The notes under the pieces were generated by a model. The model saw only the letters and a program-made list of their open reading frames with translations, was not told the origin of the DNA and did no database searches. From contig DASXTC010000021.1 of the NCBI GenBank assembly GCA_036505635.1, positions 124,032 through 188,031 on the forward strand: 64,000 nucleotides of DNA, in the 5' to 3' direction. This document shows positions 1 to 64,000 of this stretch, in pieces (the first letter of the stretch is position 1; every line of letters begins with the position of its first letter). A program made the position numbers and the translations under genes. Source of the stretch: Candidatus Polarisedimenticolia bacterium. Lineage in GTDB: Bacteria > Acidobacteriota > Polarisedimenticolia > JACPZX01 > DASXTC01.

Positions 1-663
1 GCGCTGGGGTTCTTCGTGGGGGTGCTGAGCTCCTTTCTTCCTTCCGTGCATTTCGCGGTGCTGACCGGCGCGGCGCTGCTGCTGGGGCTCGCCTGCGAAG
101 CGGTGCTTCTGCCGCTCACACTGATCATCTTCAAGCCGCTCGGCAAGGTCCGGCCGGCCGCAGCCGCGGCCCTGCTCGCCCTCGTCGCGCTCCTGGCCGC
201 CCCGCCCGCCCTCGCTCAGGAGGGCCCCTCCCTCCTGTTGAAGGACCAGCATGGCAGGACCGACGGCCCCGCGGCGCACCGCGGCCGGATGGTCCTGCTT
301 CTCGTCGGCCAGTCGTCCGGCCTGCGCAAGATGAAGAGCTGGGAGCTGAAGATAATCGAGGGGTCGGGCGACCACTTCGACATCGTGCGCGTCGTGGACG
401 CGCGCGGAGTGCGCGGCAGGAAGACGGAGGCCGAGGTCAACGCGCGGCTGCGGCAGGGGGTACCGGATGAGATATCAATCCTGATCGACTGGAACGGGGA
501 GGTCGCCCGGGCGTACGCTATGCCCGCGGCCGAGGTCGTCGTCACGGTCCTCGACCCGGACGGAAGGTCGTGCGGCACGACGACGGGCCCGGTGACGCCC
601 GAGGGGCTGCGCGGGTTGCTGAAGATCGTCTCACACGTCAAGGAGAAGGGGAGCTGTCCATGA
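1..663 (+). CDS. secreted or membrane protein with a thioredoxin-fold-like soluble domain. The ORF is open to the window edge and the start is unresolved.
   Basis: The reading frame is open from base 1. Two hydrophobic segments are followed by an Ala-rich signal-like stretch (AAAAALLALVALLAAPPALAQ) and a soluble domain of about 150 aa with no CxxC motif. The stop overlaps the next start (ATGA at 660-663). Confidence 0.3.
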   Translation, partial: ALGFFVGVLSSFLPSVHFAVLTGAALLLGLACEAVLLPLTLIIFKPLGKVRPAAAAALLALVALLAAPPALAQEGPSLLLKDQHGRTDGPAAHRGRMVLLLVGQSSGLRKMKSWELKIIEGSGDHFDIVRVVDARGVRGRKTEAEVNARLRQGVPDEISILIDWNGEVARAYAMPAAEVVVTVLDPDGRSCGTTTGPVTPEGLRGLLKIVSHVKEKGSCP

Positions 664-2219
664 AAATCCTCCTGGTCGCCATGCCCGACTCGGCCTCCTG
701 CTTCGACCACATGATGGAGCTGCCGAACCTCGCCCTGTGCAGCCTCGCGGGAAACCTCGACGGCCGCCACGACGTCCGGATCCTGGATCTCGTCAAGCAC
801 CGCCGGCGCGCGGCCATCGCGCTTGAGACTCAGATGCGCGATTTCGAGCCGGACCTGGTGGGGATCTCCGCGATGTCGTTCCAGATCGGCTCTGCGCGCA
901 ACACCGCCGCCATCTGCAGGGCGATGAAGCCCGACGTCATCACGGTGCTTGGGGGATACCACGCCACCGTCATGTGGCAGGAGATCGGCGAGGGGCCCGA
1001 CCGGACGCTCTTCGACTACGTGGTGCGCGGGGAGGGGGAGGCGATCTTCTCGGCCCTGGTCGAGACGCTCGACTCGCATGGGGACCTGGCGGCGATCGAC
1101 GGCCTCTCGTACCGGCGCGGCGACGGCTACGAGCACAATGTCCCGGCGCACCTGCTGCACCTGGACGAAGTCCTGCTCCCCGAACGCGCCGGGCGCGTGT
1201 CGGGGGACTTTCTCTGGATGGGGCGCCCCTTCGACGTGGCGGAGACCAGCCGCGGATGCACGATGCCGTGCGGCTTCTGCAGCATTCGAAGAATGTATGG
1301 CAAGACCTTCCGGCTCTACCCCGACGAGCGGGTGGTGGCCGACATGCGCGCGATCAAGGCGCGCGGTTCCCGTGGGGTGCTCTTCGTGGACGACAACATC
1401 ACGCTGGACGGCCCTCGCCTCCGCGAGCTCTGCCTGCGGTTCGAGGCCGAGAAGGTCAACGACCTCTTCATCGTGATGCAGGCGAGCGTCTTTCCCATCG
1501 CGGCCGACCTGGGGCTGGCATCGGTGATGGCCCGCGGCGGGGTAAGGATGGTCTTTCTGGGCATCGAGAACGGGGACGAGCGCAACCTCAAGGTCCTGGG
1601 GAAGAAGGGTCAGGCGTGCCGCACCGAGAAGGTGGTGCGCGCCCTGCGCGAAGCGGGGATCATCGTCATCGGCGGCTTCATCGTCGGCAACCCCGACGAC
1701 ACCGAGGCCGACGTGCGCGCGACCTACCGCTACGTGAGAGAGGTCGGGGTGGACCACGGGATCGTGCAGTGTCTCACCCCCTATCCCAAGACCGAGCTGC
1801 GCAAGCAGCTCATCGAGCGGGGCCTGGTGACCAACCTCGACGACCTGGACAGGTACAACGGCTTCATCCCCAACGTGCGCACCGAGCACTTGTCGGAGCG
1901 GGATCTGGCGAGGATCATGACCAGCGCTGGAATCAGGCTCTACTGGGACCCGCGCTACGTGATCCAGAACGGGATCTGGAAGGCCTGCCCTTCGCAGTCG
2001 TTCTGGATGCTCTGGAACAACATCAAGTACATCTTCACCGGGTACCAGGGGAAGATGTTCCTCTCGCGCCATCGCTGGGAGCCGACGATCCCGGTGACCC
2101 TGCCACGGGACGCGCGCGCCCCTTCGCGCACCGAGATCCTGACGCCGGGCAAGGACCCGGTGCCGGGACGCTACCCGGGCGAGCGGGATTCGCGCGGCGC
2201 CGCCGCCGCGGCCGGCTGA
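660..2219 (+). CDS. B12-binding-domain radical SAM protein (class B rSAM, HpnJ/HpnP-like)
   Basis: The N-terminus (MKILLVAMPDS...) resembles a cobalamin-binding Rossmann-like region. The radical SAM cluster motif CxxxCxxC is present as GCTMPCGFCS. The protein is 519 aa. Confidence 0.8.
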   Translation: MKILLVAMPDSASCFDHMMELPNLALCSLAGNLDGRHDVRILDLVKHRRRAAIALETQMRDFEPDLVGISAMSFQIGSARNTAAICRAMKPDVITVLGGYHATVMWQEIGEGPDRTLFDYVVRGEGEAIFSALVETLDSHGDLAAIDGLSYRRGDGYEHNVPAHLLHLDEVLLPERAGRVSGDFLWMGRPFDVAETSRGCTMPCGFCSIRRMYGKTFRLYPDERVVADMRAIKARGSRGVLFVDDNITLDGPRLRELCLRFEAEKVNDLFIVMQASVFPIAADLGLASVMARGGVRMVFLGIENGDERNLKVLGKKGQACRTEKVVRALREAGIIVIGGFIVGNPDDTEADVRATYRYVREVGVDHGIVQCLTPYPKTELRKQLIERGLVTNLDDLDRYNGFIPNVRTEHLSERDLARIMTSAGIRLYWDPRYVIQNGIWKACPSQSFWMLWNNIKYIFTGYQGKMFLSRHRWEPTIPVTLPRDARAPSRTEILTPGKDPVPGRYPGERDSRGAAAAAG

Positions 2220-2227
2220 GCGAGCCG

Positions 2228-2956
2228 ATGACGAACATGGCCGCGAGCGGGCGCGCCGCCGAGATCGAGATCATGGATGCCGGCGGGTATGATGACGCCG
2301 AGATCCGCGCCAACCTCGCCGATCTGCGTTTCTACAACGATTGGTTCGGTGGGACGCGTCTCGCGATACGGGCGGTGGCCCGGCTGCTGGCCGGGGCGGG
2401 AGGGGCGCCCGCGGATCGCCTGAGCCTCCTCGACGTCGCCACCGGCTCCGGGGACATTCCGGCGGGGGTCGCGCGCTGGCTCGCGCGCCGCGGCGTTACG
2501 ACGCTGGCTCTGGGGGTCGACGCCAACCCGGAGGTCCTCGAGGAGGCGCGGCGTTTCTGCGGGGGGCGGTCCGCACCGGTGAGCCTGCTGCGGGCGGACG
2601 CCTGCCGGCTTCCGCATCCCGACCGGTCGGTCGACATCGTCCTCTGCTCTAACTTCATGCACCACCTCGACGCCTCCGAGGTGGTGGCCGCGCTGCGGGA
2701 GATGGGGCGTGTCGCGAGAGTGGGCGTCGCGGCCATCGACCTGATGCGCACGCGCGCGGCCTGGCTCAACGTCTGGCTTCTGACCCGCCTGACGACGCTG
2801 AACCGGCTCACGCGCCACGACGGGCCCCTCTCGGTGCACCGCGCCTTCGTGCCCGAGGAGCTGCGGGCGCTGGCGGGGCAGGCGGGGCTGCTCGAGGCGG
2901 AGGTGAGGCGGGCGGGTCCCGTGAGGATGGTACTGACGTGCAGGACAGCTTCGTAG
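2228..2956 (+). CDS. class I SAM-dependent methyltransferase
   Basis: Glycine-rich motif I (LLDVATGSGD) and a DIVLCSNFMHHL motif II-like segment. ATG start 9 nt after the rSAM stop. Confidence 0.7.
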   Translation: MTNMAASGRAAEIEIMDAGGYDDAEIRANLADLRFYNDWFGGTRLAIRAVARLLAGAGGAPADRLSLLDVATGSGDIPAGVARWLARRGVTTLALGVDANPEVLEEARRFCGGRSAPVSLLRADACRLPHPDRSVDIVLCSNFMHHLDASEVVAALREMGRVARVGVAAIDLMRTRAAWLNVWLLTRLTTLNRLTRHDGPLSVHRAFVPEELRALAGQAGLLEAEVRRAGPVRMVLTCRTAS

Positions 2957-4146
2957 ACGTCGCGATCGTCGGGGCGGGGCCGGCCGGCTCGGCCGCGGCC
3001 CTCGCGCTGCGCCGTGCCGGGTATTCGGTCGCGCTGCTGGAGAAGGCCCGATTCCCGCGCGACAAGATCTGCGGTGATTTTCTCACGCCCGGGTCGGTGG
3101 GCCTGCTGAAGGAGATTGGGGGAGGGGAGGTCGAGACCGAGGCTCCCTGCACGCTGCGCGGGATGCGGATGACCTATGAAGGACACGAGATCCTCTCGGA
3201 GTTTCCTGGGGCGCGGCACGGATGGAGCCTCAGCCGGAGGAAGCTCGATTTCGTGCTGGCGCGGCGGGCGGTGGCCGCGGGCGCGGATCTGATCGAGGAG
3301 TTCCGAGCCACCGAGTTCGGATCCGATCCCGAGACGGGCGGGCGCTGGGTGGAAGGGTCGTATCCGGACGGCGCGCGGCGTCGCTTCCGCGCGCGTCTGC
3401 TGCTCGAGGCCGGGGGTCGGCACGGGCTGATCGGACGGCGGCTGGGCTGGCGCGTGGATGACACACGCCTGATACGCTACGCGCTCTGGTCGAACATGGA
3501 GGGGGTGCGGGGTCTGGGAGAGCGCGGGGAGATGCACGTCTTCGCGGATGGGTACGTGGGGGTCGCCGCGCTCGACCGCTCGGCCGGCCTCGCCAACGTG
3601 ACGATGGCCCTGACGCCCGGCCGGATGGCGCGCGCGCGCGGCCACGTGCGGGAGTCCTTCCTCGATCTGCTCGCGCGCCACCCGGTGATGGGGCCGCGGT
3701 GCCGAAATGCCCGGCTCGTCACGTCCGTGCGCGGAATGGGGCCGCTGGCCTGCAGGGCCCGCAGGCTCGCGGCGGACCGGATCGCGATGTTGGGAGACGC
3801 CGGGGGTTTCGTCGATCCCTTCACGGGCGAGGGGGTCTTCGTGGCGTTGTCGGGCGCGCGGATGCTCGCGCGCGCGGTTGCGCGCGAAGGGCTCGAGTCG
3901 GCGGCGGCGCTGGCCTCCTACGAGCGAGAGTTCCACTCGGCGTTCGGCTCCAAGTTCCAGCTCTGCCGGCTGCTGCAGGTGGTGATCGCGCGTCCCTGGC
4001 TGGCGCGCCGCGTCGCGCGGGCGCTCGCCTCCCGCAAGGATCTCGCCGACCGGATGGTGGGGACCACCGGCGATCTGCTGCCGCCCTCCTCCGTGCTCAA
4101 TCCCTCTTACCTTGGAAGGCTCCTGATCGCGGGGATGACGGGATGA
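2938..4146 (+). CDS. FAD-dependent oxidoreductase, geranylgeranyl-reductase-like family
   Basis: N-terminal dinucleotide fold VAIVGAGPAGSAAA...LLEK. A CGDFL segment and GDAGGFVDPFTGEG motif are typical of the GG-reductase/halogenase flavoprotein fold. GTG start overlaps the methyltransferase end. Confidence 0.8.
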   Translation: MQDSFVDVAIVGAGPAGSAAALALRRAGYSVALLEKARFPRDKICGDFLTPGSVGLLKEIGGGEVETEAPCTLRGMRMTYEGHEILSEFPGARHGWSLSRRKLDFVLARRAVAAGADLIEEFRATEFGSDPETGGRWVEGSYPDGARRRFRARLLLEAGGRHGLIGRRLGWRVDDTRLIRYALWSNMEGVRGLGERGEMHVFADGYVGVAALDRSAGLANVTMALTPGRMARARGHVRESFLDLLARHPVMGPRCRNARLVTSVRGMGPLACRARRLAADRIAMLGDAGGFVDPFTGEGVFVALSGARMLARAVAREGLESAAALASYEREFHSAFGSKFQLCRLLQVVIARPWLARRVARALASRKDLADRMVGTTGDLLPPSSVLNPSYLGRLLIAGMTG

Positions 4147-5426
4147 GCGCGCGCCGCGTCGTCATCACGGGGATCGGGGCCGTGACCCCCGCCGGCACGG
4201 GGCGCGAGGCGTTCGCGGCCGCGCTGGCCGAGGGGCGCTCCACCGTCGGGGCGATCACGCAGTTCGACATGGACGGCCTGCCGTGCCGCGTGGCCGCCGA
4301 GGTCTCGGGGTTTGATCCTTCCGCCTGGATGGACCCCCAGGACCTCAAGCGCGTCTCGCGCGCCACCCCCTTCGGGATCGCGGCCACCTCCGAGGCGCTG
4401 GCCGACGCGGGGCTGGATGGGCCGGCGCACCACGACCTGCGCCGCGAGCTGGGAGTGGTGGTGGGTTCGGGAGCCGGCGGGATCGAGTTCGGTGAGCGGC
4501 AGTACCGGCATTATTTCGCCGGCGAGCACGGGAAGATCAGCCCCTACTCGATCTCGACCTCCTTCGTGGGGAGCCTGTCGTCCGAGATCTCGATCGCCCT
4601 GGGGCTGTCGGGGATGAGCCACGTCGTCTCCACCGGCTGCACCTCGTCGACCGACGCCCTCGGGTACGCGTTCGATTTCATCCGGTCGGGGCGCCACGAT
4701 CTCCTGCTGGCCGGCGGCGTGGAGGCCTGCATCACGCCGGCCCTCATGACCGGCTTCTGCCGGATGCGCGTGGTGTCGACCGCATTCAACGCCGAGCCGC
4801 ACCGGGCGTCACGCCCGTTCGACCGGGACCGCGACGGTTTCGTGATCGCCGAGGGGGCCTGGATGATGGTGCTGGAGGAGCGCGAGCGGGCGGTGGCGCG
4901 GGGGGCAGGTATCTACGCCGAGGTGGCCGGGTACGGCTCGACCTGCGACGCCTACCACCGCGTGACGCTCAACCCCGACGGGGTGCAGCCGGCGCGCGCC
5001 ATCCGGCTGGCGCTGTCCGACGCGGGGCTGGCGCCCGACGCGATCGGGTACGTGAACATGCACGGCACCGCCACGAGGATCAACGACGAGATCGAGACTC
5101 ACGTGATCCGGAAGGTGTTCGGGGAGCGGGCGTCCGGTGGAGGAGGCGGCGGCCCCGGTCACGGCCTCGCCGTCTCGGCCACCAAGTCCATGTTCGGCCA
5201 CCCGCAGGGGGCCTGCGGCGCGATGGGGGTCGCCGCCACGGCGCTCGCCATGCGGGCCGGCTACCTCCCGCCCACCATCAACCTCGATCACCCGGACGCG
5301 GGGTTCGATCTGGACTACGTCCCCCACCGCGCGCGCCGCGCCGAGGTCGAGGCCGCGGTCTGCAACTGCATCGGCTTCGGCTCGAAGAACTCGGCGCTGG
5401 TGATGAGGAACGCCGATTCACGTTGA
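4143..5426 (+). CDS. beta-ketoacyl-ACP synthase II-like condensing enzyme
   Basis: Active-site Cys in STGCTSS and the His motifs NMHGTAT and MFGHPQGA are present. ATGA overlap with the upstream flavoprotein gene. Confidence 0.85.
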   Translation: MSARRVVITGIGAVTPAGTGREAFAAALAEGRSTVGAITQFDMDGLPCRVAAEVSGFDPSAWMDPQDLKRVSRATPFGIAATSEALADAGLDGPAHHDLRRELGVVVGSGAGGIEFGERQYRHYFAGEHGKISPYSISTSFVGSLSSEISIALGLSGMSHVVSTGCTSSTDALGYAFDFIRSGRHDLLLAGGVEACITPALMTGFCRMRVVSTAFNAEPHRASRPFDRDRDGFVIAEGAWMMVLEERERAVARGAGIYAEVAGYGSTCDAYHRVTLNPDGVQPARAIRLALSDAGLAPDAIGYVNMHGTATRINDEIETHVIRKVFGERASGGGGGGPGHGLAVSATKSMFGHPQGACGAMGVAATALAMRAGYLPPTINLDHPDAGFDLDYVPHRARRAEVEAAVCNCIGFGSKNSALVMRNADSR

Positions 5427-5447
5427 TCGAGGTTCCTTGGCGCCCGG

Positions 5448-5873
5448 TCATACCACCTTGCGGTAGACCCACGCTCCCACCAACGATGCCGTGACAGCCG
5501 CGATCAGCGTCGTCGCCAGCGGTACGAGGACCACTTCTCGTGGAACGAATCCAAGCCCGGCCCACTTCGCGCTCTGCAGGCTCTTGATGGTCCACCACGC
5601 GACGCCGGCGATGGCCGCGGTCTTCGCTCCCGCGCCGTACCTTGGAGCGATGGCCGAGTAGAGCCACATCGCCCAGATGCCCATCATGAGGTCCAGGGCG
5701 AAGAAGAAGGCGCCGCCCATCGGCGGATGAGGAGCGGTCCCCTGCAACGAGGCCAGGAAATCCTGTGCGAAGAGGAAGAGAATAGCAGCGCAGAGGAGGA
5801 ACCAGACGATGCCGGCCACGACGCCGCTGAGAATGATCCGGAGCCAGTTGGTGCCATGCACGCCGCGCTCCAT
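5448..5873 (-). CDS. small polytopic membrane protein (about 4 TM helices), function unknown
   Basis: 141 aa with four hydrophobic helices and aromatic/Trp-rich loops. Confidence 0.5.
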   Translation of the reverse strand: MERGVHGTNWLRIILSGVVAGIVWFLLCAAILFLFAQDFLASLQGTAPHPPMGGAFFFALDLMMGIWAMWLYSAIAPRYGAGAKTAAIAGVAWWTIKSLQSAKWAGLGFVPREVVLVPLATTLIAAVTASLVGAWVYRKVV

Positions 5874-5967
5874 TGACGCCGAGCTACCTTGGCTCCCCGC
5901 GTTCTCTAGTCTCGGCGGCGGACGACAGGGAGGATAAGGGCCCCGCCGAGTCTGTCGGCAGGTTAAT

Positions 5968-6394
5968 AGTCCTAGCCACCTTCTCCAGGAAGCACGCCTT
6001 CAAGCTCCTCAAGGCTCCTCCATTCAACTGCCCCGGTCGGCAACGGCAGCTCGAAGTCGATGAGCGCGGAAAGCAAACTCGACACCCGAGCGGAGGCCTC
6101 ACCTTCGGACCGAAGCACGGTCAAGGCACTGTAGGGCTTCTCGCATTTCACCTCCTCGCCGAGATACGCGGCTTCGAAATTCGGCAGTGACGCAATAAGG
6201 CGGGCATTGCCGAGGGCCTTCTGAACCTCTGTGCGGATGGAGTCGTTCAGCGCCCAAGCTGGGTTCCTGATTTCCTTGCCCGCCTTTCTATATGTAGGAC
6301 GATCACTGTCGTGGAGAACTGCGTACGGCGCCCCGAATTGATTCAGTATCTTAACGAGAGCAACCAGTGTCCGGGCTGCGTGAGCTGAAGCTCA
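5968..6394 (-). pseudogene. start-less remnant of an OLD-family (Toprim-domain) ATP-dependent endonuclease C-terminus
   Basis: Manual translation of the minus strand gives ASAHAARTLVALVKILNQFGAPYAVLHDSDRPTYRKAGKEIRNPAWALNDSIRTEVQKALGNARLIASLPNFEAAYLGEEVKCEKPYSALTVLRSEGEASARVSSLLSALIDFELPLPTGAVEWRSLEELEGVLPGEGG. There is no in-frame ATG/GTG/TTG. It has a Toprim-like hydrophobic-strand + DxD segment (AVLHDSD). The local GC content is clearly lower than the flanks. Confidence 0.4.
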
Positions 6395-6396
6395 GC

Positions 6397-7050
6397 CTAC
6401 TTCTTCTTGCCCTTGACGGGTGTGGCAGCGGCAGTCTTCGCAGCCTCTTCGGCGGCGGCCTTGTCGGCGTCAGCCTGAGCCGCGGCAGCGGCCGCTATTG
6501 CTACCTGCTTGCCCTCGGCGACGGTCTTCAGCTGGGCGAGCCCCTTCTCGATGTCGGTGCCGAGCATGTTGTCCATGTCCATGAACATGCCGAAGGCTTT
6601 GCCGATGAAATTGTGGTTCCCATCCATCGACCACGTCACGAACGAGCCGGTCGGCGTACCCGCGAGGGTGAGCGCACAGGTTGCCGTGGACTCCATCGGC
6701 TCCACAAACTCGAGCTTCATGCCCACCTTCTGGCCAGGGACGCTCTCTTCGATCGTCATCTTGCCCTTGCCGACTTCCTTGTTGCCGCTCCACGCATACG
6801 ACTGACCGACGCCCGCCGCGGGGCCTTCGAAGGTCTTCTGCATGTTGGGATCGAGCTTCTCCCACGGCGACCCGAAAAGAACCAAGACACCCGCAAACTG
6901 ATGGAGGTCGTTGAGAACACCGAACACGAGATCGGCTGGAGCAGCGACCTCGAGCTTGCGCTCGACGTGATAGGTGGACGGCCGTGTGGCCACCACCGCT
7001 ACGAAAAGGACCAAGACACCCGCAACACCGATGAGAATTTTCTCGAGCAT
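6397..7050 (-). CDS. SRPBCC (START/Bet v1/polyketide-cyclase fold) protein with N-terminal TM anchor and Ala/Lys-rich C-tail
   Basis: 217 aa. N-terminal hydrophobic helix, a beta-rich middle and an AAAAAAQADADKAAAEEAAK...KGKKK tail. Confidence 0.55.
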   Translation of the reverse strand: MLEKILIGVAGVLVLFVAVVATRPSTYHVERKLEVAAPADLVFGVLNDLHQFAGVLVLFGSPWEKLDPNMQKTFEGPAAGVGQSYAWSGNKEVGKGKMTIEESVPGQKVGMKLEFVEPMESTATCALTLAGTPTGSFVTWSMDGNHNFIGKAFGMFMDMDNMLGTDIEKGLAQLKTVAEGKQVAIAAAAAAQADADKAAAEEAAKTAAATPVKGKKK

Positions 7051-7060
7051 TGAAGCCCTC

Positions 7061-7840
7061 CTAGAGGCTGCTGGCGGCTGCGACGAGATCGCTCGCGCGC
7101 TCGCGTTCAGCGCCGTACACGATCACATAGCCATACACAAAAGTGGATAGCACATCCGCTTTGCCTTCGAGGCAGAAGCGGAGCAGTGCATCGTCGTACT
7201 CGCGCACGACGAGCGCGAGTACGTGCGTTTCCGTTACGAGATCGACCACGCCCGTGAGGACGTCGCCTTTCGGCGTGGTGAAGCGGAATTGGTCGCCGAC
7301 CTTCGGCAGGGCCGAAAAGCCAAGCTTGCCGAGAAGCGTCTTCCAGATCGACCCGCGCGGGGACTCGACATTCGACATGAAGGGGAGGTGCACCGCCGGT
7401 TCGTGCGGGTGCCGCGCGAAGTACTGGCGGAGGTTTTGGAGCATCAGCTTCCAGCCGCGCGCGTGCGCCTCGTACTCGTGGTCCCAGTCGGCGCTTGCAC
7501 TGAAACCGGAATGAACGAGGCGGAGCGTGGTTTTGCCGCCTTCGCGCGCTTCGATCGACCAATCGGCATAGAGCGGCGCCTTCGTTTCGCCGTTCTGGCC
7601 AGACGGATGACGTATCCGCTTCGGCGCGTCGAAGATTTCGATCTCGTGCTCGGCGCTCATGCCTTCGCCCCACGAGATCCAAATGCTGCCTTTTTTCCCG
7701 CCTTCCGGTGCGGTGACGCGCGCTGCGGGCGCGAGCCATTTCGCGATTTCGGTACCGTCGGTGACGGCGCGGAAGACGTCTTCGGGAGAGGCGTCGAGCT
7801 CGACAGAGAGCTGGATGTCGCGGGTGTTCTTCTTGTTCAT
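7061..7840 (-). CDS. SRPBCC-family protein, AHSA1 (activator of Hsp90 ATPase)-like
   Basis: Start chosen at MNKKNTRDIQ (ATG 7840), preceded by GAGGT. The upstream extension of the ORF is Arg-rich, low-complexity and overlaps in frame. Confidence 0.55.
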   Translation of the reverse strand: MNKKNTRDIQLSVELDASPEDVFRAVTDGTEIAKWLAPAARVTAPEGGKKGSIWISWGEGMSAEHEIEIFDAPKRIRHPSGQNGETKAPLYADWSIEAREGGKTTLRLVHSGFSASADWDHEYEAHARGWKLMLQNLRQYFARHPHEPAVHLPFMSNVESPRGSIWKTLLGKLGFSALPKVGDQFRFTTPKGDVLTGVVDLVTETHVLALVVREYDDALLRFCLEGKADVLSTFVYGYVIVYGAERERASDLVAAASSL

Positions 7841-7917
7841 GGTGGTGACCTCAGCGAACCAATCAGAGTTTCTGGCCAAGAGCGCGAAATACTTCACGCC
7901 AAGGCACGGCCCGAGGC

Positions 7918-8772
7918 CTATCGAAACGCCCAATCGTGATCGCGCGCGTAACGGTCGAAGGAGATCGGATCGTTGCCCGTGACACGCTTCACGTCGGGGG
8001 AGATCCGCGCCGCACGCCCCGCGATGTAGTAGCGGGTCAGGTCGACCACCGCGTCGGCGTACGCCTCCGGCACACCGGCGCTCACGACCCACTGCTTGAA
8101 CTGATCCGCGGTGACCTCCACGTAGAGGACCTTGCGCCCGATGACGGCGGAGAGCTTCTCGGCTATCTGCCCGTAGGTGAGCGCCTCCGGTCCACTCAGG
8201 TCGTAGGCCCTCCCTTCGTGTCCAGTCGCGGTCAGGGCCTTCAGGGCGACCGCCGCGATGTCGCGGACGTCGACGTGGCTGATCCTTGCTTCTCCCGCCG
8301 GCTGGTGGAAGGCTCCCCGCGCCTTGATCGACGGTCCGGAGAAGTTCGAGAGATTCTGCATGAAACCGTTGGGTCGCAGGAAAGTCCAGGCGATCCGCGA
8401 GGCCTCGATCTCCCGCTCGACCGGACGGTGGGCCTTCGCGAAGGAGAAATCCTCCCCCTCGGCCCCCCAGACCGACAGCTTCACGATGCGCCGCACGCCG
8501 GCCTTCTTCGCCTCGCGCACGACGTTGATCTCGAGCTGCGTCTGAGAGGGGCTCCAGCCCGAGAGGAGAAACAGGGCCTCGACTCCTCTCAACGCGACCC
8601 GAAGAGTCTCGGGCTCGCCGAAGGGAGCGTGGACGGCTTGAAGACCGGCCTGTCGCGCCCTGCCGGCCTTCTCGGGGGTCGAGTAGCCCGCGTGGAAGGG
8701 GATCCTCGCCGCGTCGAGCTGCCTGCCCAATTCACTGCCGACGGTCCCTCCCGCGCCCGTGACGAGGATCAT
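7918..8772 (-). CDS. NmrA-family NAD(P)H-binding oxidoreductase (atypical SDR)
   Basis: N-terminal ILVTGAGGTVG Rossmann motif. 284 aa. The upstream part of the 597-aa ORF was rejected as an extension. Confidence 0.8.
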   Translation of the reverse strand: MILVTGAGGTVGSELGRQLDAARIPFHAGYSTPEKAGRARQAGLQAVHAPFGEPETLRVALRGVEALFLLSGWSPSQTQLEINVVREAKKAGVRRIVKLSVWGAEGEDFSFAKAHRPVEREIEASRIAWTFLRPNGFMQNLSNFSGPSIKARGAFHQPAGEARISHVDVRDIAAVALKALTATGHEGRAYDLSGPEALTYGQIAEKLSAVIGRKVLYVEVTADQFKQWVVSAGVPEAYADAVVDLTRYYIAGRAARISPDVKRVTGNDPISFDRYARDHDWAFR

Positions 8773-8856
8773 GGCCTCCGCTCCAGATGAAGGGTCGTCA
8801 GCATACAACGCCGGCGCCCCTTGACCAACCGCGCGCGGTCGTCCAGAATCGACGAC

Positions 8857-9990
8857 ATGCCGCGCCAGGTCTTCCGAGCCGGTCCGGCCGCAGCTGCGGT
8901 CGCGATCCTCATCTCCTGCTCGGCCGGCGAGCCTCCCGCCGGTCGCGACGCGGCCGCGCTCAGGGACGAATACCACCGTATCCAGCAGCAGGCGCTCGTG
9001 GAGCTCCGGGCCTGGGGGGCCGGAAATGATCGGAACGTGGATCCCCGGCCCCGATGGGCGGAGAAGCTCGAGGCCTTCGCCACCGCGCATCCCGAGGCCC
9101 CCGAGGCGGCCGAGGCGCTGGAAGGGGTGCTGCAGCTTCGGGAGGGGAGCCGGGACATCGACGGCTTCTTCAAGGCCTACAAGACATTGCTCGAGATCGC
9201 CCCGGATTCCAACGGTCTTCCCTCGGTCTTCGAGCAGGTGAAGGCGATGCGCGTGCTCGAGGCGGGGGGCCCGACCATCATGTCCGCTCCGGATGACGAG
9301 GCGAGGCGCCGCGCCTACAGGACGGCGGCGCCTCACATCGCGGCGGATCTCGAACGGGCCGTCGCGGCCGCGAAGAGGCCCGCCACGCTCGCCGCCGCCC
9401 ACCTGGCCATCGGCGAGACCTGGTTCCTGTTCGACCTGGATCTGGGCAAGGCGCTGAAGCACTTCAAGGTGGTCGCCACCCAGTTTGCGGATGCGTCGAC
9501 GGCGGCCCAGGCCCGCGAGTACGTCGCGGAGATCGAGACGCTGGGGCCCGGCAGGCCGGCCCCCGACTTCGAGGCGGTCACCGTGGACGGCAAGAAGATC
9601 CGCCTCTCGTCGTTGAAAGGCTCCATCGTGCTGATCGACTTCTGGGCGACCTGGTGCATGCCGTGCCTGGTGGAGCTGCCCAACCTCAGGCGAGCCTATG
9701 AGAGGTTCCACGGCCGGGGGTTCGTCATTCTCGGCGTCAGCATCGAATCGGACTCGGCGGAGGTGTCCCGCTTCGCCGCCAGGAAGGGCATGACGTGGCC
9801 GATCCTGGTGGACGGCGCCGAGGGAAACATGGCGACCGGACCGGTGGCCCGGGCCTACAACGTGCAGTCAATCCCCATGTCGTACCTCGTGGACAGGGAC
9901 GGGACGATCCGGGCCCGGCGCCTGCTGGGAGACGGGGTGGAGCGCGCGGTGGCGGACCTGCTCGTCCGTCGTGTGGCCGCGCTCAGATAG
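8857..9990 (+). CDS. TlpA-family thiol:disulfide oxidoreductase (thioredoxin-like) with N-terminal helical domain
   Basis: WATWCMPC active-site motif (WCxxC) and IDFWATWC context. Lipoprotein-like signal LISCSAG near the N-terminus. Confidence 0.8.
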   Translation: MPRQVFRAGPAAAAVAILISCSAGEPPAGRDAAALRDEYHRIQQQALVELRAWGAGNDRNVDPRPRWAEKLEAFATAHPEAPEAAEALEGVLQLREGSRDIDGFFKAYKTLLEIAPDSNGLPSVFEQVKAMRVLEAGGPTIMSAPDDEARRRAYRTAAPHIAADLERAVAAAKRPATLAAAHLAIGETWFLFDLDLGKALKHFKVVATQFADASTAAQAREYVAEIETLGPGRPAPDFEAVTVDGKKIRLSSLKGSIVLIDFWATWCMPCLVELPNLRRAYERFHGRGFVILGVSIESDSAEVSRFAARKGMTWPILVDGAEGNMATGPVARAYNVQSIPMSYLVDRDGTIRARRLLGDGVERAVADLLVRRVAALR

Positions 9991-10018
9991 GAGTGGCGTC
10001 GTGGTGCCGCGTCATGTG

Positions 10019-10627
10019 ATGCTCGGCCCGGTCCTCCTCGCCGCCGCGGGCGCTCTGGCGACCGCGGCTCCGCTCACCCTCTCGATCGATCCGGCCGCGA
10101 GCCAGGTCCTCTTCCATCTGCAGACCACGTGGCACGGGGTGGAGGGGCGCACCGGAAGGATCTCCGGGGCCCTGACCACCGAGAGCGGCGACATCCTCGG
10201 CGACGGCCGCGTCACGGTGGAAATCGAGGCGGCGGCGCTCGACACGGGCAACGCCCGCCGCGACCGGACCATGCGGGATTCCCACCTCGAGACCGGCAGG
10301 TATCCGGCCATCGCCTTCACCTCCACCGGCCCGCCGGCGGTCGCCTCGTCGACGAAGGACCCGGCCGGCGCCCTGACGGGCGCCTCGCTCACGGTGCCCG
10401 GCAGCCTCGCGATACACGGTGTGACCCGGGCGGTGGGCCTGCCCGTGACCGCCCGGCGGCAAGGGGATGCCTGGCTCATGGAAGGGGAGCTCGTGGTGAA
10501 GCTGTCGGATTACGCCATCCCCGATCCCTCGATCTTCCTCAATCACGTGCAGGACGAGGTGACGGTATCATTCAGTATCACGCTGCGGCCCGGCACAGCC
10601 CCCCCCGCGGAGCCGCGCCGGCGTTGA
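10019..10627 (+). CDS. YceI-family periplasmic protein
   Basis: Signal peptide followed by a beta-rich YceI-like domain. Start at MLGPVLLAAAGA. Confidence 0.65.
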   Translation: MLGPVLLAAAGALATAAPLTLSIDPAASQVLFHLQTTWHGVEGRTGRISGALTTESGDILGDGRVTVEIEAAALDTGNARRDRTMRDSHLETGRYPAIAFTSTGPPAVASSTKDPAGALTGASLTVPGSLAIHGVTRAVGLPVTARRQGDAWLMEGELVVKLSDYAIPDPSIFLNHVQDEVTVSFSITLRPGTAPPAEPRRR

Positions 10628-10688
10628 CCTCTCCGCGGCGGCGACGGTAGACTGCCCAGTTCACGAAGTCGGAGAGGCGCATCCCCGC

Positions 10689-11771
10689 ATGAGACGGTAC
10701 CCCGCCTTCGATCCGCCGGAGTATGTCAACTGGGCCCCCGACCCTCAGGCCATGGAGGAGTTCCGGGCCCGAGTCCCCGCCACGCCGCCCGACGCGCGGA
10801 TCCTCGTGCGGCTCTACGAAGGGATGGTCCGAAATCGCCTCCACGACATCGCGCTCAAGCGGTGGGTGCGCCAGGGAGTCATCTCGAAGGCCTGGCTGGG
10901 AACCGGGGAGGAGGCCGTCACGATCGGCAACACGCACGCGCTGGCCCGCGGCGACGTGGTGGGCCCCATGATCCGCAACGCCGGCGCCTGCCACGAGATG
11001 GGGATGCCGGTCGTCGATCTCCTGAAGGTCTACCTTGGCGCGTCGGATACCATCACGAGAGGGCGTGACCTGCACACCGGCGATCCGGCCCACGGCGTGA
11101 TCCCTCCCATCTCGTTCGTGGGGGCGCTGGTGCCCGTCTTCGCCGGGCTCGCCCTCTCCTTCAAGATGAAGCGGGAGCCGCGCGTGGCGATGACCTGGGT
11201 GGGGGACGGCGCCCGCTGGACCGCGGAGTTCCACGAAGGGATGAACTTCGCGGCCGTGCAGAGCCTGCCGCTCGTGATCGTGCTCCAGGACAACCAGGTG
11301 GCGCTCGGCACGCGCGGTCCGGCGCACTCCAAGGCCGCCTGCGAGGAGATGGCGGCCGGTTACGGAGTGGACGGGCTGACCTGCGACGGCAACAATGTGC
11401 TGGATGTCTACGCGACCTCGTGCGAGGCTGTCTCCCGCTGCCGGAAGGGCTCCGGCCCCGTCATCCTGACGGCGACCACCTTCCGGATGGGCGGGCACGC
11501 TACGCACGACGAGGCCGAGGCGCGCGACCTCTTCAGCCCCGAGGTATTCGCCCACTGGGGCAGGCGTGACCCGATCGGGATGTACGAGACGTGGCTGGTC
11601 GAGCGGGGGGCGCCCGCCGGCATCAGCGCCGGTGAGCTGGCCGGGATCGAGGAGAAGGTGAGCCGCGAGGTCGAGGAAGCCGCGGAGGCGGCGCTGGCCG
11701 GCCGCAGGCAGACGGCGGCCACCGAGGAGGATGTCCTGCGGGGCGTCTACTGCGAGGTGACCGGACGATGA
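10689..11771 (+). CDS. thiamine-diphosphate-dependent 2-oxoacid dehydrogenase E1 component, alpha-subunit-like (stand-alone)
   Basis: ThDP-binding motif GDGA...(about 28 aa)...N is present ([33 protein letters not shown]). ATGA overlap with the next gene. Confidence 0.75.
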
Positions 11772-13912
11772 AGGCGCGAGCCGGCAACCGGACGGGAAAC
11801 CCATCGGGTCGGCGTGCCGGATCCGCGCCAGGCCTCGATCGCGAGACGCTGGTCGGAATCTATCGCATGATGTACCTGTCGCGCCGCATCGACGACAGGG
11901 AGCTCCAGCTCAAGCGCCAGAACAAATACTTCTTCCAGATCAGCGGCGCCGGCCACGAGGCGATCCTCGTGGCTGCCGGGATGGCGCTCAAGGCCAGCCA
12001 CGACTGGTTCTACCCGTACTACCGCGATCGCGCGCTCTGCCTCCAGCTCGGCATGACGCCGAAGGAGATGTTCATGCAAGGGGTCGGAGCGGCGGCCGAT
12101 CCCAACTCCGGATCCCGCCAGATGCCGGCCCACTGGGGTCACAAGGCCCTCAACATCGTCTCCCAGTCGAGCCCCACGGGGACCCAGTTCCTACAGGCGG
12201 TGGGCTGCGCGGAGGCGGGGCGCTACCTCTCCCAGATGGACGAGGCAGTGGCCAGGGCGGGCTCCTTCAAGGGGGACGAGATCGTCCTTGTCTCGGGCGG
12301 CGACGGTTCGACGTCCGAAGGGGAGTTCTACGAGGCGTTCATGACGGCCTGCGTCTGGCGTCTGCCGGTCATCTTCCTGATCGAGGACAACGGCTACGCC
12401 ATCTCGGTGCCGGTGTGGATTCAGACACCGGGGGGCAGCATCAGCAAGGCGCTCGCCTCGGTGCCGAACCTCACCATCGAGGAGGTGGACGGGTGCGATC
12501 CGCTCGCGTCGCTGGAGGTGATGCGCCGCGTGGTGGACCGGATGCGCCAGCGGGAGATCGGCCCGGTCCTGGTGCACGCGCAGGTGGTCCGTCCCTACTC
12601 CCACTCGCAGTCCGACGACGAGAAGGCTTACAAGACGGAGGCCGAACGGGCCGAGGAGGCCCGCCGCGATCCGATCGCGCGGTTCGGCGCCTGGCTGGTG
12701 GGCCAGGGGCTCGCCGCCGAGGAGTTCCTCGCCGAGGTGCGCGCCGACGCCGACGCCGAGGTGAGCCGCGCCGCCGACGAGGCGCTGGCGGAGGCCAAGC
12801 CCGATCCCGCGTCCGTTTTCGACCATCTGTATTCGTCCGCGATCGACCCGGTCTCACCGGAATTCGAATCGCCGGCCCGGCCCCAGGGGGAACCGACCAC
12901 CATGGTCGATCTGCTCAACTCCTGCATGCGCGACGAGATGGCGCGCGACGAGCGGATCGTGGTCTTCGGCGAGGACGTCGCCGACGCGGCCGATGAGAAG
13001 CTCGAGCAGGTCAAGGGGAAGGGCGGCGTCTTCAAGGTCACGTGGGGCCTGCAGAAGAAGTTCGGCAGCCGCCGGGTCTTCAACTCGCCTCTGGCGGAGG
13101 CCAACATCATCGGCCGGGCCGTCGGAATGGCGACGCGCGGTCTCAAGCCGGTCGTGGAGATCCAGTTCTTCGACTACATCTGGCCCGCCTTCATGCAGAT
13201 CAGGAGCGAGCTGGCGCTGATGAGGTGGCGCTCCAACGGGGCGTTCGCGTGTCCGGTGGTGGTGCGGGTCCCGATCGGCGGGTACCTCGGCGGCGGCTCC
13301 ATCTACCACAGCCAGTCCGGCGAGGTCCTCTTCACCCACATGCCGGGGCTGCGCGTGGTGATGCCGGCCACCGCGGCCGACGCCAACGGCCTGCTGCGCA
13401 CCGCCATCCGGTGCGACGACCCGGTCATCTTCCTCGAGCACAAGCACCTCTACCGGCAGACCTACAACAAGGAGCCCTACCCGGGGCCCGACTTCATGAT
13501 CCCCTTCGGCAAGGCCAAGACGGTCCTTGCGGGGAACGACATCACGCTGATCACCTACGGGGCGCTGGTGGAGCGCAGCGCGCGGGCGGCGAAGAAGGCC
13601 GCCGAGCTTCACGGCGTCTCCGTGGAGGTGATCGATCTGCGCTCGCTGGCCCCGTTCGACTGGCAGGCGATCGAGGCCTCCGTGAAGAGGACCGGCCGGG
13701 CGCTTGTGGTGCACGAGGACGTCCTGTCGTTCGGCTACGGCGCGGAGATCGCGGCGCGGATCGGCGGCGAGCTCTTCGAGTACCTCGATGCGCCGGTGCG
13801 CCGCGTGGCGGCGAAGGACACGTGGGTGGCCTACGAACCCGGGCTGGAGGACGCCGTCCTGCCGCAGGAGCACGACGTGCTGGCCGCCATCGAGGCCCTG
13901 GCGAGGTATTGA
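11768..13912 (+). CDS. fused E1 alpha/beta ThDP-dependent dehydrogenase (alpha domain plus transketolase-like beta domain)
   Basis: 714 aa. The N-terminal half has [15 protein letters not shown]...IEDNGYAIS (GDG...N). The C-terminal half has beta-subunit features ([20 protein letters not shown], transketolase-like C-terminus). Confidence 0.8.
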
Positions 13913-13916
13913 GAGC

Positions 13917-15068
13917 GTGGATGACCTGCTGAAGTACCGCCCGGAGTTCCCCGTCCTCGATAAGTTCACCTACATGATCTCCCACTCGCTCGGCGCGATG
14001 CCGCGCGGCGTCTTCGGCCGGATGCAGGAGTTCGCGGCCATGTGGAACGAGCGGGGCATCCAGGCGTGGGAGGAGGGCTGGTGGGATATGCCGCGCCGCG
14101 TGGGGGACCAGCTGGCCCGGATCCTGGGGGCCGGGCCGGGAACCATCACCATGCACCAGAACGTCTCGGTGGCCGAGGCGATGATCGCCTCGTGCCTGGA
14201 CTTCTCGGGCCGCCGCAGCAAGGTGGTCTACACCGACATGAACTTTCCCTCGGTGATGTACGTCTGGGAGGCGCAACGGCGCCGCGGGGCGCGGATACAG
14301 ATGGTGGCGTCCGAGGACGGCATCAAGGTGGACACGCAGCGGCTCGTGGACGCCATCGACGAGGAGACTCTGGTGGTGCCGATCTCGCACGTGCTGTTCC
14401 GGAGCGCCTACATCCAGGACGTGGCGGCGGTGGTTGCGAAGGCCGAGAAGGTCGGCGCCCTCGTCGTGCTCGACTGCTACCAGTCGGCGGGCACGGTCCC
14501 CTTCAGCCTGAAGGACCTGGGAGTCCACTTCGCGGTGGGGGGCTCGGTGAAGTGGCTGCTCGGGGGCCCGGGGGCCGGTTACCTCTACGTGCGGCCCGAC
14601 CTTCTCGACAGGTATGAGCCGGCCGTGACGGGATGGTCGGCGCACGCCCATCCTTTCGATTTCAAGACGGGCCCGATCGACTACGCCACCGGGATCGCCC
14701 GGTGGATGCACGGGACCCCCTCGATCGCGCCCCTGTTCCAGTGCCAGCCCGGCTTGGAGATGATCCAGGAGATCGGCGTGGAGCGGATTCGCGCCAAGTC
14801 GATGCGCCAGACCGCGCGGATGATCGAGAAGGCGCGCGCCCACGGAATCCGCGTCAACAGCCCGCTCGACCCGGCGCGGCGCGGTGGCAGCGTCGTCCTC
14901 GACGTGCCGGGCGGCCATCACGTCTGCCAGGAGATGATCCGCCGCAAGTTTCTGGTGGACTACCGGCCGGGGGCGGGAGTGCGGGCGGCCCCGCACTTCT
15001 ACACGACCGACGAGGAGTGCGACGCCACGGTCGATGAAGCGGCGGCGATCGCGCGGGACCATTCATGA
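13917..15068 (+). CDS. kynU: kynureninase
   Basis: PLP-fold aminotransferase class V-like sequence with kynureninase-typical segments (YMISHSLGAMPRGV, VVLDCYQSAGTVPF, SVKWLLGGPGAGYLYV). The start is assigned to an in-frame GTG. Confidence 0.7.
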   Translation: MDDLLKYRPEFPVLDKFTYMISHSLGAMPRGVFGRMQEFAAMWNERGIQAWEEGWWDMPRRVGDQLARILGAGPGTITMHQNVSVAEAMIASCLDFSGRRSKVVYTDMNFPSVMYVWEAQRRRGARIQMVASEDGIKVDTQRLVDAIDEETLVVPISHVLFRSAYIQDVAAVVAKAEKVGALVVLDCYQSAGTVPFSLKDLGVHFAVGGSVKWLLGGPGAGYLYVRPDLLDRYEPAVTGWSAHAHPFDFKTGPIDYATGIARWMHGTPSIAPLFQCQPGLEMIQEIGVERIRAKSMRQTARMIEKARAHGIRVNSPLDPARRGGSVVLDVPGGHHVCQEMIRRKFLVDYRPGAGVRAAPHFYTTDEECDATVDEAAAIARDHS

Positions 15069-15868
15069 AACGCAAGGCCTCGAGCTACGACGACTACCTC
15101 AAGGTGGGCGAGCTGCTCAAGCTCCAGCAGCGGCTCTCGGATCCTCCGCACCACGACGAGCTGCTCTTCATCATCATCCATCAGGTCTACGAGCTGTGGT
15201 TCAGGCAGATGATCCACGAGATCGAGGCGATCTTGTCGGCGCTGTCCGCCGGGCGCGTCAGGCAAGCTACCCGGCTCTACCGGCGCCTCATCGAGATCCA
15301 GCGAGTGATCCTCCAGCAGATCTCCGTGCTCGAGACGATGACGCCGATCGACTTCAACGAGTTTCGCGATCTCCTGAATCCCGCCAGCGGGTTCCAGTCG
15401 CGGCAGTTCCGCGAGCTGGAGTTCCTGTCGGGCATGAAGGACCCGGTCTACCTGAAGCTGGCGGGGTCCGACGCGCCGGCGCGCGAGACCCTGGAACGCC
15501 GTCTGGCGGGCCCGACCCTCGGCGAGGGCTTCGACGACCTGTTGCGCTCGCGCGGCTTCCCGGTGGCCCCGGCCGGTGGCGAGGGGATCGCCGCCTCCCG
15601 GATCGCCGCGCTCAAGACGATCTACGAGCGTCACGACGATCACGACGACCTGTACCAGCTCTGCGAGGCGATGATCGAGTACGACGAGAACTTCCAGCTC
15701 TGGCGCTATCACCACATCCGGATGGTGGAGCGCATGATCGGCCGCAAGCCCGGCACCGGCGGCAGCGAGGGGGTCGGCTACCTCGCGCGCACGCTCGACA
15801 AGCGCTGCTTCCCCGAGCTGTGGGAGGTCCGCACGCACCTGTCGAGCGGCGGCGCGTACGGCGGTTGA
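15065..15868 (+). CDS. kynA: tryptophan 2,3-dioxygenase
   Basis: 267 aa. SYDDYLKVGELLKLQ, FIIIHQVYELWF and FRDLLNPASGFQSRQFRELE are hallmark TDO segments. ATGA overlap with kynU. Confidence 0.8.
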   Translation: MKRKASSYDDYLKVGELLKLQQRLSDPPHHDELLFIIIHQVYELWFRQMIHEIEAILSALSAGRVRQATRLYRRLIEIQRVILQQISVLETMTPIDFNEFRDLLNPASGFQSRQFRELEFLSGMKDPVYLKLAGSDAPARETLERRLAGPTLGEGFDDLLRSRGFPVAPAGGEGIAASRIAALKTIYERHDDHDDLYQLCEAMIEYDENFQLWRYHHIRMVERMIGRKPGTGGSEGVGYLARTLDKRCFPELWEVRTHLSSGGAYGG

Positions 15869-15879
15869 AGGGGCGACGC

Positions 15880-16689
15880 ATGAACCGAGCGCAGCCGCTC
15901 TTTCGCAGCTCCCTGGTGAGGGTCGACCGGTTCGACCACCCCGCCGGCCGCGCTCATCGCGACCCGGATGAAGAGATCGCCACGAGCCACACGATAAGCC
16001 TCGTCACGCGGGGGGCGTTCCACGTCCTGCGCGGGCGCAGGAAGTGGCGCCTGACGCCCAGCACGCTCTTCGTCACCCACCCCGGCTTTACCTATCGCTG
16101 CGCCCACGAGGGGCCCGAGCCCGGCGACGTCTGCCTCTCGGCAACCCTCGCGCCGGCATTCGCCGGGGAAGTCGAGGCCGCCACGGGCCGGCCCTGGGGC
16201 GGGCGCGTTCCCGTCGCTCCGATGACAAACCGGCTGGCCTACCTGGGACACCGGCTCGAGCGGGCGCTGGAAAGCGACCCGGAGCCGGTGGCGATCGAGA
16301 CGCTGGTCGGGGATCTGGCGGCAGGGCTGGCGGATGGGAGCGGCGCGGCGAGGCTCTTCGGCGAACACCAGCTCGGCTGGTACGCCGAGCGGGTGGATGC
16401 GGCCCGCGGGATCCTGCAGGAGAGGTTCGCCGAGCCGCACACGCTGCGTTCGCTCTCGCGGGAGGTCGGCATGAGCCCGTTTCATTTCGCCCGGATCTTC
16501 CGGGAGCTGGCCGGCGTCCCTCCTCACCGCTACCTGATCCGAATCCGTCTGGCCCGGGCCTGCGGGATGCTGCGCTCCGGCGCCGGCGTGACCCAGACCT
16601 GCCTCGCGACAGGCTTCAACAACCTCGGTCACTTCATCCGGCTCTTCCACCGGACCTTCGGCGTCCCTCCCTCCCGCCACTGTGGTTGA
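15880..16689 (+). CDS. AraC-family transcriptional regulator
   Basis: C-terminal AraC helix-turn-helix (LSREVGMSPFHFARIFRELAGVPPHRYLIRIRLARA ... GFNNLGHFIRLFHRTFGVPPS). Confidence 0.8.
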   Translation: MNRAQPLFRSSLVRVDRFDHPAGRAHRDPDEEIATSHTISLVTRGAFHVLRGRRKWRLTPSTLFVTHPGFTYRCAHEGPEPGDVCLSATLAPAFAGEVEAATGRPWGGRVPVAPMTNRLAYLGHRLERALESDPEPVAIETLVGDLAAGLADGSGAARLFGEHQLGWYAERVDAARGILQERFAEPHTLRSLSREVGMSPFHFARIFRELAGVPPHRYLIRIRLARACGMLRSGAGVTQTCLATGFNNLGHFIRLFHRTFGVPPSRHCG

Positions 16690-16785
16690 CGCGGACCCCC
16701 TCCGACGGATTAGCAAGAAAGCGCAAGCAGCCCGCGTGGGCGCAAGGTACGATGGCCTCCGATTCCCGTCTCACAGGAGGAGACC

Positions 16786-17157
16786 ATGTTCGACCATGTC
16801 AGCTTGAAGGTGAAGGATGGCGAGAGGAGCAGGAAGTTCTTCAAGGCAGCGCTCGGCCCGCTCGGCTACAAGCTCCTGGAGGAGTACGACGGGGGCGGCG
16901 GATTCGGAACCGGTGAGACGCCCTCGCTCTGGATCGCTCAGGGGCAGCCGCACGCGCCCGGGGTGCACCTTGCGTTCGCCAGCCCCGACCGGGCATCGGT
17001 CGATGCCTTCCACGCCGCCGCGCTGAAGACCGGTGGCCGTGACAACGGCGCTCCGGGGATCCGCAAGAACTACGGCCCTCACTACTACGCGGCGTTCGTC
17101 CTCGATCCGGATGGCAACAACATCGAGGCCGTCTTCAACCGCGCCGCTTCGCGGTAG
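16786..17157 (+). CDS. VOC/glyoxalase-family protein
   Basis: 123 aa. MFDHVSLKVKD...FVLDPDGNNIEAV is the typical VOC beta-alpha-beta-beta-beta pattern. Confidence 0.7.
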   Translation: MFDHVSLKVKDGERSRKFFKAALGPLGYKLLEEYDGGGGFGTGETPSLWIAQGQPHAPGVHLAFASPDRASVDAFHAAALKTGGRDNGAPGIRKNYGPHYYAAFVLDPDGNNIEAVFNRAASR

Positions 17158-17159
17158 GG

Positions 17160-18308
17160 TTACAGGATCGCTGGAGCGAACAGAAGCGCTCCGAGGAAGG
17201 CGGCCGCGGCCAGCAGGAGGCGCAGCCACCTCCGACCGGCGGCGGCGCGGGCCGTCTGCTCGATGCCTGAGCCCGCGAGGACGAGCGCGATCGGGATGAG
17301 CACGAGCCCCGGGACCGCCGGGAAGTCGAGGAGCGTCGAGGCGGCGTAGCCGGCGATCAAGAGGTAGAAGCAGAACGCCTCGCGCCAGCGCGCGAGCGAC
17401 AACGCGAGCCCCGCGGCGGCTACCGGGACGAGCAGCCACCCGACCGGGTCGGCGACGAGGAGGATTGGGACGGCCTCGCGGTAGCGGACGTCGTCTGCGA
17501 TGACGGCCGGTCCGCCCCCGCCCGTCGTCAAAAGCACGAACTCGCCCGACGCGTGATAGTTGCGCGCCGCCATCGGCGCCAGCACGAGGCCGAGCCCCAA
17601 GGCAAATGTCGCGAGCCGGCCGGCGCTCTCCCTGGCGCGCCCGGGGGCCCTCTCGCCGCGCAGCCACGGATCGAGGATCAGCCACAGCGCGATGATGGGG
17701 ACGACCCGGATCATCGAGTCGCGCGCCGACGCGGCGAGCCCCAGGCAGAGCCCCGAGCTGGCGAGCAGCCCTCGCTGCGAGGCGTTGGCGGCGAAGATCT
17801 GGTAGAGCGCCGCCGCCGAGAGGAAGAACGCCAGGACCTCCGGAAGGATCGCGGCATCGAGAAAGAGGGAAGGCCCGTGCACGCAGGCCACCAGAGCGGC
17901 GATCAGTCCGGCGGCCGGGGAGAACGCCTGCCTTCCGATCCTGTAGACGAGGACGCACGTGGCCGCGCCCACGACGGCCTGCAGGAGCCTCGGCGCCATC
18001 AGCCCGGAGCCGAAGAGCCTGAAGCAGGCGGCCAGGAACCAGGCGTACAGCGGGCTCCATTCGTAGGCTCCGGCAGGGACCCATTGGCCCGCCGCGATCT
18101 TCGCGGCCCAGTCGCGGTACATCGCGGCGTCTCCCGGCAGGTCCTCCCACAGCCTCGACGTCTGGAGTTGTTTCAGGAAGGCCGCCCTCACCAGAAGCGC
18201 GATGAGGAAGGTCCCCCAGCCGATGGCACGGTGCCAGACTCCCAGCGGGCTCGGCGGCGTGTAAAGGATGGGCGGCTCGGCGGCGTCCTCTCGGTCCTCC
18301 TGCCTCAT
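17160..18308 (-). CDS. GT39/ArnT-like polytopic membrane glycosyltransferase (PMT family)
   Basis: Multi-TM protein. It shares the conserved block GSGLMAPRLLQAVVGAATCVLVY with its upstream paralog. Confidence 0.65.
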   Translation of the reverse strand: MRQEDREDAAEPPILYTPPSPLGVWHRAIGWGTFLIALLVRAAFLKQLQTSRLWEDLPGDAAMYRDWAAKIAAGQWVPAGAYEWSPLYAWFLAACFRLFGSGLMAPRLLQAVVGAATCVLVYRIGRQAFSPAAGLIAALVACVHGPSLFLDAAILPEVLAFFLSAAALYQIFAANASQRGLLASSGLCLGLAASARDSMIRVVPIIALWLILDPWLRGERAPGRARESAGRLATFALGLGLVLAPMAARNYHASGEFVLLTTGGGGPAVIADDVRYREAVPILLVADPVGWLLVPVAAAGLALSLARWREAFCFYLLIAGYAASTLLDFPAVPGLVLIPIALVLAGSGIEQTARAAAGRRWLRLLLAAAAFLGALLFAPAIL

Positions 18309-20215
18309 CTGCCCTCCAGGGAAGCGAGCGTCTGGCGGATCCAGTCCGCGCGCGGGTGAGCGGGGTTGAGACGCAGCACCTCATTGAGATGTCGAGACGC
18401 CTCGGGCGCGTCGGGCAGGTCCCGCAGGAGAATGAGCGCCGCTCCGTAGTGGGCGTCGGCCAGAAGGACAGGGTCGATCCCGGCGCCGCCGGTCCGGGAT
18501 CCGCGCAGCGCCTCCTCGACGGCTGCCAGCGCCTCGCGAGGGCGCCCGGCCTTGTGAAGCGTCTCGGCCAGACGCAGCGTCCTTGCGAAGAGATCCCGTC
18601 TAAGATCCGGGTCGGGCGAGACCTCCGCCCTCCTCAGGTGCTCGAGGGTCTCGTCGTCGATCGCTTCGCCGTTCGCGTCGCGGGCCAGCACGATCCCCCA
18701 GTGCGCCGAACCGATGACCCGAAGGCGCTGACCGCTCTCCGGTTCCGTGGGGTGCCCCTCGAGCAGCGAGAGGGTTCTCCGGAACTGGTCCTCCGCCTCC
18801 CGGGCCCGCCCCGCGTGCAGGTACATCTCCCCCAGGATCCCGTGGTTCTGCGCCTCGAAGGCCAGCTCGTTGCCCGGGTCGCGTCCGGCGAAGAGCGCCA
18901 GCGCCGCGACGGCGGCTCCCAACGCCCCGGCCCGGAGCCACGCGCTGTCTCGCACCGCCCGCGCTAGCTCCATCGCCCCGTGAGAGGCGAACAGCGTCAT
19001 GAGCGGCACCATCGGCATCCGGTAGCGATCCTGGGTGAAGAAGAGGAGCGCCGACAGCAGGTAGCAACCCATCGTCGCGTGCAGCGGCAGCAGCTCGGCC
19101 CAGCGCCGGGCCGACAGGGCGAGCCCCGCCAGACCGAGCGGCGCGATCCAGCCGAAGCCGACCAAGGGCAGCCGAAGCAGCGGGAGGAATACGCGGAAGT
19201 TGTAATACGAGTAGTTGTCCGGTCTCTCGTAGGCCGTGAAGTAGGTCGACAGCTTGTCCCAGAGCAGGGCGAGGTACATGGCCGGGTGCCCCGTGATGAA
19301 CCGCATCCCCTCGGCCCACCAGAAGGCATCCGACTCCTTGCGCGTGATGGCGCCGGGCGGACGCCCGAGCCTGCGCGCGGCCTCCGCCCTGAAGTCCTCG
19401 TGCTCGAAGAAGGGATCGGGACGGACGAAGGCGGGGGGCCGGTAATGGCCCGAGGCGTGCTCGTTGTTGCCCGTGTAGAAGACCTCGCCGCCGCCCGAGG
19501 TGATGAGGACGAAGTCGCCCGACAGGGTGTAGTTGCGCAGCGTGGCCGGCGCCACGGTGAGCGCGAAGCCGCCGAGCAGCGCCCCGGCGCACGCCAGACG
19601 CCTTCCCGCCGGCGCCCTGAAGGCGATCCACGCCAGTAGAAAGGGGATCGTGACGTTGATGTTCTCCTGCGCCAGCGCGGTCAGCCCAAGCAGGATCCCG
19701 CCGCACAGAAGCGCGCGCCATCGCGTCCCGCCCGACCAGTACAGGACGGCCGCCGTGGCCGTCGAGAGGGTCACGGTCAGGACCGTCTTCATGATCTGCG
19801 TCTCGTGAAAGAGCGCCGGCCCGTATGCCGCCAGCGCAAGCCCGGCGACGAGCCCCTCCACGCGGCCGAAGGCGCGCGCCCCGAGAAGCGCCACCAGCGC
19901 GCAGGTCCCCGCTCCCAGGAGCGCCTGCAGAAGGCGCGGCGCCATGAGGCCGTAGCCGAACAGCTTGAAGACGCCTCCCAGCGCGTAGGCATACAGAGGC
20001 GTCATCTCGTAGGTTCCCGAGCCGAGCACCTCTCCCTTGGAGATCCTCACCGCCCAGTCGTGGTAATAGAGCGGGTCGAGCCTCAGGTAGTCCCAGAGCC
20101 CCGAAGCGTGAAGCTGCCGGAGGATGACGAGCCGGAGAATCAGGGCCACCGCGAAGACGCCGGCCGGCATGAGGACCCAGCCCGTTTCGCGGCGGGAATG
20201 GAGCGCCAAAGCCAT
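18305..20215 (-). CDS. GT39/ArnT-like membrane glycosyltransferase with C-terminal TPR-like domain
   Basis: 636 aa. N-terminal polytopic domain paralogous to 17160-18308 (GYGLMAPRLLQALLGAGTCALVAL). C-terminal helical repeat region. ATGA-type overlap with the downstream paralog. Confidence 0.7.
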   Translation of the reverse strand: MALALHSRRETGWVLMPAGVFAVALILRLVILRQLHASGLWDYLRLDPLYYHDWAVRISKGEVLGSGTYEMTPLYAYALGGVFKLFGYGLMAPRLLQALLGAGTCALVALLGARAFGRVEGLVAGLALAAYGPALFHETQIMKTVLTVTLSTATAAVLYWSGGTRWRALLCGGILLGLTALAQENINVTIPFLLAWIAFRAPAGRRLACAGALLGGFALTVAPATLRNYTLSGDFVLITSGGGEVFYTGNNEHASGHYRPPAFVRPDPFFEHEDFRAEAARRLGRPPGAITRKESDAFWWAEGMRFITGHPAMYLALLWDKLSTYFTAYERPDNYSYYNFRVFLPLLRLPLVGFGWIAPLGLAGLALSARRWAELLPLHATMGCYLLSALLFFTQDRYRMPMVPLMTLFASHGAMELARAVRDSAWLRAGALGAAVAALALFAGRDPGNELAFEAQNHGILGEMYLHAGRAREAEDQFRRTLSLLEGHPTEPESGQRLRVIGSAHWGIVLARDANGEAIDDETLEHLRRAEVSPDPDLRRDLFARTLRLAETLHKAGRPREALAAVEEALRGSRTGGAGIDPVLLADAHYGAALILLRDLPDAPEASRHLNEVLRLNPAHPRADWIRQTLASLEGR

Positions 20216-20224
20216 ACGACCGCG

Positions 20225-22096
20225 ATGCTATCACATGGTACGATGGCCCCAATGGCGTGCCTGGTCTTTTCGGACAACTCGGGGCGGCAGATCGTCTATT
20301 CGATCGACCGGGACCGCGTGTCGATCGGCCGCAGCAACGACAATGACATCGTGTCGCTCGACCTACGTGTGTCTCGCCATCACGCCAGCATCACGCGCTC
20401 GAGCGACGACGGCGCGTGCTCCATTCGTGACGAAGGAAGCTCGCTGGGCGTCTTCGTCAATCAAAAGCGGGTCACCGATTCGCCGCTGCGCGACGGCGAC
20501 ACCATCAGGATCGGAGACTCGATCTACTCGTTCGTCGACATCCCCGCCAGCCCCCTGGACAGCTACTCGGGGCTTGGCGGCCAGGCGCCCAGCGACGCCG
20601 GGCTGCGCGGCGGGGCGCTGGTGGCGGAGCTGCAGGAGGCGATCGGCTCGCTCCGGCACACGATCCACGACGCGCATTCGGACCGCCGCATCCTGGACCA
20701 GTGCCTCTCGCTCGTGGACGCGCGCCTCGAGAGCCTCCGCCACCACCTCATCCGCATCGAGCGCGGGCGTCTGATGATGCAGACCCTCTACGAGGTCGGC
20801 AAGATCATCAACTCATCCTACGACCGCGCCAACCTGCTCGAGCTGGTCCTCGAGCTGGCGGTCAACGTGGTTCGCGCCGAGCGGGGCTTCCTCACCCTCT
20901 ACGAACCCGGGTCGGGCGCCTTCACGAGGCGGGCCGCGATCAACATGGGCGAGGCGGCCCCGGCCACGCGGGACGTGGCGGACGCCGTCACGACGTTGAC
21001 GGACGCCCCGGCAGAGTCCGCGCGCGCGCCCCTCCCGGCCGGCGGGCGCGGTTTCTCCACCGGGATCGCCCTGACGGTCGCGCGCACGGGCAAGCCTGTC
21101 GTCACCACCGACGCGCAGGCCGACGAGCGGTTCATGCAGATGAACAGCGTCGTCGATCTCAACATCCGGTCCGCGCTCTGCGTGCCGCTGGTGGATCGTT
21201 CCGGCGCGGTGATGGGCGTCCTCTACGTCGACACCCGGGCCTCGATCGTCATGTTCACCAGCGAGGACCAGGACTTCCTGATGGCGTTCGCCAACTACGC
21301 CTCGATCGCCATCGAGAACGCGGCGCTCTTCGCCGAGGCGGGAGCCAGGGCGCGCGTTGAGGAGGAGCTGCGCCAGGCGCGCAAGCTCGACGAGATGAAG
21401 TCGGATATGATCTCGATCGTCTCGCACGACGTCCGCACGCCGTTGACCTCGATCAAGTCGTACGCGGAGATCCTGCACGACGATTTCGATTCGCTCGGCT
21501 CCGATCAGGTGAGGCACTTCCTCGACATCATCAACCGGGAGGCGGACCGCCTCTCCCGGCTCGTGACCACATACCTCGACCTGCAGAAGATCGAGGCGGG
21601 CATGATGCGTCTGACGCTCGCGCCGATCGAGGTGCGCGAACTCATCGAGGAATCGCTCCAGACGTTCGTGGGGACCGCCCTGGACAAGGAGATCGCTCTG
21701 TCCAAACGGGTGGACCCGGGTCTTCCGGCCCTCCAGGGGGACCGGGACCGGCTGCTCCAGGTCCTCGCCAACCTGCTCTCCAACGCGCTGAAGTTCACCC
21801 CCAAGGGGGGCGCGGTCACGGTCGGCGCCTCGACGTCGACGCTGCCGGGCAGCGGCCGGGCGCTCGAGATCACCGTGCGGGACACGGGCGAGGGGATCCC
21901 CCCCGACAAGCTGGACCATCTCTTCCGGCGCTTCGTGCAGATGGGCGAGGGGCGCACCGAGCAGAAGCGCGGCACGGGCCTCGGCCTGGTCTTCTCCAGG
22001 GAGATCGTGGAGCTGCACGGTGGCCGCGTCGGGGTGGCCAGCACACCCGGGGAGGGGACCACCTTCCAGGTGGTCCTGCCGGTGGACGGTCCCTGA
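20225..22096 (+). CDS. FHA-GAF-sensor histidine kinase
   Basis: N-terminal FHA domain (VSIGRSNDNDIVSLDLRVSRHHASI...GSSLGVFVNQKRV). Central GAF domain. HisKA H-box (SIVSHDVRTPLTSI) and HATPase_c (RDTGEGIP...GTGLGL). Start taken at ATG 20225; alternatives are 20243 and 20252. Confidence 0.8.
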   Translation: MLSHGTMAPMACLVFSDNSGRQIVYSIDRDRVSIGRSNDNDIVSLDLRVSRHHASITRSSDDGACSIRDEGSSLGVFVNQKRVTDSPLRDGDTIRIGDSIYSFVDIPASPLDSYSGLGGQAPSDAGLRGGALVAELQEAIGSLRHTIHDAHSDRRILDQCLSLVDARLESLRHHLIRIERGRLMMQTLYEVGKIINSSYDRANLLELVLELAVNVVRAERGFLTLYEPGSGAFTRRAAINMGEAAPATRDVADAVTTLTDAPAESARAPLPAGGRGFSTGIALTVARTGKPVVTTDAQADERFMQMNSVVDLNIRSALCVPLVDRSGAVMGVLYVDTRASIVMFTSEDQDFLMAFANYASIAIENAALFAEAGARARVEEELRQARKLDEMKSDMISIVSHDVRTPLTSIKSYAEILHDDFDSLGSDQVRHFLDIINREADRLSRLVTTYLDLQKIEAGMMRLTLAPIEVRELIEESLQTFVGTALDKEIALSKRVDPGLPALQGDRDRLLQVLANLLSNALKFTPKGGAVTVGASTSTLPGSGRALEITVRDTGEGIPPDKLDHLFRRFVQMGEGRTEQKRGTGLGLVFSREIVELHGGRVGVASTPGEGTTFQVVLPVDGP

Positions 22097-22208
22097 GACC
22101 GCGCTCGCGGCGCCTGTCGCGCTCCCGGCGGGGCCCTGGTCATGACAGCGCCACCGGCATGAGTTATCATCGCGCCCCGGTCAGGCTGCCCGCCGGGGAG
22201 AGGAGCTC

Positions 22209-22622
22209 ATGAGGACCGTCGAAGAACTGATGACGCGAAAGCTGCTCACGATGGACGAGGACCAGACCCTCCGCGAGGCCATGGCCATGATGCAGAGACA
22301 TCGCGTCAGGCACCTGCCCGTGATGAAGGGGGGCAGGCTCTCGGGGATCCTCACGGACCGCGACGTCAAACGCGCCACGCCGTCTCTGCTTACCGGGGTC
22401 AGCCAGGAGGAGTTCGACCGGGTCCTCTCCGAGACCAGTGTTTCCCACGTGATGACGCGCAATCCCTACACCGTCACGCCGTCGACGAGCCTGAAGGACG
22501 CCGTCAAGATCCTGATCGACCGCAGGTTCAGCTCGCTTCCCGTCGTCGAGGCGAACAAGCTCGTCGGAATTCTCACGATCACCGATCTCCTCCGCGCCCT
22601 CCACGAGACACTCGAGGACTGA
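22209..22622 (+). CDS. CBS-domain pair protein
   Basis: 137 aa with two CBS motifs (LMTRKLLTM..., HVMTRNPYTV...). Confidence 0.8.
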   Translation: MRTVEELMTRKLLTMDEDQTLREAMAMMQRHRVRHLPVMKGGRLSGILTDRDVKRATPSLLTGVSQEEFDRVLSETSVSHVMTRNPYTVTPSTSLKDAVKILIDRRFSSLPVVEANKLVGILTITDLLRALHETLED

Positions 22623-24034
22623 TGGCCGTCCCGCTCAAGAGGGGCCAGACACCCGAGGTGCGCGTCGAGGATCTCGCCTTCGGCGGCAAGGGGGTGGGCC
22701 GCGTGGAAGGGTTCGTCGTGCTGGTGGACGGGGGGCTCCCGGGCGATCTCGTCAAGGTGCGCGTCGAGAAGGTGCGTGGCAACTACGCCGAGGGGCGTGC
22801 CGTCGAGCTGATCGAGCCTTCGCCGGACCGCGTGCCGGCGCGCTGCGAGCACTTCGGCGTCTGCGGCGGCTGCCGCTGGCAGAACCTCCCCTACGGGATC
22901 CAGCTCGACTACAAGCGCAGGCAGGTGGTGGAGGCGCTCCGCCGACTCGGCGGGATCCCCGACCCGCCCGTGGAGCCGACGCTGCCGTCCCCCGATGAGT
23001 ACTTCTACCGGAACAAGATGGAGTTCTCCTTCGGCCGCAATGAGGGCGGCAATCTCACTCTCGGGCTGCACCCGGCCGCCAGCTACACCGATGTCTTCGA
23101 CCTGCGCCGATGCCACCTCGAGTCGGACCTGTCGAACGAGATCGTGGCCGAGGTCCGCCAGGAGTGCCGCCGCGCGGGGTTGCCCGCCTACGACGTGAGG
23201 CAGCACACGGGGTTCCTGCGCTATCTGACGGTGCGGGAGGGCAAGTTCAGCGGCGAGGTGATGGTCAACGTCGTCACCGGCGACGGCGGCGCGCGCGACG
23301 CCGAGTGGTCGGCCGAGATGAAGGGGATGGCGGCGCGCATCGCAGCGGCGCACCCTCAGATCAAGTCGTTCCTCCGCAGCGTCAACGCGAGCCGCGCCAC
23401 CGTGGCCTTCGGCCAGCGCGAAGAGGTGCTGTGGGGACAGGGGGCCATCCACGAGACCCTTCTGGAACGGACGTTCGAGATCACGGCCAACTCGTTCTTC
23501 CAGACCAACTCCAGGCAGGCCGTACGGCTCTACGGGTCCGTGCTCGAGACGGCCGGGCTGACGCGCGAGGACCGGGTTCTCGATCTCTACTCGGGCACCG
23601 GGGCGATCTCGATCCTGGCGGCGTCCCGGGCCGCGGAGGTGCGGGGGGTGGAATCGCTGGCCGAGTCGGTGCGCAACGCCGAGCGCAACGCGGCGCTCAA
23701 CTCCGTCAGCAACGTCTATTTCATATGCGGGGAGGCGAAAAAGGCGCTGGCCGCGATGGCGGGCGACCGGCGTCCCCCGACCGTGGTGATCGTCAACCCA
23801 CCGCGCGCGGGGCTCAACTCCGCCGTCATCCGCGGCGTGCTGAGGCTGCGGCCGCGACGCATCGTCTACGTGTCGTGCAACCCCACCACCCTCGCGAGGG
23901 ATCTCAAGGAGATCACGGAGCGCGACTACAAGCTGACCTCCGTGCGGCCCGTGGACATGTTCCCCCACACCTGGCACATCGAGTGCGTGGCAGGCATCGA
24001 CCTGACCGCCGCGCCCCCGGCGCCTTCCGGGTGA
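22622..24034 (+). CDS. rlmD: 23S rRNA (uracil-C5)-methyltransferase, RlmD/RumA family
   Basis: N-terminal TRAM-like domain. Fe-S cysteines CEHFGVCGGCRWQ. C-terminal SAM methyltransferase fold (LDLYSGTGAISI, nucleophile region VSCNPTT). Confidence 0.8.
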   Translation: MAVPLKRGQTPEVRVEDLAFGGKGVGRVEGFVVLVDGGLPGDLVKVRVEKVRGNYAEGRAVELIEPSPDRVPARCEHFGVCGGCRWQNLPYGIQLDYKRRQVVEALRRLGGIPDPPVEPTLPSPDEYFYRNKMEFSFGRNEGGNLTLGLHPAASYTDVFDLRRCHLESDLSNEIVAEVRQECRRAGLPAYDVRQHTGFLRYLTVREGKFSGEVMVNVVTGDGGARDAEWSAEMKGMAARIAAAHPQIKSFLRSVNASRATVAFGQREEVLWGQGAIHETLLERTFEITANSFFQTNSRQAVRLYGSVLETAGLTREDRVLDLYSGTGAISILAASRAAEVRGVESLAESVRNAERNAALNSVSNVYFICGEAKKALAAMAGDRRPPTVVIVNPPRAGLNSAVIRGVLRLRPRRIVYVSCNPTTLARDLKEITERDYKLTSVRPVDMFPHTWHIECVAGIDLTAAPPAPSG

Positions 24035-24089
24035 GCCGGCCCATCGGGCTTTGACTCACCTTCCCCGCGTATGTTTAGATCCTCCGCCT

Positions 24090-24278
24090 ATGCCGAACAG
24101 CAGCGGGACGTGGAAGACGGGCGAGAGGTGCATCCAGGCGGGCACCTACGAGTGCCTCAACTGCCGGCACCTGGGAGCCACCACTCACATCACCGTCGAG
24201 CCCGGCACGATTTTCCCCTACTGCACCGTCTGTAACCTGAAGGACAACACCTACAAGCTCCTTCCCAGGAAGCGGTGA
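24090..24278 (+). CDS. small Cys-rich zinc-ribbon protein
   Basis: 62 aa with C-x7-C-x2-C ... C-x2-C spacing (ERCIQAGTYECLNC ... YCTVCN). Confidence 0.4.
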   Translation: MPNSSGTWKTGERCIQAGTYECLNCRHLGATTHITVEPGTIFPYCTVCNLKDNTYKLLPRKR

Positions 24279-24361
24279 GCGCACGCTCCTCGAAGGGGCC
24301 CGGAAAGACCGCGGGGGCGGGTGCGCGGTCGGCCCCCCCGGCAAGCGCGACCACCGCCGGC

Positions 24362-26725
24362 ATGCGGCCGAGGTCCCGCCCGCTCATGGCGGGGATCCTC
24401 GCCGGCCTCGCGGCCGGTGGCTTCCTCCTCTACCTGTACTTCGGCGCGGGCCCCGCGCGCTTCAGCGGTCCCACCGGCGACTCCAGCGTGCTGCTCATCA
24501 CGATCGATACCCTGCGCGCCGACCATCTGGGGGCCTACGGTGACCGCGACGTCCGAACCCCCTTCATCGACACGCTGGCCGACGAGGGGGTGCTGTTCGA
24601 GAACGCCATCACGCCCGCCATCATGACTCTCCCCTCGCACGCCTCGATCCTGACGGGGACCTGGCCCCCCACGCATGGCATCCGCAACAACGGCGATTAC
24701 CGTCTGAGCCCCGGCGCCCTGACGCTGGCCGAGGTGCTGCGCGCGCGCGGACTCAGGACCGGCGCGGTGGTGGGCTCCTTCGTGCTCGACTCGATGTTCG
24801 GGCTCGACCAGGGGTTCGAGTCATACGACGACGCGCTGCCCGCGCGGTCGTCCAACCAGACCTTCTTCGCGGAGCGGCCGGCAGGCGCCGTCACCGACGC
24901 GGCGCTGAGATATCTCGGTTCGGTGAGGCCCGCGCGATTCTTCCTCTGGGTCCATTTCTTCGACCCTCATCATCCGTACACCGCGCCCACCTCCTGGCGC
25001 GAGCAGTACCCCCGCAGCGGATACGACGCCGAGATCGCCTACGTGGACTCCGAGATCGGACGGCTACTGGCCGGCATGAAGGAGATGGGGATCCGGGACA
25101 AGACACTGGTCGTGCTGGCGGCCGATCACGGCGAGGGGCTCGGGGACCACGGCGAGGAGTCGCACGGCGTGCTCCCCTACGAGGAGGAGACGCGCGTCCC
25201 GCTCATCTTCTCTCTGGCTCCGCACCTGCCGGCGGGACGCCGCGTGAAGGGGGTGGTCAGGACCGTGGACATCATGCCCACGATCCTTGAGCTCCTGAGG
25301 ATCGACCCCGAGGGAGCGGCTGCCCCCGTGCAAGGCACGCCTCTGTGGCGCCTGATGGCCGACGCGAAGGGGACGATGCCGGGCCTGCCGGCATACGCGG
25401 AGGCGATGGCGCCGCTGCTGTTGTATGGGTGGAGTCCCCTGACTGTGGTGCGGGACGACCGCTACAAGTACATCGAGGGGCCCCGACCCGAGCTGTTCGA
25501 CCTGGTCGCCGACCCTCGGGAGAAGAACGACCTGTACGCCGCGCGGGCGGACCTGGCGGCGCAGTACAAGACGAAGCTGGAGTCGCTGCGCCGGGAGGTC
25601 ACGCGAGAGGGGGCGGGAGCCGAGACGATCGCGCCCGACCCAGAGACGGAGGCGAGGCTGCGCTCCCTGGGCTACGCGACGGGAGGGGGCGCACGCCCGC
25701 CGGACTCCGGCGCGGGGGCCCTTCCCGATCCCAGGCAGATGGTGCCGGCCCTGGAGAAGATCAACCGAGTCTACGCCGCGTTTGGCTCCGGGCAGTACGA
25801 CGCCGCGGCGGCCGAGGCGCGGGAGATCCTGGCCGAGCATCCCGAGAACCGCTCGGTGCGCTTCTATCTGGCCGGGGCGCTCATGGAGACGGGACGCCAC
25901 GCCGAGGCGGCGCAGGAGTACCGGAAGATCCTCGACGCCTCCCCGAAGGACACCGAGGCGATGTCGAACCTCGGCTGGTGCCTGACCAACATGCAGCGCT
26001 TCGACGAGGCGACCGAGACGTTCCAGCGGGTGCTGGAGTTCTTCCCGGACCATATCTACGCGAAGGCGAGCCTGGCCAACATCGCCTTCATCAAGGGGGA
26101 CTACCGGGAGGCGTCACGTCTCTACAAGGAGGTCCTGCGCATCGAGCCCAACCACATGCCCTCGATCAAGACGATGGCAAAGATGTTCGAGGAGACGGGC
26201 AAGCTCGACGAGGCGGCGGTCTTCTGGGAGCACGCCACCGATGTGGACCCCGGCAACGTCGATGTGTGGATGAGCCTCGGGTGGGTCCGGTTCCAGCAGG
26301 GGAGGAACGACGACGCGCTGGCCGTGCTGGACCGCGCGAAGGAGCTCGCCCCCGACGCGCCCGAGCTTCTCGCGGCGGCAGGGGACGTGCGACTCGCGAT
26401 GGGGAAGATCGAGGAGGCCCGCGCGGACTACCAGCGGGCCATCCACCTGGCGCCGCGGCTGGCCGCCGGCTACTACGGGCTCGGGATCATCGAGGGGAAG
26501 CTGGGAGATCCCTTCAAGGCGCTCGACCTGGTCGCGCGCGCCGTGTTGCTCAACCCCGACAAGGTCGAATGGCGCGTCGACCTGGCCCACGCGCTGGTCC
26601 GGATCGGGCGCTACGGCGCCGCGGCCACCGAGCTTCAGAAGTACCTCGCGTCGGGCCAGGTCCCGCCCGAGCAGACGGAGAAGCTGCGCCAGGAGATCGA
26701 GAAGTACCGGCGCCAGCGAGGCTGA
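24362..26725 (+). CDS. sulfatase-like hydrolase/transferase (alkaline-phosphatase superfamily) fused to C-terminal TPR repeats
   Basis: N-terminal TM segment, then LLITIDTLRADHLGAYGD and LAADHGEGLGDHGE metal-site motifs. No C/S-x-P-x-R formylglycine motif. The C-terminal third is TPR-like repeats. Confidence 0.75.
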   Translation: MRPRSRPLMAGILAGLAAGGFLLYLYFGAGPARFSGPTGDSSVLLITIDTLRADHLGAYGDRDVRTPFIDTLADEGVLFENAITPAIMTLPSHASILTGTWPPTHGIRNNGDYRLSPGALTLAEVLRARGLRTGAVVGSFVLDSMFGLDQGFESYDDALPARSSNQTFFAERPAGAVTDAALRYLGSVRPARFFLWVHFFDPHHPYTAPTSWREQYPRSGYDAEIAYVDSEIGRLLAGMKEMGIRDKTLVVLAADHGEGLGDHGEESHGVLPYEEETRVPLIFSLAPHLPAGRRVKGVVRTVDIMPTILELLRIDPEGAAAPVQGTPLWRLMADAKGTMPGLPAYAEAMAPLLLYGWSPLTVVRDDRYKYIEGPRPELFDLVADPREKNDLYAARADLAAQYKTKLESLRREVTREGAGAETIAPDPETEARLRSLGYATGGGARPPDSGAGALPDPRQMVPALEKINRVYAAFGSGQYDAAAAEAREILAEHPENRSVRFYLAGALMETGRHAEAAQEYRKILDASPKDTEAMSNLGWCLTNMQRFDEATETFQRVLEFFPDHIYAKASLANIAFIKGDYREASRLYKEVLRIEPNHMPSIKTMAKMFEETGKLDEAAVFWEHATDVDPGNVDVWMSLGWVRFQQGRNDDALAVLDRAKELAPDAPELLAAAGDVRLAMGKIEEARADYQRAIHLAPRLAAGYYGLGIIEGKLGDPFKALDLVARAVLLNPDKVEWRVDLAHALVRIGRYGAAATELQKYLASGQVPPEQTEKLRQEIEKYRRQRG

Positions 26726-26735
26726 GCCCCCCGAG

Positions 26736-27575
26736 TCATCCTCTCGGATAGAGCGCCACGACCGCCGGCAGCTTCACGCGCAGGCCGGGCACCGAGTGGT
26801 CGCCCCGTCCGTCCACGTGCCACTGGCCGAAGGCGAGGTAATCGAAGCCGCCGGCGCGCAGGCTCATCTGGGACTCGAAGCCGCCGTCCAGCGACATCGC
26901 CTGCCGCACGTCGAGCGCCGGGTCCCCCGCGAGGCGGTCGGCCAGCTCCCAGAGAGTCCAGGCCCCCGCGGTGACGAGGATCAGCACGCGCTCCCGCCGG
27001 TCGACGGCCACGACGGTTCGATTGGCGTGCCACTCGCTGCGGCGGACGCGCTTCAGCCCGTCGCGGTCGAGGATCATGAACGACTGGAGCACCACCTGAT
27101 ACGGCGTCGTCGCGGGGTCGAACGGGTCGTGATCGAGATCGAGGATCGCCAGCTTCGGCCGCGCCCCTCCCGCCGCGCCCGCGGGCTCGGCCGCGAGGAT
27201 CCCCTTCCACGCCGTGATGCGGCGGGTGCCGAGGTTGCGTCCGTCCTTGACGAAGAGCCCCATCGGCCGGTGGTCCGGGTAGTACTGGCTCGCGTTGAAG
27301 ACGACGGCCGCCCCCGTCCTGGCGCGCCACTCATCGGCGTCGCGCCCGCCGCGGACGTTCGGATCCTCCGAGGCGTGATGAAGGTCGAGCCTCCAGAGCC
27401 CGGGTTCCACCCTGACGATGGCGATGTCGCGCGATCCCTTCCGGCAGCCCGCCCCGCCGTCGATCATCCGGAACTCGAGCCCCGGCGCCAGTGTCCGCCA
27501 GGGGGCCGGTGCCGTCGGCGCGCCAGGAAGGGCGAGGAGGACCAGGCTCAGAATGGCGATCCCGGGCAACCGCAT
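26736..27575 (-). CDS. secreted phosphodiester glycosidase-like (NAGPA/DUF2233 family) protein
   Basis: Start at MRLPGIAILSLVLLALPGAP (signal peptide). Remainder consistent with the DUF2233 beta-rich fold. Confidence 0.55.
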   Translation of the reverse strand: MRLPGIAILSLVLLALPGAPTAPAPWRTLAPGLEFRMIDGGAGCRKGSRDIAIVRVEPGLWRLDLHHASEDPNVRGGRDADEWRARTGAAVVFNASQYYPDHRPMGLFVKDGRNLGTRRITAWKGILAAEPAGAAGGARPKLAILDLDHDPFDPATTPYQVVLQSFMILDRDGLKRVRRSEWHANRTVVAVDRRERVLILVTAGAWTLWELADRLAGDPALDVRQAMSLDGGFESQMSLRAGGFDYLAFGQWHVDGRGDHSVPGLRVKLPAVVALYPRG

Positions 27576-27733
27576 CGACGAACCCCTCCTCCTGCCGGCG
27601 GGAGCATGTTCCGACAAATGGATGCCGGGTTGCAAGCGGCCCCGAGGCGGGACCCGGAATCTTTCTCCTTGCGACTCCATAACTTACAGGTGTATTCTCG
27701 GCAATAGACCCTTCGCGACCGGAGAGATCGCCG

Positions 27734-28468
27734 ATGGCGCAATGGCTCGTCTTTTTCGCCGGAATCCTCCTGGGCGCGGCCATCGCGGCGCTCCTGGCCC
27801 GGCAGGCTCACCGCCGCGCGCGCCGCGCCGAAGTCGAACGGCTCCGCCTGCTCGCCCACGACCTGCGCACGCCCCTCTCCTCCATCACGGCCTACAGCGA
27901 GATCCTGGCGGACGAGGAGGAGAGCGACCCGGCGCAACGCGCGCGCTTCCTCGGATTCATCCACGAGGAGACGCTGCGCCTTGGCGGGATCATCGACGAG
28001 CGGATCGCCGGCGACCGGGCCGCAGCCCCGGTTGCGGCCACGGCCGGGACGCCCCGGCACGCGCCCGAGAGCCCTCCCGCCCGCGGCCGCACCATCCTCG
28101 TTGTGGACGACGACCGGTTCATCGCGGACGCGACCCGGACGCTGCTGGCAAGGGAAGGGTACGAGGCGCTGGGCGCCTACGGCGGTGACGAGGCGCTCGA
28201 GAGGGCCCGGGGCTCCCGCCCCGATGTGATCGTGATGGATCTGATGATGCCCGGCATCAGGGGGGACGAGGCGCTTCGGCGCCTCAGGACCGATCCCGCG
28301 ACCCGCGACATCCCCGTGATCATCACCACGGGCGAGGTGGGCGCCCAGGCGCTCGAGGGGGCCGCCGAAGTCCTGGCCAAACCGATCACCCGCGAGGCGT
28401 TGCTGGCCGCGATCGACCGGGCCGCATGCGCTGCGGTCACACAGGGGGACAGGAGGGACGAGTCTTGA
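27734..28468 (+). CDS. membrane-anchored HisKA (phospho-acceptor) - receiver protein lacking an HATPase_c domain
   Basis: N-terminal TM helix. H-box LRLLAHDLRTPLSSITAYSEIL. Receiver domain ILVVDDDRF...DVIVMDLMMPG...KP. At 244 aa there is no room for N/G1/G2 ATPase boxes. Confidence 0.7.
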   Translation: MAQWLVFFAGILLGAAIAALLARQAHRRARRAEVERLRLLAHDLRTPLSSITAYSEILADEEESDPAQRARFLGFIHEETLRLGGIIDERIAGDRAAAPVAATAGTPRHAPESPPARGRTILVVDDDRFIADATRTLLAREGYEALGAYGGDEALERARGSRPDVIVMDLMMPGIRGDEALRRLRTDPATRDIPVIITTGEVGAQALEGAAEVLAKPITREALLAAIDRAACAAVTQGDRRDES

Positions 28469-28833
28469 AGAAGGTCCTGGTCTGCGACGACGAGCCGCAC
28501 ATCCTGGAGGCGGTGGCCTTCGTCGCGCGCAAGGAGGGATACACGGTTCTGACCGCCGAGGACGGCGAGCAGGGCCTCCGCCTGGCGCGCGAGGAGCGTC
28601 CCGGGCTCGTGCTGCTCGACCTGAACATGCCGATCAAGTCGGGATACCAGGTCTGCGAGGAGATCAAGAGCGATCCGGGCATGAAGGGCACGTACGTGAT
28701 CATGCTCACCGCCAAGGGGCAGGAGTCGGACCGCGCGCGCGGGGTGGCCGCGGGCGCCGACGAGTACATCACGAAGCCTTTCTCCCCGCGAAAGTTGCGC
28801 CAGAGGCTGGTGGAGATCCTGGGGACGCCGTGA
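28465..28833 (+). CDS. single-domain response regulator (CheY-like receiver)
   Basis: KVLVCDDEPHILE...LVLLDLNMPIKSG...ITKPF. Start at TTG 28465, preceded by GGAGG at 28453-28457. An alternative ATG at 28426 overlaps the upstream gene. Confidence 0.7.
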   Translation: MKKVLVCDDEPHILEAVAFVARKEGYTVLTAEDGEQGLRLAREERPGLVLLDLNMPIKSGYQVCEEIKSDPGMKGTYVIMLTAKGQESDRARGVAAGADEYITKPFSPRKLRQRLVEILGTP

Positions 28834-28844
28834 GGTGACGCACC

Positions 28845-30821
28845 GTGGGCGCTGACAACGAGACCGAGCTGCGCAGGCGCCTCGACGGCGTCACGGCCGA
28901 GCTGCTCTCCACGTACGAGGAGATCGAGGCCCTCACGACGGTGGCGGAGATCGCGGCCAGCAGCACCGACGTCGCGTCGGTGGGCCGGCGGATCCTCGAG
29001 GAGGCGGCCGGCCTCCTTCAGGCCGACGTCGCCTTCGTCATCTACACCGACCGGGAGCTCAAGGGCGAGGAGCCCGCCCCCGCCGGTGTCACGAACGGGG
29101 AGCGCGACGCGATCGCGGCCGCGCTGGCGAGGTGGCTGTCGGAGCAGCCCCGGCCCATCCTGATGGCCCCCTTCAGCGAAGGGGCCGGGATCCCCCACGC
29201 CCCCGACGCGCTGCTGGCCGTGCCGCTGCGGTGCGAGGGGCTGGTGCTGGGAGCCATGTGCCTGGGCCGGCGCGGCGAGGGGGCGACCTTCACGGCCGGC
29301 GATCTGAAGATCCTCTCGGTGCTCGGTTCGAGCGCGGCCTCCGTGCTCCTCCAGCGCAAGAACCTCGACCTGGTCAGATTGTCGCGCGGTCTGGAGGAGC
29401 GCAACCAGCTCCTCAAGGGGATCCTCGCCATCAGCCGCGAGATCGCCTCCACGCTGGATCTCGACCGGCTCCTGCACGCGCTGTCGAACCTCCCCACCCG
29501 CGCGCTGGGGTTCGACCGGTGCGCGGTCCTCCTGGACGAAGGCGGCAGCCGGCGGCTGCGCGCCGTGTCGGGAGCCGCGCACGTGGATCGAGGAGACACC
29601 GAGATGAAGTCGCTCGAGCGCGCGCTCGACTGGGTGGCCGGCCGGGGTACGCAGGTGACCGCGCAGGAGCGGGCGAGCGAGGGGGGGACGACCCTCGTGG
29701 CCGATCCTCCCGAGGCTGCCGCCCAGCTCGCCGCGCACATGAAGATGGCCGGGGCGCGGTCGTTCCTGGCCATCCCGATGTCCGATGACCAGGGGCTCCT
29801 GGGCGTTCTGTCGCTGGAGAGCGGCGCGGAGGGGTTCCTGGATGAGCGGCGACTGGAAGGAGCCACGATCCTTGCCAACCAGGCCACCGTCGCGCTGCGC
29901 AACGCGCAGCTTTACGGGGAGATGCCTCTCATCCGGCTGCTCGGGCCGTTGCGCGGCGGGCTGGCGAAGGTGCGGACACTTCCCCGAAGGAAGCTCGCGG
30001 CCTGGGGAGCCGCGGCCCTCGTGCTGATGGCGATCCTGATCTTCGGGCGCTGGAACCTGAAGGTTCCGGGCAACGTGACCATCCTGCCGTCCCGCATCGT
30101 GCTGGTGAGCGCCCGCGTGCGCGGCGTGATCCTCGAGGTGGGCCCCTATCACGAGGGGGATCGGGTCCCGAAGGGCGCGGTGCTCGCGCGGCTCGAGGTG
30201 CCCGACCTGAGGATGCGTCTCAACGAGGCGACCTCACAGGAGGAGAGCGCGCTGCGGGGCATGACCCGGCTGCAGGCCGAAGGACGGGCGGCGGATCTCG
30301 CCGTGGCGCGCATCGAGCTGGAGCGGTGGCGCAACGAGCGCGCGTTGCTGGCGGAGCGGATCGAGGAGGCGTCGATGCGCGCCCCCGTGGATGGGCTCCT
30401 CCTGACGCCGCGGCTGGAGGAGCGCGCGGGTGAGCTGCTGGAAGTGGGGGGGGTCTTCTGCACGCTGGCCGGCCTCGACCGCCTGCGCGTGGAGATCGCC
30501 GTCAAGGAGGTCGATGCCGACATCCTGGTGAAGCGCGGGCCCGATGGGCGGGAGCCGGCCGCGGCGGCCGCGCTCAAGTTCAGCGCCTTCCCCGCCGTCG
30601 ATTACCGGGCCCGGATCGTGAAGGTGCGCGCGGCGGCCGAGGTGATCGAGGGGGCGCGCTCGCTCGTGGCCGAGGGGGAGATCGAGGAGGGCCCGGAGGG
30701 AACCGGTGGCCTCAAGCCGGGGATGACCGGCTTCGCGCGGATCGACGCGGGCCCCAGGGCGCTCATCTCGATCATCCTGCGCAAACCGTACCGTTTCGTG
30801 AGGAGCATGATCTGGCTATGA
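28845..30821 (+). CDS. GAF-GAF-TM-HlyD-family membrane fusion protein
   Basis: Two N-terminal GAF-like regulatory domains. One TM helix (AAWGAAALVLMAILIFG). The C-terminal half has HlyD/biotin-lipoyl-like adaptor features (VTILPSRIVLVSARVRGVILEV..., coiled coil, RAPVDGLL, GMTGFARI). Confidence 0.7.
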   Translation: MGADNETELRRRLDGVTAELLSTYEEIEALTTVAEIAASSTDVASVGRRILEEAAGLLQADVAFVIYTDRELKGEEPAPAGVTNGERDAIAAALARWLSEQPRPILMAPFSEGAGIPHAPDALLAVPLRCEGLVLGAMCLGRRGEGATFTAGDLKILSVLGSSAASVLLQRKNLDLVRLSRGLEERNQLLKGILAISREIASTLDLDRLLHALSNLPTRALGFDRCAVLLDEGGSRRLRAVSGAAHVDRGDTEMKSLERALDWVAGRGTQVTAQERASEGGTTLVADPPEAAAQLAAHMKMAGARSFLAIPMSDDQGLLGVLSLESGAEGFLDERRLEGATILANQATVALRNAQLYGEMPLIRLLGPLRGGLAKVRTLPRRKLAAWGAAALVLMAILIFGRWNLKVPGNVTILPSRIVLVSARVRGVILEVGPYHEGDRVPKGAVLARLEVPDLRMRLNEATSQEESALRGMTRLQAEGRAADLAVARIELERWRNERALLAERIEEASMRAPVDGLLLTPRLEERAGELLEVGGVFCTLAGLDRLRVEIAVKEVDADILVKRGPDGREPAAAAALKFSAFPAVDYRARIVKVRAAAEVIEGARSLVAEGEIEEGPEGTGGLKPGMTGFARIDAGPRALISIILRKPYRFVRSMIWL

Positions 30822-31957
30822 GGAAAGGGTGCGCTCTGCTCGTCTGGGGGATGGCGCTCGCTGCGGCGGGGGCCGGCGGCTGCGACCGCTCGCGTCAGGC
30901 CGAGGCGGCGGCCGCCTCGACCCCGGGCGGGCCGGCGCCGGTGGAGGCGACCCCCACGCTCCCCTCCGCGCCCGCTCCCCGGACCATCGCTGCGGTGGGG
31001 GGCCGGCCGATCCCCCGCACGCTCCTGCTCGACAGCCACCTGCTGGTGGAAAGAGACGTGGCGGTGACCGCGCGGCGCGACGGCTTCGTCGAGACGATCC
31101 ACGTGGACCGCGGCCAGCTCGTCACGGAGGACGACCCACTGGCAACTCTCGAGCACGGCGATCTCCTCGTCAGCGAGAAGGAGGCGATGCTGGAGCTGGA
31201 GAAAGAGCAGGCCTCCTTCGAGCGCGCGGCGAGGCTTCACGAACAGGAGATCATCCCGAGAGAGGAGTTCGAGCAGGCGCGTCTGCGGCGCGACGCCGCG
31301 CAGAAGGCGCTGGAGCGGATCCGCTACGAGATCGGCAAGTGCGTCATCAGGGCGCCATTCGACGGCGTGGTCTCGGGACGCTTCGTCGAGAAGGGCCAGG
31401 TCATCAAGGAGGACGACGGAAGGCCGTTGTTTCAGGTGACGGCGCTCAGGCCGTTGCTGGCGCGCGTCTATCTTCCGGAGTGGGCGCTGTTCGGGGTCCG
31501 CGAGGGGCACCGCGTCGGCCTCGCGCCGGCCGCCTTCTTTCCGGCCGGCGGGGATCCCGACGGAGGCGGCATCGAGGCGAAGGTGCGCTGGATCAACCAT
31601 GTCCTGGACGCGGCCTCCGGGTCGGCCGAGATGCTCGTGGAGATCACCGGCGGGCCCGGCGCGGCCCGCCTGCGCCCCGGCATGTCGGTCCAGGTGCGCA
31701 TCGATCTGTCCTATGGGGCGGGAGCCGCCGGCGGTGGAGACATCGTGAGCCTGCCGCGCGAGGCGGTCGGCCCGTCTGAGCCCTCCCCGGGCCAGCGGAT
31801 CGAGCTTCAGGTCCTGACCAAGGGGGGCGCCATCGAGGCGCGCTCGGTCGTGCTGGGCTTCGTCGGGGACGAGCGTGTCGAGGTGCGACGCGGTCTGTCG
31901 GCGGGCGAGAAGGTCGTCCTCGGACCGGCGGCGCCTCCCCCTGCCGCCGTCCCATGA
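30818..31957 (+). CDS. HlyD/RND-adaptor-family periplasmic lipoprotein
   Basis: Lipobox AAGAGGC. Coiled-coil hairpin and beta-barrel adaptor segments (IRAPFDGVVSGR, RPGMSVQVRI). ATGA overlap with the upstream gene. Confidence 0.75.
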   Translation: MRKGCALLVWGMALAAAGAGGCDRSRQAEAAAASTPGGPAPVEATPTLPSAPAPRTIAAVGGRPIPRTLLLDSHLLVERDVAVTARRDGFVETIHVDRGQLVTEDDPLATLEHGDLLVSEKEAMLELEKEQASFERAARLHEQEIIPREEFEQARLRRDAAQKALERIRYEIGKCVIRAPFDGVVSGRFVEKGQVIKEDDGRPLFQVTALRPLLARVYLPEWALFGVREGHRVGLAPAAFFPAGGDPDGGGIEAKVRWINHVLDAASGSAEMLVEITGGPGAARLRPGMSVQVRIDLSYGAGAAGGGDIVSLPREAVGPSEPSPGQRIELQVLTKGGAIEARSVVLGFVGDERVEVRRGLSAGEKVVLGPAAPPPAAVP

Positions 31958-34149
31958 GCGCAACTCCTCGCCTGGCGCGGGGGGTCACGATCACCCGGCG
32001 GCAGGTCGGCGAGGATGAGGTCTACTATCTCGTCCGCGAGCCCCGCGGCGGCTCGTTCCTCCGCATGGGGGAGATCGAAGCCACGGTCCTGCGGCTGCTC
32101 GACGGCTCCCGGACCATCGAGGAGGTCTCCCGGGCGCTGGATCTGTCCCACGAGACGAACGTCGAGGCGCAGGTCATCGAGGAGTTCATCGGCTCGATGA
32201 CCCGCAAGGGGCTCGTGGAGAAACGCGGCTTCGATCCTGCGGCGTTCCGGCAGGAATGGCTCCAGCAGGCGCGGTCGCGGCGCAGGAGCCTCGGACAGCT
32301 CCTGGGCACCCTGGCCACGTTCAAGCTCCACCTCATCAATCCGCTGGGACTCTTCTCCCGTATCGTCGGCCCGCTGAGCTTCATCTGGTCTCCCGCGTTC
32401 GTCGTCGCGTCGCTCGCGCTGATGGCGGTGGCCGGGGTGATGGGGTTCGTCTATAGCGCCGAGGTGCTCGCATCGTCGCGAGTCTTCTGGGCCGGCATGA
32501 CCTCCTCGGCGGCCGCGTTCGCCTCCAACGCGCTCCTCTTCTACGTGATCTTCTTCGTGGTGATCGCGCTGCACGAGCTGTCCCACGGGCTGACGTGCGC
32601 CCATTTCGGCGGCAAGATCACCGACATGGGATTCATCCTCTTCTACCTGCAGGTGCCGGGCGTGTACTGCGACATCACCGATGCCTACTCGTTCGAGAAG
32701 CGCAGCCAGCGCCTCTGGACCACGGTGGCCGGCTGTTACTCGGGCCTCGTGCTGGCCTCCTTCGGGATGATCCTGTGGTGGGCGACCGAGCCGGGCGACC
32801 TGCTCAACAAGGCGGCCATCGTGCTGATGCTCGTGGGGGGGCCGCCGGTCGTGATGTTCAACTGGAACCCGCTGCTCAAGCTCGACGGCTACTACATTTT
32901 GATGGATCTGCTCGAAGCGCCGAACCTGATGGACAACTCGAGAAAGCACCTCGGGTACCTCTTCAAGTCGAGGGTGCTGCGGGTCCCGGTGGAGCCGGTG
33001 AGCGTCCCACCGCGTCTCCGGACGGCGTACGTGGTTTATGGGATCGCCAGCATCGCCTTCATCGCGCCATTCACGATCTACATGCCGGTGATCGTCTACT
33101 ACATCTTCTCCCGCCTGGTGGGGGAGGCGCTGGCGCTGCCGATCGCCGCGGTGATGGCGTACAGGATGGTGATGGTCTACGCCAGGAAGCTCTTCGAGAC
33201 GCTCAAGTACACATGGCTGTCGCACCGGCCCGCTCAGGCGGGAGGCGAGACAGGCCGGCTCCGTCCGGGGATGATGGGGGCCGGGGCCGCGGCGGGGCTC
33301 GCGCTCCTGGCGTTCGGGCCGCGGTTCGCGGTGAGAGCCGAGGGGACCGGCACGCTCGAGCCGCTCGAGAGGATCGAGGTGCGTGCCGCCTGGCCGGGAT
33401 TCGTCGCCGAGTCGGGAGGCTCCGGCGCGATGCCGGCGGAGGGAGCGCTGGTGCGGGCGGGGGATCCCCTGGTGCGCCTCGAGAACCTCGAGGTGGATGC
33501 CGGACGCCGCTCGGTCGATCTGGAGCTGGCGGCGCTGCGCGCGGACCTCTCCCGTCTGGAAGCGCGACGCGAGCCGGCACAGGCCATGATGAGACGCTCG
33601 GAGGAGCGGGCGCTTCAGGGGGACGCGCTCGTGCTGGCGAGGCGCGTGGAGGAGCTCACGCTGCGGGCGCCGATTGCCGGCGTGGTCCTCACGCCACGTC
33701 TTCAGGATAAGCTCGGGGCCTATCTCGGGTCGGGAGAGACCTGGTGCGTCATCGGGAGGATCGATCGTCTGCGCGTGCGCGTTCCGCTCAGCGAGAAGGA
33801 CCTGGGCCTCATCGACGAGACGAGCGAGGCCGGCGTCAAAGGGCCGCACCTGCCCGGAGAGATCTTCCGGGGACGCGTGACGCGAATGCCGGCGGGCAGA
33901 AGGCCCGCCCGGCCGGGGCTGCAGGGCCACCAGCCCCAGCCCGTGACCGCCGCCATGACGGCAACGCCCGGTGAGGGGGTCTCGCCGGTCTCCGGCTCGC
34001 TCCAGGTCGAGGTCGAGGTGGACAACGCGTCGGGGCTCCTGCGCCCCGGGATGACGGCCCAGGTCCGCATCTACGGCGAGCGCATGAGCCTCGCCGCCCA
34101 CGCCCTGCGCTGGGCGCACCGCCTTTTCAAGGGGAAGGTGTGGTGGTGA
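31954..34149 (+). CDS. three-domain fusion: PqqD/RRE-like N-domain - site-2-protease (peptidase M50) membrane domain - HlyD-like adaptor domain
   Basis: Residues 1-100 resemble a PqqD-type peptide-binding domain (EDEVYYLVREPRGGSFLRMGEIEATVLRLLDGSRTIEEV). HExxH is present as HELSHG inside a TM helix, plus the S2P NPLLKLDG motif. The C-terminal 250 aa have coiled-coil and RAPIAGVVLTP ... RPGMTAQVRI adaptor motifs. Confidence 0.7.
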   Translation: MSATPRLARGVTITRRQVGEDEVYYLVREPRGGSFLRMGEIEATVLRLLDGSRTIEEVSRALDLSHETNVEAQVIEEFIGSMTRKGLVEKRGFDPAAFRQEWLQQARSRRRSLGQLLGTLATFKLHLINPLGLFSRIVGPLSFIWSPAFVVASLALMAVAGVMGFVYSAEVLASSRVFWAGMTSSAAAFASNALLFYVIFFVVIALHELSHGLTCAHFGGKITDMGFILFYLQVPGVYCDITDAYSFEKRSQRLWTTVAGCYSGLVLASFGMILWWATEPGDLLNKAAIVLMLVGGPPVVMFNWNPLLKLDGYYILMDLLEAPNLMDNSRKHLGYLFKSRVLRVPVEPVSVPPRLRTAYVVYGIASIAFIAPFTIYMPVIVYYIFSRLVGEALALPIAAVMAYRMVMVYARKLFETLKYTWLSHRPAQAGGETGRLRPGMMGAGAAAGLALLAFGPRFAVRAEGTGTLEPLERIEVRAAWPGFVAESGGSGAMPAEGALVRAGDPLVRLENLEVDAGRRSVDLELAALRADLSRLEARREPAQAMMRRSEERALQGDALVLARRVEELTLRAPIAGVVLTPRLQDKLGAYLGSGETWCVIGRIDRLRVRVPLSEKDLGLIDETSEAGVKGPHLPGEIFRGRVTRMPAGRRPARPGLQGHQPQPVTAAMTATPGEGVSPVSGSLQVEVEVDNASGLLRPGMTAQVRIYGERMSLAAHALRWAHRLFKGKVWW

Positions 34150-35023
34150 GACGGCTCAGGTCGAGGCGGCCGCCGGCGGTGGGAGGGCACCAGTAGTAGC
34201 CCCCCGAGATCGGACGCGAGAAGCTGAACAGGGCGTCGACGATCCCGTCCTCCAGGCCAAGCATCCGCCGCAGCACGCGCTCGAACAGGTCGAGGGAGTG
34301 CCCGTACGCGATGAACTCGAGCCCCTGCTGGCGAGCCGTAGCCCAGGGCATGGAGCGCCGGACCATGAACGCGGGCGGATCGTAGCTCTCCTGGGCTGTG
34401 CGCTTCACGTGGGCCGACGCGGGCGCCTCCTCGATCTCGGCGTTCGTGTCCATACGGCGGCCCACCACGGCGTCGCGCCGGTCGGCCGCGAACCCCCGGA
34501 ACCGGCGCAGGTCGTGTACCCAGCGTTGCACGGCCACGAAGCTCGAGCCGGTCATCCCGCCGCCGGCCGGGACCAGGGCCGCCTCCGCGGCCGCGTCCCC
34601 GCGCGGATTCTCGGTGCCGTCCTCGTAGCCCGTGAGGTCGCGCCCCCCCGCATAGGTGAACGTGTCCACCGAGTCGTCCAGGAGGAACGCTCCGTCCACC
34701 AACGTCGCGACCCGATCGGTCATCTCGAACAAATCCCCGGGATTCGCTCCGCGCAGGAAGATCCATAGCGCCTGCTGAGTGGAGGGCACGGTGGACCCGG
34801 GCCCCGAGAGCCCGGGGAAGGTGCGCAGGCCGGGCACGTCACTTCCAAGCGAACGCACGACCGGTTCTCCCAGACCGACGACTCCCTGGTCTAGAGCGAA
34901 ACCATCCCCCAGCCGGCGAAGGGCGGCGCGCGGATCGGCCTGCGCCGCGAGGCGGAAGGTCAGAGAGCGGCCGAGCGCCGGCGGAGCCGCCAGGATTCCC
35001 GGCTGGGACAGATCCGTCTTCAT
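34127..35023 (-). CDS. Dyp-type haem peroxidase (B-type, cytoplasmic)
   Basis: Start at MKTDLSQPGILAAPP. The C-terminal 3' end converges on and overlaps the 31954-34149 gene. The 5' start has an ATGA overlap with the upstream hydrolase gene. Confidence 0.75.
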   Translation of the reverse strand: MKTDLSQPGILAAPPALGRSLTFRLAAQADPRAALRRLGDGFALDQGVVGLGEPVVRSLGSDVPGLRTFPGLSGPGSTVPSTQQALWIFLRGANPGDLFEMTDRVATLVDGAFLLDDSVDTFTYAGGRDLTGYEDGTENPRGDAAAEAALVPAGGGMTGSSFVAVQRWVHDLRRFRGFAADRRDAVVGRRMDTNAEIEEAPASAHVKRTAQESYDPPAFMVRRSMPWATARQQGLEFIAYGHSLDLFERVLRRMLGLEDGIVDALFSFSRPISGGYYWCPPTAGGRLDLSRLTTTPSP

Positions 35024-35814
35024 CCGTGCTCTCCCTCCTCGAGTCGCCGGCGCAGGACGGAATAGAAGTCGTCGCGAACGCCCCTCTCCAGCCACGGGTA
35101 GTGCCCGCAGCGCTCCCACTCATGGTACTCCAGCGCCGGCAGGTGAGGCGCGAGGCTCGCCCGGATGAGCCGCCCCGGGTGCGGATCGAGCGCGCCGTGA
35201 AGCATGATCACGGGCGCATCGATCGCCGCGAAGGCAGCCGGGTAGACCCCCGCGGCCTGGAGCCGGAGCATGTCGGCCCAGGTCTCCTGGTACGCCCGCG
35301 CGTCGCATCCCTCCACCCCCAGCCCGCCGGCCTCGGGATCGCATGAGTAGAGCGGCAGCAGCAGGTCGCCCATGACCCCGAGACGCTCGTCCGGATCGGG
35401 AAACTCCACGGAGAGCCGTTCCAGTCGCCGCCGGAGAGGCCCGTCCATGCGCTCCTCCCTCACCGCCCGCAACCGATCGCGGGCCGCCCTGTCGAAGGTG
35501 CCGCACCCGATGAGGACGATTGAGGTGGCGAAGCCGGGGTGCGCCGCGGCGTAGGCGAGCGCCAGCATGGCTCCCCAGGAGTGGCCGACGAGGGCCGGCC
35601 GCGCGTCCGGGCGCCGGCGCACGAGCTCGTGGAGGTCCTCGACGTGCCGGGCCACGGTGAGTGGCTCGCCGGAGCTGCCGCGCTGGAACGGTTCGAGGAT
35701 CCGGAACGAATCGGCGAGCTCGCGCGCCACCGGCGCCAGGTATCCCGGCGCTCCCGGGCCGCCGTGCAGGAGGACCACGAGCGGCCCCGATGTCCCGTGC
35801 CCGCGAACTCTCAT
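35020..35814 (-). CDS. alpha/beta hydrolase (proline-iminopeptidase-like)
   Basis: VVLLHGGPGA and nucleophile elbow GHSWGA. Confidence 0.75.
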   Translation of the reverse strand: MRVRGHGTSGPLVVLLHGGPGAPGYLAPVARELADSFRILEPFQRGSSGEPLTVARHVEDLHELVRRRPDARPALVGHSWGAMLALAYAAAHPGFATSIVLIGCGTFDRAARDRLRAVREERMDGPLRRRLERLSVEFPDPDERLGVMGDLLLPLYSCDPEAGGLGVEGCDARAYQETWADMLRLQAAGVYPAAFAAIDAPVIMLHGALDPHPGRLIRASLAPHLPALEYHEWERCGHYPWLERGVRDDFYSVLRRRLEEGEHG

Positions 35815-35865
35815 GGATGCCGGCGACGAAGGGCCAGCCGCTTCACGCCGGAGGGAGCGAGCCCC

Positions 35866-36360
35866 TCACCTCTCCCCCTCCCAGTAGTCCACGCCATCCT
35901 TCAGATGCGTGAAGTGGCGGACCGAGTCGGCGGACGGCGGGCGTCCCCCATGCGCCCCGGCGATCACCCCGAGCTTTCCGGAGTCCGGGTATTCCACGAC
36001 CTCCGGCAGCTCCATCGTGCTCACGGCCAGGTATCGAAGGGGCGCCTTGGAGTCGTTGATGATCTGGTGGGCGGATTCGCGTCCCGGCGGCAGGGAGATG
36101 AAGTCTCCCTTGCGCACCGCGCGGGTCGTCCCACCCACCCTCAGGGAACCTTCGCCCTCGAGGATGAAGAACATCTCCTCGTTGCCCCGGTGCGCGTGGT
36201 AGGGGAAGGCCCGCTTGCCCGGGGGCACGACCGTGACGTTGAACCCGAGCATCTTCGAGTCGAGCTGCGCTCCCACCCGCGCTATCTCGCACTCGAAGCT
36301 CTCGCCGTGGGATCGCTTCTCGAACGGCACGTCCTCGATGTTCAATACCTGCGACTTCAT
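35866..36360 (-). CDS. cupin-domain protein
   Basis: Two-His cupin motif 1 (YHAHRGNEEMFFILEG) and motif 2 (GDFISLPPGRESAHQI). Start at MKSQVLNIEDV. Confidence 0.75.
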   Translation of the reverse strand: MKSQVLNIEDVPFEKRSHGESFECEIARVGAQLDSKMLGFNVTVVPPGKRAFPYHAHRGNEEMFFILEGEGSLRVGGTTRAVRKGDFISLPPGRESAHQIINDSKAPLRYLAVSTMELPEVVEYPDSGKLGVIAGAHGGRPPSADSVRHFTHLKDGVDYWEGER

Positions 36361-36643
36361 CCGCACCTCCTTCCTGGCGCAATGGGCCGAACATAACACA
36401 GAAGGTCACGCACGCTACCGCCCGGCCCATCGACGCACCATCTCGTGATGGGCCGATCAGGTGGACGGCAACCGACTGGATCGACTGCGCCGACGGCTCA
36501 CCGGGGTGCTGGGCGGCATAGGCGTCCACCGTCAGGCGGTGCGTGGGGCCGTCCGCTCCGGACACGAGCGCCCCGCATCCAATGCAGTGGATGGGATCCT
36601 GGCGCGTGGTCATCGGCGATGCTCCGCCGGCGGCGGACGCGGG

Positions 36644-37171
36644 TCAGGCGGCGCCGCGCTCGATGGTGTAGGACAACATCACGATGCCGCTCGGCAGGGC
36701 CTTGCTCTCGGAAAGCCGGAGCCGGGCCGCGTGCGCGCCGGTTTCCACGAGCGGGATCCCGCGTCCCAGGAGCACCGGGATCAGGCCGACCTCCACGGTG
36801 TCCACGAGATCGGCGTCGAGGAGACTGCGGAACAGTACCCCGCCGCCCATCAGCCAGATGTCCTTGCCTGGCTCGGCCTTGAGCGCCGCGACGGCCTGCT
36901 CGGCCGCCGTGGACACGATCGTGACGCCGGGGTGGTCGGCCGCGCGCAATGTCCGGGAGAACACGATCGCGCGCATCCCGGGCATCCCGCCGCCGGATCC
37001 CTGGCTGAGGGCGATCTCGAACGTGCGCCGTCCCATGAGGACCGTGTCGAACGCCTTGAAGAAGGCGGCGAAATCGATGGCCGGATCCATGATGATCCAG
37101 TCGTACTCGCCGCCGGGACCGGCGATGTAGCCGTCCAGGCTCATCGCGACGCTGTATCTGACTCGCCGCAT
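36644..37171 (-). CDS. dihydrofolate-reductase-family protein (RibD C-terminal domain type)
   Basis: MRRVRYSVAMSLDGYIAGPGGEYDW ... LMGRRTFE ... IWLMGGG pattern typical of the YwjB/RibD_C family. Confidence 0.75.
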   Translation of the reverse strand: MRRVRYSVAMSLDGYIAGPGGEYDWIIMDPAIDFAAFFKAFDTVLMGRRTFEIALSQGSGGGMPGMRAIVFSRTLRAADHPGVTIVSTAAEQAVAALKAEPGKDIWLMGGGVLFRSLLDADLVDTVEVGLIPVLLGRGIPLVETGAHAARLRLSESKALPSGIVMLSYTIERGAA

Positions 37172-37727
37172 GGCGGTCTCCCTGGTCGTCACCGCCGCCC
37201 GTGAGAGAGCGGGCGCGGCGCGCACAGCCTACCACTCTCGGCGCCGCGGATGGGTCCAGGCGCTCGCGCTCGGTGGCCTGGCCGGCATCGGCATGGAGAT
37301 CTTCTCGAACCTCGTCAGCCAGCCGCTCATCACGCGGCTCACCGGGTCGCCGCCGGACCTCTCCGACTTCCGGCCGCTCGTGGGGGACCTTAGGCTCCTG
37401 CTCCTCATGCTGGTGCCGATGTGGCTGCTGGCGGCCTTCGGCGAGGAGATGGTCTATCGAGGCTATCTGATGAACCGGCTTGCCGGCCTGTTCCACGGCA
37501 CGCCCAGAGGCTGGCTGGCGAGCCTGATCGCGGTCAGCGCGTTCTTCGGCTGGTCCCACCAGAGCCAGGGGCTCACCGGCATGCTGCAGGAGGGGTTCGC
37601 GGGGCTCCTGCTGGGAGCGCTCTACCTCGGCTGCGGCCGCACCTTGACCGTGCCCATCGTCGCCCACGGCGCAGCCAACACGCTGGCGTTCGTGCTGATC
37701 TTCCTCGACCTCTATCCAGGCGTGTGA
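37170..37727 (+). CDS. CPBP-family (CAAX protease / bacteriocin-processing) intramembrane metalloprotease
   Basis: The three CPBP motifs are present: EExxxR (FGEEMVYRG), FxxxH (FGWSH) and HxxxN (HGAANT). The 5' end is uncertain because ATG 37170 would overlap the divergent neighbour's start. An internal start near MEIFSNLV at about 37296 is possible. Confidence 0.55.
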   Translation: MAVSLVVTAARERAGAARTAYHSRRRGWVQALALGGLAGIGMEIFSNLVSQPLITRLTGSPPDLSDFRPLVGDLRLLLLMLVPMWLLAAFGEEMVYRGYLMNRLAGLFHGTPRGWLASLIAVSAFFGWSHQSQGLTGMLQEGFAGLLLGALYLGCGRTLTVPIVAHGAANTLAFVLIFLDLYPGV

Positions 37728-37739
37728 AGGCGCCGCGCG

Positions 37740-38126
37740 TCACGGTGGTCCGACATGCCAGCAGACCCCGGCCAGGTCGATGAAGTTTGCCTCGCGGCCC
37801 CAGGGGACCTCGCTTGGAGGACTCATCCTGAAGCCAGGGAACCTCCGGGCCAGCTGCTTCGCCTCGACCTCCTGCCACCAGGTGTCGAGGTCCGGGACCT
37901 CGAGCTTGATCATGAAGTTGCCGGCGAACGCCGGCTCGTTGAAGTCTTGCAGAATGAATCTCGCGGCCCCGCAACGGAACCCGGCATAGCCGCCGCTCGC
38001 CCAGAGCTCCTCGAACCCGAGCTCCCGAAAAAGCTCGCGACTCTTCTCGAAGTCACTGCCACCTGGAACAAAGGGCAGGAGTGCTGTCGGCTCGACCATC
38101 ATCACACCTCGACGCTCTGCGTCCAC
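37740..38126 (-). CDS. VOC-family (glyoxalase/bleomycin-resistance fold) protein
   Basis: 128 aa with the typical VOC pattern. Confidence 0.55.
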   Translation of the reverse strand: MDAERRGVMMVEPTALLPFVPGGSDFEKSRELFRELGFEELWASGGYAGFRCGAARFILQDFNEPAFAGNFMIKLEVPDLDTWWQEVEAKQLARRFPGFRMSPPSEVPWGREANFIDLAGVCWHVGPP

Positions 38127-38147
38127 TTCCCGCTTGCTCCTGACTTG

Positions 38148-38630
38148 TCAGGCCGGGTCCAGCGGCAACTCGTATCGCTCCTCCGTCACGTCCACACCCC
38201 AATGTCTGCCCGGCTTCTCCTCGACCTTCCTGAACCCGACAGACCGGTAAAGACTCGCCGCGACGGTGAGAGCGCTCACGGTCCAGAGCATCACGCGCTC
38301 GTAGCCTCTGGCCTGACAGAAGCCGACCGCCTCAATCAGGAGCCTCCTGCCGAGACCGATTCCCCGCGCGCTCGGATCGACGAGAAACCAGCGGAGCTGG
38401 GCCACCTGGGGAGACGAAGCCACGATGGCTACGCACCCGACGATTCGGCCGTCCATTTCCGCGAGCCAGAGGCGCTCCCTGGGCGAGGCCGAACGCGCGA
38501 ACTCCGACAGCGGGCCGGCAACGTATGCCTTGAACGTATGGTCGAAGCCGTACTCCCGCGCATAGATGAGGCCGTGGAGGTAGACGACGTAACCGATGTC
38601 GCCCGGCCGGAGCTCCGTACGCAGCGTCAC
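38148..38630 (-). CDS. GNAT-family N-acetyltransferase
   Basis: Acetyl-CoA motif A (QLRWFLVDPSARGIGLGRRLL). GTG start chosen at 38630, giving 160 aa. The long upstream extension of the ORF overlaps the ICMT gene in another frame and was rejected. Confidence 0.65.
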   Translation of the reverse strand: MTLRTELRPGDIGYVVYLHGLIYAREYGFDHTFKAYVAGPLSEFARSASPRERLWLAEMDGRIVGCVAIVASSPQVAQLRWFLVDPSARGIGLGRRLLIEAVGFCQARGYERVMLWTVSALTVAASLYRSVGFRKVEEKPGRHWGVDVTEERYELPLDPA

Positions 38631-38707
38631 GGCCCGTTCCTGTCCTTCCAACTCAGGGCCTCCTCTATCGGTTAGACTCCCGTCATGACCCGCCGCCGCT
38701 TCACAGA

Positions 38708-39292
38708 TCACCAGACGCCGGGGACGAGACGCTTGCTCCGCGCCCTGTACTCTTCGTAGTCCCTGCCGAACTCCTCCAGCATCATCCGCTCCTCGCGGGC
38801 GATGCGGAAGAGGATGAGGGTCACGAATGCGACCCCGTAGCTTGGGCCGGCGACCCAGTTGGGAACGACGAGTGCCTGGCCCGCCGAGTATAGGAGAAGG
38901 GCCAGATACATCGGATGGCGGACCGAGCGATAGATGCCCCGGGTAACGAGCTCGTGTCTCTCCCGAACCTCGAGCGTAATCGACCAATTCGCGCCGAGGT
39001 CCGCGTGCGACCGGTGAAGGAGCCACAGTCCGACTGCGTAGCACAGGATGCCGGCGATGAAGGGAACCGGGCGAAGCGGATAGTTCGCGAAGTCGAGCAA
39101 CGGCGTCACGACCCAGATGATCGGGAGGAGGAACCCGAGCGAAACGAGCGCCAGAAGGGCGACCTCCCGCGGCCCTTTCAGGCTCTTGACCACCTTGATC
39201 TCGCCGCTCCGCCGCCCGTGCACCCCGTGGGGGATGACGACCATGGCGATGGTGGCCACCAGAATGATCGCCTTCGCGAACCAGGGACTCAT
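38708..39292 (-). CDS. isoprenylcysteine carboxyl methyltransferase (ICMT/PEMT) family membrane methyltransferase
   Basis: Multi-TM protein. C-terminal motif LVTRGIYRSVRHPMYLALLL ... EERMMLEEFGRDYEEY matches the ICMT/PEM2 family signature. Confidence 0.7.
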   Translation of the reverse strand: MSPWFAKAIILVATIAMVVIPHGVHGRRSGEIKVVKSLKGPREVALLALVSLGFLLPIIWVVTPLLDFANYPLRPVPFIAGILCYAVGLWLLHRSHADLGANWSITLEVRERHELVTRGIYRSVRHPMYLALLLYSAGQALVVPNWVAGPSYGVAFVTLILFRIAREERMMLEEFGRDYEEYRARSKRLVPGVW

Positions 39293-39486
39293 CGGCCTGA
39301 TGCTCCCTCACCGCTCGACGGGCCGACATGACCACGGCCCCGCGGCAGCCGCGACATGGTGGTCGCGGTCCTCTTGAGCGGGTAGCTGGAAGGAGTGTTT
39401 ACCACCAAATCACGCTGCTGTGAAGGCCCCGCGCTGGAGTCCGGCATTTCCCTTCACTTGACGATCGATGCCCTGAGATGAAAGTG

Positions 39487-39912
39487 CTACCGCTTGGCCG
39501 CGCGCCCGCGTTTCGGGGAGCGCCGGGGGACCTTCGACGCCTTGCGCGCGGCCGGCTTCCTGACACGCTTGGCGTACTTCGGCTGGTAGATCTGAATCTG
39601 GACCCCGCCGGGCATGGTGAGGTGGGTTACGAAGCCGTAGCCGTGGTCGGCGATATCGTCATCGAAGATCACGCCGCGGGACTTCAACTCTCCGACCGTC
39701 TTCTCGAGGTTGTCGCAGTAGAACGAGATGTTGTGCGTGCCGGAGGCGGGATCGCCCTCGGTCGGATGACAGCCGATGTCCCCCTCCTTCAGGTCGAAGA
39801 TCAGCCAACCCTCTCCGACGTCGGTGTAGGGGAGGCGGAGCTTGTCCTTGACGAAGTCGCGAAGCTGATCCGCCTTAGAGCTGTAGAACATCGCATGGAC
39901 GCCCTTGATCAT
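39487..39912 (-). CDS. VOC/glyoxalase-like protein with Lys/Arg-rich C-terminal tail
   Basis: 141 aa. Ends with the basic tail KRVRKPAARKASKVPRRSPKRGRAAKR. Confidence 0.55.
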   Translation of the reverse strand: MIKGVHAMFYSSKADQLRDFVKDKLRLPYTDVGEGWLIFDLKEGDIGCHPTEGDPASGTHNISFYCDNLEKTVGELKSRGVIFDDDIADHGYGFVTHLTMPGGVQIQIYQPKYAKRVRKPAARKASKVPRRSPKRGRAAKR

Positions 39913-40716
39913 CGTGTCCTCCTCGAGTCGCGCGTGATGTTACAGGGAGCTGGCCCTCCAATGGTCCGTCGGAGCTCACCGGACCGCCGAACGCCCTCAA
40001 CCATCCGAGGTTAGCGAGCAGTCGAAAGAGATCCACGCCAAGCCCGACGCCCACCGACTGATCAGGGGAAGGCAGAGAGATCTTACATCAGGTCTGTGAC
40101 AATAGAGTCTTGTTGCGCGACGTACAGGATTAGGACCGCGTTCGCCCTGAGCCGGCCGGCGGCTCGAGCTGCGAGGGCGATTGCACGAGCCCGAGTCGGC
40201 GGAGAGTGGTCGACCACCGCGCAGCATGCTCGCGACATCCTGAGACACCCGTCTGTCCTGGCGACCAGTCCGACCTCATCGCAACCAAGCAATCCGTCCC
40301 TGTGATGAAAGATCTCGGCAGGTACTGACGACCGAGGCACCCGCCTGGCCGCGGCACATCCTCCCATCACCAGCATCGCAAGGCCTGCGATGAGGCTCCA
40401 GGTGAATGGACCACTCGTTTTCATCCGTGACCGCCTACTTGTTAGTCTCTCGGTCGATCAGGGTTGCCCGTCCGCTGGGCGTGGATCGACGAATGCCGGC
40501 GGACGAGAACCTACTGCTGTTGGAACCGGCCGGAGAGGCAATGGATGGCGGAAAAGACACGGCGAAGATACCGGTCGCCAAGCGAACACGCTGCGAGTGC
40601 GGCTCCGCGCATCCGGCGCCGGCGAGAGCCGGGTCCCAGGACAAGACGGGGCCTCACGGACGCCAAGGTCGCCGCGGGAAGGATCGATCGGCGCGCGGAA
40701 CGTCGATCACGCATCG

Positions 40717-40746
40717 TTGACCCCGCCGGTGAGCCACTCCTATAAT
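40717..40746 (+). promoter_or_regulatory. sigma70-type promoter candidate for sucCD (TTGACC - 18 nt - TATAAT)
   Basis: TTGACC at 40717-40722 and a perfect TATAAT at 40741-40746. GAGAGGAG RBS at about 40759. sucC ATG at 40775. Confidence 0.5.
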
Positions 40747-40774
40747 GACGGCTCCCCGAGAGGAGCCCCATCCG

Positions 40775-41956
40775 ATGAAGATTCACGAGTACCAGGCCAA
40801 GGTCCTGTTCCGCCGGTTCGACGTCGCGGTGCCGCGCGGCGAAGTCGCGGGCACCCCCTCCGAGGCGCGCGACATCGCCCGCCATCTCGGCGGACGCGTC
40901 GTCGTCAAGGCGCAGATCCACGCGGGAGGGCGCGGCAAGGGAGGAGGCGTCAAGCTGGCCGCAACCGCCGAGGAGGCCGAGTCGATCGCCCGCGCCATGC
41001 TCGGCATGCGTCTGGTCACGCATCAGACCGACCCCGAAGGCAAGGTCGTCCAGCGCCTGCTCGTCGAGGAGGCGATCGACCGGGAGCGCGAGCTGTACCT
41101 TGGGGTCGTCATCGACCGCTCCTCCAACCGGCCCGTGATGATGGCCTCCAGCGCGGGGGGCATGGACATCGAGGAGGTCGCGGCGAAGACCCCGCACCTC
41201 ATCCTCAAGGAGCCGATCGACCCGGCGGCGGGGTTCCAGCCCTTCCAGGCTCGCAAGCTGGCCTTCGGCCTGGGGCTCGCCGGGCCGCTTCTTCCGAGGG
41301 CCACGAAGATCATGACGAACGTCTACCGGGCCTTCGAGGCCACCGACGCCTCGCTCGTCGAGGTCAACCCGCTCATCACGACGAGGTCGGGCGACGTGCT
41401 GGCGCTGGACGCCAAGATGACCTTCGACGACAACGCGCTCTACCGTCATCCCGACATCAAGGAGCTGCGCGACCTGACCGAGGAGGAGCCGCTCGAGGTC
41501 GAGGCCTCCCGCTTCTCCCTCAACTACATCAAGCTCAACGGCAACGTAGGGTGCATGGTCAACGGGGCGGGCCTCGCGATGGCCACCATGGACATCATCA
41601 AGCTGGCGGGAGGGGAGCCCGCCAACTTCCTCGACGTGGGAGGGGGCGCCACCGCCGAGCAGGTGACCAACGCGTTCCGCATCATCCTCTCCGACGCGCA
41701 CGTCAGGGCGGTCCTCATCAACATCTTCGGCGGGATCATGCGCTGCGACATCGTGGCGACCGGCGTCGTCCAGGCGGCTTCCCAGGTGGGGGTAAAGGTG
41801 CCGGTGGTCGTGAGGCTGGAGGGCACCAACAAAGAGGAAGGCCGCCGCATCCTGACCGACTCGGGCCTGAACTTCACCGTGGCCGACGGGATGAAGGACG
41901 CCGCAGAGAAGGTTGTGCGTCTGGCCGGCGCCGCTCCGGCGGGACGCGCCCGATGA
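40775..41956 (+). CDS. sucC: succinate--CoA ligase (ADP-forming) beta subunit
   Basis: [18 protein letters not shown]-terminus, ATP-grasp domain, and GGIMRCD ... CoA-ligase domain. Confidence 0.95.
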
Positions 41957-42834
41957 GCATCCTGGTCGATCAGAAGAGCCGCATCGCGGTGCAGGGGCTC
42001 ACCGGCAAGGAGGGGACCTTCCACGCCCGCGCGTGCAAGGCCTACTTCGACACGAAGGTCGTGGCCGGCGTGACTCCCGGCAAGGGGGGCCAGTCGGTGG
42101 ACGGTATCCCCGTATACGACACCGCGGCGGAGGCGGCGGACAGGCAGCGCGTCAACGTTTCGCTCATCTTCGTGCCGCCGGCCGCAGCCGCCGACGCGAT
42201 CCTGGAGGCGGCCGCGGCGGAGATCGATCTCGTCGTCTGCATCAGCGAGGGGATTCCCACGCTCGACATGGTCCGCGTCAAGGAGTACCTGGGCAGGCGC
42301 ACCACGCGCCTGATCGGGCCCAACTGTCCGGGGATCATCTCCCCCGAGCGCGCCAAGGTGGGGATCATGCCGGGCGCCATTCACAAGCTCGGGCCGGTGG
42401 GCGTGGTCTCTCGCAGCGGGACGCTCACCTACGAGGGGGTCGATCAGCTCACCCGGCGCGGCATCGGCCAGAGCACCTGCATCGGCATCGGGGGCGATCC
42501 GATCATCGGTACCAGTTTCATCGACGCGCTCGCGCTGTTCCAGAAGGACCCGGAGACCAGGTGCATCCTGATGATCGGTGAGATCGGCGGCACGGCCGAG
42601 GAGGAGGCCGCCGACTTCATCAGACGCGAGGTTTCAATACCCGTGGTGGCCTTCGTGGCCGGGAGCACGGCCCCCCCGGGCAAGCGGATGGGGCACGCCG
42701 GGGCCATCATCGCCGGCGGGCACGGCACGGCAGCCGAGAAGATCGAGGCGCTGCGCGCGGCCGGCATCACGGTGGCCGAGAGCCCGGCGACGTTGGGCGA
42801 GACGGTCGAGAAGGTCATTCGGAACGGAGGGTAA
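41953..42834 (+). CDS. sucD: succinate--CoA ligase alpha subunit
   Basis: Phospho-His loop SRSGTLTYE ... [11 protein letters not shown] overlap with sucC. Confidence 0.95.
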
Positions 42835-42841
42835 ACCCGGA

Positions 42842-43258
42842 ATGCATCAGCGCACTTTGACCATCATAAAGCCGGACGGCATCCAGCAGCGCGTGGCCGG
42901 CGACGTCATCGGGCACTTCGAGAGGGCGGGCTTCCGGATCGCGGCCGCCCGGCTCGTCCATCTCACGAAGGCCGAGGCCGAGGGGTTCTACGCCGTGCAC
43001 CGCGAACGCCCGTTCTTCGCGAGCTTGACCGCCTTCATGGCGTCCGGCCCCTGCATGCCGATGGTGCTCGAAGGCGAGGAGGTCATCGCGCGGCTCCGGA
43101 CCTTGATGGGGGCCACGGACCCGGCCAGGGCCGACGCGGGCACGATCCGCAAGTTGTACGCCTCGTCGGTGGAGCGCAACATCGTCCACGGCTCCGACTC
43201 GCCCGAGTCGGCCGTCACGGAGATCCGCTACTTCTTCAGCGATCTGGATCTCGTCTGA
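42842..43258 (+). CDS. ndk: nucleoside-diphosphate kinase
   Basis: TLTIIKPDG ... NIVHGSDS active-site His motif. Confidence 0.95.
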   Translation: MHQRTLTIIKPDGIQQRVAGDVIGHFERAGFRIAAARLVHLTKAEAEGFYAVHRERPFFASLTAFMASGPCMPMVLEGEEVIARLRTLMGATDPARADAGTIRKLYASSVERNIVHGSDSPESAVTEIRYFFSDLDLV

Positions 43259-43300
43259 GATCGGTGCGAACGGGGATGGGTCCCGCCCCGTCATGGCGCC

Positions 43301-43329
43301 TTGACAGGCCCGCCCCGGGATGATACCGT
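43301..43329 (+). promoter_or_regulatory. promoter candidate (TTGACA - 17 nt - TACCGT) upstream of the Fur-family gene, followed by a Fur-box-like AT-rich element
   Basis: TTGACA at 43301-43306. TACCGT at 43324-43329. GAGAATGATTCC at 43339-43350 resembles a Fur/PerR half-operator in otherwise GC-rich DNA. GAGGGAG RBS upstream of GTG 43372. Confidence 0.4.
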
Positions 43330-43371
43330 CCCGCACCTGAGAATGATTCCTAAAAAAGAGGGAGCCGCGAC

Positions 43372-43827
43372 GTGAGAGACCAGGGACGGGCGCTCGAGGC
43401 GTTCGCCGGCGCGTGCCGGTCGAGGGGGCTCAGCGTGACCCATCAGCGCCAGGCGGTCTACGAGGCGGTGCTGGGCAGCCGCGAGCACCCGGACGCCGAG
43501 GAGATCTTCCGCGTGGTCAAGGCCAGCGTCCCGACCATCTCGCGGGGCACCGTCTACAGGACCCTCGAGACCCTCAGGCAGGTCGGGCTGGTCACCGACG
43601 TGAGCCGAGCGCGGGGCACCGCGCGTTTCGAGGCGGCCCTCGAGCCGCACCACCACCTCGTCTGCCTCGGCTGCAACAAGATCATGGACCTGCACGACGA
43701 GTCGCTCAACCGCCTGCGGGTCGCGCCACCGGTGGACGGGGCGTTCGAGGTGACCGGGTATCAGATCCAGTTCGTGGGGTACTGCAGGAGCTGCAGGAGC
43801 CGCAAGACGAAGCCACAATCCAGGTGA
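43372..43827 (+). CDS. Fur-family metalloregulator (Fur/PerR-like)
   Basis: DNA-binding helix (THQRQAVYEAVL) and HHHLVCLGCNKI ... CRSC metal-site cysteines. Confidence 0.8.
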   Translation: MRDQGRALEAFAGACRSRGLSVTHQRQAVYEAVLGSREHPDAEEIFRVVKASVPTISRGTVYRTLETLRQVGLVTDVSRARGTARFEAALEPHHHLVCLGCNKIMDLHDESLNRLRVAPPVDGAFEVTGYQIQFVGYCRSCRSRKTKPQSR

Positions 43828-43840
43828 ATGGAGGACGGGT

Positions 43841-44266
43841 ATGGCCAAGGAGCTCAAGGGCACGAAGACGCACGACAATCTCAAGGATGCCTTCGCCGGC
43901 GAGTCGCAGGCGAACCGCCGGTACATGTACTTCGCGAAGGTGGCTGACATCGAAGGGTTCCCCGACGTGGCCGGTCTCTTCCGCGACACCGCGGACGGCG
44001 AGACGGGCCACGCGCACGGGCACCTCGATTACCTCAAGCAGGTCGGCGACCCGGCCACCGGCGAGCCGATCGGCAGCACCGACAAGAACCTCAGGTCGGC
44101 GATCGCCGGCGAGACGTACGAGTACACCCAGATGTATCCGGGGATGGCCAAGATGGCGCGCGAGGAAGGCTTCGGCGATATCGCGGACTGGTTCGAGACC
44201 CTGGCGCGCGCGGAGAAGTCCCACGCGGGCCGGTTCACCCGCGGACTCGACACGCTCGGCAAGTAA
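43841..44266 (+). CDS. rubrerythrin-family ferritin-like di-iron protein (no rubredoxin domain)
   Basis: Two E-x-x-H di-iron motifs (GETGHAHGH ... EKSHAGRF). 141 aa. Confidence 0.8.
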
Positions 44267-44308
44267 CGCACCTCGGTCACGTGAGGACAACGGACGCGGA
44301 GGGAGGCG

Positions 44309-45577
44309 GTGGCGGACCCGATCGTCTATGACATCCGGAGCCCGGACTACCTCGACGGCCGGGCCGTCGAGAAAGAGATGCGCCGGGTTTTCGACGTCTG
44401 CGCCGGGTGCCGTCGATGCCTTCCTCTGTGTCCCTCGTTTCCCGACCTGTTCGACAGGATCGACGGCAACCCCACCCAGGACGTCGAGGGGCTCACCAGC
44501 GCCGACATGCGCAACGTCGTCGACCTGTGCTACCAGTGCAAGCTCTGCTACAACCACTGCCCCTACCATCCGCCGCACCGGTGGATGCTCGATTTCCCCA
44601 GGCTGATGCTGCGCTCGCGCGCCGCGCGCGCGGCCAAGGAAGGCGTCCCCGCGCAGGACCGGATCCTCGGTCTGGCCGACGCCGTGGGGAAGATAGGCTC
44701 GCTCCTCGCGCCGCTGTCGAACTGGGCCAACCGGTTTCGACTCAACCGGGTCCTCATGGAATCGACCCTCGGCATCCACCGGGACCGCAACCTTCCCCTG
44801 TTCCACCGTCGCACCTTCTCGAAGTGGTTCAGGCGCAAGCGGGCGAAGGCCGCCGGGGCCGCACAGGCGAAGGTGGCGCTGTTCGCCACGTGCTCGGTGG
44901 AGTACAACGAGCCCGACATCGGCCGCGCCGCCGTCGAGGTGCTGGAGCGAAATCACGTGGACGTGTCGCTGCCGGAGCAGCGCTGCTGCGGGATGCCGTT
45001 TCTGGACGGCGGCGACCTGAAGAAGGCCCTCGTCAACGCCCGGCGCAACGTGGCCTCGCTCCACCGGGCGGTGCGGGAGGGACGCGACATCGTCGTGCCG
45101 GGCCCCACCTGCTCGTTCATGATCCGCCAGGAGTATCCGCACATGCTGGGCACCGGCGAAGCGCGCGAGGTGGCGGCCCGGACCTTCGATATCAGCGAGT
45201 ACCTGATGAAGCGCCACAAGGAGGGCGGGCTCGACACGGACTTCAAGGCGCCGATAGGCAAGGTGGCCTACCACCTGCCCTGCCACCTCAAGGCGCAGAA
45301 CATCGGGTACAAGTCCCGCGACCTGATGGCGCTCGTTCCGGGAACCCAGGTCGAGATGGCCGACCATTGCTCGGGCGTGGACGGCACCTGGGGCTTCAAG
45401 AAGCAGTACTTCGATCTTTCCCTGAAGGTGGCCGCGCCGCTCCTCGAGCAGCTGGACGCCGCGCGGGCCGACGTGACGGCTTCCGACTGCCCGCTGGCCT
45501 GCATGCAGATCGAAAAGGGGCGCGGCGTCCGGCCCCTTCACCCGGTGCAGATCCTCAGAAAGGCCTACGGCAAGTAG
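44309..45577 (+). CDS. (Fe-S)-binding oxidoreductase with CCG domains (GlpC / heterodisulfide-reductase-like)
   Basis: Two ferredoxin-like cysteine clusters ([12 protein letters not shown] ; [12 protein letters not shown]) followed by two Cys-rich CCG-type repeats (CCGMPF ... PCHLKAQ). Confidence 0.75.
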
Positions 45578-45588
45578 GAGAGGAGCCC

Positions 45589-46185
45589 ATGCGAAGGCTG
45601 ACGTTGGCGGACCTGACGGCGCCGGGGGAGTACGAGAGGACCCGCGCCGAGTTCCGCCGCCGGATCATCGAGCTCAAGCGCCACCGCCGCGTGACGGTGG
45701 GAGACCGGGTCAGCCTCGTGTTCGAGAACCGCGAGACCGCGCTGTCGCAGGTGCAGGAGATGGTCCGCGCCGAGAGGATCGTGGAGCCCGAGAAGATTCA
45801 GTTCGAGATCGACACCTACAACGCGCTGATCCCGGAGCCGGGCGGCCTGTCGGCGACCCTCTTCATCGAGATCACGACGGCGCCCGACCTGCGTGCGGAG
45901 CTGGACCGCTTCATCGGGCTGGACCGTCCCGGCACCGTCTTCTTCGACCTGGGGAAGGCGGGGCGCGTGGAGGGGGCCTTCGAGAAAGGGCACAGCGACG
46001 CGCAGCGGATCAGCGCCGTCCACTACGTGACCTTCGACTTCACACCGGACCAGCGGCGGGCATTCATGGAGGCGGCCGGAGCGGGGAGCAGCCTCTCGCT
46101 CGCGATCGAGCATCCCAACTACCGCCACCGTGCGGTGGTGAGCGAGGAGGTCCTCAAGTCGCTCGCCGAAGATCTCATGCCGTGA
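45589..46185 (+). CDS. DUF3501-family protein
   Basis: 198 aa. Position and composition match the family that typically pairs with rubrerythrin and CCG-domain oxidoreductases. Confidence 0.55.
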   Translation: MRRLTLADLTAPGEYERTRAEFRRRIIELKRHRRVTVGDRVSLVFENRETALSQVQEMVRAERIVEPEKIQFEIDTYNALIPEPGGLSATLFIEITTAPDLRAELDRFIGLDRPGTVFFDLGKAGRVEGAFEKGHSDAQRISAVHYVTFDFTPDQRRAFMEAAGAGSSLSLAIEHPNYRHRAVVSEEVLKSLAEDLMP

Positions 46186-46862
46186 TGTGGAGGACCACCC
46201 TTCGAGGGCCCGCCGGCGGGCCGGAGGCCATCCCCGTCTGCCTGGTCTCTCCTCGGGAGGCCGGCCGGGCCGGCGCGCTCCGCGCCCTCTCGCCGCGCGA
46301 GAGGGCCCTCATGAGGCGGCGCGCCGCGCCACCCGCCCAGGCCCGGGCAGACTTCCTCGCCGGACGGCTCGCCGCCCGCGAGCTCCTGGGGCCTGGCTTC
46401 GAGGTCCTCAATGGGAAGCAGGGCGAGCCGGTTGTCGCCGCGCTTGGCGGAGGCGCGGCCCGCGTCGCGTTGTCGATCGCGCACAGCCGCGGGTTCGGGA
46501 TGGCGGGGATCAGCGCCGGGAGGGGCTGGGCCATCGGCGTGGACGTGGAGTCTAGAAACGCCATGTCCGAGAACCTCACGTCGCGGGTGCTCACGCGGCG
46601 GGAGCTGCGCCGCGTGGCGAGGGCCGGCGCCGCCGGCCGGGGCCGCGCCGCGCTGGAGCACTGGGTCCTCAAGGAGGCGGCGCTCAAGACGATGCGCGGG
46701 CACGCGGGGGTGGGGCTGCTGCGCACCCCCGGCGCCATCGAGGTCGTGCGGCTGAGCAGGCGGGGATGGGGGCGCGTCAAGATGCCCGGCGGGGGTCAGG
46801 CGCGCGGCAGGCTGATCGCGAGATCGGGGGTCACGATGGCGGTGGTGCTGGCGCCGAGGTGA
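46182..46862 (+). CDS. 4'-phosphopantetheinyl transferase superfamily protein (Sfp-like)
   Basis: GVDVE metal-binding motif and WVLKEAALK (W-x-x-KEA-x-x-K) motif. Confidence 0.6.
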   Translation: MMWRTTLRGPAGGPEAIPVCLVSPREAGRAGALRALSPRERALMRRRAAPPAQARADFLAGRLAARELLGPGFEVLNGKQGEPVVAALGGGAARVALSIAHSRGFGMAGISAGRGWAIGVDVESRNAMSENLTSRVLTRRELRRVARAGAAGRGRAALEHWVLKEAALKTMRGHAGVGLLRTPGAIEVVRLSRRGWGRVKMPGGGQARGRLIARSGVTMAVVLAPR

Positions 46863-47499
46863 GCTCCGGGGGGATCGCCGCGGCCACGCCTCGGGCCACC
46901 TCCTCCAGCCGGCCATCGAACCCGTGGCCGGCGCCCGCCACGGGGATCACCTTCGCACCGGCCGGCAACGTCGCGGCGAAGGCCATGACGTCCGCCAGCG
47001 GGCCGAAGCGGTCCAGCTCCCCCTGGATGATCGACAGCGGCTTGAGGCTTTGCCTCAGGAAGTCGAAGTCGTACAGCGAAACCGGGAGCCCGATTCCGAT
47101 CATCGCCGACACCCTGTCGGCGCCGGACCCCGCCTTGAGTCCGGCGAAGGCGCCGAAGGAGTATCCCGCGACGAGGATCGGCGCCGCGGGGAACCGCCCG
47201 GCCAGATAGTCGAGGACGGCCCTCACGTCGTCCTGTTCCCCGTGTCCCGTGTCGTGTCTGCCCTCGCTCAGCCCCACCCCACGGAAATTGAAACGCAGCA
47301 CCGGGAGCCCGGCCCGGGACAGCGCCCCGGCCGCGGCGTGCACGACCTTGTTGTGCATCGTGCCGCCGAAGAGTGGATGCGGATGGCACACTACGGCCGC
47401 GGCCGGTGGCGGCTCCGAGGCCTGCCCGCCGGAGGGGTGCTTGATCATGCACTCGATCCGGCCGGCGGGACCATCCAGGAAGACTGGCTCGATCCTCAT
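46831..47499 (-). CDS. alpha/beta-fold hydrolase (esterase/thioesterase-like)
   Basis: Nucleophile elbow GYSFGA. Start chosen at MRIEPVF. Its 3' end overlaps the PPTase 3' end (convergent). Confidence 0.6.
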   Translation of the reverse strand: MRIEPVFLDGPAGRIECMIKHPSGGQASEPPPAAAVVCHPHPLFGGTMHNKVVHAAAGALSRAGLPVLRFNFRGVGLSEGRHDTGHGEQDDVRAVLDYLAGRFPAAPILVAGYSFGAFAGLKAGSGADRVSAMIGIGLPVSLYDFDFLRQSLKPLSIIQGELDRFGPLADVMAFAATLPAGAKVIPVAGAGHGFDGRLEEVARGVAAAIPPELTSAPAPPPS

Positions 47500-47595
47500 G
47501 CGGGTGGGCGAGGGTACCACGAGAGGCCCTTTCCCGGTCCTTGACGTGGTGATGTCATGATGATATCATTACGACATCACATGGGAGGACCATCG

Positions 47596-48465
47596 ATGAT
47601 CAAGGAGAGGGAACGTACCGTACCGTCCGGCTTCGCGGCGCTGGCCCTGCTGGTCCCGGCGCTGGTGGTGCTCGTCTACGTCTTTGTCCGCGCGTGCATC
47701 GCCGAGCACGTCGGTCAGGCGGTCTCCTTCGGCCTGGTCGGGCTGGCCGACGCAGTGTGTCTGTTCGGCTTCTTCATGGTCAACCCCAACGAGGCGCGCG
47801 TGCTGCAGCTCTTCGGCAAGTACGCCGGCACCGTGAAGGCGCCGGGCCTGCGCTGGGCGAACCCCTTCTACACGAAGAGGCGCGTCTCGCAGAGGATCCG
47901 CAACTTCGAGAGCGCGCGGCTCAAGGTCAACGACACCGACGGCAATCCGGTCGAGATCGCGGCCGTCATCGTGTGGAAGGTCGTCGACACGGCGGAGGCG
48001 ATCTTCGAGGTGGACAACTTCGATAACTACGTCCACGTGCAGAGCGAGGCGGCCCTGAGGAACCTCGCCACCAGCTACCCCTACGACACGCACGTGGAGG
48101 GGCACATGTCGCTGCGCGGAAACACGGCCGAAATCGCCGAGCACCTCAAGACCGAGATCCAGGCGAGGCTCACGAAGGCGGGCGTGGAGATCATCGAGTC
48201 CCGGATGAGCCACCTTGCGTATGCGCCCGAGATCGCCTCGGCGATGCTGCAGCGGCAGCAGGCCGGCGCTGTCGTGGCCGCGCGGACCCGGATCGTCGAG
48301 GGGGCGGTGGGGATGGTCCAGATGGCTCTCGACAAGCTCTCCCGCGACCACGTGGTCGAGCTGGACGAGGAGCGCAAGGCGCAGATGGTCAGCAATCTGC
48401 TGGTGGTGCTCTGCGGCCACAGCGGAGCGCAGCCCGTGGTCAACGCCGGCACCATTTACCAATAG
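47596..48465 (+). CDS. SPFH/band-7 domain membrane protein
   Basis: N-terminal TM helix then an SPFH domain. GGGAGG RBS at 47583-47588 precedes ATG 47596. Confidence 0.75.
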
Positions 48466-48469
48466 TCCC

Positions 48470-48682
48470 GTGGCCGAGCGAAGGTCCTTCCTCCTGAGGA
48501 TCGACGGGGACGTCCTCGACGCGCTGCAGCGCTGGGCGGCCGACGAGCTGCGCAGCCTCAACGGCCAGATCGAGTATCTGCTGAGGCGGGAGCTGGCCGA
48601 TGAGGGGCGCCTCAGAAACCCGCCACCCGGGGGTCCGGCTCCGACCCGGCGCGGGGGCGGACGGCCCCGGAAGAGCACGTAG
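48470..48682 (+). CDS. Arc/MetJ-type ribbon-helix-helix DNA-binding protein
   Basis: 70 aa. FLLRIDGDVLDALQRWAADELRSLNGQIEYLLRREL is a textbook RHH pattern. GTG start. Confidence 0.5.
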   Translation: MAERRSFLLRIDGDVLDALQRWAADELRSLNGQIEYLLRRELADEGRLRNPPPGGPAPTRRGGGRPRKST

Positions 48683-48756
48683 TGTCCTGAGTCTGAAGTC
48701 CTGAGGCGAAGGATGCACTCAGCTGGTGGAGGAGACGCTCCCTCGGGGACGGGGTT

Positions 48757-48779
48757 GCGCGTCGCTCCAGGCGACGCGC
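48757..48779. terminator. GC-rich hairpin (9-bp stem GCGCGTCGC / GCGACGCGC, 5-nt loop) between convergent genes; candidate bidirectional terminator
   Basis: Perfect inverted repeat seen directly. A second palindrome GCCGCCCCCGGGGCGGC lies at about 48803-48819. No U-tract, so intrinsic-terminator function is uncertain. Confidence 0.3.
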
Positions 48780-48908
48780 CCCCCTGCCTCTCCCTTGCCC
48801 TGCCGCCCCCGGGGCGGCAACCGGGCTCGGTCCGAGAGCCCCCTCGGGAGCGTCACCTCCGCCAGCTCGATACTCGGGAATTACCTGCGAGGCTTCCGAC
48901 TCACCACA

Positions 48909-50022
48909 CTAGCCTCCTCGTTTTCCCCCCTCGCTCCGGTCCAGCAGGTACGCCTTGATGAAGGCGTCGATGTCCCCGTCGAGCACGTCGCCCGTCTGGG
49001 ATGTCTGGACTCCCGTGCGCAGGTCCTTCACCATCTGGTACGGATGAAGGACATAGGAGCGGATCTGGCTGCCGAACTCGATGTCCTTCTTGGCACCCTC
49101 CTCCTTCGCCCGTTTCTCGTCCTTCTTGCGCCGCTCCAGATCGTACAGGCGCGACTTGAGCAGCTTCATGGCCGTGTCCCGGTTGCGGTGCTGGGAGCGC
49201 TCGTTCTGGCACTGGACCACGATCCCCGTGGGGAGATGCGTGATCCGGATCGCCGAGTCTGTCACGTTGACGTGTTGTCCACCCGCGCCGCTGCTGCGGA
49301 AGGTGTCGACGCGCAGGTCCTTGTCGTCCACCTCGATCTGGATCTCGTCGTTGAGCTCCGGGTACACGTAGACGGAGGCGAAGGACGTGTGGCGACGGGC
49401 GTTGGCGTCAAACGGAGAGATACGGACCAGCCGATGGACCCCGTTTTCGGCCTTCAGATATCCGTACGCGTCCTTTCCCCTGACCAGGACCGTGGCGCTC
49501 TTGAGCCCCGCCTCCTCGCCGTCCTGGTAGTCGATGATCTCCACGGAGTAGCGCCGCCTCTCACACCATCGCAGGTACATCCGATAGAGCATCTCCGCCC
49601 AGTCCTGGGCCTCGATCCCGCCGGCGCCGGGATGGATCGTAAGGATGGCGTTGGCGTGGTCGTTCTCGCCGCCCATCATCATCGCCAGCTCGATCGCCTC
49701 GAGCTGCGCCTGCGTGTCTTCGATCGCCCGGCGCAGATCGGCGTTGACCGGCTCCCCCTCGCGGCCCAGCTCCACGAGAGTCTTCGCGTCCTCGTAGGCG
49801 GACAGGAGGCTCCTGCCGGCGTCGAGGCCTTCCTTCAGGCCGGCGCGTTTCTGGAGGGTGAGCTGCGCGGATTGAGGATTGTCCCAGAAGCCGGCGCGCG
49901 CCATCTCCTCGTCGAGGGAGCCGATCTCCTTGAGCCTCCCGTCGAGGTCAAAGGTACACCCGGAGAGAATCGAGCCGCTGGCCCAGCCCGCCGAGCCTCC
50001 GCACGAGATCGTCGTCGAGCAT
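48909..50022 (-). CDS. prfB: peptide chain release factor 2, with canonical +1 programmed ribosomal frameshift
   Basis: The short frame-0 ORF MLDDDLVRRLGGLGQRLDSLRVYL ends at an in-frame TGA within the CTT TGA C shift site (minus strand, at about 49945-49950). The +1 frame continues DLDGRLKEIGSLDEEMARAGFW... with SPF and GGQ motifs (DTFRSSGAGGQHVN). Confidence 0.9.
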
Positions 50023-50029
50023 GTTCGTT

Positions 50030-51595
50030 TCAGCCGGCATGATGACCTCCAGGCGACCTCGGGATGAGCGCCGCGGCCATGGATGAGGCGGTGAGTATAA
50101 CACAGAGGATCGCGAAGACATCACCGGTGCCCGCGTAGAGCGTATTCTGGTCGGCAGGTCGCACGCTTCCCTCGAGGATCGTCTTTTCCCCCAGACGAGA
50201 CGCCGAGACGATCCGCCCCGTGGGTTCCACGATCGCGCTGATGCCCGTATTGGCGCAGCGCAGCAGCGGCCTGCGGTTTTCCACGGCGCGCATCGCCGCC
50301 TGCATCAGGTGCTGGCGGGGCATCGCCGTGTCCTCGTACCACGCGTCGTTCGTGATGTTCACGAGGACCTGGGCGCCGGCGAGGGTGAAACGGCGGACCA
50401 GCGCGGGGAAGATAGCCTCGTAGCAGATGAGCGCGCCCAGAGGTGCCCCTCCTCCCTGCAGCAGCGTCACGCCCTCGCCCGGATGGAAGTCGCTCGCCTC
50501 CTGCACCAGAGGCTCGAGGAAGAAGAGGTACCCTTTGAGCGGGACATACTCGCCGAACGGGACGAGATGGATCTTGTCGTAGCGTCCGGTCACCCCGCCG
50601 GCCGGCCCGACGATGACGGCGCTGTTGAAGGGGACGTTCGCGCCGTCGCGCGACTCGTAAGATACGGTTCCCAGCAGGAGGTCCGCGCCCGTCTCCCGCG
50701 CCAGGTCCTCCAGCCGGCGGGCGTAGGCCGGGTCGTGGGTGATCGAAGCGGGAACGGCGGACTCGGACCATACCACGAGGCCGGCTCCGCGCCCCGCCGC
50801 GCGGCGCGTCATCTCGAAATGATCCGCCTCGATCCGCAGGCGCTCATCGGGATCCCACTTGTCCGACTGCGCCACGCTGGTCTGCACCAGCGCGGCCTTG
50901 ATCTCACCTGCTCCTTTCCGTGGAGGATAGGCCAGCCTCCAGGCCCCGTAGCCGGACGCGGTCACGAGGATTCCCGTCAGGACGGCCAGCGACGCGCGGC
51001 GCGATGACCCGGGGCGCTCCACCAGGATCGCGACGAGGGCGCCGGAGGCGGCCAGCACGAAGGAGACGCCATAGACCCCCGCCAGATCGGCGACCTGGAC
51101 CACAGCGAGGGCCGGCATCTGCGAATACCCCAGCAGGCACCATGGAAACCCGGTGAAGAGGATCCCGCGTGTCCATTCAAGGGCGCACCACCCAACCGGA
51201 GCGAGCAGACAGGCCGTCGCGCTCCCCCAGCGGCGGCTCCAGGCGCGCACGCAGACCGCGAACGCCCCGAAATAGATCGCGACATAGGTGACGAGCAGGA
51301 GGAAGACGGCCGCCGCCTCGACGTGGGACAGGTTCGCCCAGCGCACGAGAAACGGATCGATCCAGCAGATCAGGAGCCCGAACGCGGTCATCCCGGAGAC
51401 GAGACCGTATCGCGCGGCCCCCCACTCGTTGCGCGCGCGAAGCGCGGCGAGGATCACCGGCGCCAGGCAGAACCACGCGGCCGGCCAGAACCCTTGGATG
51501 TTCGGGATGGGCAGCGGTGGGCCCAGAGGAAATGACAGGGCCATCAGGAGGCCGCCAGCCACGGCCATCGCGAGCGGGATGTGCCGGCGGGGCAC
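50030..51595 (-). CDS. lnt: apolipoprotein N-acyltransferase
   Basis: N-terminal multi-TM domain plus C-terminal CN-hydrolase domain with catalytic E-K-C (ALICYEAIFP). Confidence 0.85.
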   Translation of the reverse strand: MPRRHIPLAMAVAGGLLMALSFPLGPPLPIPNIQGFWPAAWFCLAPVILAALRARNEWGAARYGLVSGMTAFGLLICWIDPFLVRWANLSHVEAAAVFLLLVTYVAIYFGAFAVCVRAWSRRWGSATACLLAPVGWCALEWTRGILFTGFPWCLLGYSQMPALAVVQVADLAGVYGVSFVLAASGALVAILVERPGSSRRASLAVLTGILVTASGYGAWRLAYPPRKGAGEIKAALVQTSVAQSDKWDPDERLRIEADHFEMTRRAAGRGAGLVVWSESAVPASITHDPAYARRLEDLARETGADLLLGTVSYESRDGANVPFNSAVIVGPAGGVTGRYDKIHLVPFGEYVPLKGYLFFLEPLVQEASDFHPGEGVTLLQGGGAPLGALICYEAIFPALVRRFTLAGAQVLVNITNDAWYEDTAMPRQHLMQAAMRAVENRRPLLRCANTGISAIVEPTGRIVSASRLGEKTILEGSVRPADQNTLYAGTGDVFAILCVILTASSMAAALIPRSPGGHHAG

Positions 51596-51597
51596 GC

Positions 51598-52242
51598 TCA
51601 GGGGATCCAGGTGCTCAGGTGCTCCTGCTCGCGCAGGAGCCCGGCCGCCCTCTCCGCCTCCTCCCGATCGGCGTAGGGTCCCACTCTGACCTTGTAGGCG
51701 CCCCGGTCGGGCATGAGCACGACCGTGTAGCCCTTCGCCCGCAGGCGCCGTCGAAGCGCGTCGGCGGCGGCGCGGTCCTTCGAGACGAGGACCTGGACCA
51801 TCACGGCCTCGTTGACGGACCGCCTTCCGGTGGCGGCGCCGCCCGGTGGAACGCGCGTCCCTCCCTGCCCCGCCGCGCCGCCCGGCTCCACGGCGGCCTG
51901 CGCCGGCACGGGAGAGAGCTTCCGTGTGGTCCGCGGCTCAGTGTCGGGACGTAGAGGCGCGGGCTCGTTGCCGGAGAGCGTGTCGAAGAAGGTGAGGTCC
52001 TTGGAGACGTCCCCCACGTCCTCGATACGGGCATCCGGGGAGCGCCCCGCGGACCCCTCTCCCGAGGCGAGGGTCGGGCCGGCGCTCTGCCGCTCAACCC
52101 AGCGGCCCAGCATGAACGAGGCGACGCAAAGGACCATCACGACCGCGATGAGAAAGACGAGGTGCCGGGTCTCGAGCTGGAACTCCTGCTCGGCGCCCTG
52201 GTCCGCCGCCGCGTCCTGCCTTCCGGCCGAACCGGAACGCAT
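51598..52242 (-). CDS. SPOR-domain protein (peptidoglycan-binding, division-associated)
   Basis: N-terminal TM helix, a low-complexity linker, and a C-terminal SPOR-like fold (VMVQVLVSKDRAAADALRRRLRAKGY ... YKVRVGPYADREEAERA). Confidence 0.65.
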   Translation of the reverse strand: MRSGSAGRQDAAADQGAEQEFQLETRHLVFLIAVVMVLCVASFMLGRWVERQSAGPTLASGEGSAGRSPDARIEDVGDVSKDLTFFDTLSGNEPAPLRPDTEPRTTRKLSPVPAQAAVEPGGAAGQGGTRVPPGGAATGRRSVNEAVMVQVLVSKDRAAADALRRRLRAKGYTVVLMPDRGAYKVRVGPYADREEAERAAGLLREQEHLSTWIP

Positions 52243-52245
52243 GGC

Positions 52246-53007
52246 CTACTTCACCACGGGCAGGAAGGGCCTCATCAGATCGATGGGCAGCGGGAAGATG
52301 ATCGTCGAGTTCTTCTCGGTGGCGATTTCGGTCAGCGTCTGAAGGTAGCGGAGCTGGAGCGTCACGGGGCTCTTCTCGACGACCACCGCGGCCTTCGCCA
52401 GCATCTCGGAGGCCTCGTACTCACCGGCCGCGTGAATGATCTTGGCGCGCTTCTCGCGCTCGGCCTCCGCCTGCTTGGCCATCGCCCGCTGCATCTCCAC
52501 GGGAAGGTCCACGTGCTTGACCTCCACTGACGAGACCTTGATGCCCCACGGATCGGTGTGCTTGTCGAGGATCGTCTGGAGCTGCACGTTGAGCCGCTCG
52601 CGATCCGAGAGGAGCCCGTCGAGCTCGGCCTGCCCGAGCACCGACCGCAGCGTGGTCTGCGCGAGCTGCGAGGTCGCGTAGTGGTAGTTCTCGACCTCGA
52701 CCACCGCGCGTTTGGGGTCCATCACGCGGAAGTAGACCACCGCGTTGACCTTCACCGAGACGTTGTCCCGCGTGATGATGTCCTGTGGCGGGACGTCGAG
52801 CACGACCGTGCGCAGCGAGACGCGCACGAACCGGTCGATGACCGGAATGATGTAGGTCAGACCCGGGCCGAAGTCGCTGGGCTGGAGCCGCCCCAGCCTG
52901 AAGACCACGCCGCGCTCGTACTCGTTGAAGACCTTTATGCCCGAGAAGAAGAAGAGCACCAGGAAGAGTAACGGAACGACAATTGCCAACCCCGGCAGAT
53001 TCTCCAC
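52246..53007 (-). CDS. stomatin-like SPFH/band-7 protein (slipin)
   Basis: [17 protein letters not shown] ... classic stomatin/PHB signature. Confidence 0.85.
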
Positions 53008-53019
53008 ATCAGCCTCCCA

Positions 53020-54399
53020 TCATCGATCGACCGGCTCGACGTCCAGGCTCAGATTCCGAACCGCCTTGACCCGCACCTTGCGTCCCCGGGCGATCGGCTC
53101 GCTCGACATCGCGTTCCAGTATTCACCATGCACGAACACTTTGCCCTCGGGCTCCAGATCGGTCATCGCCTCGCCGATCTCCCCCGCCAGCGCCTCCACA
53201 CCGGTGGCCACGCGGGTGCGCTGCGCACGGACCACCAGCAGGGTCACCGCTGCCATGACGCCCCCGATGGTCAGGGCGGTGGGCAGGATGAACGACAGGG
53301 AGACTCCCAGGTCGGGCATCTCGCGGGTATCGAAGAGGGTGAGGAACCCCAGCGTCATCGCGAGGATGCCGCCCGCCGTCAACAGGCCATAGGAGGTGAA
53401 CTTGATCTCAAGGATGAAGAGGGCGACCGCCAGGATGACGAGCAGCAGCCCGAGGAGGTTGATCGGCAGAATCTGCACCGACATCGCGAACAGGATGAGC
53501 GCCACGCCACCTATCACGCCGGGCAGGATGAGGCCGGGGTGGTTGAACTCGACATAGAGCCCCAGCACCCCGACACCGAGCAGGAGAAACGCGATGTTCG
53601 GGTTGGCGATCCAGGAGAGGATCTTCTGCCGCAAGGTCATCTCGAACCGGTGGATGGGAGCGCCCTTGAGGGCCAGCGTCTGCTTGCGCCCGTCGAAGCG
53701 GCTGATCTCACGGCCGTCCAGCCTCTCGAGCAGGTCGGCCACGTCGTTGACGATGTAATCGATGACCTTCTGATCGAGGGCCTCGCGCTCCGTGAGGGCG
53801 ATGCTCTCCCTCACCATCCTCTCGTAGACCTCGGCGTTGCGCCCCCTGTTGGTCGCGATGCTGCGCACGCCGGCCGCCATGTCGTTCTCGATCTTCTCGC
53901 CGAGGTAGTTGCGGCTCCCCTTCTCCCCCTCCCCGGGGTTGCCGCCCATGGGGCCGACCGGGTGCCCCGCTCCGATGCGGGTGCCGGGCGTCATGGCGAT
54001 GATGTCGGCGGCGTTTGCGATGTACAGGCCCGCGGAGGCTGCCTGGGCGCCGGCGGGTGAGACGTAGACGGCGACCGGCGTGCGGGAGGACAGGATCTCC
54101 TGGATGATCTCCTCGCTGGACGTCACGAGACCGCCCGGCGTGTCCATCTCGAACAGGACCAGCTCGCAACGTTCCTCATCCGCCTTCGCAAGCGTTTTGC
54201 GAACGTACTCGACGGTGACGGGTGTGATGGGGCCCCGCATCCCGCTGATCAGCACCGGCCCGCCACGCCGCTCGGCGGCGGGCTGCGCGGCGCGGGGCAC
54301 CGGCCCCATGAGGATCAGGAGGAGGGCGCAGAGTGAGGCGGTGGGCAGGACGGCGCCGCCCCGGAGATAGGTTGCGGCCCATGGCATGCGTGATTTCAC
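53020..54399 (-). CDS. NfeD-family membrane protein (ClpP-class serine protease domain + OB-fold), stomatin partner
   Basis: N-terminal ClpP-like domain (GPITPVTVEYV ... SAGLYIANAADI), TM helices and a C-terminal OB domain. Immediately upstream of the stomatin gene, as is usual. Confidence 0.8.
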   Translation of the reverse strand: MKSRMPWAATYLRGGAVLPTASLCALLLILMGPVPRAAQPAAERRGGPVLISGMRGPITPVTVEYVRKTLAKADEERCELVLFEMDTPGGLVTSSEEIIQEILSSRTPVAVYVSPAGAQAASAGLYIANAADIIAMTPGTRIGAGHPVGPMGGNPGEGEKGSRNYLGEKIENDMAAGVRSIATNRGRNAEVYERMVRESIALTEREALDQKVIDYIVNDVADLLERLDGREISRFDGRKQTLALKGAPIHRFEMTLRQKILSWIANPNIAFLLLGVGVLGLYVEFNHPGLILPGVIGGVALILFAMSVQILPINLLGLLLVILAVALFILEIKFTSYGLLTAGGILAMTLGFLTLFDTREMPDLGVSLSFILPTALTIGGVMAAVTLLVVRAQRTRVATGVEALAGEIGEAMTDLEPEGKVFVHGEYWNAMSSEPIARGRKVRVKAVRNLSLDVEPVDR

Positions 54400-54436
54400 G
54401 GAGATCCTCTTCAGACGCCGTCAGTATAACCGGTTC

Positions 54437-54718
54437 TCAGCTCTCGGGAGTAATCCCCAGGCGGGAGAGGAGCTCCTTCGTCCCCCACTTCCTGATCTTC
54501 GCGACCGTCTCCGCGGGGTCGACCTCGGTCCAGACGTGGCCGCAATCGAGGCAGAGCCTGGCACGGTCGATCTCGACGTACGGGGTCGTCAGGGAGAGCG
54601 TGAACACCTTCACCTCGTCGGGCACGAATTCAGCGGGGCCCGTGCGCATGGCGCCGCGGAATCGTCCCGGTACGAGCCGGTCGCTCTGGCAGGCGGGACA
54701 CTTGTATTCAGCGCCCAT
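54437..54718 (-). CDS. small zinc-ribbon protein
   Basis: CPAC ... CLDCG spacing. Overlaps the start of the aminotransferase gene by 11 nt. Confidence 0.45.
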   Translation of the reverse strand: MGAEYKCPACQSDRLVPGRFRGAMRTGPAEFVPDEVKVFTLSLTTPYVEIDRARLCLDCGHVWTEVDPAETVAKIRKWGTKELLSRLGITPES

Positions 54719-55889
54719 CGACGACCCTCCTGAACCTCGCGATGCCTTCGCTGATGCGCTCGGCCGACAGCGCGTAGGAGAAGCGCAGGTACCCGGGCGT
54801 GCCGAACGCCTCTCCCGGCACGGTGGCGATGCGGGCGTCCTTCAGGAGCACCGTGGCGACTCCGATCGAGTCATTGACTCCCAGCCTGCGGTAGAGCCCG
54901 CTCACGCCCGGGTAGGCGTAGAAGGCCCCCGGAGGATTCAGGCATTCGACTCCCGGGATCGACCGCAGCCCGGGGACGATGAGGTCGCGGCGCCGGCAGT
55001 ACTCCTCGATCATCCGCTCCATCTCGTGCTGCGGCCCGGTCATCGCCTCGAGCGCCGCCGCCTGCGCCACTCCGGTCGGGTGTGTCGTGTCGTGGCTCTG
55101 CACCACGGACATGGCCGAGATCAGGGGCCCCGCCGCAACCGCGTAGCCGACCCGGTATCCGGTCATGGCGTAGCTCTTGGAGAACGTGCCCACCAGGATC
55201 AGTCGATCCCTCACCCGCCCATGCTCGCTGGCGAGACTCGCGTGCGTCAGTCCGTCATAGAGGAATTTCTCGTAGCACTCGTCGAAGATGAGGTAGAGAT
55301 CCCGTCTCAGGGCAAGCTCGGCGAAACGGCCCAGCTCGTCCTGCGGGATGACGGCGCCCGTGGGGTTCGACGGCGAGCAGAGGATGATGCAGCGGGTCGC
55401 CTTCGTGACGAGCGCCTCGGCGTCGCGGGCTCGAGCGATGAACCCGTCGCTCTCACGCGTCGACTGGATCACGGGGGTCGCGCCGGCCAGCCTGACCTGC
55501 TCCGGGAAGGAGACCCAGTAGGGCGCCGGGATGATCACCTCGTCGCCCGGGCCGAAGAGCGCCATCGCGGCGTTGAACAGCGCCCCCTTGCCGCCGCACG
55601 AGACGATCACCTCGTTGTCCCCGTACTCGGCCCCGTAGAGCCCGCGGTAATGATCGCGGATGGCGCCGCGCAAAGCCGGCAGGCCCTGCGTCGCCAGGTA
55701 GTGGCTCAGATTCTCGTCGATGGCGCGGTGCGCCGCCCGTTTGATGTTCTCGGGAGTGTTGAAGTCCGGTTCGCCCGGCCCGAAGTCGATGATGTCCACG
55801 CCCTGCCCGCGCAGCCGGTCGGCCTCCAGTTTCACGGCGAGCGTCGCGCTCGGATTCACCGATGAAAGCCGTTCAGAGATCTTGAGCAT
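54708..55889 (-). CDS. pyridoxal-phosphate-dependent aminotransferase (class I, aspartate-aminotransferase-like)
   Basis: PLP-lysine region TFSKSYAMTGYRVGY. About 393 aa. Confidence 0.85.
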   Translation of the reverse strand: MLKISERLSSVNPSATLAVKLEADRLRGQGVDIIDFGPGEPDFNTPENIKRAAHRAIDENLSHYLATQGLPALRGAIRDHYRGLYGAEYGDNEVIVSCGGKGALFNAAMALFGPGDEVIIPAPYWVSFPEQVRLAGATPVIQSTRESDGFIARARDAEALVTKATRCIILCSPSNPTGAVIPQDELGRFAELALRRDLYLIFDECYEKFLYDGLTHASLASEHGRVRDRLILVGTFSKSYAMTGYRVGYAVAAGPLISAMSVVQSHDTTHPTGVAQAAALEAMTGPQHEMERMIEEYCRRRDLIVPGLRSIPGVECLNPPGAFYAYPGVSGLYRRLGVNDSIGVATVLLKDARIATVPGEAFGTPGYLRFSYALSAERISEGIARFRRVVDGR

Positions 55890-56399
55890 TCATTTTCTCC
55901 TGCGGGACACGAGGCGCCGGGAGATCGCCCGGGCGACCGGTGGCGGCACCAGTCCCGACACGTCACCGCCAAGGGAGGCCACCTCCTTGACGAGGCGTGA
56001 GCTGAGGTAGGAGTAGGCCTCGGCAGGCATCATGAAGACTGTCTCCACCTCCGGATCGAGCCTGCGGTTCATGAGCGCCATCTGGAACTCGTACTCGAAG
56101 TCGGAGATCGCGCGCAGCCCCCGCACGATGACGTGCGCGCCGCGGCTGCGCACATAATCCACGAGCAGCCCGCTGAAGCTCTCCACGCTGACGTTGCCCA
56201 ACGAGGACACCGAGTCCTTGATCAGGGTCACCCTTTCGTCCAGGCCGAAGAGCGGCGCCTTATCGACGTTGCTGAGGATCGCGATCACCACGCGGTCGAA
56301 CAGCCGACTGCCTCTCTCGATGATGTCGAGGTGGCCGTTGGTGATCGGGTCGAACGTGCCCGGGTAGACCGCCGTTCTGCCGTCGTTGGATGCCGGGGA
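55890..56399 (-). CDS. coaD: phosphopantetheine adenylyltransferase
   Basis: AVYPGTFDPITNGHLDII (T/HxGH nucleotidyltransferase motif). The GTG start at 56399 lies just after the recN stop. The long upstream extension of the ORF was rejected. Confidence 0.8.
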   Translation of the reverse strand, partial: SPASNDGRTAVYPGTFDPITNGHLDIIERGSRLFDRVVIAILSNVDKAPLFGLDERVTLIKDSVSSLGNVSVESFSGLLVDYVRSRGAHVIVRGLRAISDFEYEFQMALMNRRLDPEVETVFMMPAEAYSYLSSRLVKEVASLGGDVSGLVPPPVARAISRRLVSRRRK

Positions 56400-56404
56400 G
56401 CTCT

Positions 56405-58108
56405 TCACGCGCCCGCCTTCCCCGGACGAGTCGCCCGGTTCACCAGCGCTTCGGCGTGCCGGCGCGCGGTCCTCGTCTCGGAGTCCCCCAGCATCCTCGC
56501 AAGCTCCTCGACGCGTCCCGCCGCGTCGAGCTGCTCCACCTCGGCGCGCGTCCGCGCGCCGGCGGCGCGCTTGGTGATGCGGAAGTGACGGTCGGCGAAC
56601 GAAGCGATCTGCGGCAGATGCGTCACGCAGAGGATCTGCTGCCGGCGCGCGAGGGCCGCCAGGCGGCGGCCGACCGCCTCGGCGACGGCGCCGCCGATGC
56701 CGCTGTCGATCTCGTCGAAGATCAGAGCGCGCCCATCGTCGCGCCCCTCGGCGGCGTTGCGCACCGCCAGCATCAGGCGCGACAGCTCCCCGCCCGATGC
56801 GATGCGCGAGAGCGGGCGCAGTTGCTCGCCCCTGTTGGGGGCGATGAGGTACTCGATGTCGTCCGTGCCGCGCGGGCCCGGTTCGGTCTGAGGCGCTGGG
56901 GCCACCTGGATGGCCACCCGCGTCCCCTCCATGGCGAGCGACCTGAGCTCGCCCTCGATCGCCTTCTCCAGGAGGCGCGCCGCCCGACGGCGCCGTTCCG
57001 ACAGCGCGCCGGCACGCGAAGCGTACTCCCGGCCCGCCGCCGCCATCTCGGAGTCGATCTCGCCGAGGCGCGCCGCCGCCCCGCCCAGGGCGGCCAGCTC
57101 CGTCCGTGCCTTCGATCGGAAATGAATGACCTCCGCCAGGGTCGGGCCGTACTTGCGCTTGAGCCGATCCAGCTCCGCGAGCCTCGCGCCCACCTGCTCC
57201 AGCCGCGCGGGCTCGAACGCCTCCTGGTTCAGGTAGCCGCCCAGGGCGCGCGCCGCCTCGGAAGAGGCGGTTCTCGCGTCTCGGATGACGGTGGCGATCG
57301 GTTCCGCCCGGGCGTCGATCCCCGCGAGCCGTGCCACGCACTCCTCGGCCGCGGCCAGCCGCGCAATGACCGAATCATCGTCTTCGCTCAACAACGCGAA
57401 GCCCCGGCCCGCCTGCCGAACGACTTCCTCGGCGTGGCGCAGCAGGCTCTCGTCGCGCAGGAGTTCTTCCTCCTCGCCGGCGAGCGGATCGGCCGCGTCG
57501 ATCTCGCCGATCTGACGCCGTAGCGTCTCGTCCTGGCGCGCCCTCTCGCTCTCTCGTGCCGCCAGGAGCTCACGCTCCGCACGAAGCGCGCGGAGCCGCC
57601 CGCAGATGGCCCCCACCTCGGTCCGAAGCCCGAGGACTCCGGCGAAGGCGTCGAGCGTATCCCGCTGGCCGGCCGCCGTCAGCAGGGACTGGTGCTGGTG
57701 CTGGCCGTGCAGATCGGCGAGCGAATCTCCGAGCTCCTTGAGAGCCGCCAGCGTCACGAGCTGCCCGTTGACCAGCGCCCGCCCCCGGGCGCCTGACTCC
57801 TGGGCGACCAGCTCGCGGCGGATCACCAGGTCACCGGCCGAAGTGGTCGGGTCGACGCCGATCGCATCGAGGATTCCGGCTGCGTCGGCGCGCCGCGAGA
57901 GATCGAACTGGGCCTCGACGACGAGCCGGTCGCAGCCCGTCCTGATCATCTCGGCGCCGCCCCGCTCGCCCAGCAGAAGGCCGATCGCGTCAACGATGAT
58001 TGACTTGCCCGCGCCGGTCTCCCCCGTGAGCACGTTGAGCCCGGCGGCGGGCTCGAGTGAGATCTCGTCGAGGATGGCCAGGTTCGTGATCTTCAGGAAG
58101 GAGAGCAT
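56405..58108 (-). CDS. recN: DNA repair protein RecN
   Basis: Walker A GETGAGKS near the N-terminus, long coiled-coil, C-terminal signature/Walker B region. Start at MLSFLKITNLAI. Confidence 0.9.
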   Translation of the reverse strand: MLSFLKITNLAILDEISLEPAAGLNVLTGETGAGKSIIVDAIGLLLGERGGAEMIRTGCDRLVVEAQFDLSRRADAAGILDAIGVDPTTSAGDLVIRRELVAQESGARGRALVNGQLVTLAALKELGDSLADLHGQHQHQSLLTAAGQRDTLDAFAGVLGLRTEVGAICGRLRALRAERELLAARESERARQDETLRRQIGEIDAADPLAGEEEELLRDESLLRHAEEVVRQAGRGFALLSEDDDSVIARLAAAEECVARLAGIDARAEPIATVIRDARTASSEAARALGGYLNQEAFEPARLEQVGARLAELDRLKRKYGPTLAEVIHFRSKARTELAALGGAAARLGEIDSEMAAAGREYASRAGALSERRRRAARLLEKAIEGELRSLAMEGTRVAIQVAPAPQTEPGPRGTDDIEYLIAPNRGEQLRPLSRIASGGELSRLMLAVRNAAEGRDDGRALIFDEIDSGIGGAVAEAVGRRLAALARRQQILCVTHLPQIASFADRHFRITKRAAGARTRAEVEQLDAAGRVEELARMLGDSETRTARRHAEALVNRATRPGKAGA

Positions 58109-58229
58109 AGACTCCCGGACCTGCATGGGCTCGGGATGCAGATGGAAAAAACCTCGGCGAGGCTATCACCCCGATTTCCGGGATGTCAAGGTAACCACCT
58201 GCGCGAACGCGCTTTGAGGTCCCGCCTCG

Positions 58230-58258
58230 TTGACACCCCGATCCCCCTCTGCTACAGT
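58230..58258 (+). promoter_or_regulatory. sigma70-type promoter candidate upstream of the tol-pal cluster (TTGACA - 17 nt - TACAGT)
   Basis: Perfect -35 hexamer at 58230-58235. 17-nt spacer. TACAGT at 58253-58258. Lies in the divergent gap between recN and tolQ. Confidence 0.55.
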
Positions 58259-58428
58259 CCGCCCCAGCCTCGCGGGAACTCTGCGCGTCCTCACGCCAGC
58301 TTGCAGGGAGGTTCCCCATTCAACTGCTCATTCTCGCCGCCGCGGCCGATCCGGCCGGGCTGGCACGATCCGCCGCCGCCCAGGGGTTCCAAGGCGACGT
58401 CCTGAGTCTGGTCCTGCACTCGGGGCCC

Positions 58429-59079
58429 ATGGCCCAGCTCGTGCTGCTGGTGCTGGCGTTTTTCTCGATCCTCTCCTGGGCGATCATGGCGGAGCGCCAC
58501 CGCGCTCTGTCGCGCGCCGAGAAGGAGGATCACATTCTCCTCGAGAGGTTCCGCTCGCAGGCGAGCCTGGCCGACCTGCGCGACTTCTGCGAGAAACTCC
58601 CCTATAGTCCGATGGCGCACGTCTACCGCACCGGGTTCCGCGAGCTCACGCGCGGGACGGCGGCGCGGCACGGGGGCGCCGCTGCCGGCGGCGTCGCGGT
58701 CGCTCCCGAGACGCAATCCCGGACCACCACCCGTATCATCGAGAGGGCCATGATCTCGGCTGCTTCCGAAGCCCAGGGGCGTCTGGAACGTTTTCTTGGA
58801 TTTCTCGCCTCCACCGCCTCCGCCTCCCCCTTCATCGGGCTGTTCGGCACCGTGTGGGGGATCATGAACTCGTTCCGCTCGATCGGCATGACCGGCACGG
58901 CCAATCTGGCCACGGTGGCGCCGGGGATCTCCGAGGCTCTGATCACCACCGCCGCGGGGCTCGCCGCCGCCATACCGGCCCTGCTCGGGTACAACTACTT
59001 CAATAATCGCCTCCGCGTGCTCGGCAACCGTCTCGACAATTTCATCGCCGAGCTCCTCAACCGCTTCGAGAAGGTCTGA
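58429..59079 (+). CDS. tolQ: Tol-Pal system protein TolQ (MotA/TolQ/ExbB proton channel)
   Basis: Three TM helices and the conserved FIGLFGTVWGIM ... TTAAGL region. The 5' end may extend upstream (see findings). Confidence 0.8.
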   Translation: MAQLVLLVLAFFSILSWAIMAERHRALSRAEKEDHILLERFRSQASLADLRDFCEKLPYSPMAHVYRTGFRELTRGTAARHGGAAAGGVAVAPETQSRTTTRIIERAMISAASEAQGRLERFLGFLASTASASPFIGLFGTVWGIMNSFRSIGMTGTANLATVAPGISEALITTAAGLAAAIPALLGYNYFNNRLRVLGNRLDNFIAELLNRFEKV

Positions 59080-59081
59080 CG

Positions 59082-59543
59082 ATGGCCGCGGCGATAGAGT
59101 CCCCCGGCCGCCGCGGGCGCCAGCGCGCCAGCATGGCGGACATCAACGTGACGCCGCTGGTGGACGTCGTCCTCGTGCTCCTCATCATCTTCATGGTGAC
59201 CGCCCCCATGATGCAGCGGGGCGTCGATGTGCAGCTTCCGAAAGCCGAGAGCGCGAGCGGGCAGGAAGAGCAACGCATCATCGTGACGATCGATCGGGCC
59301 GCCCGCGTCTACCTGAACCAGACCTCGATGCCTCTCGCCGAGCTCGAGCAGCACCTCTCCACCGTCGCCTCCGGCTACCGGGACCCCTTCGTCTACCTGC
59401 GAGCCGACCAGGCGGTCCCCTACGGCAGCGTGATGGCCGTCATGGATCGGATCAAGAAGGCCGGGATCGAACGGGTCGGTCTCGTGACCGAGCCCACGCC
59501 GTCGGACGAGCAGGCCCCATCCAGGCCACGCCGCCAGCGATGA
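59082..59543 (+). CDS. tolR: TolR/ExbD biopolymer-transport protein
   Basis: MADINVTPLVDVVLVLLIIFMVTAP is the ExbD/TolR signature TM. The start is possibly at the internal ATG 59133. Confidence 0.8.
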   Translation: MAAAIESPGRRGRQRASMADINVTPLVDVVLVLLIIFMVTAPMMQRGVDVQLPKAESASGQEEQRIIVTIDRAARVYLNQTSMPLAELEQHLSTVASGYRDPFVYLRADQAVPYGSVMAVMDRIKKAGIERVGLVTEPTPSDEQAPSRPRRQR

Positions 59544-60349
59544 CGATCAAGCTCAAGATCGCCTGGGGCGAACGGTCCGAACAGATCCTGATGAAGATGG
59601 CCGGCTATTCCGCCGTCGCGCATCTGGTCGCGCTCATCGTCTTCTCGATGATCCCCCGTTTCACCACGCCACCGCCGATGCCGCGCACGGCCATCGCCGA
59701 GATCATCCCCGCCTCGGCGCTCTTTCCGCCGGCCCCTCCCGGCGGCCCGGCTCACGCGAGGCAAGCGGAGCCGACCCCCTCGGAGCGGGCCGAGGCCGCG
59801 AAGGTGGCCGAGAAGCCGCCCGCGCCGAAGCCCCCGGAAGCCCCGAAGGCGCCCAAGAAAAAACCCGACGCGACCGTCCCACCACCGCCCGGCGAGAAAC
59901 GCGCGGAAAAGCCGAGGCCCGAGCCGGAGCCCGAGCGCGCCGCCGAGAGGGCCGGACGCGATCAAGTCGAACCGCCCCCGGTGGCCGACTCGATGGCCGG
60001 GATCAGCCTCGGCGGGACCGTCGTGCCCGGCGGGATTCCCTCGATCGGCTCGTCGGCCTTTCCCTACGACTATTACCGTTCCAGCCTGGTGGCCATTCTC
60101 CAGTCCAACTGGCGCAGACCGGTGGCGCCCGAGGGCCTGCGCGAGCCCGTGAGCTGCCGCGTCCAGTTCACCATCCTCAAGTCGGGAATCATCCAGGACG
60201 CGCGCATCTCCGTGCCGAGCGGCAACGAGGCCCTCGATCAATCGGCGCTGCGGGCGATCTACGACAGCAACCCGCTGCCCCCGCTTCCGTTCCAGTACGG
60301 GCAGAACTCGGTCAGTGCCGAGGTGCTTTTCGAGCTGACAGCCGATTGA
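59540..60349 (+). CDS. tolA: TolA/TonB-family energy-transducer protein (TM anchor, Pro/Lys-rich linker, TonB_C-like domain)
   Basis: N-terminal TM helix. Pro/Ala/Lys-rich spacer (PAPKPPEAPKAPKKKP). C-terminal TonB-C-like fold. Its position between tolR and tolB supports a TolA role. Confidence 0.65.
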   Translation: MTIKLKIAWGERSEQILMKMAGYSAVAHLVALIVFSMIPRFTTPPPMPRTAIAEIIPASALFPPAPPGGPAHARQAEPTPSERAEAAKVAEKPPAPKPPEAPKAPKKKPDATVPPPPGEKRAEKPRPEPEPERAAERAGRDQVEPPPVADSMAGISLGGTVVPGGIPSIGSSAFPYDYYRSSLVAILQSNWRRPVAPEGLREPVSCRVQFTILKSGIIQDARISVPSGNEALDQSALRAIYDSNPLPPLPFQYGQNSVSAEVLFELTAD

Positions 60350-60389
60350 CCGCGCCCGGCTCCAGACGGGCTTCACATCGCGAGGACGA

Positions 60390-61721
60390 ATGACGACGAG
60401 TCGAGTGCTTGTCACGGTGGCAGCTGCCATGGCGGCGGCCGCGGCCTTTGGGTGGGCCCGGAGCGGCGGCCCGGCGGCGCAGGACCCCAACCAGCCGCAG
60501 ATCGGGCTCAAGATCACCGGAACCGCGCAGCGCCAGGTCCCGATCGCGATCCTCCCATTCCATCCCGACGCGACCGCCGACGCCGCGGCGCGCGCGTCGG
60601 CCGAGTCGATACGCGCCGTCATCGGGGCCGACCTGACCTACTCGGGCCTCTTCAACGTGCTGCCCGCGTCCCTCTACAGCGGTGTCACGCTGACCGCGGC
60701 GCAGATCCCGTTCAGGGATTTCGCCGCGCTGGGCGCCGAGGGGATCGTGCGAGGCGCGGTCTCCAGGAAGGACTCCCAGATCGTCGTCGAGGGTCCGCTC
60801 TACGACACGAAAAGCGGCGCGCTCATCAGCGGCAAACGGTACCGCGGAGACGGCTCGCTGGCGCGCCACATCGCGCACAGCATCGCGAACGACATCACGC
60901 TGTCATACACGGGACGAACCGGGATCGCCCTCTCGCGGATCGTCTTCGTGGCGAAGATCGGCGGTGGCAAGGAGATCCACGTCATGGACTACGATGGCGC
61001 CGAGATCCGGCAGATCACCAAGAACAAGTCCCTCAACGTCTCCCCAGCCTGGTCGCCGGACGGCAGGCGTCTCGCCTTCGTGTCATACCGGCAGGGCAAC
61101 CCGAAGCTCTTCATCTACAACGGCGAGGACGGGAGTCTCAAGGATTCCACCCCTCCGGGCAGCGAGCTGTGCGTGGCGCCCGACTGGTCGCCAGACGGCC
61201 GGCTCATCGCCTTCTCCAGCTCCAGCGGGGGCGATTCCGACATCTTCATCCTCGATGTGGCCACGGGCCGATCCCGTCAGATCAGCTTCAGCCGGGGTTC
61301 GGACACATCGCCCGAGTGGTCCCCGTCCGGGCGCGAGATCGCCTTCACGTCCGATCGCTCGGGCACGCCGCAGATCTACATCATGGACGCCGAGGGGGCC
61401 AACGTCCGCCTGATGACCACGAGCGGTGAGTTCAACGACTCGGCCGCCTGGTCGCCGGACGGAGGCCGGATCGTCTACGCTTCCATGTTCGATGGCCGTT
61501 TCGACATCGTCGTCAACGACCTGGCGGCCGGCGCGATGCGCCGTCTCACCCAGAACGCCGCCAACAACGAGAACCCGCGCTGGTCGAGCGACGGTCGCCA
61601 CATCGTCTTCTCCTCGAACCGCAAGGGAACCTATAAAATCCTGACGATGGACGCCGACGGGAACCGTCAGGTGGAGCTGCCCACGCCGTTCGAGGCCACG
61701 ATGCCCGACTGGTCGCGGTAG
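60390..61721 (+). CDS. tolB: Tol-Pal system beta-propeller protein TolB
   Basis: Signal peptide, N-terminal TolB domain, then repeated WSPDG propeller blades ([48 protein letters not shown]). Confidence 0.9.
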
Positions 61722-61798
61722 CCATGCGTGAAGAGGAGCGAACGCTGATGTTATACTCCGCGCGTTTCGAGCGAACCCTGTCCCTCCAGGAGGTGCCG

Positions 61799-62374
61799 AT
61801 GATCCGAAGAGTCCGATGCGCCGTCTCCATCCTCGCTGTGTTGATCCTGGCCGTCGCGTTCCTCTCCGCCGGCTGCAAGAAGAAGCCGGCTCCGGTCGCC
61901 GCCGCGCCCGCGCCACCGCCTGCCCAGAAGGTCGAGCCCGTTCCCGAGCCCGTGAGGGAGGAGCCGATGAAGCCGGTCGTCGAGGAGCCGATGGCCGCGC
62001 AGGGGATGGGCGCGAGCGAGTACAACCGGCAGGGCCTCTTGAAGGCGATCTATTTCGACACGAACCGTCACGAGATCCGGCCCGACCAGCGGCCCACGCT
62101 CGAAGCAAACGCCGAGAAGCTCAAGAACTCCCCGCTCTCCTCGTTCAGGATCCTCATCGAGGGGCATTGCGACGAGCGCAACACCAGCGAATACAACATG
62201 GCGCTCGGCGACCGTCGCGCCAATTCCGTGAAGCAGTACCTGATCAATCTCGGAATCCCGACGACCCGTCTCCGCACCATCTCCTACGGCGAGGAGCGCC
62301 CGATCGACCCGGGACACAACGAGGACGCCTGGGCCAGAAACCGCCGTTCAGAGTTCGTCCTCGAAGAGAGTTGA
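61799..62374 (+). CDS. pal: peptidoglycan-associated lipoprotein Pal (OmpA-family)
   Basis: Lipobox LSAGC. OmpA-like domain ([25 protein letters not shown]). Confidence 0.9.
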
Positions 62375-62381
62375 CGCGCCC

Positions 62382-63191
62382 GTGAGATACGGCCACGCTC
62401 CCGCTCGCGCCGCCGCCGCGGCGGGGCTCATCCTGCTTGCCGGATGCGTCACATCCACGCAGGCGACGAGGCTCCAGAAGGACCTCGACGACGTGAAGCG
62501 CCAGCTCTTCCAGGTGCAGCAGGAGACCACCGCGTCACGGACCCAGATCGAGGAGGTGGCCCGCCGTCTGGGCCCCGGGGCTCAGTCGCCATCCTCCTCC
62601 CAGGCGCAGCTCGGCGGCGCGATACAGACGCTGCTGGATCAGGTCCAGGCGCTGTCCGAGCGTCTCAAGGAGAGCAACTCCCGAATGGCGAGCCTCGCGC
62701 AGGATATCGAGGGCCTTCGCGAATCGGCCCGCAGGGCGGGCGCCCCCGGACCCACGGCGCCGGCCATGCAGCCGACCGCCCCCGCAGCCGGGGTACCGGC
62801 CGGCAGCCAGGCCGACCAGACCTTCAAGACGGCGTACGCCGATTACAGCAAGGGCAATTACGAGCTCGCCGTGATGGGGTTCAACGAGTTCCTGCGCTCC
62901 GCGCAGAGCCACCCGCTTGCCTGCGACGCGCAGTACTTCATCGGGGAGTGCTATTACAGCCAGGGCAAGTTCACCGAAGCGGCCGAATCGTTCGACCAGG
63001 TCCTGCAGAAGTATCCCTCCGGCGAGAGGGTCGCCGCGGCGCTACTGAAGAAGGGATACGCGCAGATCGAGTCGGGGCAGACGTCGGCCGGGGTCTCCAC
63101 CCTCCAGAGGCTGATTGACACCCATTCGGATTCGGGGGAGGCGCGGCTGGCCGCCGAGCGGCTCAAGCAGCTCGGCCTGCGTTCCCGTTAG
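62382..63191 (+). CDS. cpoB: Tol-Pal system protein YbgF/CpoB (coiled coil + TPR)
   Basis: Lipoprotein-like signal (LAGC), a coiled-coil region and C-terminal TPR repeats. Last gene of the tol-pal cluster. Confidence 0.8.
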   Translation: MRYGHAPARAAAAAGLILLAGCVTSTQATRLQKDLDDVKRQLFQVQQETTASRTQIEEVARRLGPGAQSPSSSQAQLGGAIQTLLDQVQALSERLKESNSRMASLAQDIEGLRESARRAGAPGPTAPAMQPTAPAAGVPAGSQADQTFKTAYADYSKGNYELAVMGFNEFLRSAQSHPLACDAQYFIGECYYSQGKFTEAAESFDQVLQKYPSGERVAAALLKKGYAQIESGQTSAGVSTLQRLIDTHSDSGEARLAAERLKQLGLRSR

Positions 63192-63290
63192 CGAAGGACC
63201 GAAACCCGGGTTGACAGGAGACGGCCTGATGGGCTAACCTTCGCGCCCGTTCGAGTCGGACAAGCACGAAACCCGGGGGTTCCATCCAGA

Positions 63291-63563
63291 ATGGCAACGC
63301 ACCAGTCGGCGATCAAGCGCCACAAGCAGAGCCTCAAACGCCGTGAGGCGAACAAAGCGACCCGCTCGCGCCTTCGGACGCAGATCAAGAAGCTGCGCGA
63401 TTCGGTCGAGACGAGCGACGCGGCCTCGGCCCGGCGTCTCCTGCCGGAGACGATCGCATTGATCGATCGCTCGATCCAGAAGGGCGTCGTCCACGAGAAC
63501 ACCGCCGCACGCTACAAGTCGCGCCTGACCCGCCTGGTCAACAAGCTCGGCGCGCCGAAGTAG
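63291..63563 (+). CDS. rpsT: 30S ribosomal protein S20
   Basis: MATHQSAIKRHKQSLKRREANKATRSRLRTQIKK is a textbook S20 N-terminus. Confidence 0.9.
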   Translation: MATHQSAIKRHKQSLKRREANKATRSRLRTQIKKLRDSVETSDAASARRLLPETIALIDRSIQKGVVHENTAARYKSRLTRLVNKLGAPK

Positions 63564-63650
63564 GCGCAGGCGCCCCACCGCCTCCTCGTTCGCCTCTTCT
63601 GTTATGATGACGGCTACCGGGTTGAATGGCCGTGTGATGGAGGGCGTAGT

Positions 63651-64000
63651 ATGAGCGACGAGACCGTCGAGTCGGGTCAACCCGTCCGGATCCCCGATGT
63701 CCTTCCGGTGCTCCCGTTGCGGGACGCCGTCGTTTTCCCCCATTTGCCCGCCCCGCTGGTGGTGGGGCGCCCGGTCTCGATCCGCACCATCGACCACGTG
63801 CTGACCGGCAACAAGATGGTCGCCCTCGTCGCTCAGAAGAACCCTCAGGTGGAGGAGCCCGGGCCCGACGAGATCTTCAAGATCGGCACGGCGGCGGTCG
63901 TGCTCAAGCTCCTCAAGTTCCCCGACGGGGGGCTCCGCGTGCTCACGCGGGGGCTGGAGCGCGTACGCCTGTACGACTTCGTCCAGCGCTCCCCGATCCC
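63651..64000 (+). CDS. lon: ATP-dependent protease Lon, N-terminal fragment (continues beyond the window)
   Basis: LPVLPLRDAVVFPHLPAPLVVGRPVSIRTID is the Lon N-terminal (LAN) domain signature. The ORF is open at the window end. Confidence 0.8.
   Translation, partial: MSDETVESGQPVRIPDVLPVLPLRDAVVFPHLPAPLVVGRPVSIRTIDHVLTGNKMVALVAQKNPQVEEPGPDEIFKIGTAAVVLKLLKFPDGGLRVLTRGLERVRLYDFVQRSPI

Follow-up and report, generated by a model that had tools for sequence, protein, structure and literature searches.

A five-gene operon at the start of the 64,000-nucleotide stretch analyzed here (the window) may, together with a Redoxin–YceI gene pair 3.4 kb downstream, direct the synthesis, tailoring, and export of a phenolic lipid, namely an alkylresorcinol or an alkyl-methoxy-(hydro)quinone ("polyketide quinone"). 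Judging from the sequence relationships described below, we put the probability of this reading at roughly 45%. The operon encodes, in order, an MMPL transporter, a cobalamin-binding (class B) radical SAM enzyme (rSAM1), a class I SAM methyltransferase (MT), a FAD flavoprotein, and a FabF-like beta-ketoacyl synthase (KAS). A preliminary description of this DNA had reported a four-gene cluster at positions 660 to 5426. All four genes were found there, intact, on the forward strand and each with strong domain matches, but they are the last four of a unit of five that begins with the MMPL gene.

The MMPL/HAE3-type RND transporter gene enters the window as its 3' end (positions 1 to 663, forward strand; the last ~220 codons of a 930-aa gene). 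An ATGA overlap at 660 to 663, preceded by AAGGAGAAGGGGAG, joins it to the rSAM1 gene (660 to 2219; 519 aa). The MT gene (2228 to 2956; 242 aa) begins with an ATG 8 nt past the rSAM1 stop, a tight junction with no overlap. The FAD gene (2938 to 4146; 402 aa) starts with a GTG at 2938, so that its first 19 nt lie within the MT gene, and the final gene, encoding the KAS (4143 to 5426; 427 aa), shares an ATGA of the same kind at 4143 to 4146. The four genes are translationally coupled, as originally claimed. We found the identical five-gene order in other Polarisedimenticolia contigs (L086, L099, and L007), so that chance alone does not account for it.

The partial open reading frame at the window's edge had been suspected to belong to an exporter, and the sequence upstream of the window bears this out: the whole MMPL gene lies at 7212 to 10004 of locus L001 on the source contig (JGI Ga0376053_0000059). 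Its product has two MMPL domains (PF03176), a sterol-sensing domain, and a C-terminal part with an additional transmembrane segment and a ~150-aa thioredoxin-fold-looking domain lacking CxxC. It scored 195 bits against HAE3 (TIGR00921) and only 48 bits against HpnN (cutoff, 752). MMPL genes also stand immediately 5' of rSAM1 homologs at L008 to L010, L020, L045, L086, L098, and L099, while the homolog in L007 has a shorter or partial MMPL frame before it.

The class B assignment of rSAM1 was confirmed by a B12-binding domain (PF02310; 64 bits), a Radical_SAM domain (PF04055; 68 bits), and the motif CTMPCGFC at residues 200 to 207, the single CxxxCxxC (C200/C204/C207); a second Cys cluster motif was not found in the 519-aa protein. 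No named NCBIfam family reached its cutoff. BchE was the top model, yet its 149.6 bits stayed far under the cutoff (481), and rSAM1 was not assigned to BchE or another well-characterized nonlipid enzyme, an outcome that would have spoken against the original reading. The two align over their full length (residues 3 to 429 versus 2 to 429 of 497) with the same B12-binding and radical SAM architecture, and many members of the rSAM1 family are annotated as BchE by JGI; unlike in BchE systems, no (bacterio)chlorophyll gene was present in the window or among the recurring partners at related loci. The hopanoid framing given earlier (HpnP/HpnR type) was not sustained: rSAM1 scored 99 bits against HpnR (cutoff, 650) and 103 against HpnJ (cutoff, 578), HpnP was not among the best 25 families listed, and the HpnN score of the transporter was similarly low. 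The best PDB matches were MgmA (9ccb; 63 bits) and AprD4 (62 bits), and homologs with 36 to 87% identity came from metagenome-assembled genomes only. These comparisons place rSAM1 in a BchE-like family that is so far uncharacterized.

We took a census of rSAM1 neighbors at 59 loci that had 3 kb or more of flanking sequence on each side, using 19 loci centered on other B12-rSAMs as controls. The neighbors varied among MMPL, YceI, KAS or true type III polyketide synthase (T3PKS), and FAD or U32 proteins. True T3PKS genes adjoin rSAM1 in L020 and L045, U32 genes in L032, L034, and L045, and an SRPBCC-KAS pair in L140; in Chloroflexota the neighbors include a rubredoxin membrane protein with cytochrome bd and, at several loci, a flanking acyl-CoA ligase gene. 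At least one gene of the T3PKS/U32/YceI/MMPL/SRPBCC-KAS set was present at 14 of the 59 rSAM1 loci versus 2 of the 19 controls, the loci not being phylogenetically independent.

The MT gave Methyltransf_25/11 and Ubie_methyltran matches and carries motif I as LLDVATGSG, in line with a class I methyltransferase as first described. Its top NCBIfam model was PRK06202 (144 bits over the full length, short of the cutoff of 243), on which the MT of the Paludisphaera T3PKS operon scored 232 bits. UbiE/MenG models matched weakly, and there was no CMAS match in Pfam, i.e., the protein is not CFA-synthase-like. The MTs of the MT-FAD-T3PKS operon of Paludisphaera and the T3PKS-MT-FAD operon of Roseomonas are 34 to 35% identical to it, and the protein belongs to the methyltransferase family of T3PKS operons.

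The flavoprotein (FAD_binding_3) had been assigned to the geranylgeranyl reductase (GGR) family, an assignment that our comparisons do not support. Its best NCBIfam model was indeed GG-red-SF, at 136 bits below the cutoff of 158.8, with 82 bits on MenJ. The motifs GxGxxG, GDAGGFVDPFTGEG, and FPRDKICGD were seen, while the sequence had neither WxWxIP nor YxWxFP, the GGR motif. Sequence matches in the PDB were to ChlB4 (88 bits), CmlS (74 bits), and an archaeal GGR (40 bits); with the AF2 model (pLDDT, 94.6), the best Foldseek hit was 3nix, followed by phenol and pyrrole halogenases, and GGR came at rank 40. In sequence and predicted fold the protein is thus nearer to flavin halogenases and monooxygenases that act on phenols and pyrroles, and it probably works as an aromatic-ring monooxygenase and not as a GGR. 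The motifs FPRxK[IV]C[GA][ED], GGYxG, and GDAxGFxDPFTGEG are common to this protein and T3PKS-linked members and mark it as one of the T3PKS operon "oxidoreductase" family. The Cys of the K-x-C-G motif is invariant across the family; GGR-type reductases likewise have a Cys at this position. The match to the planctomycete flavoprotein was weak (E values of about 1e-8 to 1e-10). Among four sampled homologs with 36 to 42% identity, two lie within T3PKS-MT-FAD operons, one in an rSAM2-FAD-flavin reductase-MT-SRPBCC-KAS cluster (L176), and one in a KS/CLF-like-FAD pair beside UbiA and an MT (L177).

The KAS has both ketoacyl-synt domains (N and C) and a complete catalytic triad (Cys166/His307/His353), and the FabF-like condensing enzyme of the preliminary description stands. 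It scored 339 bits against Thermus thermophilus FabF versus 265 against the type II PKS KS-alpha (actinorhodin). The broad PRK07314 KAS II subfamily cutoff was passed (443 versus 387), but the fabF equivalog cutoff was not (TIGR03150; 455.7 versus 493.75), and its clade has STGCTSS, GHPQGA, and IGFGSKN where T. thermophilus FabF has TACATG, GHLLGA, and FAFGGHN. All inspected homologs (58 to 89% identity; L086 to L092) adjoin this MT and FAD gene and never acpP or fab genes. No acpP and no second KAS were present in the 64-kb window, and fab genes were not found upstream of it on the source contig; the KAS therefore does not fit the picture of a genome's only fabF with fab genes immediately upstream, and a role outside core fatty acid synthesis, as originally argued, agrees with these results. 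The enzyme belongs to a distinct FabF-like clade and stands in the T3PKS slot. Both the rSAM1 and the KAS families are still uncharacterized.

The two operon halves are separable, since the closest rSAM1 relatives (L008 to L010) have MMPL-rSAM without MT-FAD-KAS, and L087 has MT-FAD-KAS without MMPL-rSAM. The MMPL-rSAM module is joined also to clusters with genuine T3PKS genes. Elsewhere in Acidobacteriota, in surroundings that have nothing else in common, the MT-FAD-KAS trio turns up again in both gene orders, and these gene families occur in new combinations in Gemmatimonadota, Armatimonadota, Thermodesulfobacteriota, and Chloroflexota. Downstream of the KAS-type locus is a fused E1 dehydrogenase gene (11768 to 13912), which is 66% identical to the E1 gene that follows T3PKS-MT-FAD in L178. 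By this orthology, the KAS-type locus is positionally equivalent to the T3PKS-MT-FAD operon.

The downstream pair consists of a TlpA/ResA-like periplasmic thiol-disulfide oxidoreductase gene (8821 to 9990, forward strand; 389 aa; AhpC-TSA/Redoxin; ResA subfamily, 97 bits) and a YceI-like lipid/polyisoprenoid-binding protein gene (10019 to 10627, forward strand; 202 aa; PF04264). The former is likely an accessory gene of the system: a redoxin gene lies immediately 3' of MT-FAD-KAS in L087 and downstream in L086, and one also flanks rSAM-FAD in L012/L004 and L102. YceI proteins are polyisoprenoid binders, and this one is likely a periplasmic carrier of the product; a YceI gene adjoins rSAM1 homologs in L012, L013, L021, L034, L045, and L102, and in L086 and L087 one comes after the redoxin gene. 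Two SRPBCC (Polyketide_cyc2; PF10604) genes on the reverse strand (6397 to 7050 and 7061 to 7897) are possible but unproven accessories (cyclase or lipid binding). SRPBCC/Polyketide_cyc genes lie immediately 5' of the KAS in L140 and L176, but BLAST detected no similarity between these and the window's two genes, and a window-type pair was absent from L086 and L087.

The closest known parallels are T3PKS operons. The product of hidABC is hierridin B, a hydroxylated and O-methylated alkylresorcinol, and planctomycete operons yield alkylresorcinols to which the Gimesia maris MT adds a probable C-methyl group, the role of the FAD enzyme being unproven (PMC10896814). The window shares with both the order MT, FAD enzyme, condensing enzyme, a PRK06202-like MT (34% identity to that of the Paludisphaera operon), and a flavoprotein with the same family motifs and NCBIfam score profile; one planctomycete-related variant of the operon also includes a lipid/isoprenoid-binding protein. 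It differs in having a FabF-like KAS where they have a T3PKS and in adding the MMPL exporter and B12 radical SAM genes upstream. Actinomycete pkqABC and srsABC, likened here by gene makeup, also combine condensing enzyme, methyltransferase, and oxidoreductase/hydroxylase genes, but use a T3PKS and have no rSAM or MMPL gene. In type II PKS systems the parallels are a KAS II-fold ketosynthase with SRPBCC genes (directly in L140 and L176, nearby in the window), a KS and CLF-like pair adjoining the homologous FAD gene in L177, and the active-site Cys motif STGCTSS; the window, however, has one KS nearer to FabF than to KS-alpha, no CLF, and no ACP. Candidate ladderane clusters of anammox bacteria are likewise nonhousekeeping lipid clusters in which FabF homologs occur with a cobalamin rSAM and a flavoenzyme, desaturase-like in their case (PMC13459092), but rSAM1 reached only 67 bits on TIGR04072 (cutoff, 360), the flavoenzyme family is different, and the window has no dedicated ACP or FabZ.

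The MT and flavoprotein are homologs of T3PKS operon tailoring enzymes, and the KAS sits in the T3PKS slot. The early view of a lipid or polyketide-like product that is built and then modified seems sound. In the phenolic-lipid pathway, the KAS would make a poly-beta-keto or long-acyl scaffold from acyl-ACP and malonyl-ACP in the manner of a type II PKS, aided in some relatives by an SRPBCC cyclase; alternatively, it may supply a special acyl starter for a ring-forming enzyme encoded elsewhere. The flavoprotein would hydroxylate the ring, the PRK06202-like MT would O- or C-methylate it, and rSAM1 would carry out an O2-independent step at an unactivated carbon, most likely C-methylation and less likely a BchE-type oxidation or cyclization. 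The MMPL pump and the periplasmic YceI carrier would then take the product from the inner membrane. Related clusters have either the flavin enzyme, as at nine loci, or U32 genes, singly or in twos (L032, L034, and L045), never both, an alternation that matches UbiH/F/I and UbiU/UbiV, the aerobic and anaerobic quinone hydroxylases. U32 proteins may thus replace the flavoprotein in anaerobe-type relatives, although this equivalence is an analogy, as these proteins reach Pfam only (PF01136, 38 to 40 bits), with TrhP at only 28 bits and no UbiU/UbiV model matched; no U32 gene lies in the window. Against a phenolic lipid, no T3PKS, ACP, ketoreductase, or dedicated cyclase gene was present within the ~74 kb inspected, and we are not aware of any FabF-like homodimer with a resorcinol as its product. 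The proximity of the KAS to FabF, the subcutoff PRK06202 score of the MT, and the weak planctomycete FAD match count against it as well.

An aliphatic product is possible but doubtful. The KAS would then be a dedicated elongation enzyme, the MT and flavoprotein would introduce a methyl branch (double-bond methylenation then flavin-dependent reduction, or alpha-C-methylation with a special enoyl reduction) or a hydroxy/methoxy group, rSAM1 would methylate an unactivated chain carbon, and the MMPL pump would export the lipid. The additional mid-chain methyls of acidobacterial membrane-spanning (iso-diabolic acid/brGDGT-type) lipids would be an example. The overall FabF-like KAS with its complete triad, the GGR-like invariant Cys, and the acyl-CoA ligase genes beside rSAM1 in Chloroflexota would all suit such a product. 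The host is an acidobacterium (Polarisedimenticolia), no genes are known yet for the membrane-spanning lipids of acidobacteria (PMC13159169), and methylation by B12-rSAMs occurs on archaeal lipid chains and on hopanoids (PMC13459092; bioRxiv 2025.10.20.683597). However, the tested relatives of the MT and flavoprotein act on alkylresorcinol rings, genuine T3PKS genes are found with members of the same rSAM, MT, YceI, and MMPL families, and the T3PKS-equivalent position of the KAS, the FAD fold closest to phenol-acting enzymes and lacking YxWxFP, and the missing CMAS match all count against it.

An isoprenoid, hopanoid, or prenylquinone product, with a GGR/MenJ-like flavoprotein, an HpnP/HpnR-type rSAM, a UbiE-like MT, an HpnN-like pump, and YceI as polyisoprenoid carrier, is improbable. 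The GG-red-SF and MenJ scores, the weak UbiE/MenG matches, the binding habit of YceI proteins, the sterol-sensing domain, cytochrome bd synteny, and the UbiA gene in L177 lean this way, but the hopanoid models fell far under their cutoffs, the flavoprotein failed the GGR comparisons in score, motif, and structural rank, no squalene/hopene cyclase, prenyltransferase, or men/mqn gene was annotated around the locus, and the coupled, clade-specific KAS would be left without a role. That the genes share no pathway at all, the KAS being a housekeeping FabF and the others packed by accident, is very improbable. The PRK07314 score and the separate occurrence of the two halves would allow it, but the start/stop overlaps, the recurrence of the trio in both orders, the recombination of its families across phyla, the KAS's subequivalog score and altered catalytic-loop motifs, and the absence of acpP/fab genes nearby argue otherwise. 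Least credible is maturation of a peptide (RiPP or protein cofactor), with ApyD-like methylation by rSAM1 and QhpG/LodB-like hydroxylation of a peptidyl aromatic residue. Second-tier NCBIfam matches (ApyD, 103 bits; QhpG, 101; LodB, 61) hint at it, but all were far under their cutoffs, no gene for a precursor peptide, peptidase, or RiPP recognition element was present at the inspected loci, and the consistent partners are lipid related (KAS, T3PKS, MMPL, YceI, and SRPBCC).

Returning to the phenolic lipid, pkqA-pkqC operons of T3PKS, MT, and oxidoreductase genes produce alkylbenzoquinones, which act as alternative electron carriers when oxygen is scarce (PMC9927152). The pkqABC and srsABC products are alkyl-methoxy-benzoquinones, and the synteny that rSAM1 shows in other phyla with cytochrome bd, a quinol oxidase (15 of the 59 loci), would fit a redox-lipid role. 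With ~40% of rSAM1 loci having none of the neighbor set and 22 of 59 carrying instead the rubredoxin membrane protein, alone or together with cytochrome bd, the rSAM1 substrate may be a more general membrane molecule.

Spurious open reading frames (ORFs) are plentiful in the window because of its G+C content of 68 to 72%. Despite this background, the four genes named in the preliminary description are ORFs with domain matches. All on the plus strand, they encode a 519-amino-acid (aa) B12-binding radical SAM protein with a single CxxxCxxC motif, C200-x3-C204-x2-C207 (positions 660 to 2219; termed rSAM1 together with its homologues), a 242-aa class I methyltransferase (MT; 2228 to 2956), a 402-aa FAD_binding_3 flavoprotein (FAD; 2938 to 4146), and a 427-aa beta-ketoacyl synthase whose Cys-His-His triad is intact (KAS; 4143 to 5426). 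Overlaps of the kind described earlier were confirmed at all but one junction. The upstream and rSAM genes share ATGA at 660 to 663, as do FAD and KAS at 4143 to 4146, and the GTG start of FAD overlaps MT by 19 nucleotides (nt), but the ATG of MT lies 8 nt past the rSAM stop. Since opposite-strand genes come after KAS, we placed the 3′ end of the operon at 5426.

We read the upstream DNA from L001 (L-numbers denote homologous loci on other contigs), a 121,860-bp JGI metagenome contig that encodes an identical rSAM protein; NCBI lists this protein in a metagenome-assembled genome of Candidatus Polarisedimenticolia (Acidobacteriota). The partial ORF at 1 to 663, suspected to belong to an exporter, does encode the C-terminal part of a 930-aa MMPL protein; the stop codon of this gene overlaps the rSAM start. 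Thus, the four genes are tightly joined as described, but the unit is a five-gene operon, MMPL–rSAM–MT–FAD–KAS. Its arrangement is modular among relatives rather than fixed. Fab genes were absent upstream of MMPL among the L001 genes inspected, and neither an acyl carrier protein (ACP) nor a second KAS was found anywhere in the 64-kb window, in agreement with the earlier view that this is not core fatty acid synthesis. The gap before the MMPL gene is about 57 bp in L001 and therefore leaves no space for a B12 riboswitch; an Rfam search of positions 1 to 12000 returned no regulatory RNA. Just beyond the window, 5′ of MMPL and divergent from it, L001 carries a minus-strand gene (3547 to 7155) for a 1,202-aa fusion protein (SpmSyn) that is MFS/spermidine-synthase-like and has TPR repeats at its C terminus. 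This gene is also divergent from MMPL in L007, L086, and L099, and in L096, where no MMPL was detected, it lies directly 5′ of rSAM; it is a possible member of the MMPL–rSAM module.

The best family for the MMPL protein was the HAE3 RND family TIGR00921 in NCBIfam (195 bits; cutoff, 351.9). A hopanoid transporter of the HpnN type can be set aside, with 48.4 bits on TIGR03480 (cutoff, 751.85) and 28.2 bits on NF052374 (cutoff, 1100). The MMPL C terminus (window 1 to 663; L001 ~9480 to 10004) has an extra hydrophobic segment and a domain of ~150 aa with a sequence pattern like that of a TlpA-like thioredoxin fold without CxxC; this domain had no Pfam or NCBIfam matches.

MT aligned over its full length with its best NCBIfam model, PRK06202 (144 bits against a cutoff of 243). 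When plasmids were searched with MT by tblastn, its nearest annotated relatives were members of type III polyketide synthase (T3PKS) operons. Paludisphaera borealis PALBO1 has MT–FAD oxidoreductase–T3PKS, in the window's order; Roseomonas haemaphysalidis p546-2 has T3PKS–MT–FAD monooxygenase, in the order of L088, an acidobacterial locus; and a Paenibacillus replicon has a T3PKS operon containing an MT relative. Reciprocal identity between MT and the Paludisphaera and Roseomonas methyltransferases was 34 to 35%, with E values of 1e-21 to 1e-26 in small-database BLAST. The Paludisphaera methyltransferase scored 232 bits on PRK06202, and its neighboring flavoprotein shared the NCBIfam score profile of FAD, in which GG-red-SF, MenJ, and QhpG rank highest. 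FAD itself, used as a tblastn query against plasmids, gave no matches at E ≤ 1e-10.

Alkylresorcinols are made by the MT–oxidoreductase–T3PKS operons of 58 planctomycete strains, and the product of hidABC is hierridin B, an alkylresorcinol that is hydroxylated and doubly O-methylated (PMC10896814). The actinomycete genes pkqA–pkqC (T3PKS/MT/oxidoreductase) yield alkylbenzoquinones, or "polyketide quinones," which are electron carriers under hypoxia (PMC9927152). The window has the MT-then-FAD arrangement of the hidABC-type operon, in that an FAD oxidoreductase of the operon family directly follows MT and its start overlaps the MT end. However, the scaffold enzyme differs. Searching the window and L001 by tblastn with four T3PKS sequences returned none, and the KAS II-like gene fills that position.

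The KAS triad (C166, H307, and H353) aligns with that of Thermus thermophilus FabF. The earlier FabF-like assignment holds at the level of the PRK07314 subfamily (443 bits against 387) but not for the TIGR03150 equivalog (455.7 bits; cutoff, 493.75); overall, KAS was nearer FabF (339 bits) than actinorhodin KS-alpha (265 bits). Its neighbors are FAD, MT, rSAM, and MMPL, the inspected homologues at 58 to 89% identity share such a non-fab context, and none of the best KAS homologues inspected (58 to 59% identity) lay in a fab operon. The active Cys sits in STGCTSS, and GHPQGA stands where T. thermophilus FabF has GHLLGA (FabF consensus, GH(L/T)LGA). The C-terminal loop reads C-I-G-F-G-S-K-N versus S-F-A-F-G-G-H-N in T. 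thermophilus FabF. The FabF loop F-x-F-G-G-x-N contains the gating Phe, a residue that is lost in KAS; this change may bear on function. A glycine-rich insertion (SGGGGGGPGH, residues ~331 to 340) precedes the conserved Lys/His loop and is absent in all aligned relatives. NCBI names KAS merely "synthase family protein," and the acidobacterial clade is labeled "FabF."

Synteny also indicates that KAS and T3PKS are equivalent in position. In L178, the gene directly after a T3PKS–MT–FAD operon encodes a fused E1 dehydrogenase/transketolase and is 66% identical to the window gene at 11768 to 13912 and to the L087 gene in the same position; L178 FAD is 41% identical to that of the window over 400 residues. 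Therefore, either T3PKS–MT–FAD or MT–FAD–KAS precedes an orthologous E1 gene in related genomes. Both the KAS-type and the T3PKS-type loci are directly followed by E1 genes for 2-oxoacid dehydrogenases, including the fused form (10689 to 13912 in the window, 8266 to 10371 in L178, and 13121 to 16427 in L087); they could be mere synteny or could supply (branched) acyl starters. Between the operon and these genes, the window carries a Redoxin–YceI pair (8821 to 10627), preceded by a block at 5448 to 8772 with a 141-aa protein without family match (5448 to 5873, minus strand), two SRPBCC proteins, and an EasG-like (142 bits), NmrA-like NAD(P)-binding protein (7918 to 8772, minus strand). This block is missing from L086 and L087 and was thus probably inserted.

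FAD had been described as an enzyme of the geranylgeranyl reductase (GGR) family, an assignment that we could not sustain. It scored 136.3 bits on TIGR02032, below the cutoff of 158.8. YxWxFP, the substrate-clamp motif of the archaeal GGR structures, is absent, and the equivalent stretch is GYVGVAAL. FAD does carry the conserved GGR-family Cys near the flavin (K-x-C-G-[GED]; here, FPRDKICGD), and this C45 is invariant in 33 homologues, while K43 is the sole invariant Lys of the family alignment. FPRxK[IV]C[GA][ED], GGYxG[LIV], and GDAxGFxDPFTGEG are common to 16 to 33 homologues, including T3PKS-linked ones. With phmmer, archaeal GGR scored 40 bits, below two flavin halogenases, ChlB4 at 88 bits and CmlS at 74 bits. 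The top Foldseek match of the AF2 model (pLDDT, 94.6) was 3nix, an uncharacterized Cytophaga hutchinsonii flavoprotein (TM score, 0.85), followed by the phenol/pyrrole halogenases CmlS, FasV, ChlB4, PltA, and PltM (TM scores, 0.75 to 0.80), with GGR only at rank 40. We dropped the halogenase reading because WxWxIP is missing. Relatives of FAD carry labels that can mislead, namely "Geranylgeranyl reductase family protein" and "menaquinone-9 beta-reductase."

To sample FAD contexts, we took four homologues at 36 to 42% identity. Two lie in T3PKS–MT–FAD operons, and a third, in L176 (Gemmatimonadaceae), lies in B12-rSAM–FAD–flavin reductase–MT–SRPBCC–KAS. From the adjoining flavin reductase, the halogenase-like fold, and the missing halogenase motif, we infer that FAD is a monooxygenase. 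The fourth homologue, in L177 (Ktedonobacterales), is 3′ of a ketosynthase (KS) and a CLF-like KS without catalytic Cys and His. Within L177 421 to 7915, these genes share their strand with a PNPOx-like protein, and the other strand carries an adjoining UbiA prenyltransferase, a metallo-beta-lactamase-fold protein, and an MT; the locus suggests a pathway to a prenylated aromatic in the manner of type II PKS systems.

Our first tblastn survey had suggested no conserved context, a result that was partly an artifact of rSAM-anchored sampling; anchoring on KAS and FAD exposed the MT–FAD–KAS module. L086 and L099, and L007 as far as the contig end, have the window's gene order, while the closest relatives (L008 to L010 and L098) have MMPL–rSAM alone, followed by unrelated genes. 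Another Polarisedimenticolia genome (L087) has MT–FAD–KAS–Redoxin–YceI without MMPL–rSAM. Among loci chosen from the best KAS homologues (58 to 59% identity), L088 to L092 from other Acidobacteriota have KAS–MT–FAD in three different surroundings. Genomes with the KAS–MT–FAD trio include GCA_041578855.1 and GCA_003222385.1. Several KAS, FAD, and rSAM matches fell on same-sized contigs (e.g., 25,529, 142,445, 5,479, and 12,395 bp). Since relatives carry either half alone or the order of the window, there are two modules, MMPL–rSAM1 and MT–FAD–KAS(–Redoxin–YceI), and they are fused in the window.

The preliminary description of rSAM1 as a cobalamin-binding class B radical SAM enzyme agrees with its domain matches, PF02310 at residues 20 to 133 (64.1 bits; cutoff, 32.1) and PF04055 at 196 to 358 (67.8 bits; cutoff, 29.5). 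No curated NCBIfam family reached its cutoff. The top-scoring named family was BchE TIGR02026 (149.6 bits; cutoff, 481); the ApyD, HpnJ, HpnR, and PhpK models gave ~90 to 103 bits, all far under cutoff, and the ladderane-type lipid model TIGR04072 gave 67 bits (cutoff, 360). The suggested hopanoid type was not supported: HpnJ scored 102.9 (cutoff, 577.6) and HpnR 99.4 (cutoff, 650), HpnP was outside the best 25 families, and no hopanoid genes were neighbors. The nearest solved structures, MgmA (63 bits) and AprD4 (62 bits), are distant. Homologues at 78 to 87% identity came from Polarisedimenticolia; those at 45 to 54% were ~473-aa proteins of Dehalococcoidia/Chloroflexia, Spirochaetota, Binatia, and other Acidobacteriota; and those at 36 to 41%, from Ignavibacteria, Neomarinimicrobiota, and Asgard archaea, had no conserved informative neighbors. 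All genome matches were metagenome-assembled genomes (MAGs), and the family is now labeled "BchE" or "YgiQ." L007 (DASROJ010000079.1), a 5.5-kb contig binned as "Patescibacteria group bacterium," has SpmSyn–MMPL–rSAM–MT–FAD with an rSAM 85% identical to the Polarisedimenticolia one and is probably misbinned. In the control set, L066 (Planctomycetes bacterium GWA2_39_15) has a distant B12-rSAM (28% identity) with two KAS genes within 8 kb downstream and may be a ladderane-type lipid cluster.

Genuine T3PKS genes occur beside rSAM1 in two loci, found by tblastn with T3PKS sequences: L020, with MMPL–rSAM1–MT and a convergent T3PKS confirmed by NCBIfam (274 bits on the DpgA model), and L045, with MMPL–rSAM1–YceI–T3PKS–U32. 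Other arrangements are YceI–MMPL–KAS–U32–U32–rSAM1 in L034 (Thermodesulfobacteriota), rSAM2–MT–U32–rSAM1 in L032 (Armatimonadota), MT–rSAM1–SRPBCC–KAS–rSAM2 in L140, KAS / FAD–rSAM1–ICMT-like–YceI in L002/L013 and L021, and Redoxin / rSAM1–FAD / YceI in L004/L012 and L102. Here rSAM2 is a second B12-binding radical SAM family, 23 to 25% identical to rSAM1 and found in the same kind of cluster (L176, 4503 to 5966; L140, 11106 to 12578; L032, 1835 to 3301; 41 to 44% mutual identity); L140 and L032 have both families. Flavoprotein genes occurred at nine loci and U32 genes at three, with no locus having both; this alternation resembles, by analogy, the aerobic and anaerobic hydroxylase alternatives of ubiquinone synthesis. 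As no UbiU/UbiV NCBIfam model matched, that identity was not upheld, and we call these genes U32 family.

We counted neighbors at 59 rSAM1 loci with at least 3 kb on each side; these loci are not phylogenetically independent. YceI was present at 8, MMPL at 7, KAS at 6, FAD at 5, MT and U32 at 3 each, and T3PKS at 2. At least one gene of this phenolic-lipid set occurred at 14 of the 59 loci versus 2 of 19 controls centered on other B12-rSAMs, with the same nonindependence of loci. Near rSAM1, 22/59 loci encode a 188-aa protein in which an N-terminal rubredoxin-like zinc ribbon is combined with four transmembrane helices, and 15/59 encode cytochrome bd subunits I and II. In Dehalococcoidia/Chloroflexia and Spirochaetota (L014 to L024, L030, L035, L039, L048 to L050, and L104 to L118; e.g., L017, 9966 to 14491), the rubredoxin-ribbon gene is 3′ of rSAM1 or divergently 5′, and the cytochrome bd genes often come right after it; CydAB is also downstream of rSAM1 in two Ignavibacteria loci (L040 and L047). 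The two may form a membrane-anchored electron donor plus quinol oxidase.

Taken together, the homologies, gene orders, and syntenies observed here point tentatively to a phenolic-lipid or alkyl-(hydro)quinone pathway, to which we assign a probability of roughly 0.45. KAS would provide the scaffold in one of two ways: by building the poly-beta-keto chain in the manner of a type II PKS, which in some relatives would involve SRPBCC cyclases, or by supplying a special acyl chain. The flavoprotein would hydroxylate the ring, the PRK06202-like MT would methylate it, the cobalamin rSAM would perform an oxygen-independent radical step, most likely C-methylation, and MMPL plus YceI would export the product. 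The main competing explanation, which we consider unlikely, is aliphatic-chain tailoring, such as mid-chain methyl branching in the membrane-spanning lipids of acidobacteria. The host belongs to this phylum, and the genes for these lipids are still unidentified (PMC13159169), but nothing ties the rSAM1 family to the membrane-spanning-lipid synthases Mss/Tes, so that a Mss/Tes reading survives solely within this explanation. Isoprenoid or hopanoid tailoring is improbable; it fits the data poorly, and its hopanoid part is rejected on the NCBIfam scores. Chance juxtaposition with a housekeeping FabF also fits poorly and is very improbable, and peptide maturation, another poor fit, is hardly credible.

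Beyond the phenolic-lipid reading of the window, we consider it possible, though unlikely, that a novel oxygen-independent route to a membrane redox lipid depends on rSAM1 as its key enzyme; the family is known only from MAGs, of Acidobacteriota, Chloroflexota/Dehalococcoidia, Spirochaetota, Ignavibacteria, and Asgard archaea. The enzyme would act on a KAS- or polyketide-derived alkyl(hydro)quinone by head-group C-methylation or by anaerobic oxidation/cyclization. Anaerobes and microaerophiles would use the product to feed cytochrome bd, and Acidobacteriota would export it to the envelope through a dedicated MMPL/YceI system. If so, phenolic lipids would have a new, non-type-III route, through the FabF-like KAS clade.

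We found no paper joining B12-rSAMs, MMPL, or FabF-like KAS to alkylresorcinol/polyketide-quinone operons, and literature searches on brGDGT methylases, on rSAM together with U32 and YceI, and on rSAM with alkylresorcinol gave no description of this system. A 2026 review of lipid-modifying rSAMs covers Tes, Mss, Gms, GrsA/B, Gmm, Cds, HpnH/J/P/R, Jaw5, and ladderane candidates; no family resembling rSAM1 is among them (PMC13459092). Known elements of the locus are its tailoring pair and its operon logic; new are the rSAM1 family, the putative displacement by KAS, and the proposed coupling to an exporter. If our phenolic-lipid reading is true, such operons would be more plastic than described: a FabF-like ketosynthase could displace the T3PKS, U32-family proteins may stand in for the flavin hydroxylase, and cobalamin rSAMs and dedicated MMPL/YceI export would be add-ons. 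A new class of acidobacterial lipids would be of geochemical interest because acidobacterial envelope lipids serve as environmental biomarkers. This work offers a first testable functional lead for the widespread, uncharacterized rSAM1 family and for the acidobacterial KAS clade labeled "FabF."

Follow-up and report, generated by a model that had tools for sequence, protein, structure and literature searches.

A run of three genes in a Candidatus Polarisedimenticolia genome encodes proteins with HlyD-type periplasmic adaptor domains, one of them fused to an apparent intramembrane protease. What do three adaptors serve when no pump accompanies them? The initial annotation of the window (the whole 64-kb stretch of DNA analyzed here) placed these genes in a module of five tightly packed same-strand genes, and suggested as functions a RiPP-like peptide maturation/export apparatus, a regulated-intramembrane-proteolysis signalling device, or an envelope-spanning scaffold. 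All five ORFs are confirmed on the plus strand between 27734 and 34149, and each shows a coding-type third-position GC, 0.89–0.92 compared to ∼0.69 for the window overall. The genes, the evidence by which each was assigned, and the parts of g5 are as follows.

g1, 27734–28468, plus strand: TM-HisKA-REC protein without an ATPase domain (Pfam, TM helix, key residues)
g2, 28465–28833, plus strand: single-domain response regulator, REC with Asp52 (Pfam REC)
g3, 28845–30821, plus strand: GAF-GAF-TM-adaptor (PAP/HlyD), first gene of the trio (Pfam, TM helix, hairpin length)
g4, 30818–31957, plus strand: lipoprotein periplasmic adaptor, second gene of the trio (TIGR01730, lipobox, hairpin)
g5, 31954–34149, plus strand: RRE-site-2 protease-adaptor fusion, third gene of the trio (AlphaFold2, fold matches, homologues)
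g5 residues 1–90, 31954–32223, plus strand: cytoplasmic RRE (PqqD-fold), presumed leader-peptide binding site
g5 residues ∼120–430, 32311–33243, plus strand: six-TM M50/site-2-protease core
g5 residues 207–211, 32572–32586, plus strand: HELSH
g5 residues 305–312, 32866–32889, plus strand: NPLLKLDG
g5 residues 457–731, 33322–34146, plus strand: periplasmic adaptor with lipoyl, 56-aa alpha-hairpin and beta-barrel

Domain architecture of the five genes

The sequence of the junctions bears out the ATGA overlaps described among the last three genes, which are present at both g3/g4 and g4/g5. At g1/g2 the overlap is TTGA, with the TTG start of g2 at 28465 overlapping the stop of g1; an in-frame ATG at 28426 is an alternative start. 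From the TTG, g2 is 122 aa, a length that agrees with its orthologues in L001, L087, L088, and L089 (121–122 aa), and it consists of a REC domain only (Pfam E = 5e-30). The g1 protein has an N-terminal TM helix at residues 4–22, a HisKA domain (Pfam E = 3e-10) with the phospho-acceptor His42 in HDLRTP, and a REC domain (Pfam E = 6e-22) with Asp169. Pfam detects no HATPase_c domain in g1, which therefore lacks the HisKA and HATPase_c pair that defines a histidine kinase, and from its sequence it would at most relay or remove phosphate. The PADLOC defense-system models return nothing for g3–g5, and g1 and g2 match generic REC models only.

The lipoyl, alpha-hairpin, and beta-barrel elements that define an HlyD-family adaptor are all present in g3, g4, and g5, and the hairpin inserts are of matched lengths (58, 61, and 56 aa, respectively). 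In g3, two cytoplasmic GAF domains precede a TM helix at 383–401 and a periplasmic adaptor with an HlyD barrel-sandwich (HlyD_D23, 35.6 bits against a Pfam gathering score of 30). The g4 protein begins with a signal peptide whose lipobox, AGG-C22, places the lipidation site at Cys22, and is a full RND_mfp adaptor (TIGR01730, 143 bits against a cut-off of 94.9).

The g5 protein combines an RRE fold, a site-2-protease (S2P) fold, and a PAP fold in a single chain, as evidenced by fold matches of AlphaFold2 models with a pLDDT of 83 for the whole protein and 88 for the N-terminal half. A seventh TM helix, at about 436–454, leads into the adaptor domain; with seven helices, the RRE would lie in the cytoplasm and the adaptor in the periplasm. 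The N-terminus has the three-stranded sheet and three-helix winged-helix of an RRE. PF05402 (PqqD) matches it with E = 0.0037 and 18 bits, below the gathering score of 23.4, and matches 12 of 33 homologues (best 5.8e-7); on these sequence data the PqqD/RRE call holds for the g5 family while falling below the threshold in the window protein itself. The protease region has the S2P core fold, with RseP and SpoIVFB as structural neighbors. PF02163 (M50) gives the window protein 25.1 bits, with 27.2 as the cut-off; 30/33 homologues match it at E < 0.01. The HExxH and NPxxxDG zinc-site motifs of M50/site-2 proteases are both present. Indeed, H207, E208, H211, N303, P306, D311, and G312 are invariant in an alignment of the 33 homologues (21–60% identity), which sustains the M50 assignment on the motif geometry, one of the points that had been named as able to refute it. 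The C-terminal domain matches HlyD_D23 (38.9 bits against 30), and Foldseek pairs it with MacA (in MacAB-TolC), MexA, AcrA, and EmrA at E values of 1e-12 to 1e-9. There are 188 g5 homologues below E = 1e-5. The domain calls of the initial annotation, including the RRE-like, M50, and adaptor triple fusion, all hold.

Transporters, channels, and precursors around the module

Pfam searches of every GC3-supported gene between 17160 and 45577 reveal no ABC, RND, MFS, or OEP domain, as had been claimed for the surroundings of the module. The full 64-kb window likewise contains no OEP match, no pairing of Walker-A with LSGGQ, and no ORF reaching 900 aa, the size of an RND pump. A transporter just outside the module, which would make it a routine efflux operon, is thus not found near it in the window. 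Related loci show the same pattern: of 803 ORFs located at most 8 kb from the protease gene across ∼85 loci, only one is ABC-like. A TolC-family OEP gene adjoins the protease gene in only six of about 85 loci (L002, L023, L024, L043, L065, and L068). The locus does not qualify as a tripartite efflux pump or type I secretion system, as neither an energized transporter nor a TolC-family factor is encoded in the window, and a PCAT exporter is equally inapplicable, there being no C39 or ABC domain in g1–g5 or their neighbors.

The window also yields no candidate precursor, in line with the original statements that the module has no small precursor-like ORF nearby and no identified substrate. A leader HMM for the peptides described below gives a best E of 3.4 over the window, a chance match; no tandem-repeat peptide ORF and no sigma-54 consensus site are present in the 64 kb. 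In the four sister genomes, no peptide gene, sigma-54 activator, or sigma-54 promoter lies beside the module. The locus does not qualify as a RiPP biosynthetic gene cluster, as it has no precursor in the window and no conserved modifying enzyme in related loci.

The conserved trio and its neighboring peptide gene

With g3–g5, the window carries its own copy of a three-gene operon family that is large, unnamed, and widespread in soil Acidobacteria, with at least 594 loci in metagenomes. The RRE-M50 half alone accounts for 5,898 clusters at 50% identity (E ≤ 1e-10), and its top matches are mostly 680–860 aa, the length of the adaptor-fused form. Gene order within the trio is fixed across the family. 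Among the 43 distant loci with at least 3.5 kb of upstream DNA, 32 have the ordered trio, the GAF-adaptor gene preceding the protease gene in the same orientation; in four further loci, a ∼700-aa protein with an HlyD C-terminus occupies the g3 position, with a weak GAF match in two and none in the other two. The same five genes as in the window occur in L001, L087, L088, and L089 at about 52–54% identity and with differing downstream flanks. The idea of a five-gene module therefore stands for this lineage, where the genes are kept together in five genomes, but the conserved core is the last three genes, found in most of about 85 distant loci. A g1-type gene is confined to five window-clade loci among those compared, and g1 and g2 are lineage-specific accessories.

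The curated families and literature that we searched do not describe this operon family. No NCBIfam model reaches its cut-off on g3 or g5, no paper was found that combines an M50 or site-2 protease with HlyD, and no experimental work on any family member was found; the earlier impression that this is not a described system is borne out.

Most relatives carry a small gene that faces the protease gene in convergent orientation, with a sigma-54 activator beside it. We identified 33 leader-bearing ORFs (E of 1e-16 to 1e-4), each of them immediately downstream of the protease gene and in convergent orientation. The encoded peptides have a conserved leader of 22 aa (consensus MSIQKKSLISxLxTTKKAxVAS), followed by a Ser/Thr/Pro linker and then by a hypervariable, strongly cationic tail (about +0.2 per residue) in which Lys, Arg, and Ala abound and tandem repeats are frequent. 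A Shine-Dalgarno-like sequence precedes the start codon in all 33 (32 ATG, 1 GTG). About 28 of the 33 genes have a sigma-54 motif, TGGCA-N7-TGC, at −64 to −82, and 17/33 match at least 9 of 11 consensus positions, compared to 0/33 on the control strand. Of the 50 loci whose downstream DNA extends far enough, 31 have the activator alongside. In the protein database, the clusters of the peptide family number 1,453, none of them named ("hypothetical"), and a reverse look-up starting from two of the peptides leads to the same arrangement at three of three places, one of which (L094) has the protease gene split into three ORFs. Other clades, including the nearest outgroup, L090, carry different small basic peptides in the same slot.

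These observations favor peptide maturation/export among the three suggested functions, because most distant loci have a conserved small peptide gene beside the protease gene, and in these relatives the convergent peptide is likely the substrate of the protease-adaptor machine. The RiPP-like label is an overstatement. Because no modifying enzyme is conserved in the neighborhoods of related loci and Cys is nearly absent from the tails, the peptides are probably unmodified, as far as their sequences and gene context indicate.

The window lineage (Ca. Polarisedimenticolia and relatives, five genomes) has neither the peptide gene nor the sigma-54 activator, and the HisKA-REC and REC genes stand in their place. 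For that reason, the machine in this lineage is probably under phosphorelay control, with the membrane HisKA-REC and the REC co-transcribed with the trio, and probably acts on a peptide encoded elsewhere. Any substrate in the window genome is hypothetical, since the peptide gene, activator, and sigma-54 promoter were all searched for and not found in the window.

Proposed mechanism and alternative functions

We put at about evens the proposal that the trio carries out leader-guided cleavage and trans-envelope release of a peptide, as a diderm elaboration of the EpeP/YydH-type M50 peptidases. The cytoplasmic RRE of g5 would bind, by its N-terminal leader, a small ribosomal peptide, which in most Acidobacteria would come from the adjoining sigma-54-dependent gene, and the intramembrane site-2-protease-type active site would cleave it. 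The periplasmic adaptor of g5 could then form a tube with those of g3 and g4 and deliver the product to an outer-membrane channel of the TolC type whose gene lies elsewhere, while through the GAF-GAF domains of g3 a cytoplasmic ligand may gate the machine. The membrane domain of the protease would replace the inner-membrane transporter, without any ATP- or PMF-driven pump. Several points speak against this reading: no energy source for translocation is evident, export of tails with a charge of about +0.2 per residue would run against the membrane potential, and, to our knowledge, site-2 proteases are not established translocators.

EpeP, an M50 peptidase, matures the epipeptide precursor and is believed to export it too, the ABC transporter of the operon serving for immunity (PMC10885120, PMC12871923). 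EpeP/YydH (Bacillus; the B. subtilis epipeptide), the daptide protease NF041824, and TglG/TmoG resemble the proposed g5 activity in being multi-pass M50 intramembrane metalloproteases that remove the leader of a small ribosomal peptide, and the stand-alone EpeP/YydH has been proposed to stand in for an inner-membrane transporter, as g5 would here. In contrast to those systems, g5 has a C-terminal periplasmic adaptor and two partner adaptors in a diderm host, its loci carry no radical-SAM epimerase or daptide tailoring genes (the window and some 85 related loci contain no radical-SAM gene at all), and its candidate cargo is a cationic repeat peptide that is probably unmodified.

The nearest NCBIfam model to g5 is in fact NF041824, and the alignment runs from both N-termini (g5 residues 5–411 to model positions 1–374 of 379). 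We nevertheless reject an identity as the daptide intramembrane metalloprotease, as the score of 161.5 bits is below the equivalog cut-off of 300 and no tailoring enzymes are found among the window neighbors. The YydH/LiaK (EpeP) model NF058609 is likewise rejected (43.8 bits against 225, and no rSAM gene).

Double-glycine exporters (PCAT ABC, HlyD-type adaptor, and TolC, e.g., CvaAB-TolC) also couple leader recognition and cleavage to release through an adaptor tube, as proposed for the trio, and their cargo resembles the candidate peptides in being small and unmodified, with a conserved leader and variable core; some trio loci also have an adjoining TolC-family channel gene. However, the trio lacks the ABC transporter and C39 peptidase, fuses its M50 enzyme to an adaptor, and has three adaptor paralogues rather than one; a GG cleavage motif is not evident in the candidate cargo. 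AcrA/MexA/MacA-like hairpin, lipoyl, and beta-barrel folds relate g3–g5 to TriABC-OpmH, MacAB-TolC, and AcrAB-TolC, and TriAB sets a precedent for more than one adaptor paralogue within an operon. Unlike these pumps, the trio has no inner-membrane transporter, and two of its adaptors bear large extra domains (GAF-GAF and RRE-M50); we know of no efflux adaptors with large cytoplasmic or membrane domains of this kind.

We suggest, more tentatively, that the trio might be an unrecognized pump-less secretion system with the protease as its engine, dedicated to sigma-54-induced peptides of Acidobacteria. If so, the inner-membrane engine of secretion would be an intramembrane protease and not an ATPase or a transporter driven by PMF, and the leader-bearing, hypervariable cationic repeat peptides would be a new and very large Acidobacteria family, which could act as antimicrobials, as signals in kin recognition, or by binding the matrix. 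The window copy would be a rewired version whose cargo gene has moved or changed and whose control has passed to a phosphorelay.

Regulated intramembrane proteolysis, the classical mode for site-2 proteases, is an unlikely alternative. The adaptors would serve as an envelope sensor or scaffold, and the M50 domain would cleave a membrane-associated regulator or small peptide; the fragment would be an intracellular or intercellular signal that, in the window lineage, feeds or obeys the HisKA-REC/REC phosphorelay. RseP and SpoIVFB (with SpoIVFA/BofA) share the catalytic fold and motifs of g5 and, like it, have extra-membrane regulatory domains and partners controlling access to the active site. 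Signalling parts surround the module as well: the GAF-GAF of g3 and the two-component genes in the window, an FHA-GAF histidine kinase at 19805–22096 that is syntenic in L088, and, in other clades, STAS proteins as well as a response regulator of the sigma-54 type. The absence of a sigma-54 promoter from the trio itself is consistent with a standing sensor. However, RseP and SpoIVFB rely on PDZ or CBS domains, and their substrates are anti-sigma or pro-sigma factors, whereas the g5 core is flanked by an adaptor and by an RRE, a domain that binds leader peptides and belongs typically to peptide maturation and not to RIP signalling, with no linked sigma/anti-sigma substrate. The neighborhoods contain no conserved anti-sigma factor or membrane-tethered transcription factor, the six adjoining TolC-family genes and the AcrA/MacA-type hairpins suggest a conduit, and the hypervariable repeat tails resemble an effector more than a conserved signal.

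Self-protection is more doubtful still. Here RRE-M50 would capture and degrade membrane-active cationic peptides, own or foreign, with the adaptors aiding their extraction from the envelope as a form of immunity. The neighboring peptides are polycationic and Ala/Val-rich, resembling membrane-active peptides, and intramembrane proteases can clear membrane-embedded peptides; RseP, for example, degrades remnant signal peptides. Retention of the machine without the peptide gene in the window lineage is also compatible with defense. However, what is conserved in these peptides is a leader of cytoplasmic type, the counterpart of an RRE that also lies in the cytoplasm; this argues for recognition before export rather than after, and peptide and machine are tightly linked and convergent, as in producer loci.

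Finally, it is highly improbable that the adaptors merely serve a conventional ABC, RND, or MFS pump elsewhere, with the M50 fusion incidental: g4 is a full-length RND_mfp-type adaptor above its NCBIfam cut-off, NCBI labels g5 an "efflux RND transporter periplasmic adaptor subunit", and our inspection covered 64 kb of a 254-kb contig, but adaptor genes are usually operonic with their pump, the window has no RND-sized ORF, and just one of the 803 ORFs neighboring the protease gene in related loci is ABC-like; the fusion is also the rule across thousands of clusters and is functional, because its protease part keeps invariant catalytic motifs.

Five clustered genes and their conserved core

The initial annotation placed five genes on the forward strand of the window, and all five open reading frames exist at the coordinates listed below, with each domain confirmed by Pfam and NCBIfam. 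The GC3 values of 0.89–0.92 are typical of genuine genes in the source genome, and the window has a G+C content of ∼69%.

Genes of the module (window coordinates, strand, content)
27734–28468, +: g1, N-terminal TM helix, HisKA domain (His42) and receiver domain (REC, Asp169), without an ATPase domain
28465–28833, +: g2, receiver domain alone
28845–30821, +: g3, two GAF domains, one TM helix (383–401) and an HlyD-type adaptor domain
30818–31957, +: g4, lipoprotein adaptor (RND_mfp, 143 bits vs a cut-off of 94.9)
31954–34149, +: g5, HELSH (207–211), NPLLKLDG (305–312) and a C-terminal adaptor domain

Genes g3 and g4, like g4 and g5, overlap by ATGA, and g1 and g2 overlap by TTGA; the TTG start of g2 gives a 122-aa product that matches the length of its orthologues. 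A Dyp-type peroxidase ORF (34127–35119, minus strand, longest-ORF call) is convergent with g5 and overlaps its 3′ end by 23 nt (34127–34149).

M50-adaptor proteins ∼52–54% identical to g5 occur in four other genomes (L001, L087, L088, and L089), each of which carries all five genes in unchanged order with a divergent phosphodiester glycosidase gene upstream. Further upstream, L088 also has the gene order of window positions 19805–27680, which comprise an FHA-GAF-HisKA-HATPase kinase, a CBS-pair protein, a TRAM/U5 RNA methyltransferase, a sulfatase-TPR protein and the divergent phosphodiester glycosidase (NAGPA). Beyond these sisters, scanning metagenome contigs for the pattern of the homologue alignment gave at least 594 loci, of which 80, at 25–30% identity, were retained; their ORFs were called and labelled using domain queries from the window. 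Where ≥3.5 kb of upstream sequence is available (43 loci), 32 have the ordered trio of GAF-GAF-TM-adaptor, adaptor and RRE-M50-adaptor genes (RRE, the PqqD-fold RiPP-recognition element). In 4 further "non-GAF" loci, the trio positions are taken by a ∼700-aa adaptor with an HlyD C-terminus, whose GAF matches are weak in two loci and absent in two, and by another adaptor gene. The RRE-M50 half retrieves 5,898 clusters at 50% identity (E ≤ 1e-10), the top matches being mostly of adaptor-fused length (680–860 aa); a single-sequence scan of genome contigs returned only two partial adaptor matches, in L005 and L006. The conserved core is the last three genes, g3–g5. Counting g1 and g2 as part of that core needs qualification, as they are particular to the lineage of the window and its four sisters.

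Clustering of neighbouring ORFs gives three that recur around the trio: a sigma-54 activator of ∼470 aa (REC, Sigma54_activat, HTH_8), which lies downstream of and convergent with the protease gene (39 loci), a STAS protein (15 loci) and a small ORF between the protease and activator genes. The STAS gene (L004, 4709–5047, and 14 other loci) is single-domain, anti-sigma-antagonist-like and in most cases divergent to the GAF-adaptor gene. The window lacks it, and neither a partner kinase nor a partner phosphatase emerged. Sigma-54 control of the trio itself was rejected, as a sigma-54 element precedes 1 of 31 trios vs 1 of 31 controls.

From 17.1 to 45.6 kb, Pfam searches of all supported genes found no ABC, RND, MFS or outer-membrane-factor gene, and the whole window contains no match to a TolC-family outer-membrane factor (OEP), no Walker-A/LSGGQ pair and no ORF of RND-pump length. 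Among the 803 ORFs that lie within 8 kb in the related loci, just 1 has ABC-ATPase motifs, and a TolC-family gene adjoins the protease gene in six loci. ABC exporters had been considered for the non-GAF loci and were rejected: in the 4 loci checked, both genes preceding the protease gene code for HlyD-domain adaptors, and the other large neighbours (WD40, S9 peptidase, SecA and one without a match) include no transporter. The single ABC-like ORF among 803, together with conservation of the trio across loci and clusters, argues that the lack of a pump is a trait of the system, not an accident of the window.

The triple fusion of RRE, M50 protease and adaptor in g5 is genuine. The PqqD-like match in the window protein is sub-threshold (18 bits vs 23.4, PF05402), and the same family matches 12 of 33 homologues. 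A PDB sequence search with the N-terminal half gave no match, and fold comparison alone succeeded. The full-length structure model has a pLDDT of 83, and its C-terminal part resembles MacA, MexA, AcrA and EmrA (E 1e-12 to 1e-9). Hydrophobicity and the model both give seven TM helices, a topology with a cytoplasmic RRE and a periplasmic adaptor. H207, E208, H211, N303, P306, D311 and G312 are invariant across the 33 homologues (21–60% identity), so that selection acts on the protease as an enzyme. The hairpin inserts of the adaptor domains in g3, g4 and g5 measure 58, 61 and 56 aa, respectively.

Small peptide genes beside the trio in relatives

A candidate for the substrate missing from the window appears in the loci of relatives, where it is encoded by the small ORF facing the protease gene. 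After the conserved N-terminus (consensus MSIQKKSLISxLxTTKKAxVAS) come a Ser/Thr/Pro-rich linker and a locus-variable tail, often a tandem repeat such as (QKLGT)8, (RVAAS)9, (LAKGT)10, (QTAKHPGL)7, (KSNAL)8 or (PVARVT)12. The presumed cognate leader of a Terriglobia homologue is MSIQKKSLISTLKTTKKANVAS. Searching with a leader profile yields 33 such ORFs (E 1e-16 to 1e-4), identical in position and orientation in all cases. Every one has a Shine-Dalgarno sequence (GGAG/AGGAG-type) shortly 5′ of the start, which is ATG in 32 and GTG in 1, and ∼28 of the 33 have a TGGCA-N7-TGC(A/T) element 64–82 nt upstream. This sigma-54 element matches at ≥9 of 11 consensus positions for 17 of 33, vs 0 of 33 on the opposite strand.

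The tails are rich in Ala (17%), Arg (12%), Lys (10.5%), Val (9%), Ser (9%) and Thr (8%), carry a net charge of ∼+0.2 per residue, and nearly lack Cys, Trp, Tyr and Asp. In a database of 5.8 billion proteins, the same profile brings up 1,453 clusters of 47–86-aa proteins, all unnamed and without Pfam domains; the few organism-named ones come from Terriglobales and Sulfotelmatobacter. No NCBIfam family matched eight candidate peptides. Reverse look-up of two database peptides led to three places, all with the activator, the peptide and the facing M50-adaptor, adaptor and GAF-GAF-adaptor genes, the STAS gene being divergent.

Near-identical leaders in the database carry different repeat numbers (e.g., QTAKHPGL ×1 vs ×7), and this, along with the tandem gene copies, suggests rapid, slippage-driven diversification. 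Tandem pairs with a common leader and different tails or repeat numbers occur in L007 (12335–12706 and 12832–13155, minus strand), L052 (12934–13474) and L076 (12120–12871). In other clades, the slot holds other small basic peptides: L007 and L008 have MKEVTIKLTDEQRKQVKDATGKEI... followed by (DRANPLALGAEETA)n, four loci have a 34-aa peptide, MEKKSKPVKGKK...VKPLIKF, and L090, the nearest outgroup of the window and its sisters (36% identity), has two copies of a 39-aa peptide. In one of the three places reached by reverse look-up, on a long-read metagenome contig (L094, 7805–9495), the M50-adaptor gene beside the leader peptide is split into three ORFs of 73, 221 and 258 aa, reflecting either a pseudogene or assembly frameshifts.

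A model for peptide processing and release

The linkage of peptide genes to the trio favours peptide maturation and export, one of the options in the initial annotation. In the best-supported model, which builds on the demonstrated folds, catalytic motifs, operon conservation, absence of a pump, and trio-linked peptide genes with their expression signals, the cytoplasmic RRE would capture a small peptide through its leader, and the captured peptide would be cut at the intramembrane M50 site. The product would then leave via a periplasmic tube of three adaptor domains, a presumed stoichiometry, to a TolC-family channel, with the GAF-GAF domains acting as a putative cytoplasmic gate. The model has weak points: an energy source is absent, the membrane potential opposes movement of a cationic cargo, an OEP gene is adjacent in a minority of loci only, and the substrate in the source genome is hypothetical.

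Three rivals are each less likely. A regulated-intramembrane-proteolysis signalling device would be in keeping with the classical work of site-2 proteases and with the GAF-GAF domains, g1 and g2; the RRE, the six adjoining TolC-family genes and the hypervariable repeat tails speak against it. A device for peptide clearance or immunity would fit the polycationic peptides and a lineage that keeps the trio without a peptide gene; the tight convergent linkage of peptide gene and trio, which resembles producer loci, speaks against it. Adaptors accessory to an unlinked pump would fit the RND_mfp-type g4, and sit less well with the near-absence of pump genes beside the trio and with the invariant catalytic motifs of the fused protease. 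A role in defence was rejected, since the module matches none of the known defence systems.

EpeP/YydH of B. subtilis is an M50 peptidase that processes an epipeptide precursor and is thought to export the product, the ABC transporter of its operon serving immunity (PMC10885120; PMC12871923). By analogy, an M50 peptidase fused to an adaptor would be a plausible diderm solution. The g5 protein falls short of the cut-offs for both the daptide protease (161 vs 300 bits) and YydH/LiaK (44 vs 225 bits). Lacking a transporter, the module is neither a tripartite pump nor a type I secretion system, and lacking C39 and ABC domains it is not a PCAT exporter. The term "RiPP-like" calls for qualification: no modifying enzyme is present and, in the window, no precursor, so the module is not a RiPP cluster in the strict sense. 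The closest working likeness is a leader-peptidase-coupled bacteriocin exporter, from which it differs in its protease, the lack of an ATPase and its three adaptors. We found no description of such an M50/site-2-protease-HlyD-PqqD system in curated families or the searchable literature, in agreement with the novelty first proposed. We rate the module as a variant of leader-dependent peptide processing and export, with an appreciable probability of its being a separate, pump-less secretion system whose cargo is a new peptide family.

If the model is true, it offers diderms a route for processing ribosomal peptides and releasing them that needs no ABC exporter, and the role of site-2 proteases would widen from signalling to secretion. 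Thousands of pump-less protease-adaptor fusions currently carry the label "efflux RND transporter periplasmic adaptor subunit" or "multidrug efflux pump subunit AcrA". Few soil phyla are as abundant and as poorly understood as Acidobacteria, and little is known of their peptide-based interactions; more than 1,000 unannotated clusters of small cationic repeat peptides are uncovered here. The clear expression signals of the peptide genes and their dedicated activator make the export model directly testable.

The window lineage

The leader HMM, applied to six-frame translations, finds no leader-type peptide in the window, Tandem Repeats Finder and a peptide-level repeat scan find no tandem-repeat peptide gene, and the intergenic small ORFs with Shine-Dalgarno sites include no precursor candidate. 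The 64 kb also contain none of the relatives' other small basic peptides, no sigma-54 activator and, by consensus scan, no sigma-54 site. The four sister loci likewise have neither the relatives' peptide types nor the activator or its site beside the module, and small ORFs conserved among the five loci are solely fragments of known genes and antisense ORFs. Since the g5 RRE retains the near-invariant family residues P30, D50, G51 and F78 and has a confident predicted fold, we infer that it probably still binds a peptide, one encoded elsewhere.

In place of the peptide gene and activator, this lineage carries g1 and g2. Because g1 has both the phospho-acceptor His and the receiver Asp yet lacks a catalytic domain, it can only relay or remove phosphate; the syntenic FHA-GAF kinase (19805–22096) is possibly its phosphodonor. 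Directly upstream of the sigma-54 activator in L090 is a 73-aa ORF (5405–5626, minus strand) with a HisKA-like DHp helix pair alone (SVAHDLRNLAYRL...), and L008 has a longer HisKA-like ORF at the equivalent position. An origin of g1 from this DHp-only ORF and the activator REC was dropped, the similarity (E 1e-4 and 0.09) being too weak to decide the matter.

The succinyl-CoA ligase genes sucCD and ndk lie 60–300 bp past the protease gene in L087, L088 and L089 and ∼1.3 kb past it in L001. In the window they lie at ∼40.7–43.2 kb, and the intervening ∼6.6 kb looks like a lineage-specific insertion.

Content of the putative insertion
34127–40744: Dyp peroxidase, alpha/beta hydrolase, cupin, RibD_C reductase, CAAX protease, GNAT and ICMT/PEMT-like methyltransferase

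Elsewhere, at 6001–8000, the GC content of the window dips to 0.61 vs ∼0.69, and a 217-aa ORF in this stretch (7050–6397, minus strand) has an Ala/Lys-rich C-terminal tail.

Follow-up and report, generated by a model that had tools for sequence, protein, structure and literature searches.

Periplasmic adaptors of the membrane fusion protein (MFP) type, such as MacA, AcrA, MexA, EmrA and HlyD, combine a membrane anchor with a split lipoyl domain, an alpha-hairpin and a beta-barrel. A conserved locus in which HlyD domains occur in a GAF protein and in a Peptidase_M50 protein, accompanied by a further HlyD protein and a SecA_DEAD ATPase, was described by Kamneva, Poudel & Ward in 2015 (PMC4452313), with META1p2399-2402 of Methylobacterium extorquens AM1 as an example; OEP genes are sometimes included, and some components of the module may be located at other sites in the genome. 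The M50 likeness of the membrane protein with HlyD domains is weak in that module, and the study gave no function, RRE-like domain or candidate substrate (PMC4452313). A sensor-fused adaptor also has a precedent in Alg44 of Pseudomonas aeruginosa, in which a PilZ domain is followed by a transmembrane (TM) segment and an MFP-like domain, and which, within an assembly that spans the envelope, is the regulatory co-subunit of the membrane enzyme Alg8 (PMC4436075). A sequence-only reading of the present locus had started from the premise that MFPs are normally passive, which overlooks this c-di-GMP-activated protein. On the protease side, in the leader peptidase MpaP of daptide clusters an RRE forms the N-terminal part of a fusion with an intramembrane site-2 protease (S2P; bioRxiv 10.1101/2023.03.08.531785).

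In this study, a five-gene operon encoding a GAF-GAF-TM-MFP protein (GAF-MFP) was analyzed in the window, the whole 64,000-nucleotide stretch of DNA from a Candidatus Polarisedimenticolia bacterium. The combination of GAF-HlyD, M50-HlyD and HlyD proteins is not new, having been described in 2015 (PMC4452313); a GAF protein with HlyD and biotin_lipoyl domains, an M50-like HlyD membrane protein and a plain HlyD protein, without an ABC transporter, are common to that module and the window. However, the SecA_DEAD gene of the Kamneva loci has no counterpart among the large ORFs of the window or the conserved neighbours of 86 Acidobacteriota and Gemmatimonadota loci, the unit in the window adds upstream HisKA-REC and REC genes (STAS in other clades), and the phylum differs. 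The equivalence of the two sets of genes is drawn from architecture and neighbourhood. For the window, the outcome is a five-gene operon whose annotation is well supported, and not a system of a new kind.

Anatomy of the GAF-MFP protein

The gene, whose product is publicly annotated as a 'GAF domain-containing protein', is translated from its first codon. The GAF region can be taken as coding because GC3 is high throughout (0.87-0.97 in each stretch of 300 nt, the N-terminal third being no exception) and the GTG start is preceded at 8-11 nt by a GAGG Shine-Dalgarno sequence; the homologues are full-length as well. A true start further downstream, near the TM helix, which would leave the N-terminal region untranslated, was ruled out by these three observations, with GC3 at or above 0.87 from codon 1 onwards.

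The order that had been read from the sequence, namely two GAF domains, a TM helix and an HlyD-type adaptor, was confirmed by Pfam, an AF2 model and Foldseek (Table 1). In the whole-protein Pfam search, GAF_2 (1.5e-20) and GAF (2.7e-19) each matched in two stretches, followed by HlyD_D23 (7.6e-09) and HlyD_3 (6.5e-05). The AF2 model (pLDDT 87) shows GAF-A, a 52-residue helix, GAF-B, a signalling helix, the TM helix, the lipoyl domain, an alpha-hairpin and a beta-barrel. Only one hydrophobic segment, at aa ~381-405, serves as a membrane anchor, a second hydrophobic stretch (aa 122-140) being the beta-strands of GAF-A. The N-side flank of the TM helix is the more basic one (KVRTLPRRK) and fits a cytoplasmic N-terminus; the proposed cytoplasmic location of the GAF domains is supported.

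Table 1. Positions of the GAF-MFP gene, its domains and the associated genes in the window
Feature	Position	Strand	Extent	Evidence and remarks
FHA-GAF-HisKA-HATPase_c histidine kinase, soluble; possible cognate kinase	19805..22096	+		Pfam; ~5.6 kb upstream of the operon
HisKA-REC, membrane-anchored; first operon gene	27734..28468	+	244 aa	Pfam HisKA, Response_reg
Single-domain response regulator, REC only	28465..28833	+	122 aa, TTG start	Response_reg 4.9e-30
GAF-GAF-TM-MFP gene	28845..30821	+	658 aa, GTG start	ORF, Pfam, AF2 model, Foldseek
GAF-A	28965..29348	+	aa 41-168	GAF_2 38.9 bits scored alone; least conserved part of the family
GAF-B	29457..29897	+	aa 205-351	GAF 48.4 bits scored alone; signalling helix aa 334-378 follows
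Single TM helix of GAF-MFP	29985..30044	+	aa 381-400	Hydropathy peak 2.02, AF2 helix
Periplasmic MFP domain of GAF-MFP	30048..30764	+		Lipoyl halves, alpha-hairpin, beta-barrel; Pfam HlyD_D23 and HlyD_3, AF2, Foldseek
Lipoprotein MFP, AcrA-like	30818..31957	+	379 aa	NCBIfam RND_mfp, lipobox
M50-MFP fusion	31954..34149	+	731 aa	PqqD/RRE-like (putative) aa ~1-90; M50/S2P-like aa ~130-454; MFP aa 457-726

The C-terminal part shows the defining features of the HlyD superfamily, i.e. an anchor with a periplasmic domain, a split lipoyl domain, an alpha-hairpin (aa 453-479 and 482-507 in the AF2 model) and a barrel (aa 537-640), which it shares with MacA, AcrA, MexA, EmrA and HlyD. In the Foldseek search of this part MacA scored best (2.5e-15), followed by AcrA and MexA, and EmrA was also found. 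Unlike these classical adaptors, GAF-MFP has a 380-aa cytoplasmic tandem GAF region ahead of its anchor, lacks the membrane-proximal domain in the AF2 model and has no cognate ABC, RND or MFS gene nearby; its scores lie below the NCBIfam cutoffs (RND_mfp, 53.3 versus 94.9 bits; type_I_hlyD, 28.6 versus 208.65). Alg44 likewise places a cytoplasmic sensor before one TM helix and a periplasmic adaptor-like domain. Its sensor, however, is a PilZ domain that binds c-di-GMP rather than a tandem GAF, its partner is a glycosyltransferase with a polysaccharide product rather than a metalloprotease, and the sequence relationship is limited to the adaptor fold.

Profile searches of the N-terminal region, in which each GAF domain was scored singly, exceeded the Pfam cutoffs of 28.6 bits for GAF-A and 22.4 bits for GAF-B. 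Foldseek matched the N-terminal part to the tandem GAF domains of PDE5A (3mf0_B, 4.5e-12 over 381 columns) and PDE2A (3ibj_A, 1.2e-11), while a PDB phmmer search with aa 1-375 gave no match at E <= 0.01. As in PDE2A, PDE5A and the cyanobacterial CyaB cyclases, two GAF folds are joined by a long helix and leave through a signalling helix to an effector; the sequence identity to such modules is 13-16%, and the output is a TM helix with a periplasmic adaptor instead of a catalytic domain. GAF-A and GAF-B were compared with each other and rejected as recent duplicates. Mean column conservation within the family rises from 0.42 in GAF-A to 0.58 in GAF-B and 0.66 in the signalling helix, the best-conserved segment, and the residues D205, G243, D314, G317, G320, E338, Q346, V349, R352, N353, L356, Y357 and P361 are invariant.

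Cyclic-nucleotide-binding GAF domains carry the NKFDE motif, N-K...F-x3-D-E (Schultz 2009, cited in PMC4452313). The PDE2A, PDE5A and CyaB modules have it, whereas inspection of both GAF sequences of GAF-MFP showed that neither contains even the dipeptide NK, the domains ending in FTAGDL (GAF-A) and FLDERRLE (GAF-B). A conserved bilin-type Cys was found in neither domain, by sequence or by family conservation. Classical cyclic-nucleotide- or bilin-binding GAF domains were thus rejected by motif, and the proposal that a cyclic nucleotide is sensed in the cytoplasm is unsupported because NKFDE is absent. Input from a protein (STAS or REC) is at least as likely as a small ligand, since the conserved neighbouring gene encodes a phospho-switch protein of one of these types.

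The operon and its protease gene

The translationally coupled genes follow the order HisKA-REC, REC, GAF-MFP, lipoprotein MFP and a PqqD-like/M50-type protease/MFP fusion (M50-MFP), and the five-gene operon recurs on five independent contigs of the clade to which the window belongs. The HisKA-REC stop overlaps the REC start, and ATGA start/stop overlaps link all three adaptor-domain genes; the adaptor lipoprotein and the M50-HlyD fusion had been named correctly as neighbours in the sequence-only reading. The lipoprotein begins with MRKGCALLVWGMALAAAGAGGCD, its lipobox ending AGG|CD, and reaches 143 bits against the RND_mfp cutoff of 94.9. HisKA-REC has a TM segment (aa 4-22) followed by HisKA (3.1e-10, aa 39-89) and Response_reg (6.3e-22, aa 121-227) domains; HATPase_c was not found in the Pfam search, and the protein was annotated as a putative phosphotransfer or phosphatase element. 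Its gene is kept in the related loci L002, L088 and L090, and L089 has a longer HAMP-HisKA-REC version. The REC gene call at positions 3336-3704 of L001 corresponds to the position given for the window in Table 1.

The soluble FHA-GAF kinase upstream may be the cognate kinase of the operon, a link that we infer; in L088 the same gene is found at the syntenic position before the operon, and an FHA-GAF-SpoIIE phosphatase is present in STAS-type loci such as L010. A ligand shared between this kinase and GAF-MFP was considered and rejected, the GAF domains of GAF-MFP showing no specific similarity to that of the kinase. No convincing sigma54 promoter was found at the operon of the window.

M50-MFP carries the HExxH and NxxPxxxxDG motifs together with HlyD domains. 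H207, E208, H211, N303, P306, D311 and G312 are invariant in all 42 homologues compared, Peptidase_M50 was detected in 40 of these 42 family members, and in a PDB profile search the HExxH helix aligns with that of mjS2P (3b4r). The NCBIfam model daptide_HExxH aligns almost over its full length (aa 5-411 to model positions 1-374 of 379), but at 161 bits against a cutoff of 300, and the partner is therefore not a daptide peptidase; the YydH/LiaK models also match. The signals for a PqqD/RRE domain at the N-terminus are weak but coherent: Pfam PqqD gave a sub-threshold E value of 0.046, the domain was detected in five of 42 family members (best 6e-4), a precomputed PF05402 match exists for several homologues, and sub-threshold PDB profile matches at aa 3-90 include PqqD (0.035) as well as TfuB1 and TbiB1 (~0.17-0.18). 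The AF2 model (pLDDT 84) predicts a beta3-alpha3 topology for this region, and the MFP part matches MacA at 2.4e-12.

By these comparisons M50-MFP appears to resemble RRE-dependent RiPP leader peptidases, which the sequence-only reading had not noticed. MpaP and the YydH/LiaK epipeptide proteases share with M50-MFP a polytopic core with both motifs, while the PqqD/RRE-like N-terminus ahead of this core is putative in M50-MFP; unlike them, M50-MFP has a C-terminal periplasmic adaptor and is paired with GAF-MFP. Furthermore, daptide-modifying enzymes and precursor genes, which daptide clusters contain, are absent from the window.

Conservation across related loci

The same architecture, which the sequence-only reading had suggested seeking in other genomes, proved common, with a GAF-MFP relative in at least 329 species genomes, mostly of Acidobacteriota and Gemmatimonadota. 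A representative library gave 12,161 matches at E <= 1e-30, a count swollen by giant multi-GAF proteins; among the best 150 of these, only 67 are shorter than 1,100 aa, of which ~63 reach the adaptor part. Pairing with M50-MFP was counted in the 72 loci that have at least 3.5 kb downstream, using an ORF analysis unfiltered by GC3. Strict clustering placed M50-MFP downstream on the same strand in 66 of them (immediately next to GAF-MFP in 38, with one plain MFP in between in 28), and the other six have an M50 phmmer match outside the cluster, mostly owing to ORF-boundary artefacts. The pairing is obligate, holding in essentially all 72 informative loci.

The slot upstream of GAF-MFP holds a small phospho-switch protein, which is STAS in most clades (directly upstream in 46 of 79 loci and anywhere in the locus in 66) and REC in the window. 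A sigma54 response regulator occurs in 63 of 72 loci, and Ser/Thr kinases and ECF sigma factors are also found among the neighbours. No ABC, RND, MFS, SecA_DEAD or OEP protein was found among the window ORFs of at least 380 aa, and ABC, RND, SecA_DEAD or TolC proteins are not consistent neighbours in the conserved clusters of the 86 loci. Neighbour clustering was also used to look for an overlooked transporter, ATPase or outer-membrane factor as a partner, and it gave no general one. The suggestion of a regulated unit instead of an ordinary efflux pump thus held, in that GAF-MFP and M50-MFP are same-strand neighbours in essentially all 72 loci, with no consistent transporter.

Orphan permeases of the MacB-like kind are very abundant in Acidobacteria. 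Here, they occur in ~10 loci of particular subclades: a duplicated form lies between STAS and GAF-MFP in six Terriglobia loci, and a 451-aa form is found in four further loci. A pst phosphate operon lies near GAF-MFP in 11-20 loci, which reflects clade synteny, and an MbnB/TglH and DUF2063 pair lies 3-5 kb away in eight.

Candidate substrates were found in the relatives. A small ORF with a conserved N-terminus of ~35 aa and a hypervariable repeat tail occurs in 45 of the 86 related loci, in nearly all of them adjoining M50-MFP or within ~4 kb, and sigma54-type promoters precede 12 of 52 such ORFs, as against ~1 expected. One example is the product of L004 14675-15175. In lacking both hydrophobic segments and Cys, these proteins differ from the usual S2P substrates and RiPP cores. 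A search of the window for a substrate gene, which combined TRF, regular expressions and the leader HMM at E values as high as 50, gave none, and neither the window nor its closest relatives (L002, L088-L090) contain a leader-type small ORF, a coding repeat array or a RiPP-modifying enzyme; a peptide substrate for the operon of the window is for this reason a conjecture.

Proposed mechanism and alternative explanations

In the preferred reading, to which we assign a probability of roughly 0.45, GAF-MFP would regulate a complex of protease and adaptors whose task is to process, and perhaps export, a peptide. Facing the cytoplasm, GAF-MFP would be the regulatory member of a hetero-oligomeric complex of the inner membrane and periplasm. 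The catalytic core of this complex would be the co-translated M50-MFP, in which a putative PqqD/RRE-like region for peptide recognition is combined with a zinc peptidase of the site-2-protease-like kind and an adaptor on the periplasmic side. The adaptor domains of GAF-MFP, the lipoprotein and M50-MFP may form one periplasmic ring or tube, as the MacAB and AcrAB adaptors do. The tandem GAF would dimerize by way of its long helices and detect a signal in the cytoplasm (a small ligand, phosphorylated REC or, elsewhere, STAS, or both). This signal would travel from the GAF-B signalling helix to the TM helix and so start or stop the cleavage of the peptide and, possibly, its export.

The proposal is supported by the domain anatomy and topology, by the obligate pairing with M50-MFP, the ATGA overlaps and the recurrence of the operon, by the lack of a consistent transporter, ATPase or outer-membrane-factor neighbour, and by Alg44 as a precedent. 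A regulatory role of the GAF domains is favoured by the high conservation of the GAF-B signalling helix and by the STAS or REC gene in the slot directly upstream, and the peptidase reading by the invariant HExxH and NxxPxxxxDG motifs, the near full-length daptide_HExxH alignment and the candidate substrates of the relatives. Against the proposal, the RRE assignment draws on sub-threshold matches, the repeat-tailed proteins, which lack hydrophobic segments and Cys, are atypical for S2P or RiPP systems, and the GAF domains may bind no ligand. No energy source for export is encoded near the operon. A more specific form of the proposal, a signal-gated trans-envelope machine without a transporter, is doubtful: here the RRE-S2P would recognize the conserved 'leader' at the N-terminus of the small proteins, cut it off and pass the repeat tail on to a conduit of three different adaptors in the periplasm, which GAF-MFP would gate through phosphorylated REC or STAS and perhaps a ligand.

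Conventional tripartite export, either efflux or type I secretion, would have the transporter and TolC-like channel encoded elsewhere, the adaptors bridging them and the GAF domains tuning assembly. The adaptor domains are predicted to fold like MacA, AcrA and MexA and to keep an alpha-hairpin of the TolC-docking kind, outer-membrane factors are often encoded apart from their pumps, and the MacB-like permeases described above may point in the same direction, as may the SecA_DEAD and occasional OEP genes of the Kamneva loci (PMC4452313). However, those permeases are confined to particular subclades, none of the transporter or channel families sought is present among the large window ORFs or the conserved clusters, the sole polytopic membrane protein that is always present is the M50-type protease, and GAF-MFP lacks the membrane-proximal domain and stays below the RND_mfp cutoff (53 versus 94.9 bits), which makes this explanation unlikely. 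Signalling by regulated intramembrane proteolysis without export is also improbable. An S2P-like core would then cut an anti-sigma-type or small cytoplasmic regulator, the adaptors would have only a scaffolding or sensory part in the periplasm, comparable to that of the RseP PDZ domains, and GAF-MFP would inhibit or activate the protease as BofA/SpoIVFA do for SpoIVFB. The catalytic motifs are intact, the module lies amid the signalling genes listed above, and S2P members are classically engaged in signalling and equipped with regulatory extra-membrane domains (PMC9401612, PMC7593790). Nevertheless, no anti-sigma/sigma pair is a consistent neighbour, M50-MFP is closer to RRE-type leader peptidases than to RseP or SpoIVFB, TM segments are absent from the candidate substrates of the relatives, and three hairpin-bearing adaptors would be elaborate as a mere scaffold, with no cargo passing through the periplasm.

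A different question is whether the GAF domains are a degenerate, ligand-free platform for dimerization or docking, which would set ring stoichiometry or recruit substrate in the manner of the HlyD cytoplasmic tail. The missing NKFDE motif and Cys, the poor conservation of GAF-A, the lack of a PDB sequence relative at E <= 0.01 and the absence of a specific relationship to the GAF domain of the nearby kinase would all suit such a platform. This is very doubtful, however, in view of the best-conserved GAF-B and its exit helix, with invariant polar residues (D205, D314, E338, Q346, R352 and N353) typical of signalling GAF domains, the tandem arrangement matching the PDE2/PDE5 regulatory modules and the phospho-switch gene next to GAF-MFP.

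Hundreds of species from soil phyla that are abundant but little studied encode the module, which has stayed uncharacterized since its first description in 2015. To the earlier description are added a putative RRE-like protease domain, interchangeable STAS and REC inputs, and sigma54-controlled leader-plus-repeat small proteins as candidate substrates. If the model of a regulated protease-adaptor complex is true, MFP domains would not be limited to bridging pumps and TolC but would also be assembly modules for a regulated membrane protease, to which a cytoplasmic GAF input would be wired through a single TM helix. If the signal-gated machine without a transporter is also true, it would represent a new route of secretion or maturation, distinct from ABC/PCAT-based peptide export, and this route would be widespread in Acidobacteriota, Gemmatimonadota and, according to Kamneva et al. 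(PMC4452313), the PVC group and Proteobacteria.

Architecture of the GAF-MFP protein

The sequence-only reading had proposed a tandem of cytoplasmic GAF domains joined through one transmembrane (TM) helix to an HlyD-type periplasmic adaptor (membrane fusion protein, MFP), and this arrangement of the protein, termed GAF-MFP, was borne out. GC3 was 0.87-0.97 in each 300-nt window of its ORF, first codon included, and a GAGG Shine-Dalgarno sequence lies shortly 5' of the start, directly after the stop of the receiver gene; the N-terminal region is therefore translated and a start near the TM helix is excluded, in agreement with the full-length homologues. Pfam matched GAF_2 (1.5e-20) and GAF (2.7e-19) in two stretches, as well as HlyD_D23 and HlyD_3, and GAF-A (residues 41-168) and GAF-B (residues 205-351) alone each exceeded the gathering threshold (38.9 and 48.4 bits, respectively). 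Because the residues bordering the single membrane-anchor hydrophobic helix (residues 381-400) are more basic on the N-terminal side, the GAFs are cytoplasmic and the adaptor is periplasmic; the presence of a Tol-Pal cluster indicates a diderm host.

An AlphaFold2 model (40 homologues in the alignment, pLDDT 87) begins with an N-terminal helix and GAF-A; a connecting helix of 52 residues leads to GAF-B, which is followed by a signalling helix and then the TM helix. After these come a split lipoyl domain bearing an alpha-hairpin (2 x 26 residues), a beta-barrel and a short conserved C-terminal helix, with no membrane-proximal domain. In Foldseek searches of the PDB, the C-terminal half matched MacA (2.5e-15), AcrA, MexA and EmrA, and the N-terminal half matched the tandem GAF-A/GAF-B of PDE5A (4.5e-12, 381 columns) and PDE2A. 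As modelled, GAF-MFP belongs by fold to the HlyD/MFP superfamily; its scores are below the curated cutoffs for RND_mfp and type-I HlyD. Conservation within the family is highest in the GAF-B exit helix (0.66, compared with 0.42 for GAF-A).

Although the N-terminal half is a PDE-like tandem GAF by fold, it carries no cNMP motif, NKFDE being absent from both GAFs. No PDB sequence relative was found at E <= 0.01, and no specific kinship with the GAF of the upstream FHA-GAF kinase was detected. The cyclic-nucleotide signal suggested earlier thus finds no backing in these domains, nor does a bilin-type comparison, since both lack the conserved Cys. Among the contexts surveyed, one alone hints at cyclic nucleotides: in a Gemmatimonadota locus (L006), the genes directly after the three-gene module encode a Crp-type cNMP-binding transcription factor, a short peptide of the leader type and a large adenylate/guanylate cyclase-AAA-TPR protein.

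Distribution, operon and phospho-switch genes

The window protein has a 100% identical counterpart in a Candidatus Polarisedimenticolia (Acidobacteriota) MAG, where it bears the annotation 'GAF domain-containing protein'. A search for homologous architectures showed this one to be common to more than 120 clusters at 90% identity, with relatives encoded by at least 329 species-representative genomes, the best 80 of which belong to Acidobacteriota (Thermoanaerobaculia, Terriglobia, Acidiferrales) and Gemmatimonadota. In a library of 50%-identity representatives, 67 of the best 150 matches are shorter than 1,100 aa, about 63 of which extend into the adaptor part; the remainder are giant multi-GAF proteins, so that library totals do not give the size of the family. 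In dozens of proteins of 1.4-3.9 thousand aa (P0246, P0251-P0253 and others), between 5 and 18 distinct stretches match the GAF part of the profile, a sign of very long poly-GAF arrays; these proteins are unrelated to the adaptor fusion.

In the window, five closely packed + strand genes make up an operon, in which ATGA start/stop overlaps link the genes of GAF-MFP, a lipoprotein MFP and M50-MFP (a fusion of a putative PqqD/RRE-like domain, an M50/S2P protease and an MFP); terminator-like sites within it are no more frequent than expected by chance. The neighbourhoods of 86 loci were surveyed, M50-MFP being counted in the 72 with at least 3.5 kb downstream. Under strict clustering, M50-MFP follows on the same strand in 66/72 (directly adjacent in 38, after one plain MFP in 28), and the other six have an M50 phmmer match outside the cluster, mostly through ORF-boundary artefacts. 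The pairing is obligate and translationally coupled.

The slot directly 5' of GAF-MFP is occupied by two unrelated small phospho-switch proteins, REC in the window's clade and STAS in most others (L004, L007 and the majority of L008-L087). The STAS protein, of 111 aa, is encoded in 66 of 79 loci, directly upstream of GAF-MFP in 46, and is replaced in the window's clade by HisKA-REC and REC, on five independent contigs. This interchangeability suggests that GAF-MFP receives a protein input. A sigma54-dependent response regulator was found in 63/72 loci.

The window HisKA-REC retains its H-box (HDLRTPL) and receiver Asp and, missing the ATPase domain, would be incapable of autophosphorylation; presumably it is a phosphotransfer or phosphatase relay to the adjoining REC. 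L089 has a 599-aa HAMP-HisKA-REC at the same position, also without a detected ATPase domain. A soluble FHA-GAF-HisKA-HATPase_c histidine kinase lies ~5.6 kb 5' of the operon and is syntenic in L088; STAS-type loci have an FHA-GAF-SpoIIE phosphatase in its stead. One kind of sensory head may therefore serve both switches, leading to phosphorylation of REC in the former and to dephosphorylation of STAS in the latter. Succinyl-CoA synthetase genes lie directly 3' of M50-MFP in L002, L088 and L090; in the window they are separated from it by ~6.5 kb of other genes. In eight Thermoanaerobaculia-type loci, an MbnB/TglH/ChrH-type RiPP-modifying enzyme (E 1e-109) and its DUF2063 partner are encoded 3-5 kb 5' of the STAS-GAF-MFP operon.

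Coordinates of features in the window and in other GAF-MFP loci (L numbers)
Feature	Locus	Position	Strand	Remark
FHA-GAF-HisKA-HATPase_c kinase	window	19805-22096	+	
Membrane-anchored HisKA-REC without HATPase_c	window	27734-28468	+	operon gene 1
Single-domain REC	window	28465-28833	+	operon gene 2
GAF-MFP	window	28845-30821	+	658 aa, GTG start
AcrA-like lipoprotein MFP	window	30818-31957	+	RND_mfp 143 bits; lipobox ...AGG|CD
M50-MFP fusion	window	31954-34149	+	731 aa, operon gene 5
Inserted genes	window	34127-40700		DyP peroxidase (overlaps M50-MFP stop by 23 nt), alpha/beta hydrolase, cupin, RibD_C, Rce1-like CPBP protease, acetyltransferase, ICMT
sucC	window	40745		
FHA-GAF-SpoIIE phosphatase	L010	16250-17926		
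MbnB/TglH/ChrH + DUF2063 pair	L028; L055	5383-6399; 4522-5370	-	six further loci each
MacB_PCD/FtsX duplicated permease, ~850 aa	L068	6249-8822	-	with five other Terriglobia loci; between STAS and GAF-MFP, divergent
MacB-like permease, 451 aa	L021	6137-7492	-	one of four loci with this permease
Module and following genes	L006	14817-19284	+	
MFP/HATPase_c/response regulator operon	L004	15301-18159	-	precedes small-protein gene
Small leader-plus-repeat protein	L004	14675-15175	-	example
Small leader-plus-repeat protein	L040	14144-14584	-	example
Two small leader-plus-repeat proteins	L063	13853-14380, 14436-15062	-	example
Small leader-type protein	L006	15719-15877	+	example
Sigma54-like site	L010	13985	-	TGGCACATCGATTGCT
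Basic ORFs, ~34 aa	L043; L046; L033	14881-14991; 15236-15340; 14993-15100	-	Terriglobia-type loci
72-aa protein with (SAKAV)n tail	L007	15575-15793	-	
Short ORF with LEER[IV][AS]P motif	L005	9619-9783	+	ends ...TLEERIAPAKFAF

The M50-MFP protease and candidate substrates

Residues H207, E208 and H211 (HExxH) and N303, P306, D311 and G312 (NxxPxxxxDG) of M50-MFP are invariant in 42 homologues, from which it is predicted to be a catalytically competent M50/S2P-type metalloprotease; in a PDB profile search an archaeal S2P structure aligned at the HExxH helix. The C-terminal 270 aa form a further MacA-like adaptor domain. MpaP, the leader peptidase of daptide clusters, has a RiPP recognition element (RRE) N-terminal to a site-2 protease (bioRxiv 10.1101/2023.03.08.531785). 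M50-MFP resembles it in placing a candidate RRE/PqqD-like domain before an S2P-type protease, and its first 411 aa cover almost the entire NCBIfam daptide leader-peptidase model at 161 bits, under the family cutoff of 300; the match to YydH/LiaK is weaker. The case for this putative domain (residues ~1-90) is weak but coherent: Pfam PqqD matches the window protein weakly (E 0.046) and is detected in 5/42 family members, with precomputed matches in further homologues, the AF2 model of the N-terminal domain has a beta3-alpha3 topology, and weak PDB profile matches at residues 3-90 are to PqqD (0.035, 0.18), the lasso-peptide RREs TfuB1 and TbiB1 (~0.17) and PqqCD.

In 45/86 loci one or two small proteins are encoded, mostly right after the M50-MFP gene, with a conserved ~35-aa N-terminus (e.g. 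M..EVKIKLTDAQKAKIKEATGKDLPEIRVESFG; consensus M..EV[KR]I.LT..QK.KI[KR].ATGK...EIRV.S.G) and hypervariable tails of short-period repeats, for example (KPLA)n, (SPKL)n, (GRTPG)n, (EEGLR)n, (GKPGLS)n and (AQDLS)n, containing no Cys and few hydrophobic residues. The Gemmatimonadota forms are 48-60 aa long and end a few residues after ...ELEERVSP. The small proteins tested matched none of the Pfam or NCBIfam models. Sigma54-type -24/-12 elements lie 5' of 12/52 small-protein genes, compared with ~1 expected, and the small-protein gene is preceded by an opposite-strand operon for a small MFP (~250 aa), an HATPase_c protein of ~240 aa and a sigma54-dependent response regulator; together, these resemble a transcriptional circuit devoted to the candidate substrate. 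A conserved leader and variable core beside a peptidase of putative RRE type is how a precursor and the enzyme that processes it are laid out. The small proteins are candidate substrates of M50-MFP. The window and its closest relatives contain no leader-type small ORF and no coding repeat array; the small-protein data support the model at the level of the family, not a specific substrate for the window operon.

Other short ORFs were also observed. At least nine Terriglobia-type loci have a highly conserved basic ORF of ~34 aa (MEKKSKPVKGKKTAPVKPLMKRADLPAVKPLIRF) shortly 3' of M50-MFP and antisense to it, and the short ORF of L005 shares a LEER[IV][AS]P motif with the Gemmatimonadota peptides.

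Role of the module and relation to known systems

The best explanation overall, at a probability of roughly 0.45, is that GAF-MFP is a regulatory subunit of the M50-MFP complex and that the module processes and perhaps exports peptides; taken separately, the regulatory role is probable and the processing and export tentative. We infer that the adaptor domains of GAF-MFP, the lipoprotein MFP and M50-MFP co-assemble in the periplasm and that the GAF tandem dimerises via its long helices. The tandem would take a cytoplasmic signal, which may come from REC~P or STAS, from a small ligand or from both, and which would run through the signalling and TM helices to govern whether a peptide substrate can reach the putative RRE-S2P core and, possibly, pass outward.

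GAF-MFP might alternatively serve as a conventional adaptor whose transporter is encoded at another site in the genome. Transporter-like neighbour clusters are a pst operon, which is clade synteny, and MacB-like orphan permeases at ~10 loci, which may be chance synteny or, as MacA is the best structural match of the adaptor domains, a lead to a transporter partner. The ~850-aa permease is of the orphan type typical of Acidobacteria. Across the 86 loci, none of the general neighbours encodes an ABC, RND, MFS, SecA_DEAD or TolC-family component, and no such gene was found among the window ORFs of at least 380 aa, all of which were checked; this alternative is considered unlikely. A purely regulated-intramembrane-proteolysis signalling device is given the same low weight. 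Slightly less likely still, and partly orthogonal to the other alternatives, is that the GAFs are structural rather than sensory, as their missing ligand motifs might suggest; the interchangeable STAS and REC genes point to an input.

The regulatory-subunit reading thus retains from the sequence-only reading a regulatory role in the M50-MFP unit, with no general transporter neighbour, and drops the cyclic-nucleotide signal and the premise that adaptors are normally passive, to which the sensor-fused adaptor Alg44 was already an exception (PMC4436075). The module is not a new kind of system, since the architecture is widespread, automatically annotated and described in the literature. Kamneva et al. 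(PMC4452313) reported an M50-like protein with HlyD domains, an HlyD protein, a GAF protein that 'also contains HlyD and biotin_lipoyl domains' and a secondary SecA_DEAD ATPase, the role of which module was 'completely unknown'. No follow-up study was found in the literature searched, and fusions to GAF or M50 go unmentioned in two major reviews of adaptor proteins. The same triad is present in both, whereas the window has phosphorelay input and no SecA_DEAD; the window operon is an Acidobacteriota variant of that module, new in lacking SecA_DEAD and in having REC input. The module is of interest because it is abundant and offers concrete handles: the putative RRE-like domain, the exchange of STAS and REC as switch, and candidate substrates of the leader-plus-repeat kind that are under sigma54 control.
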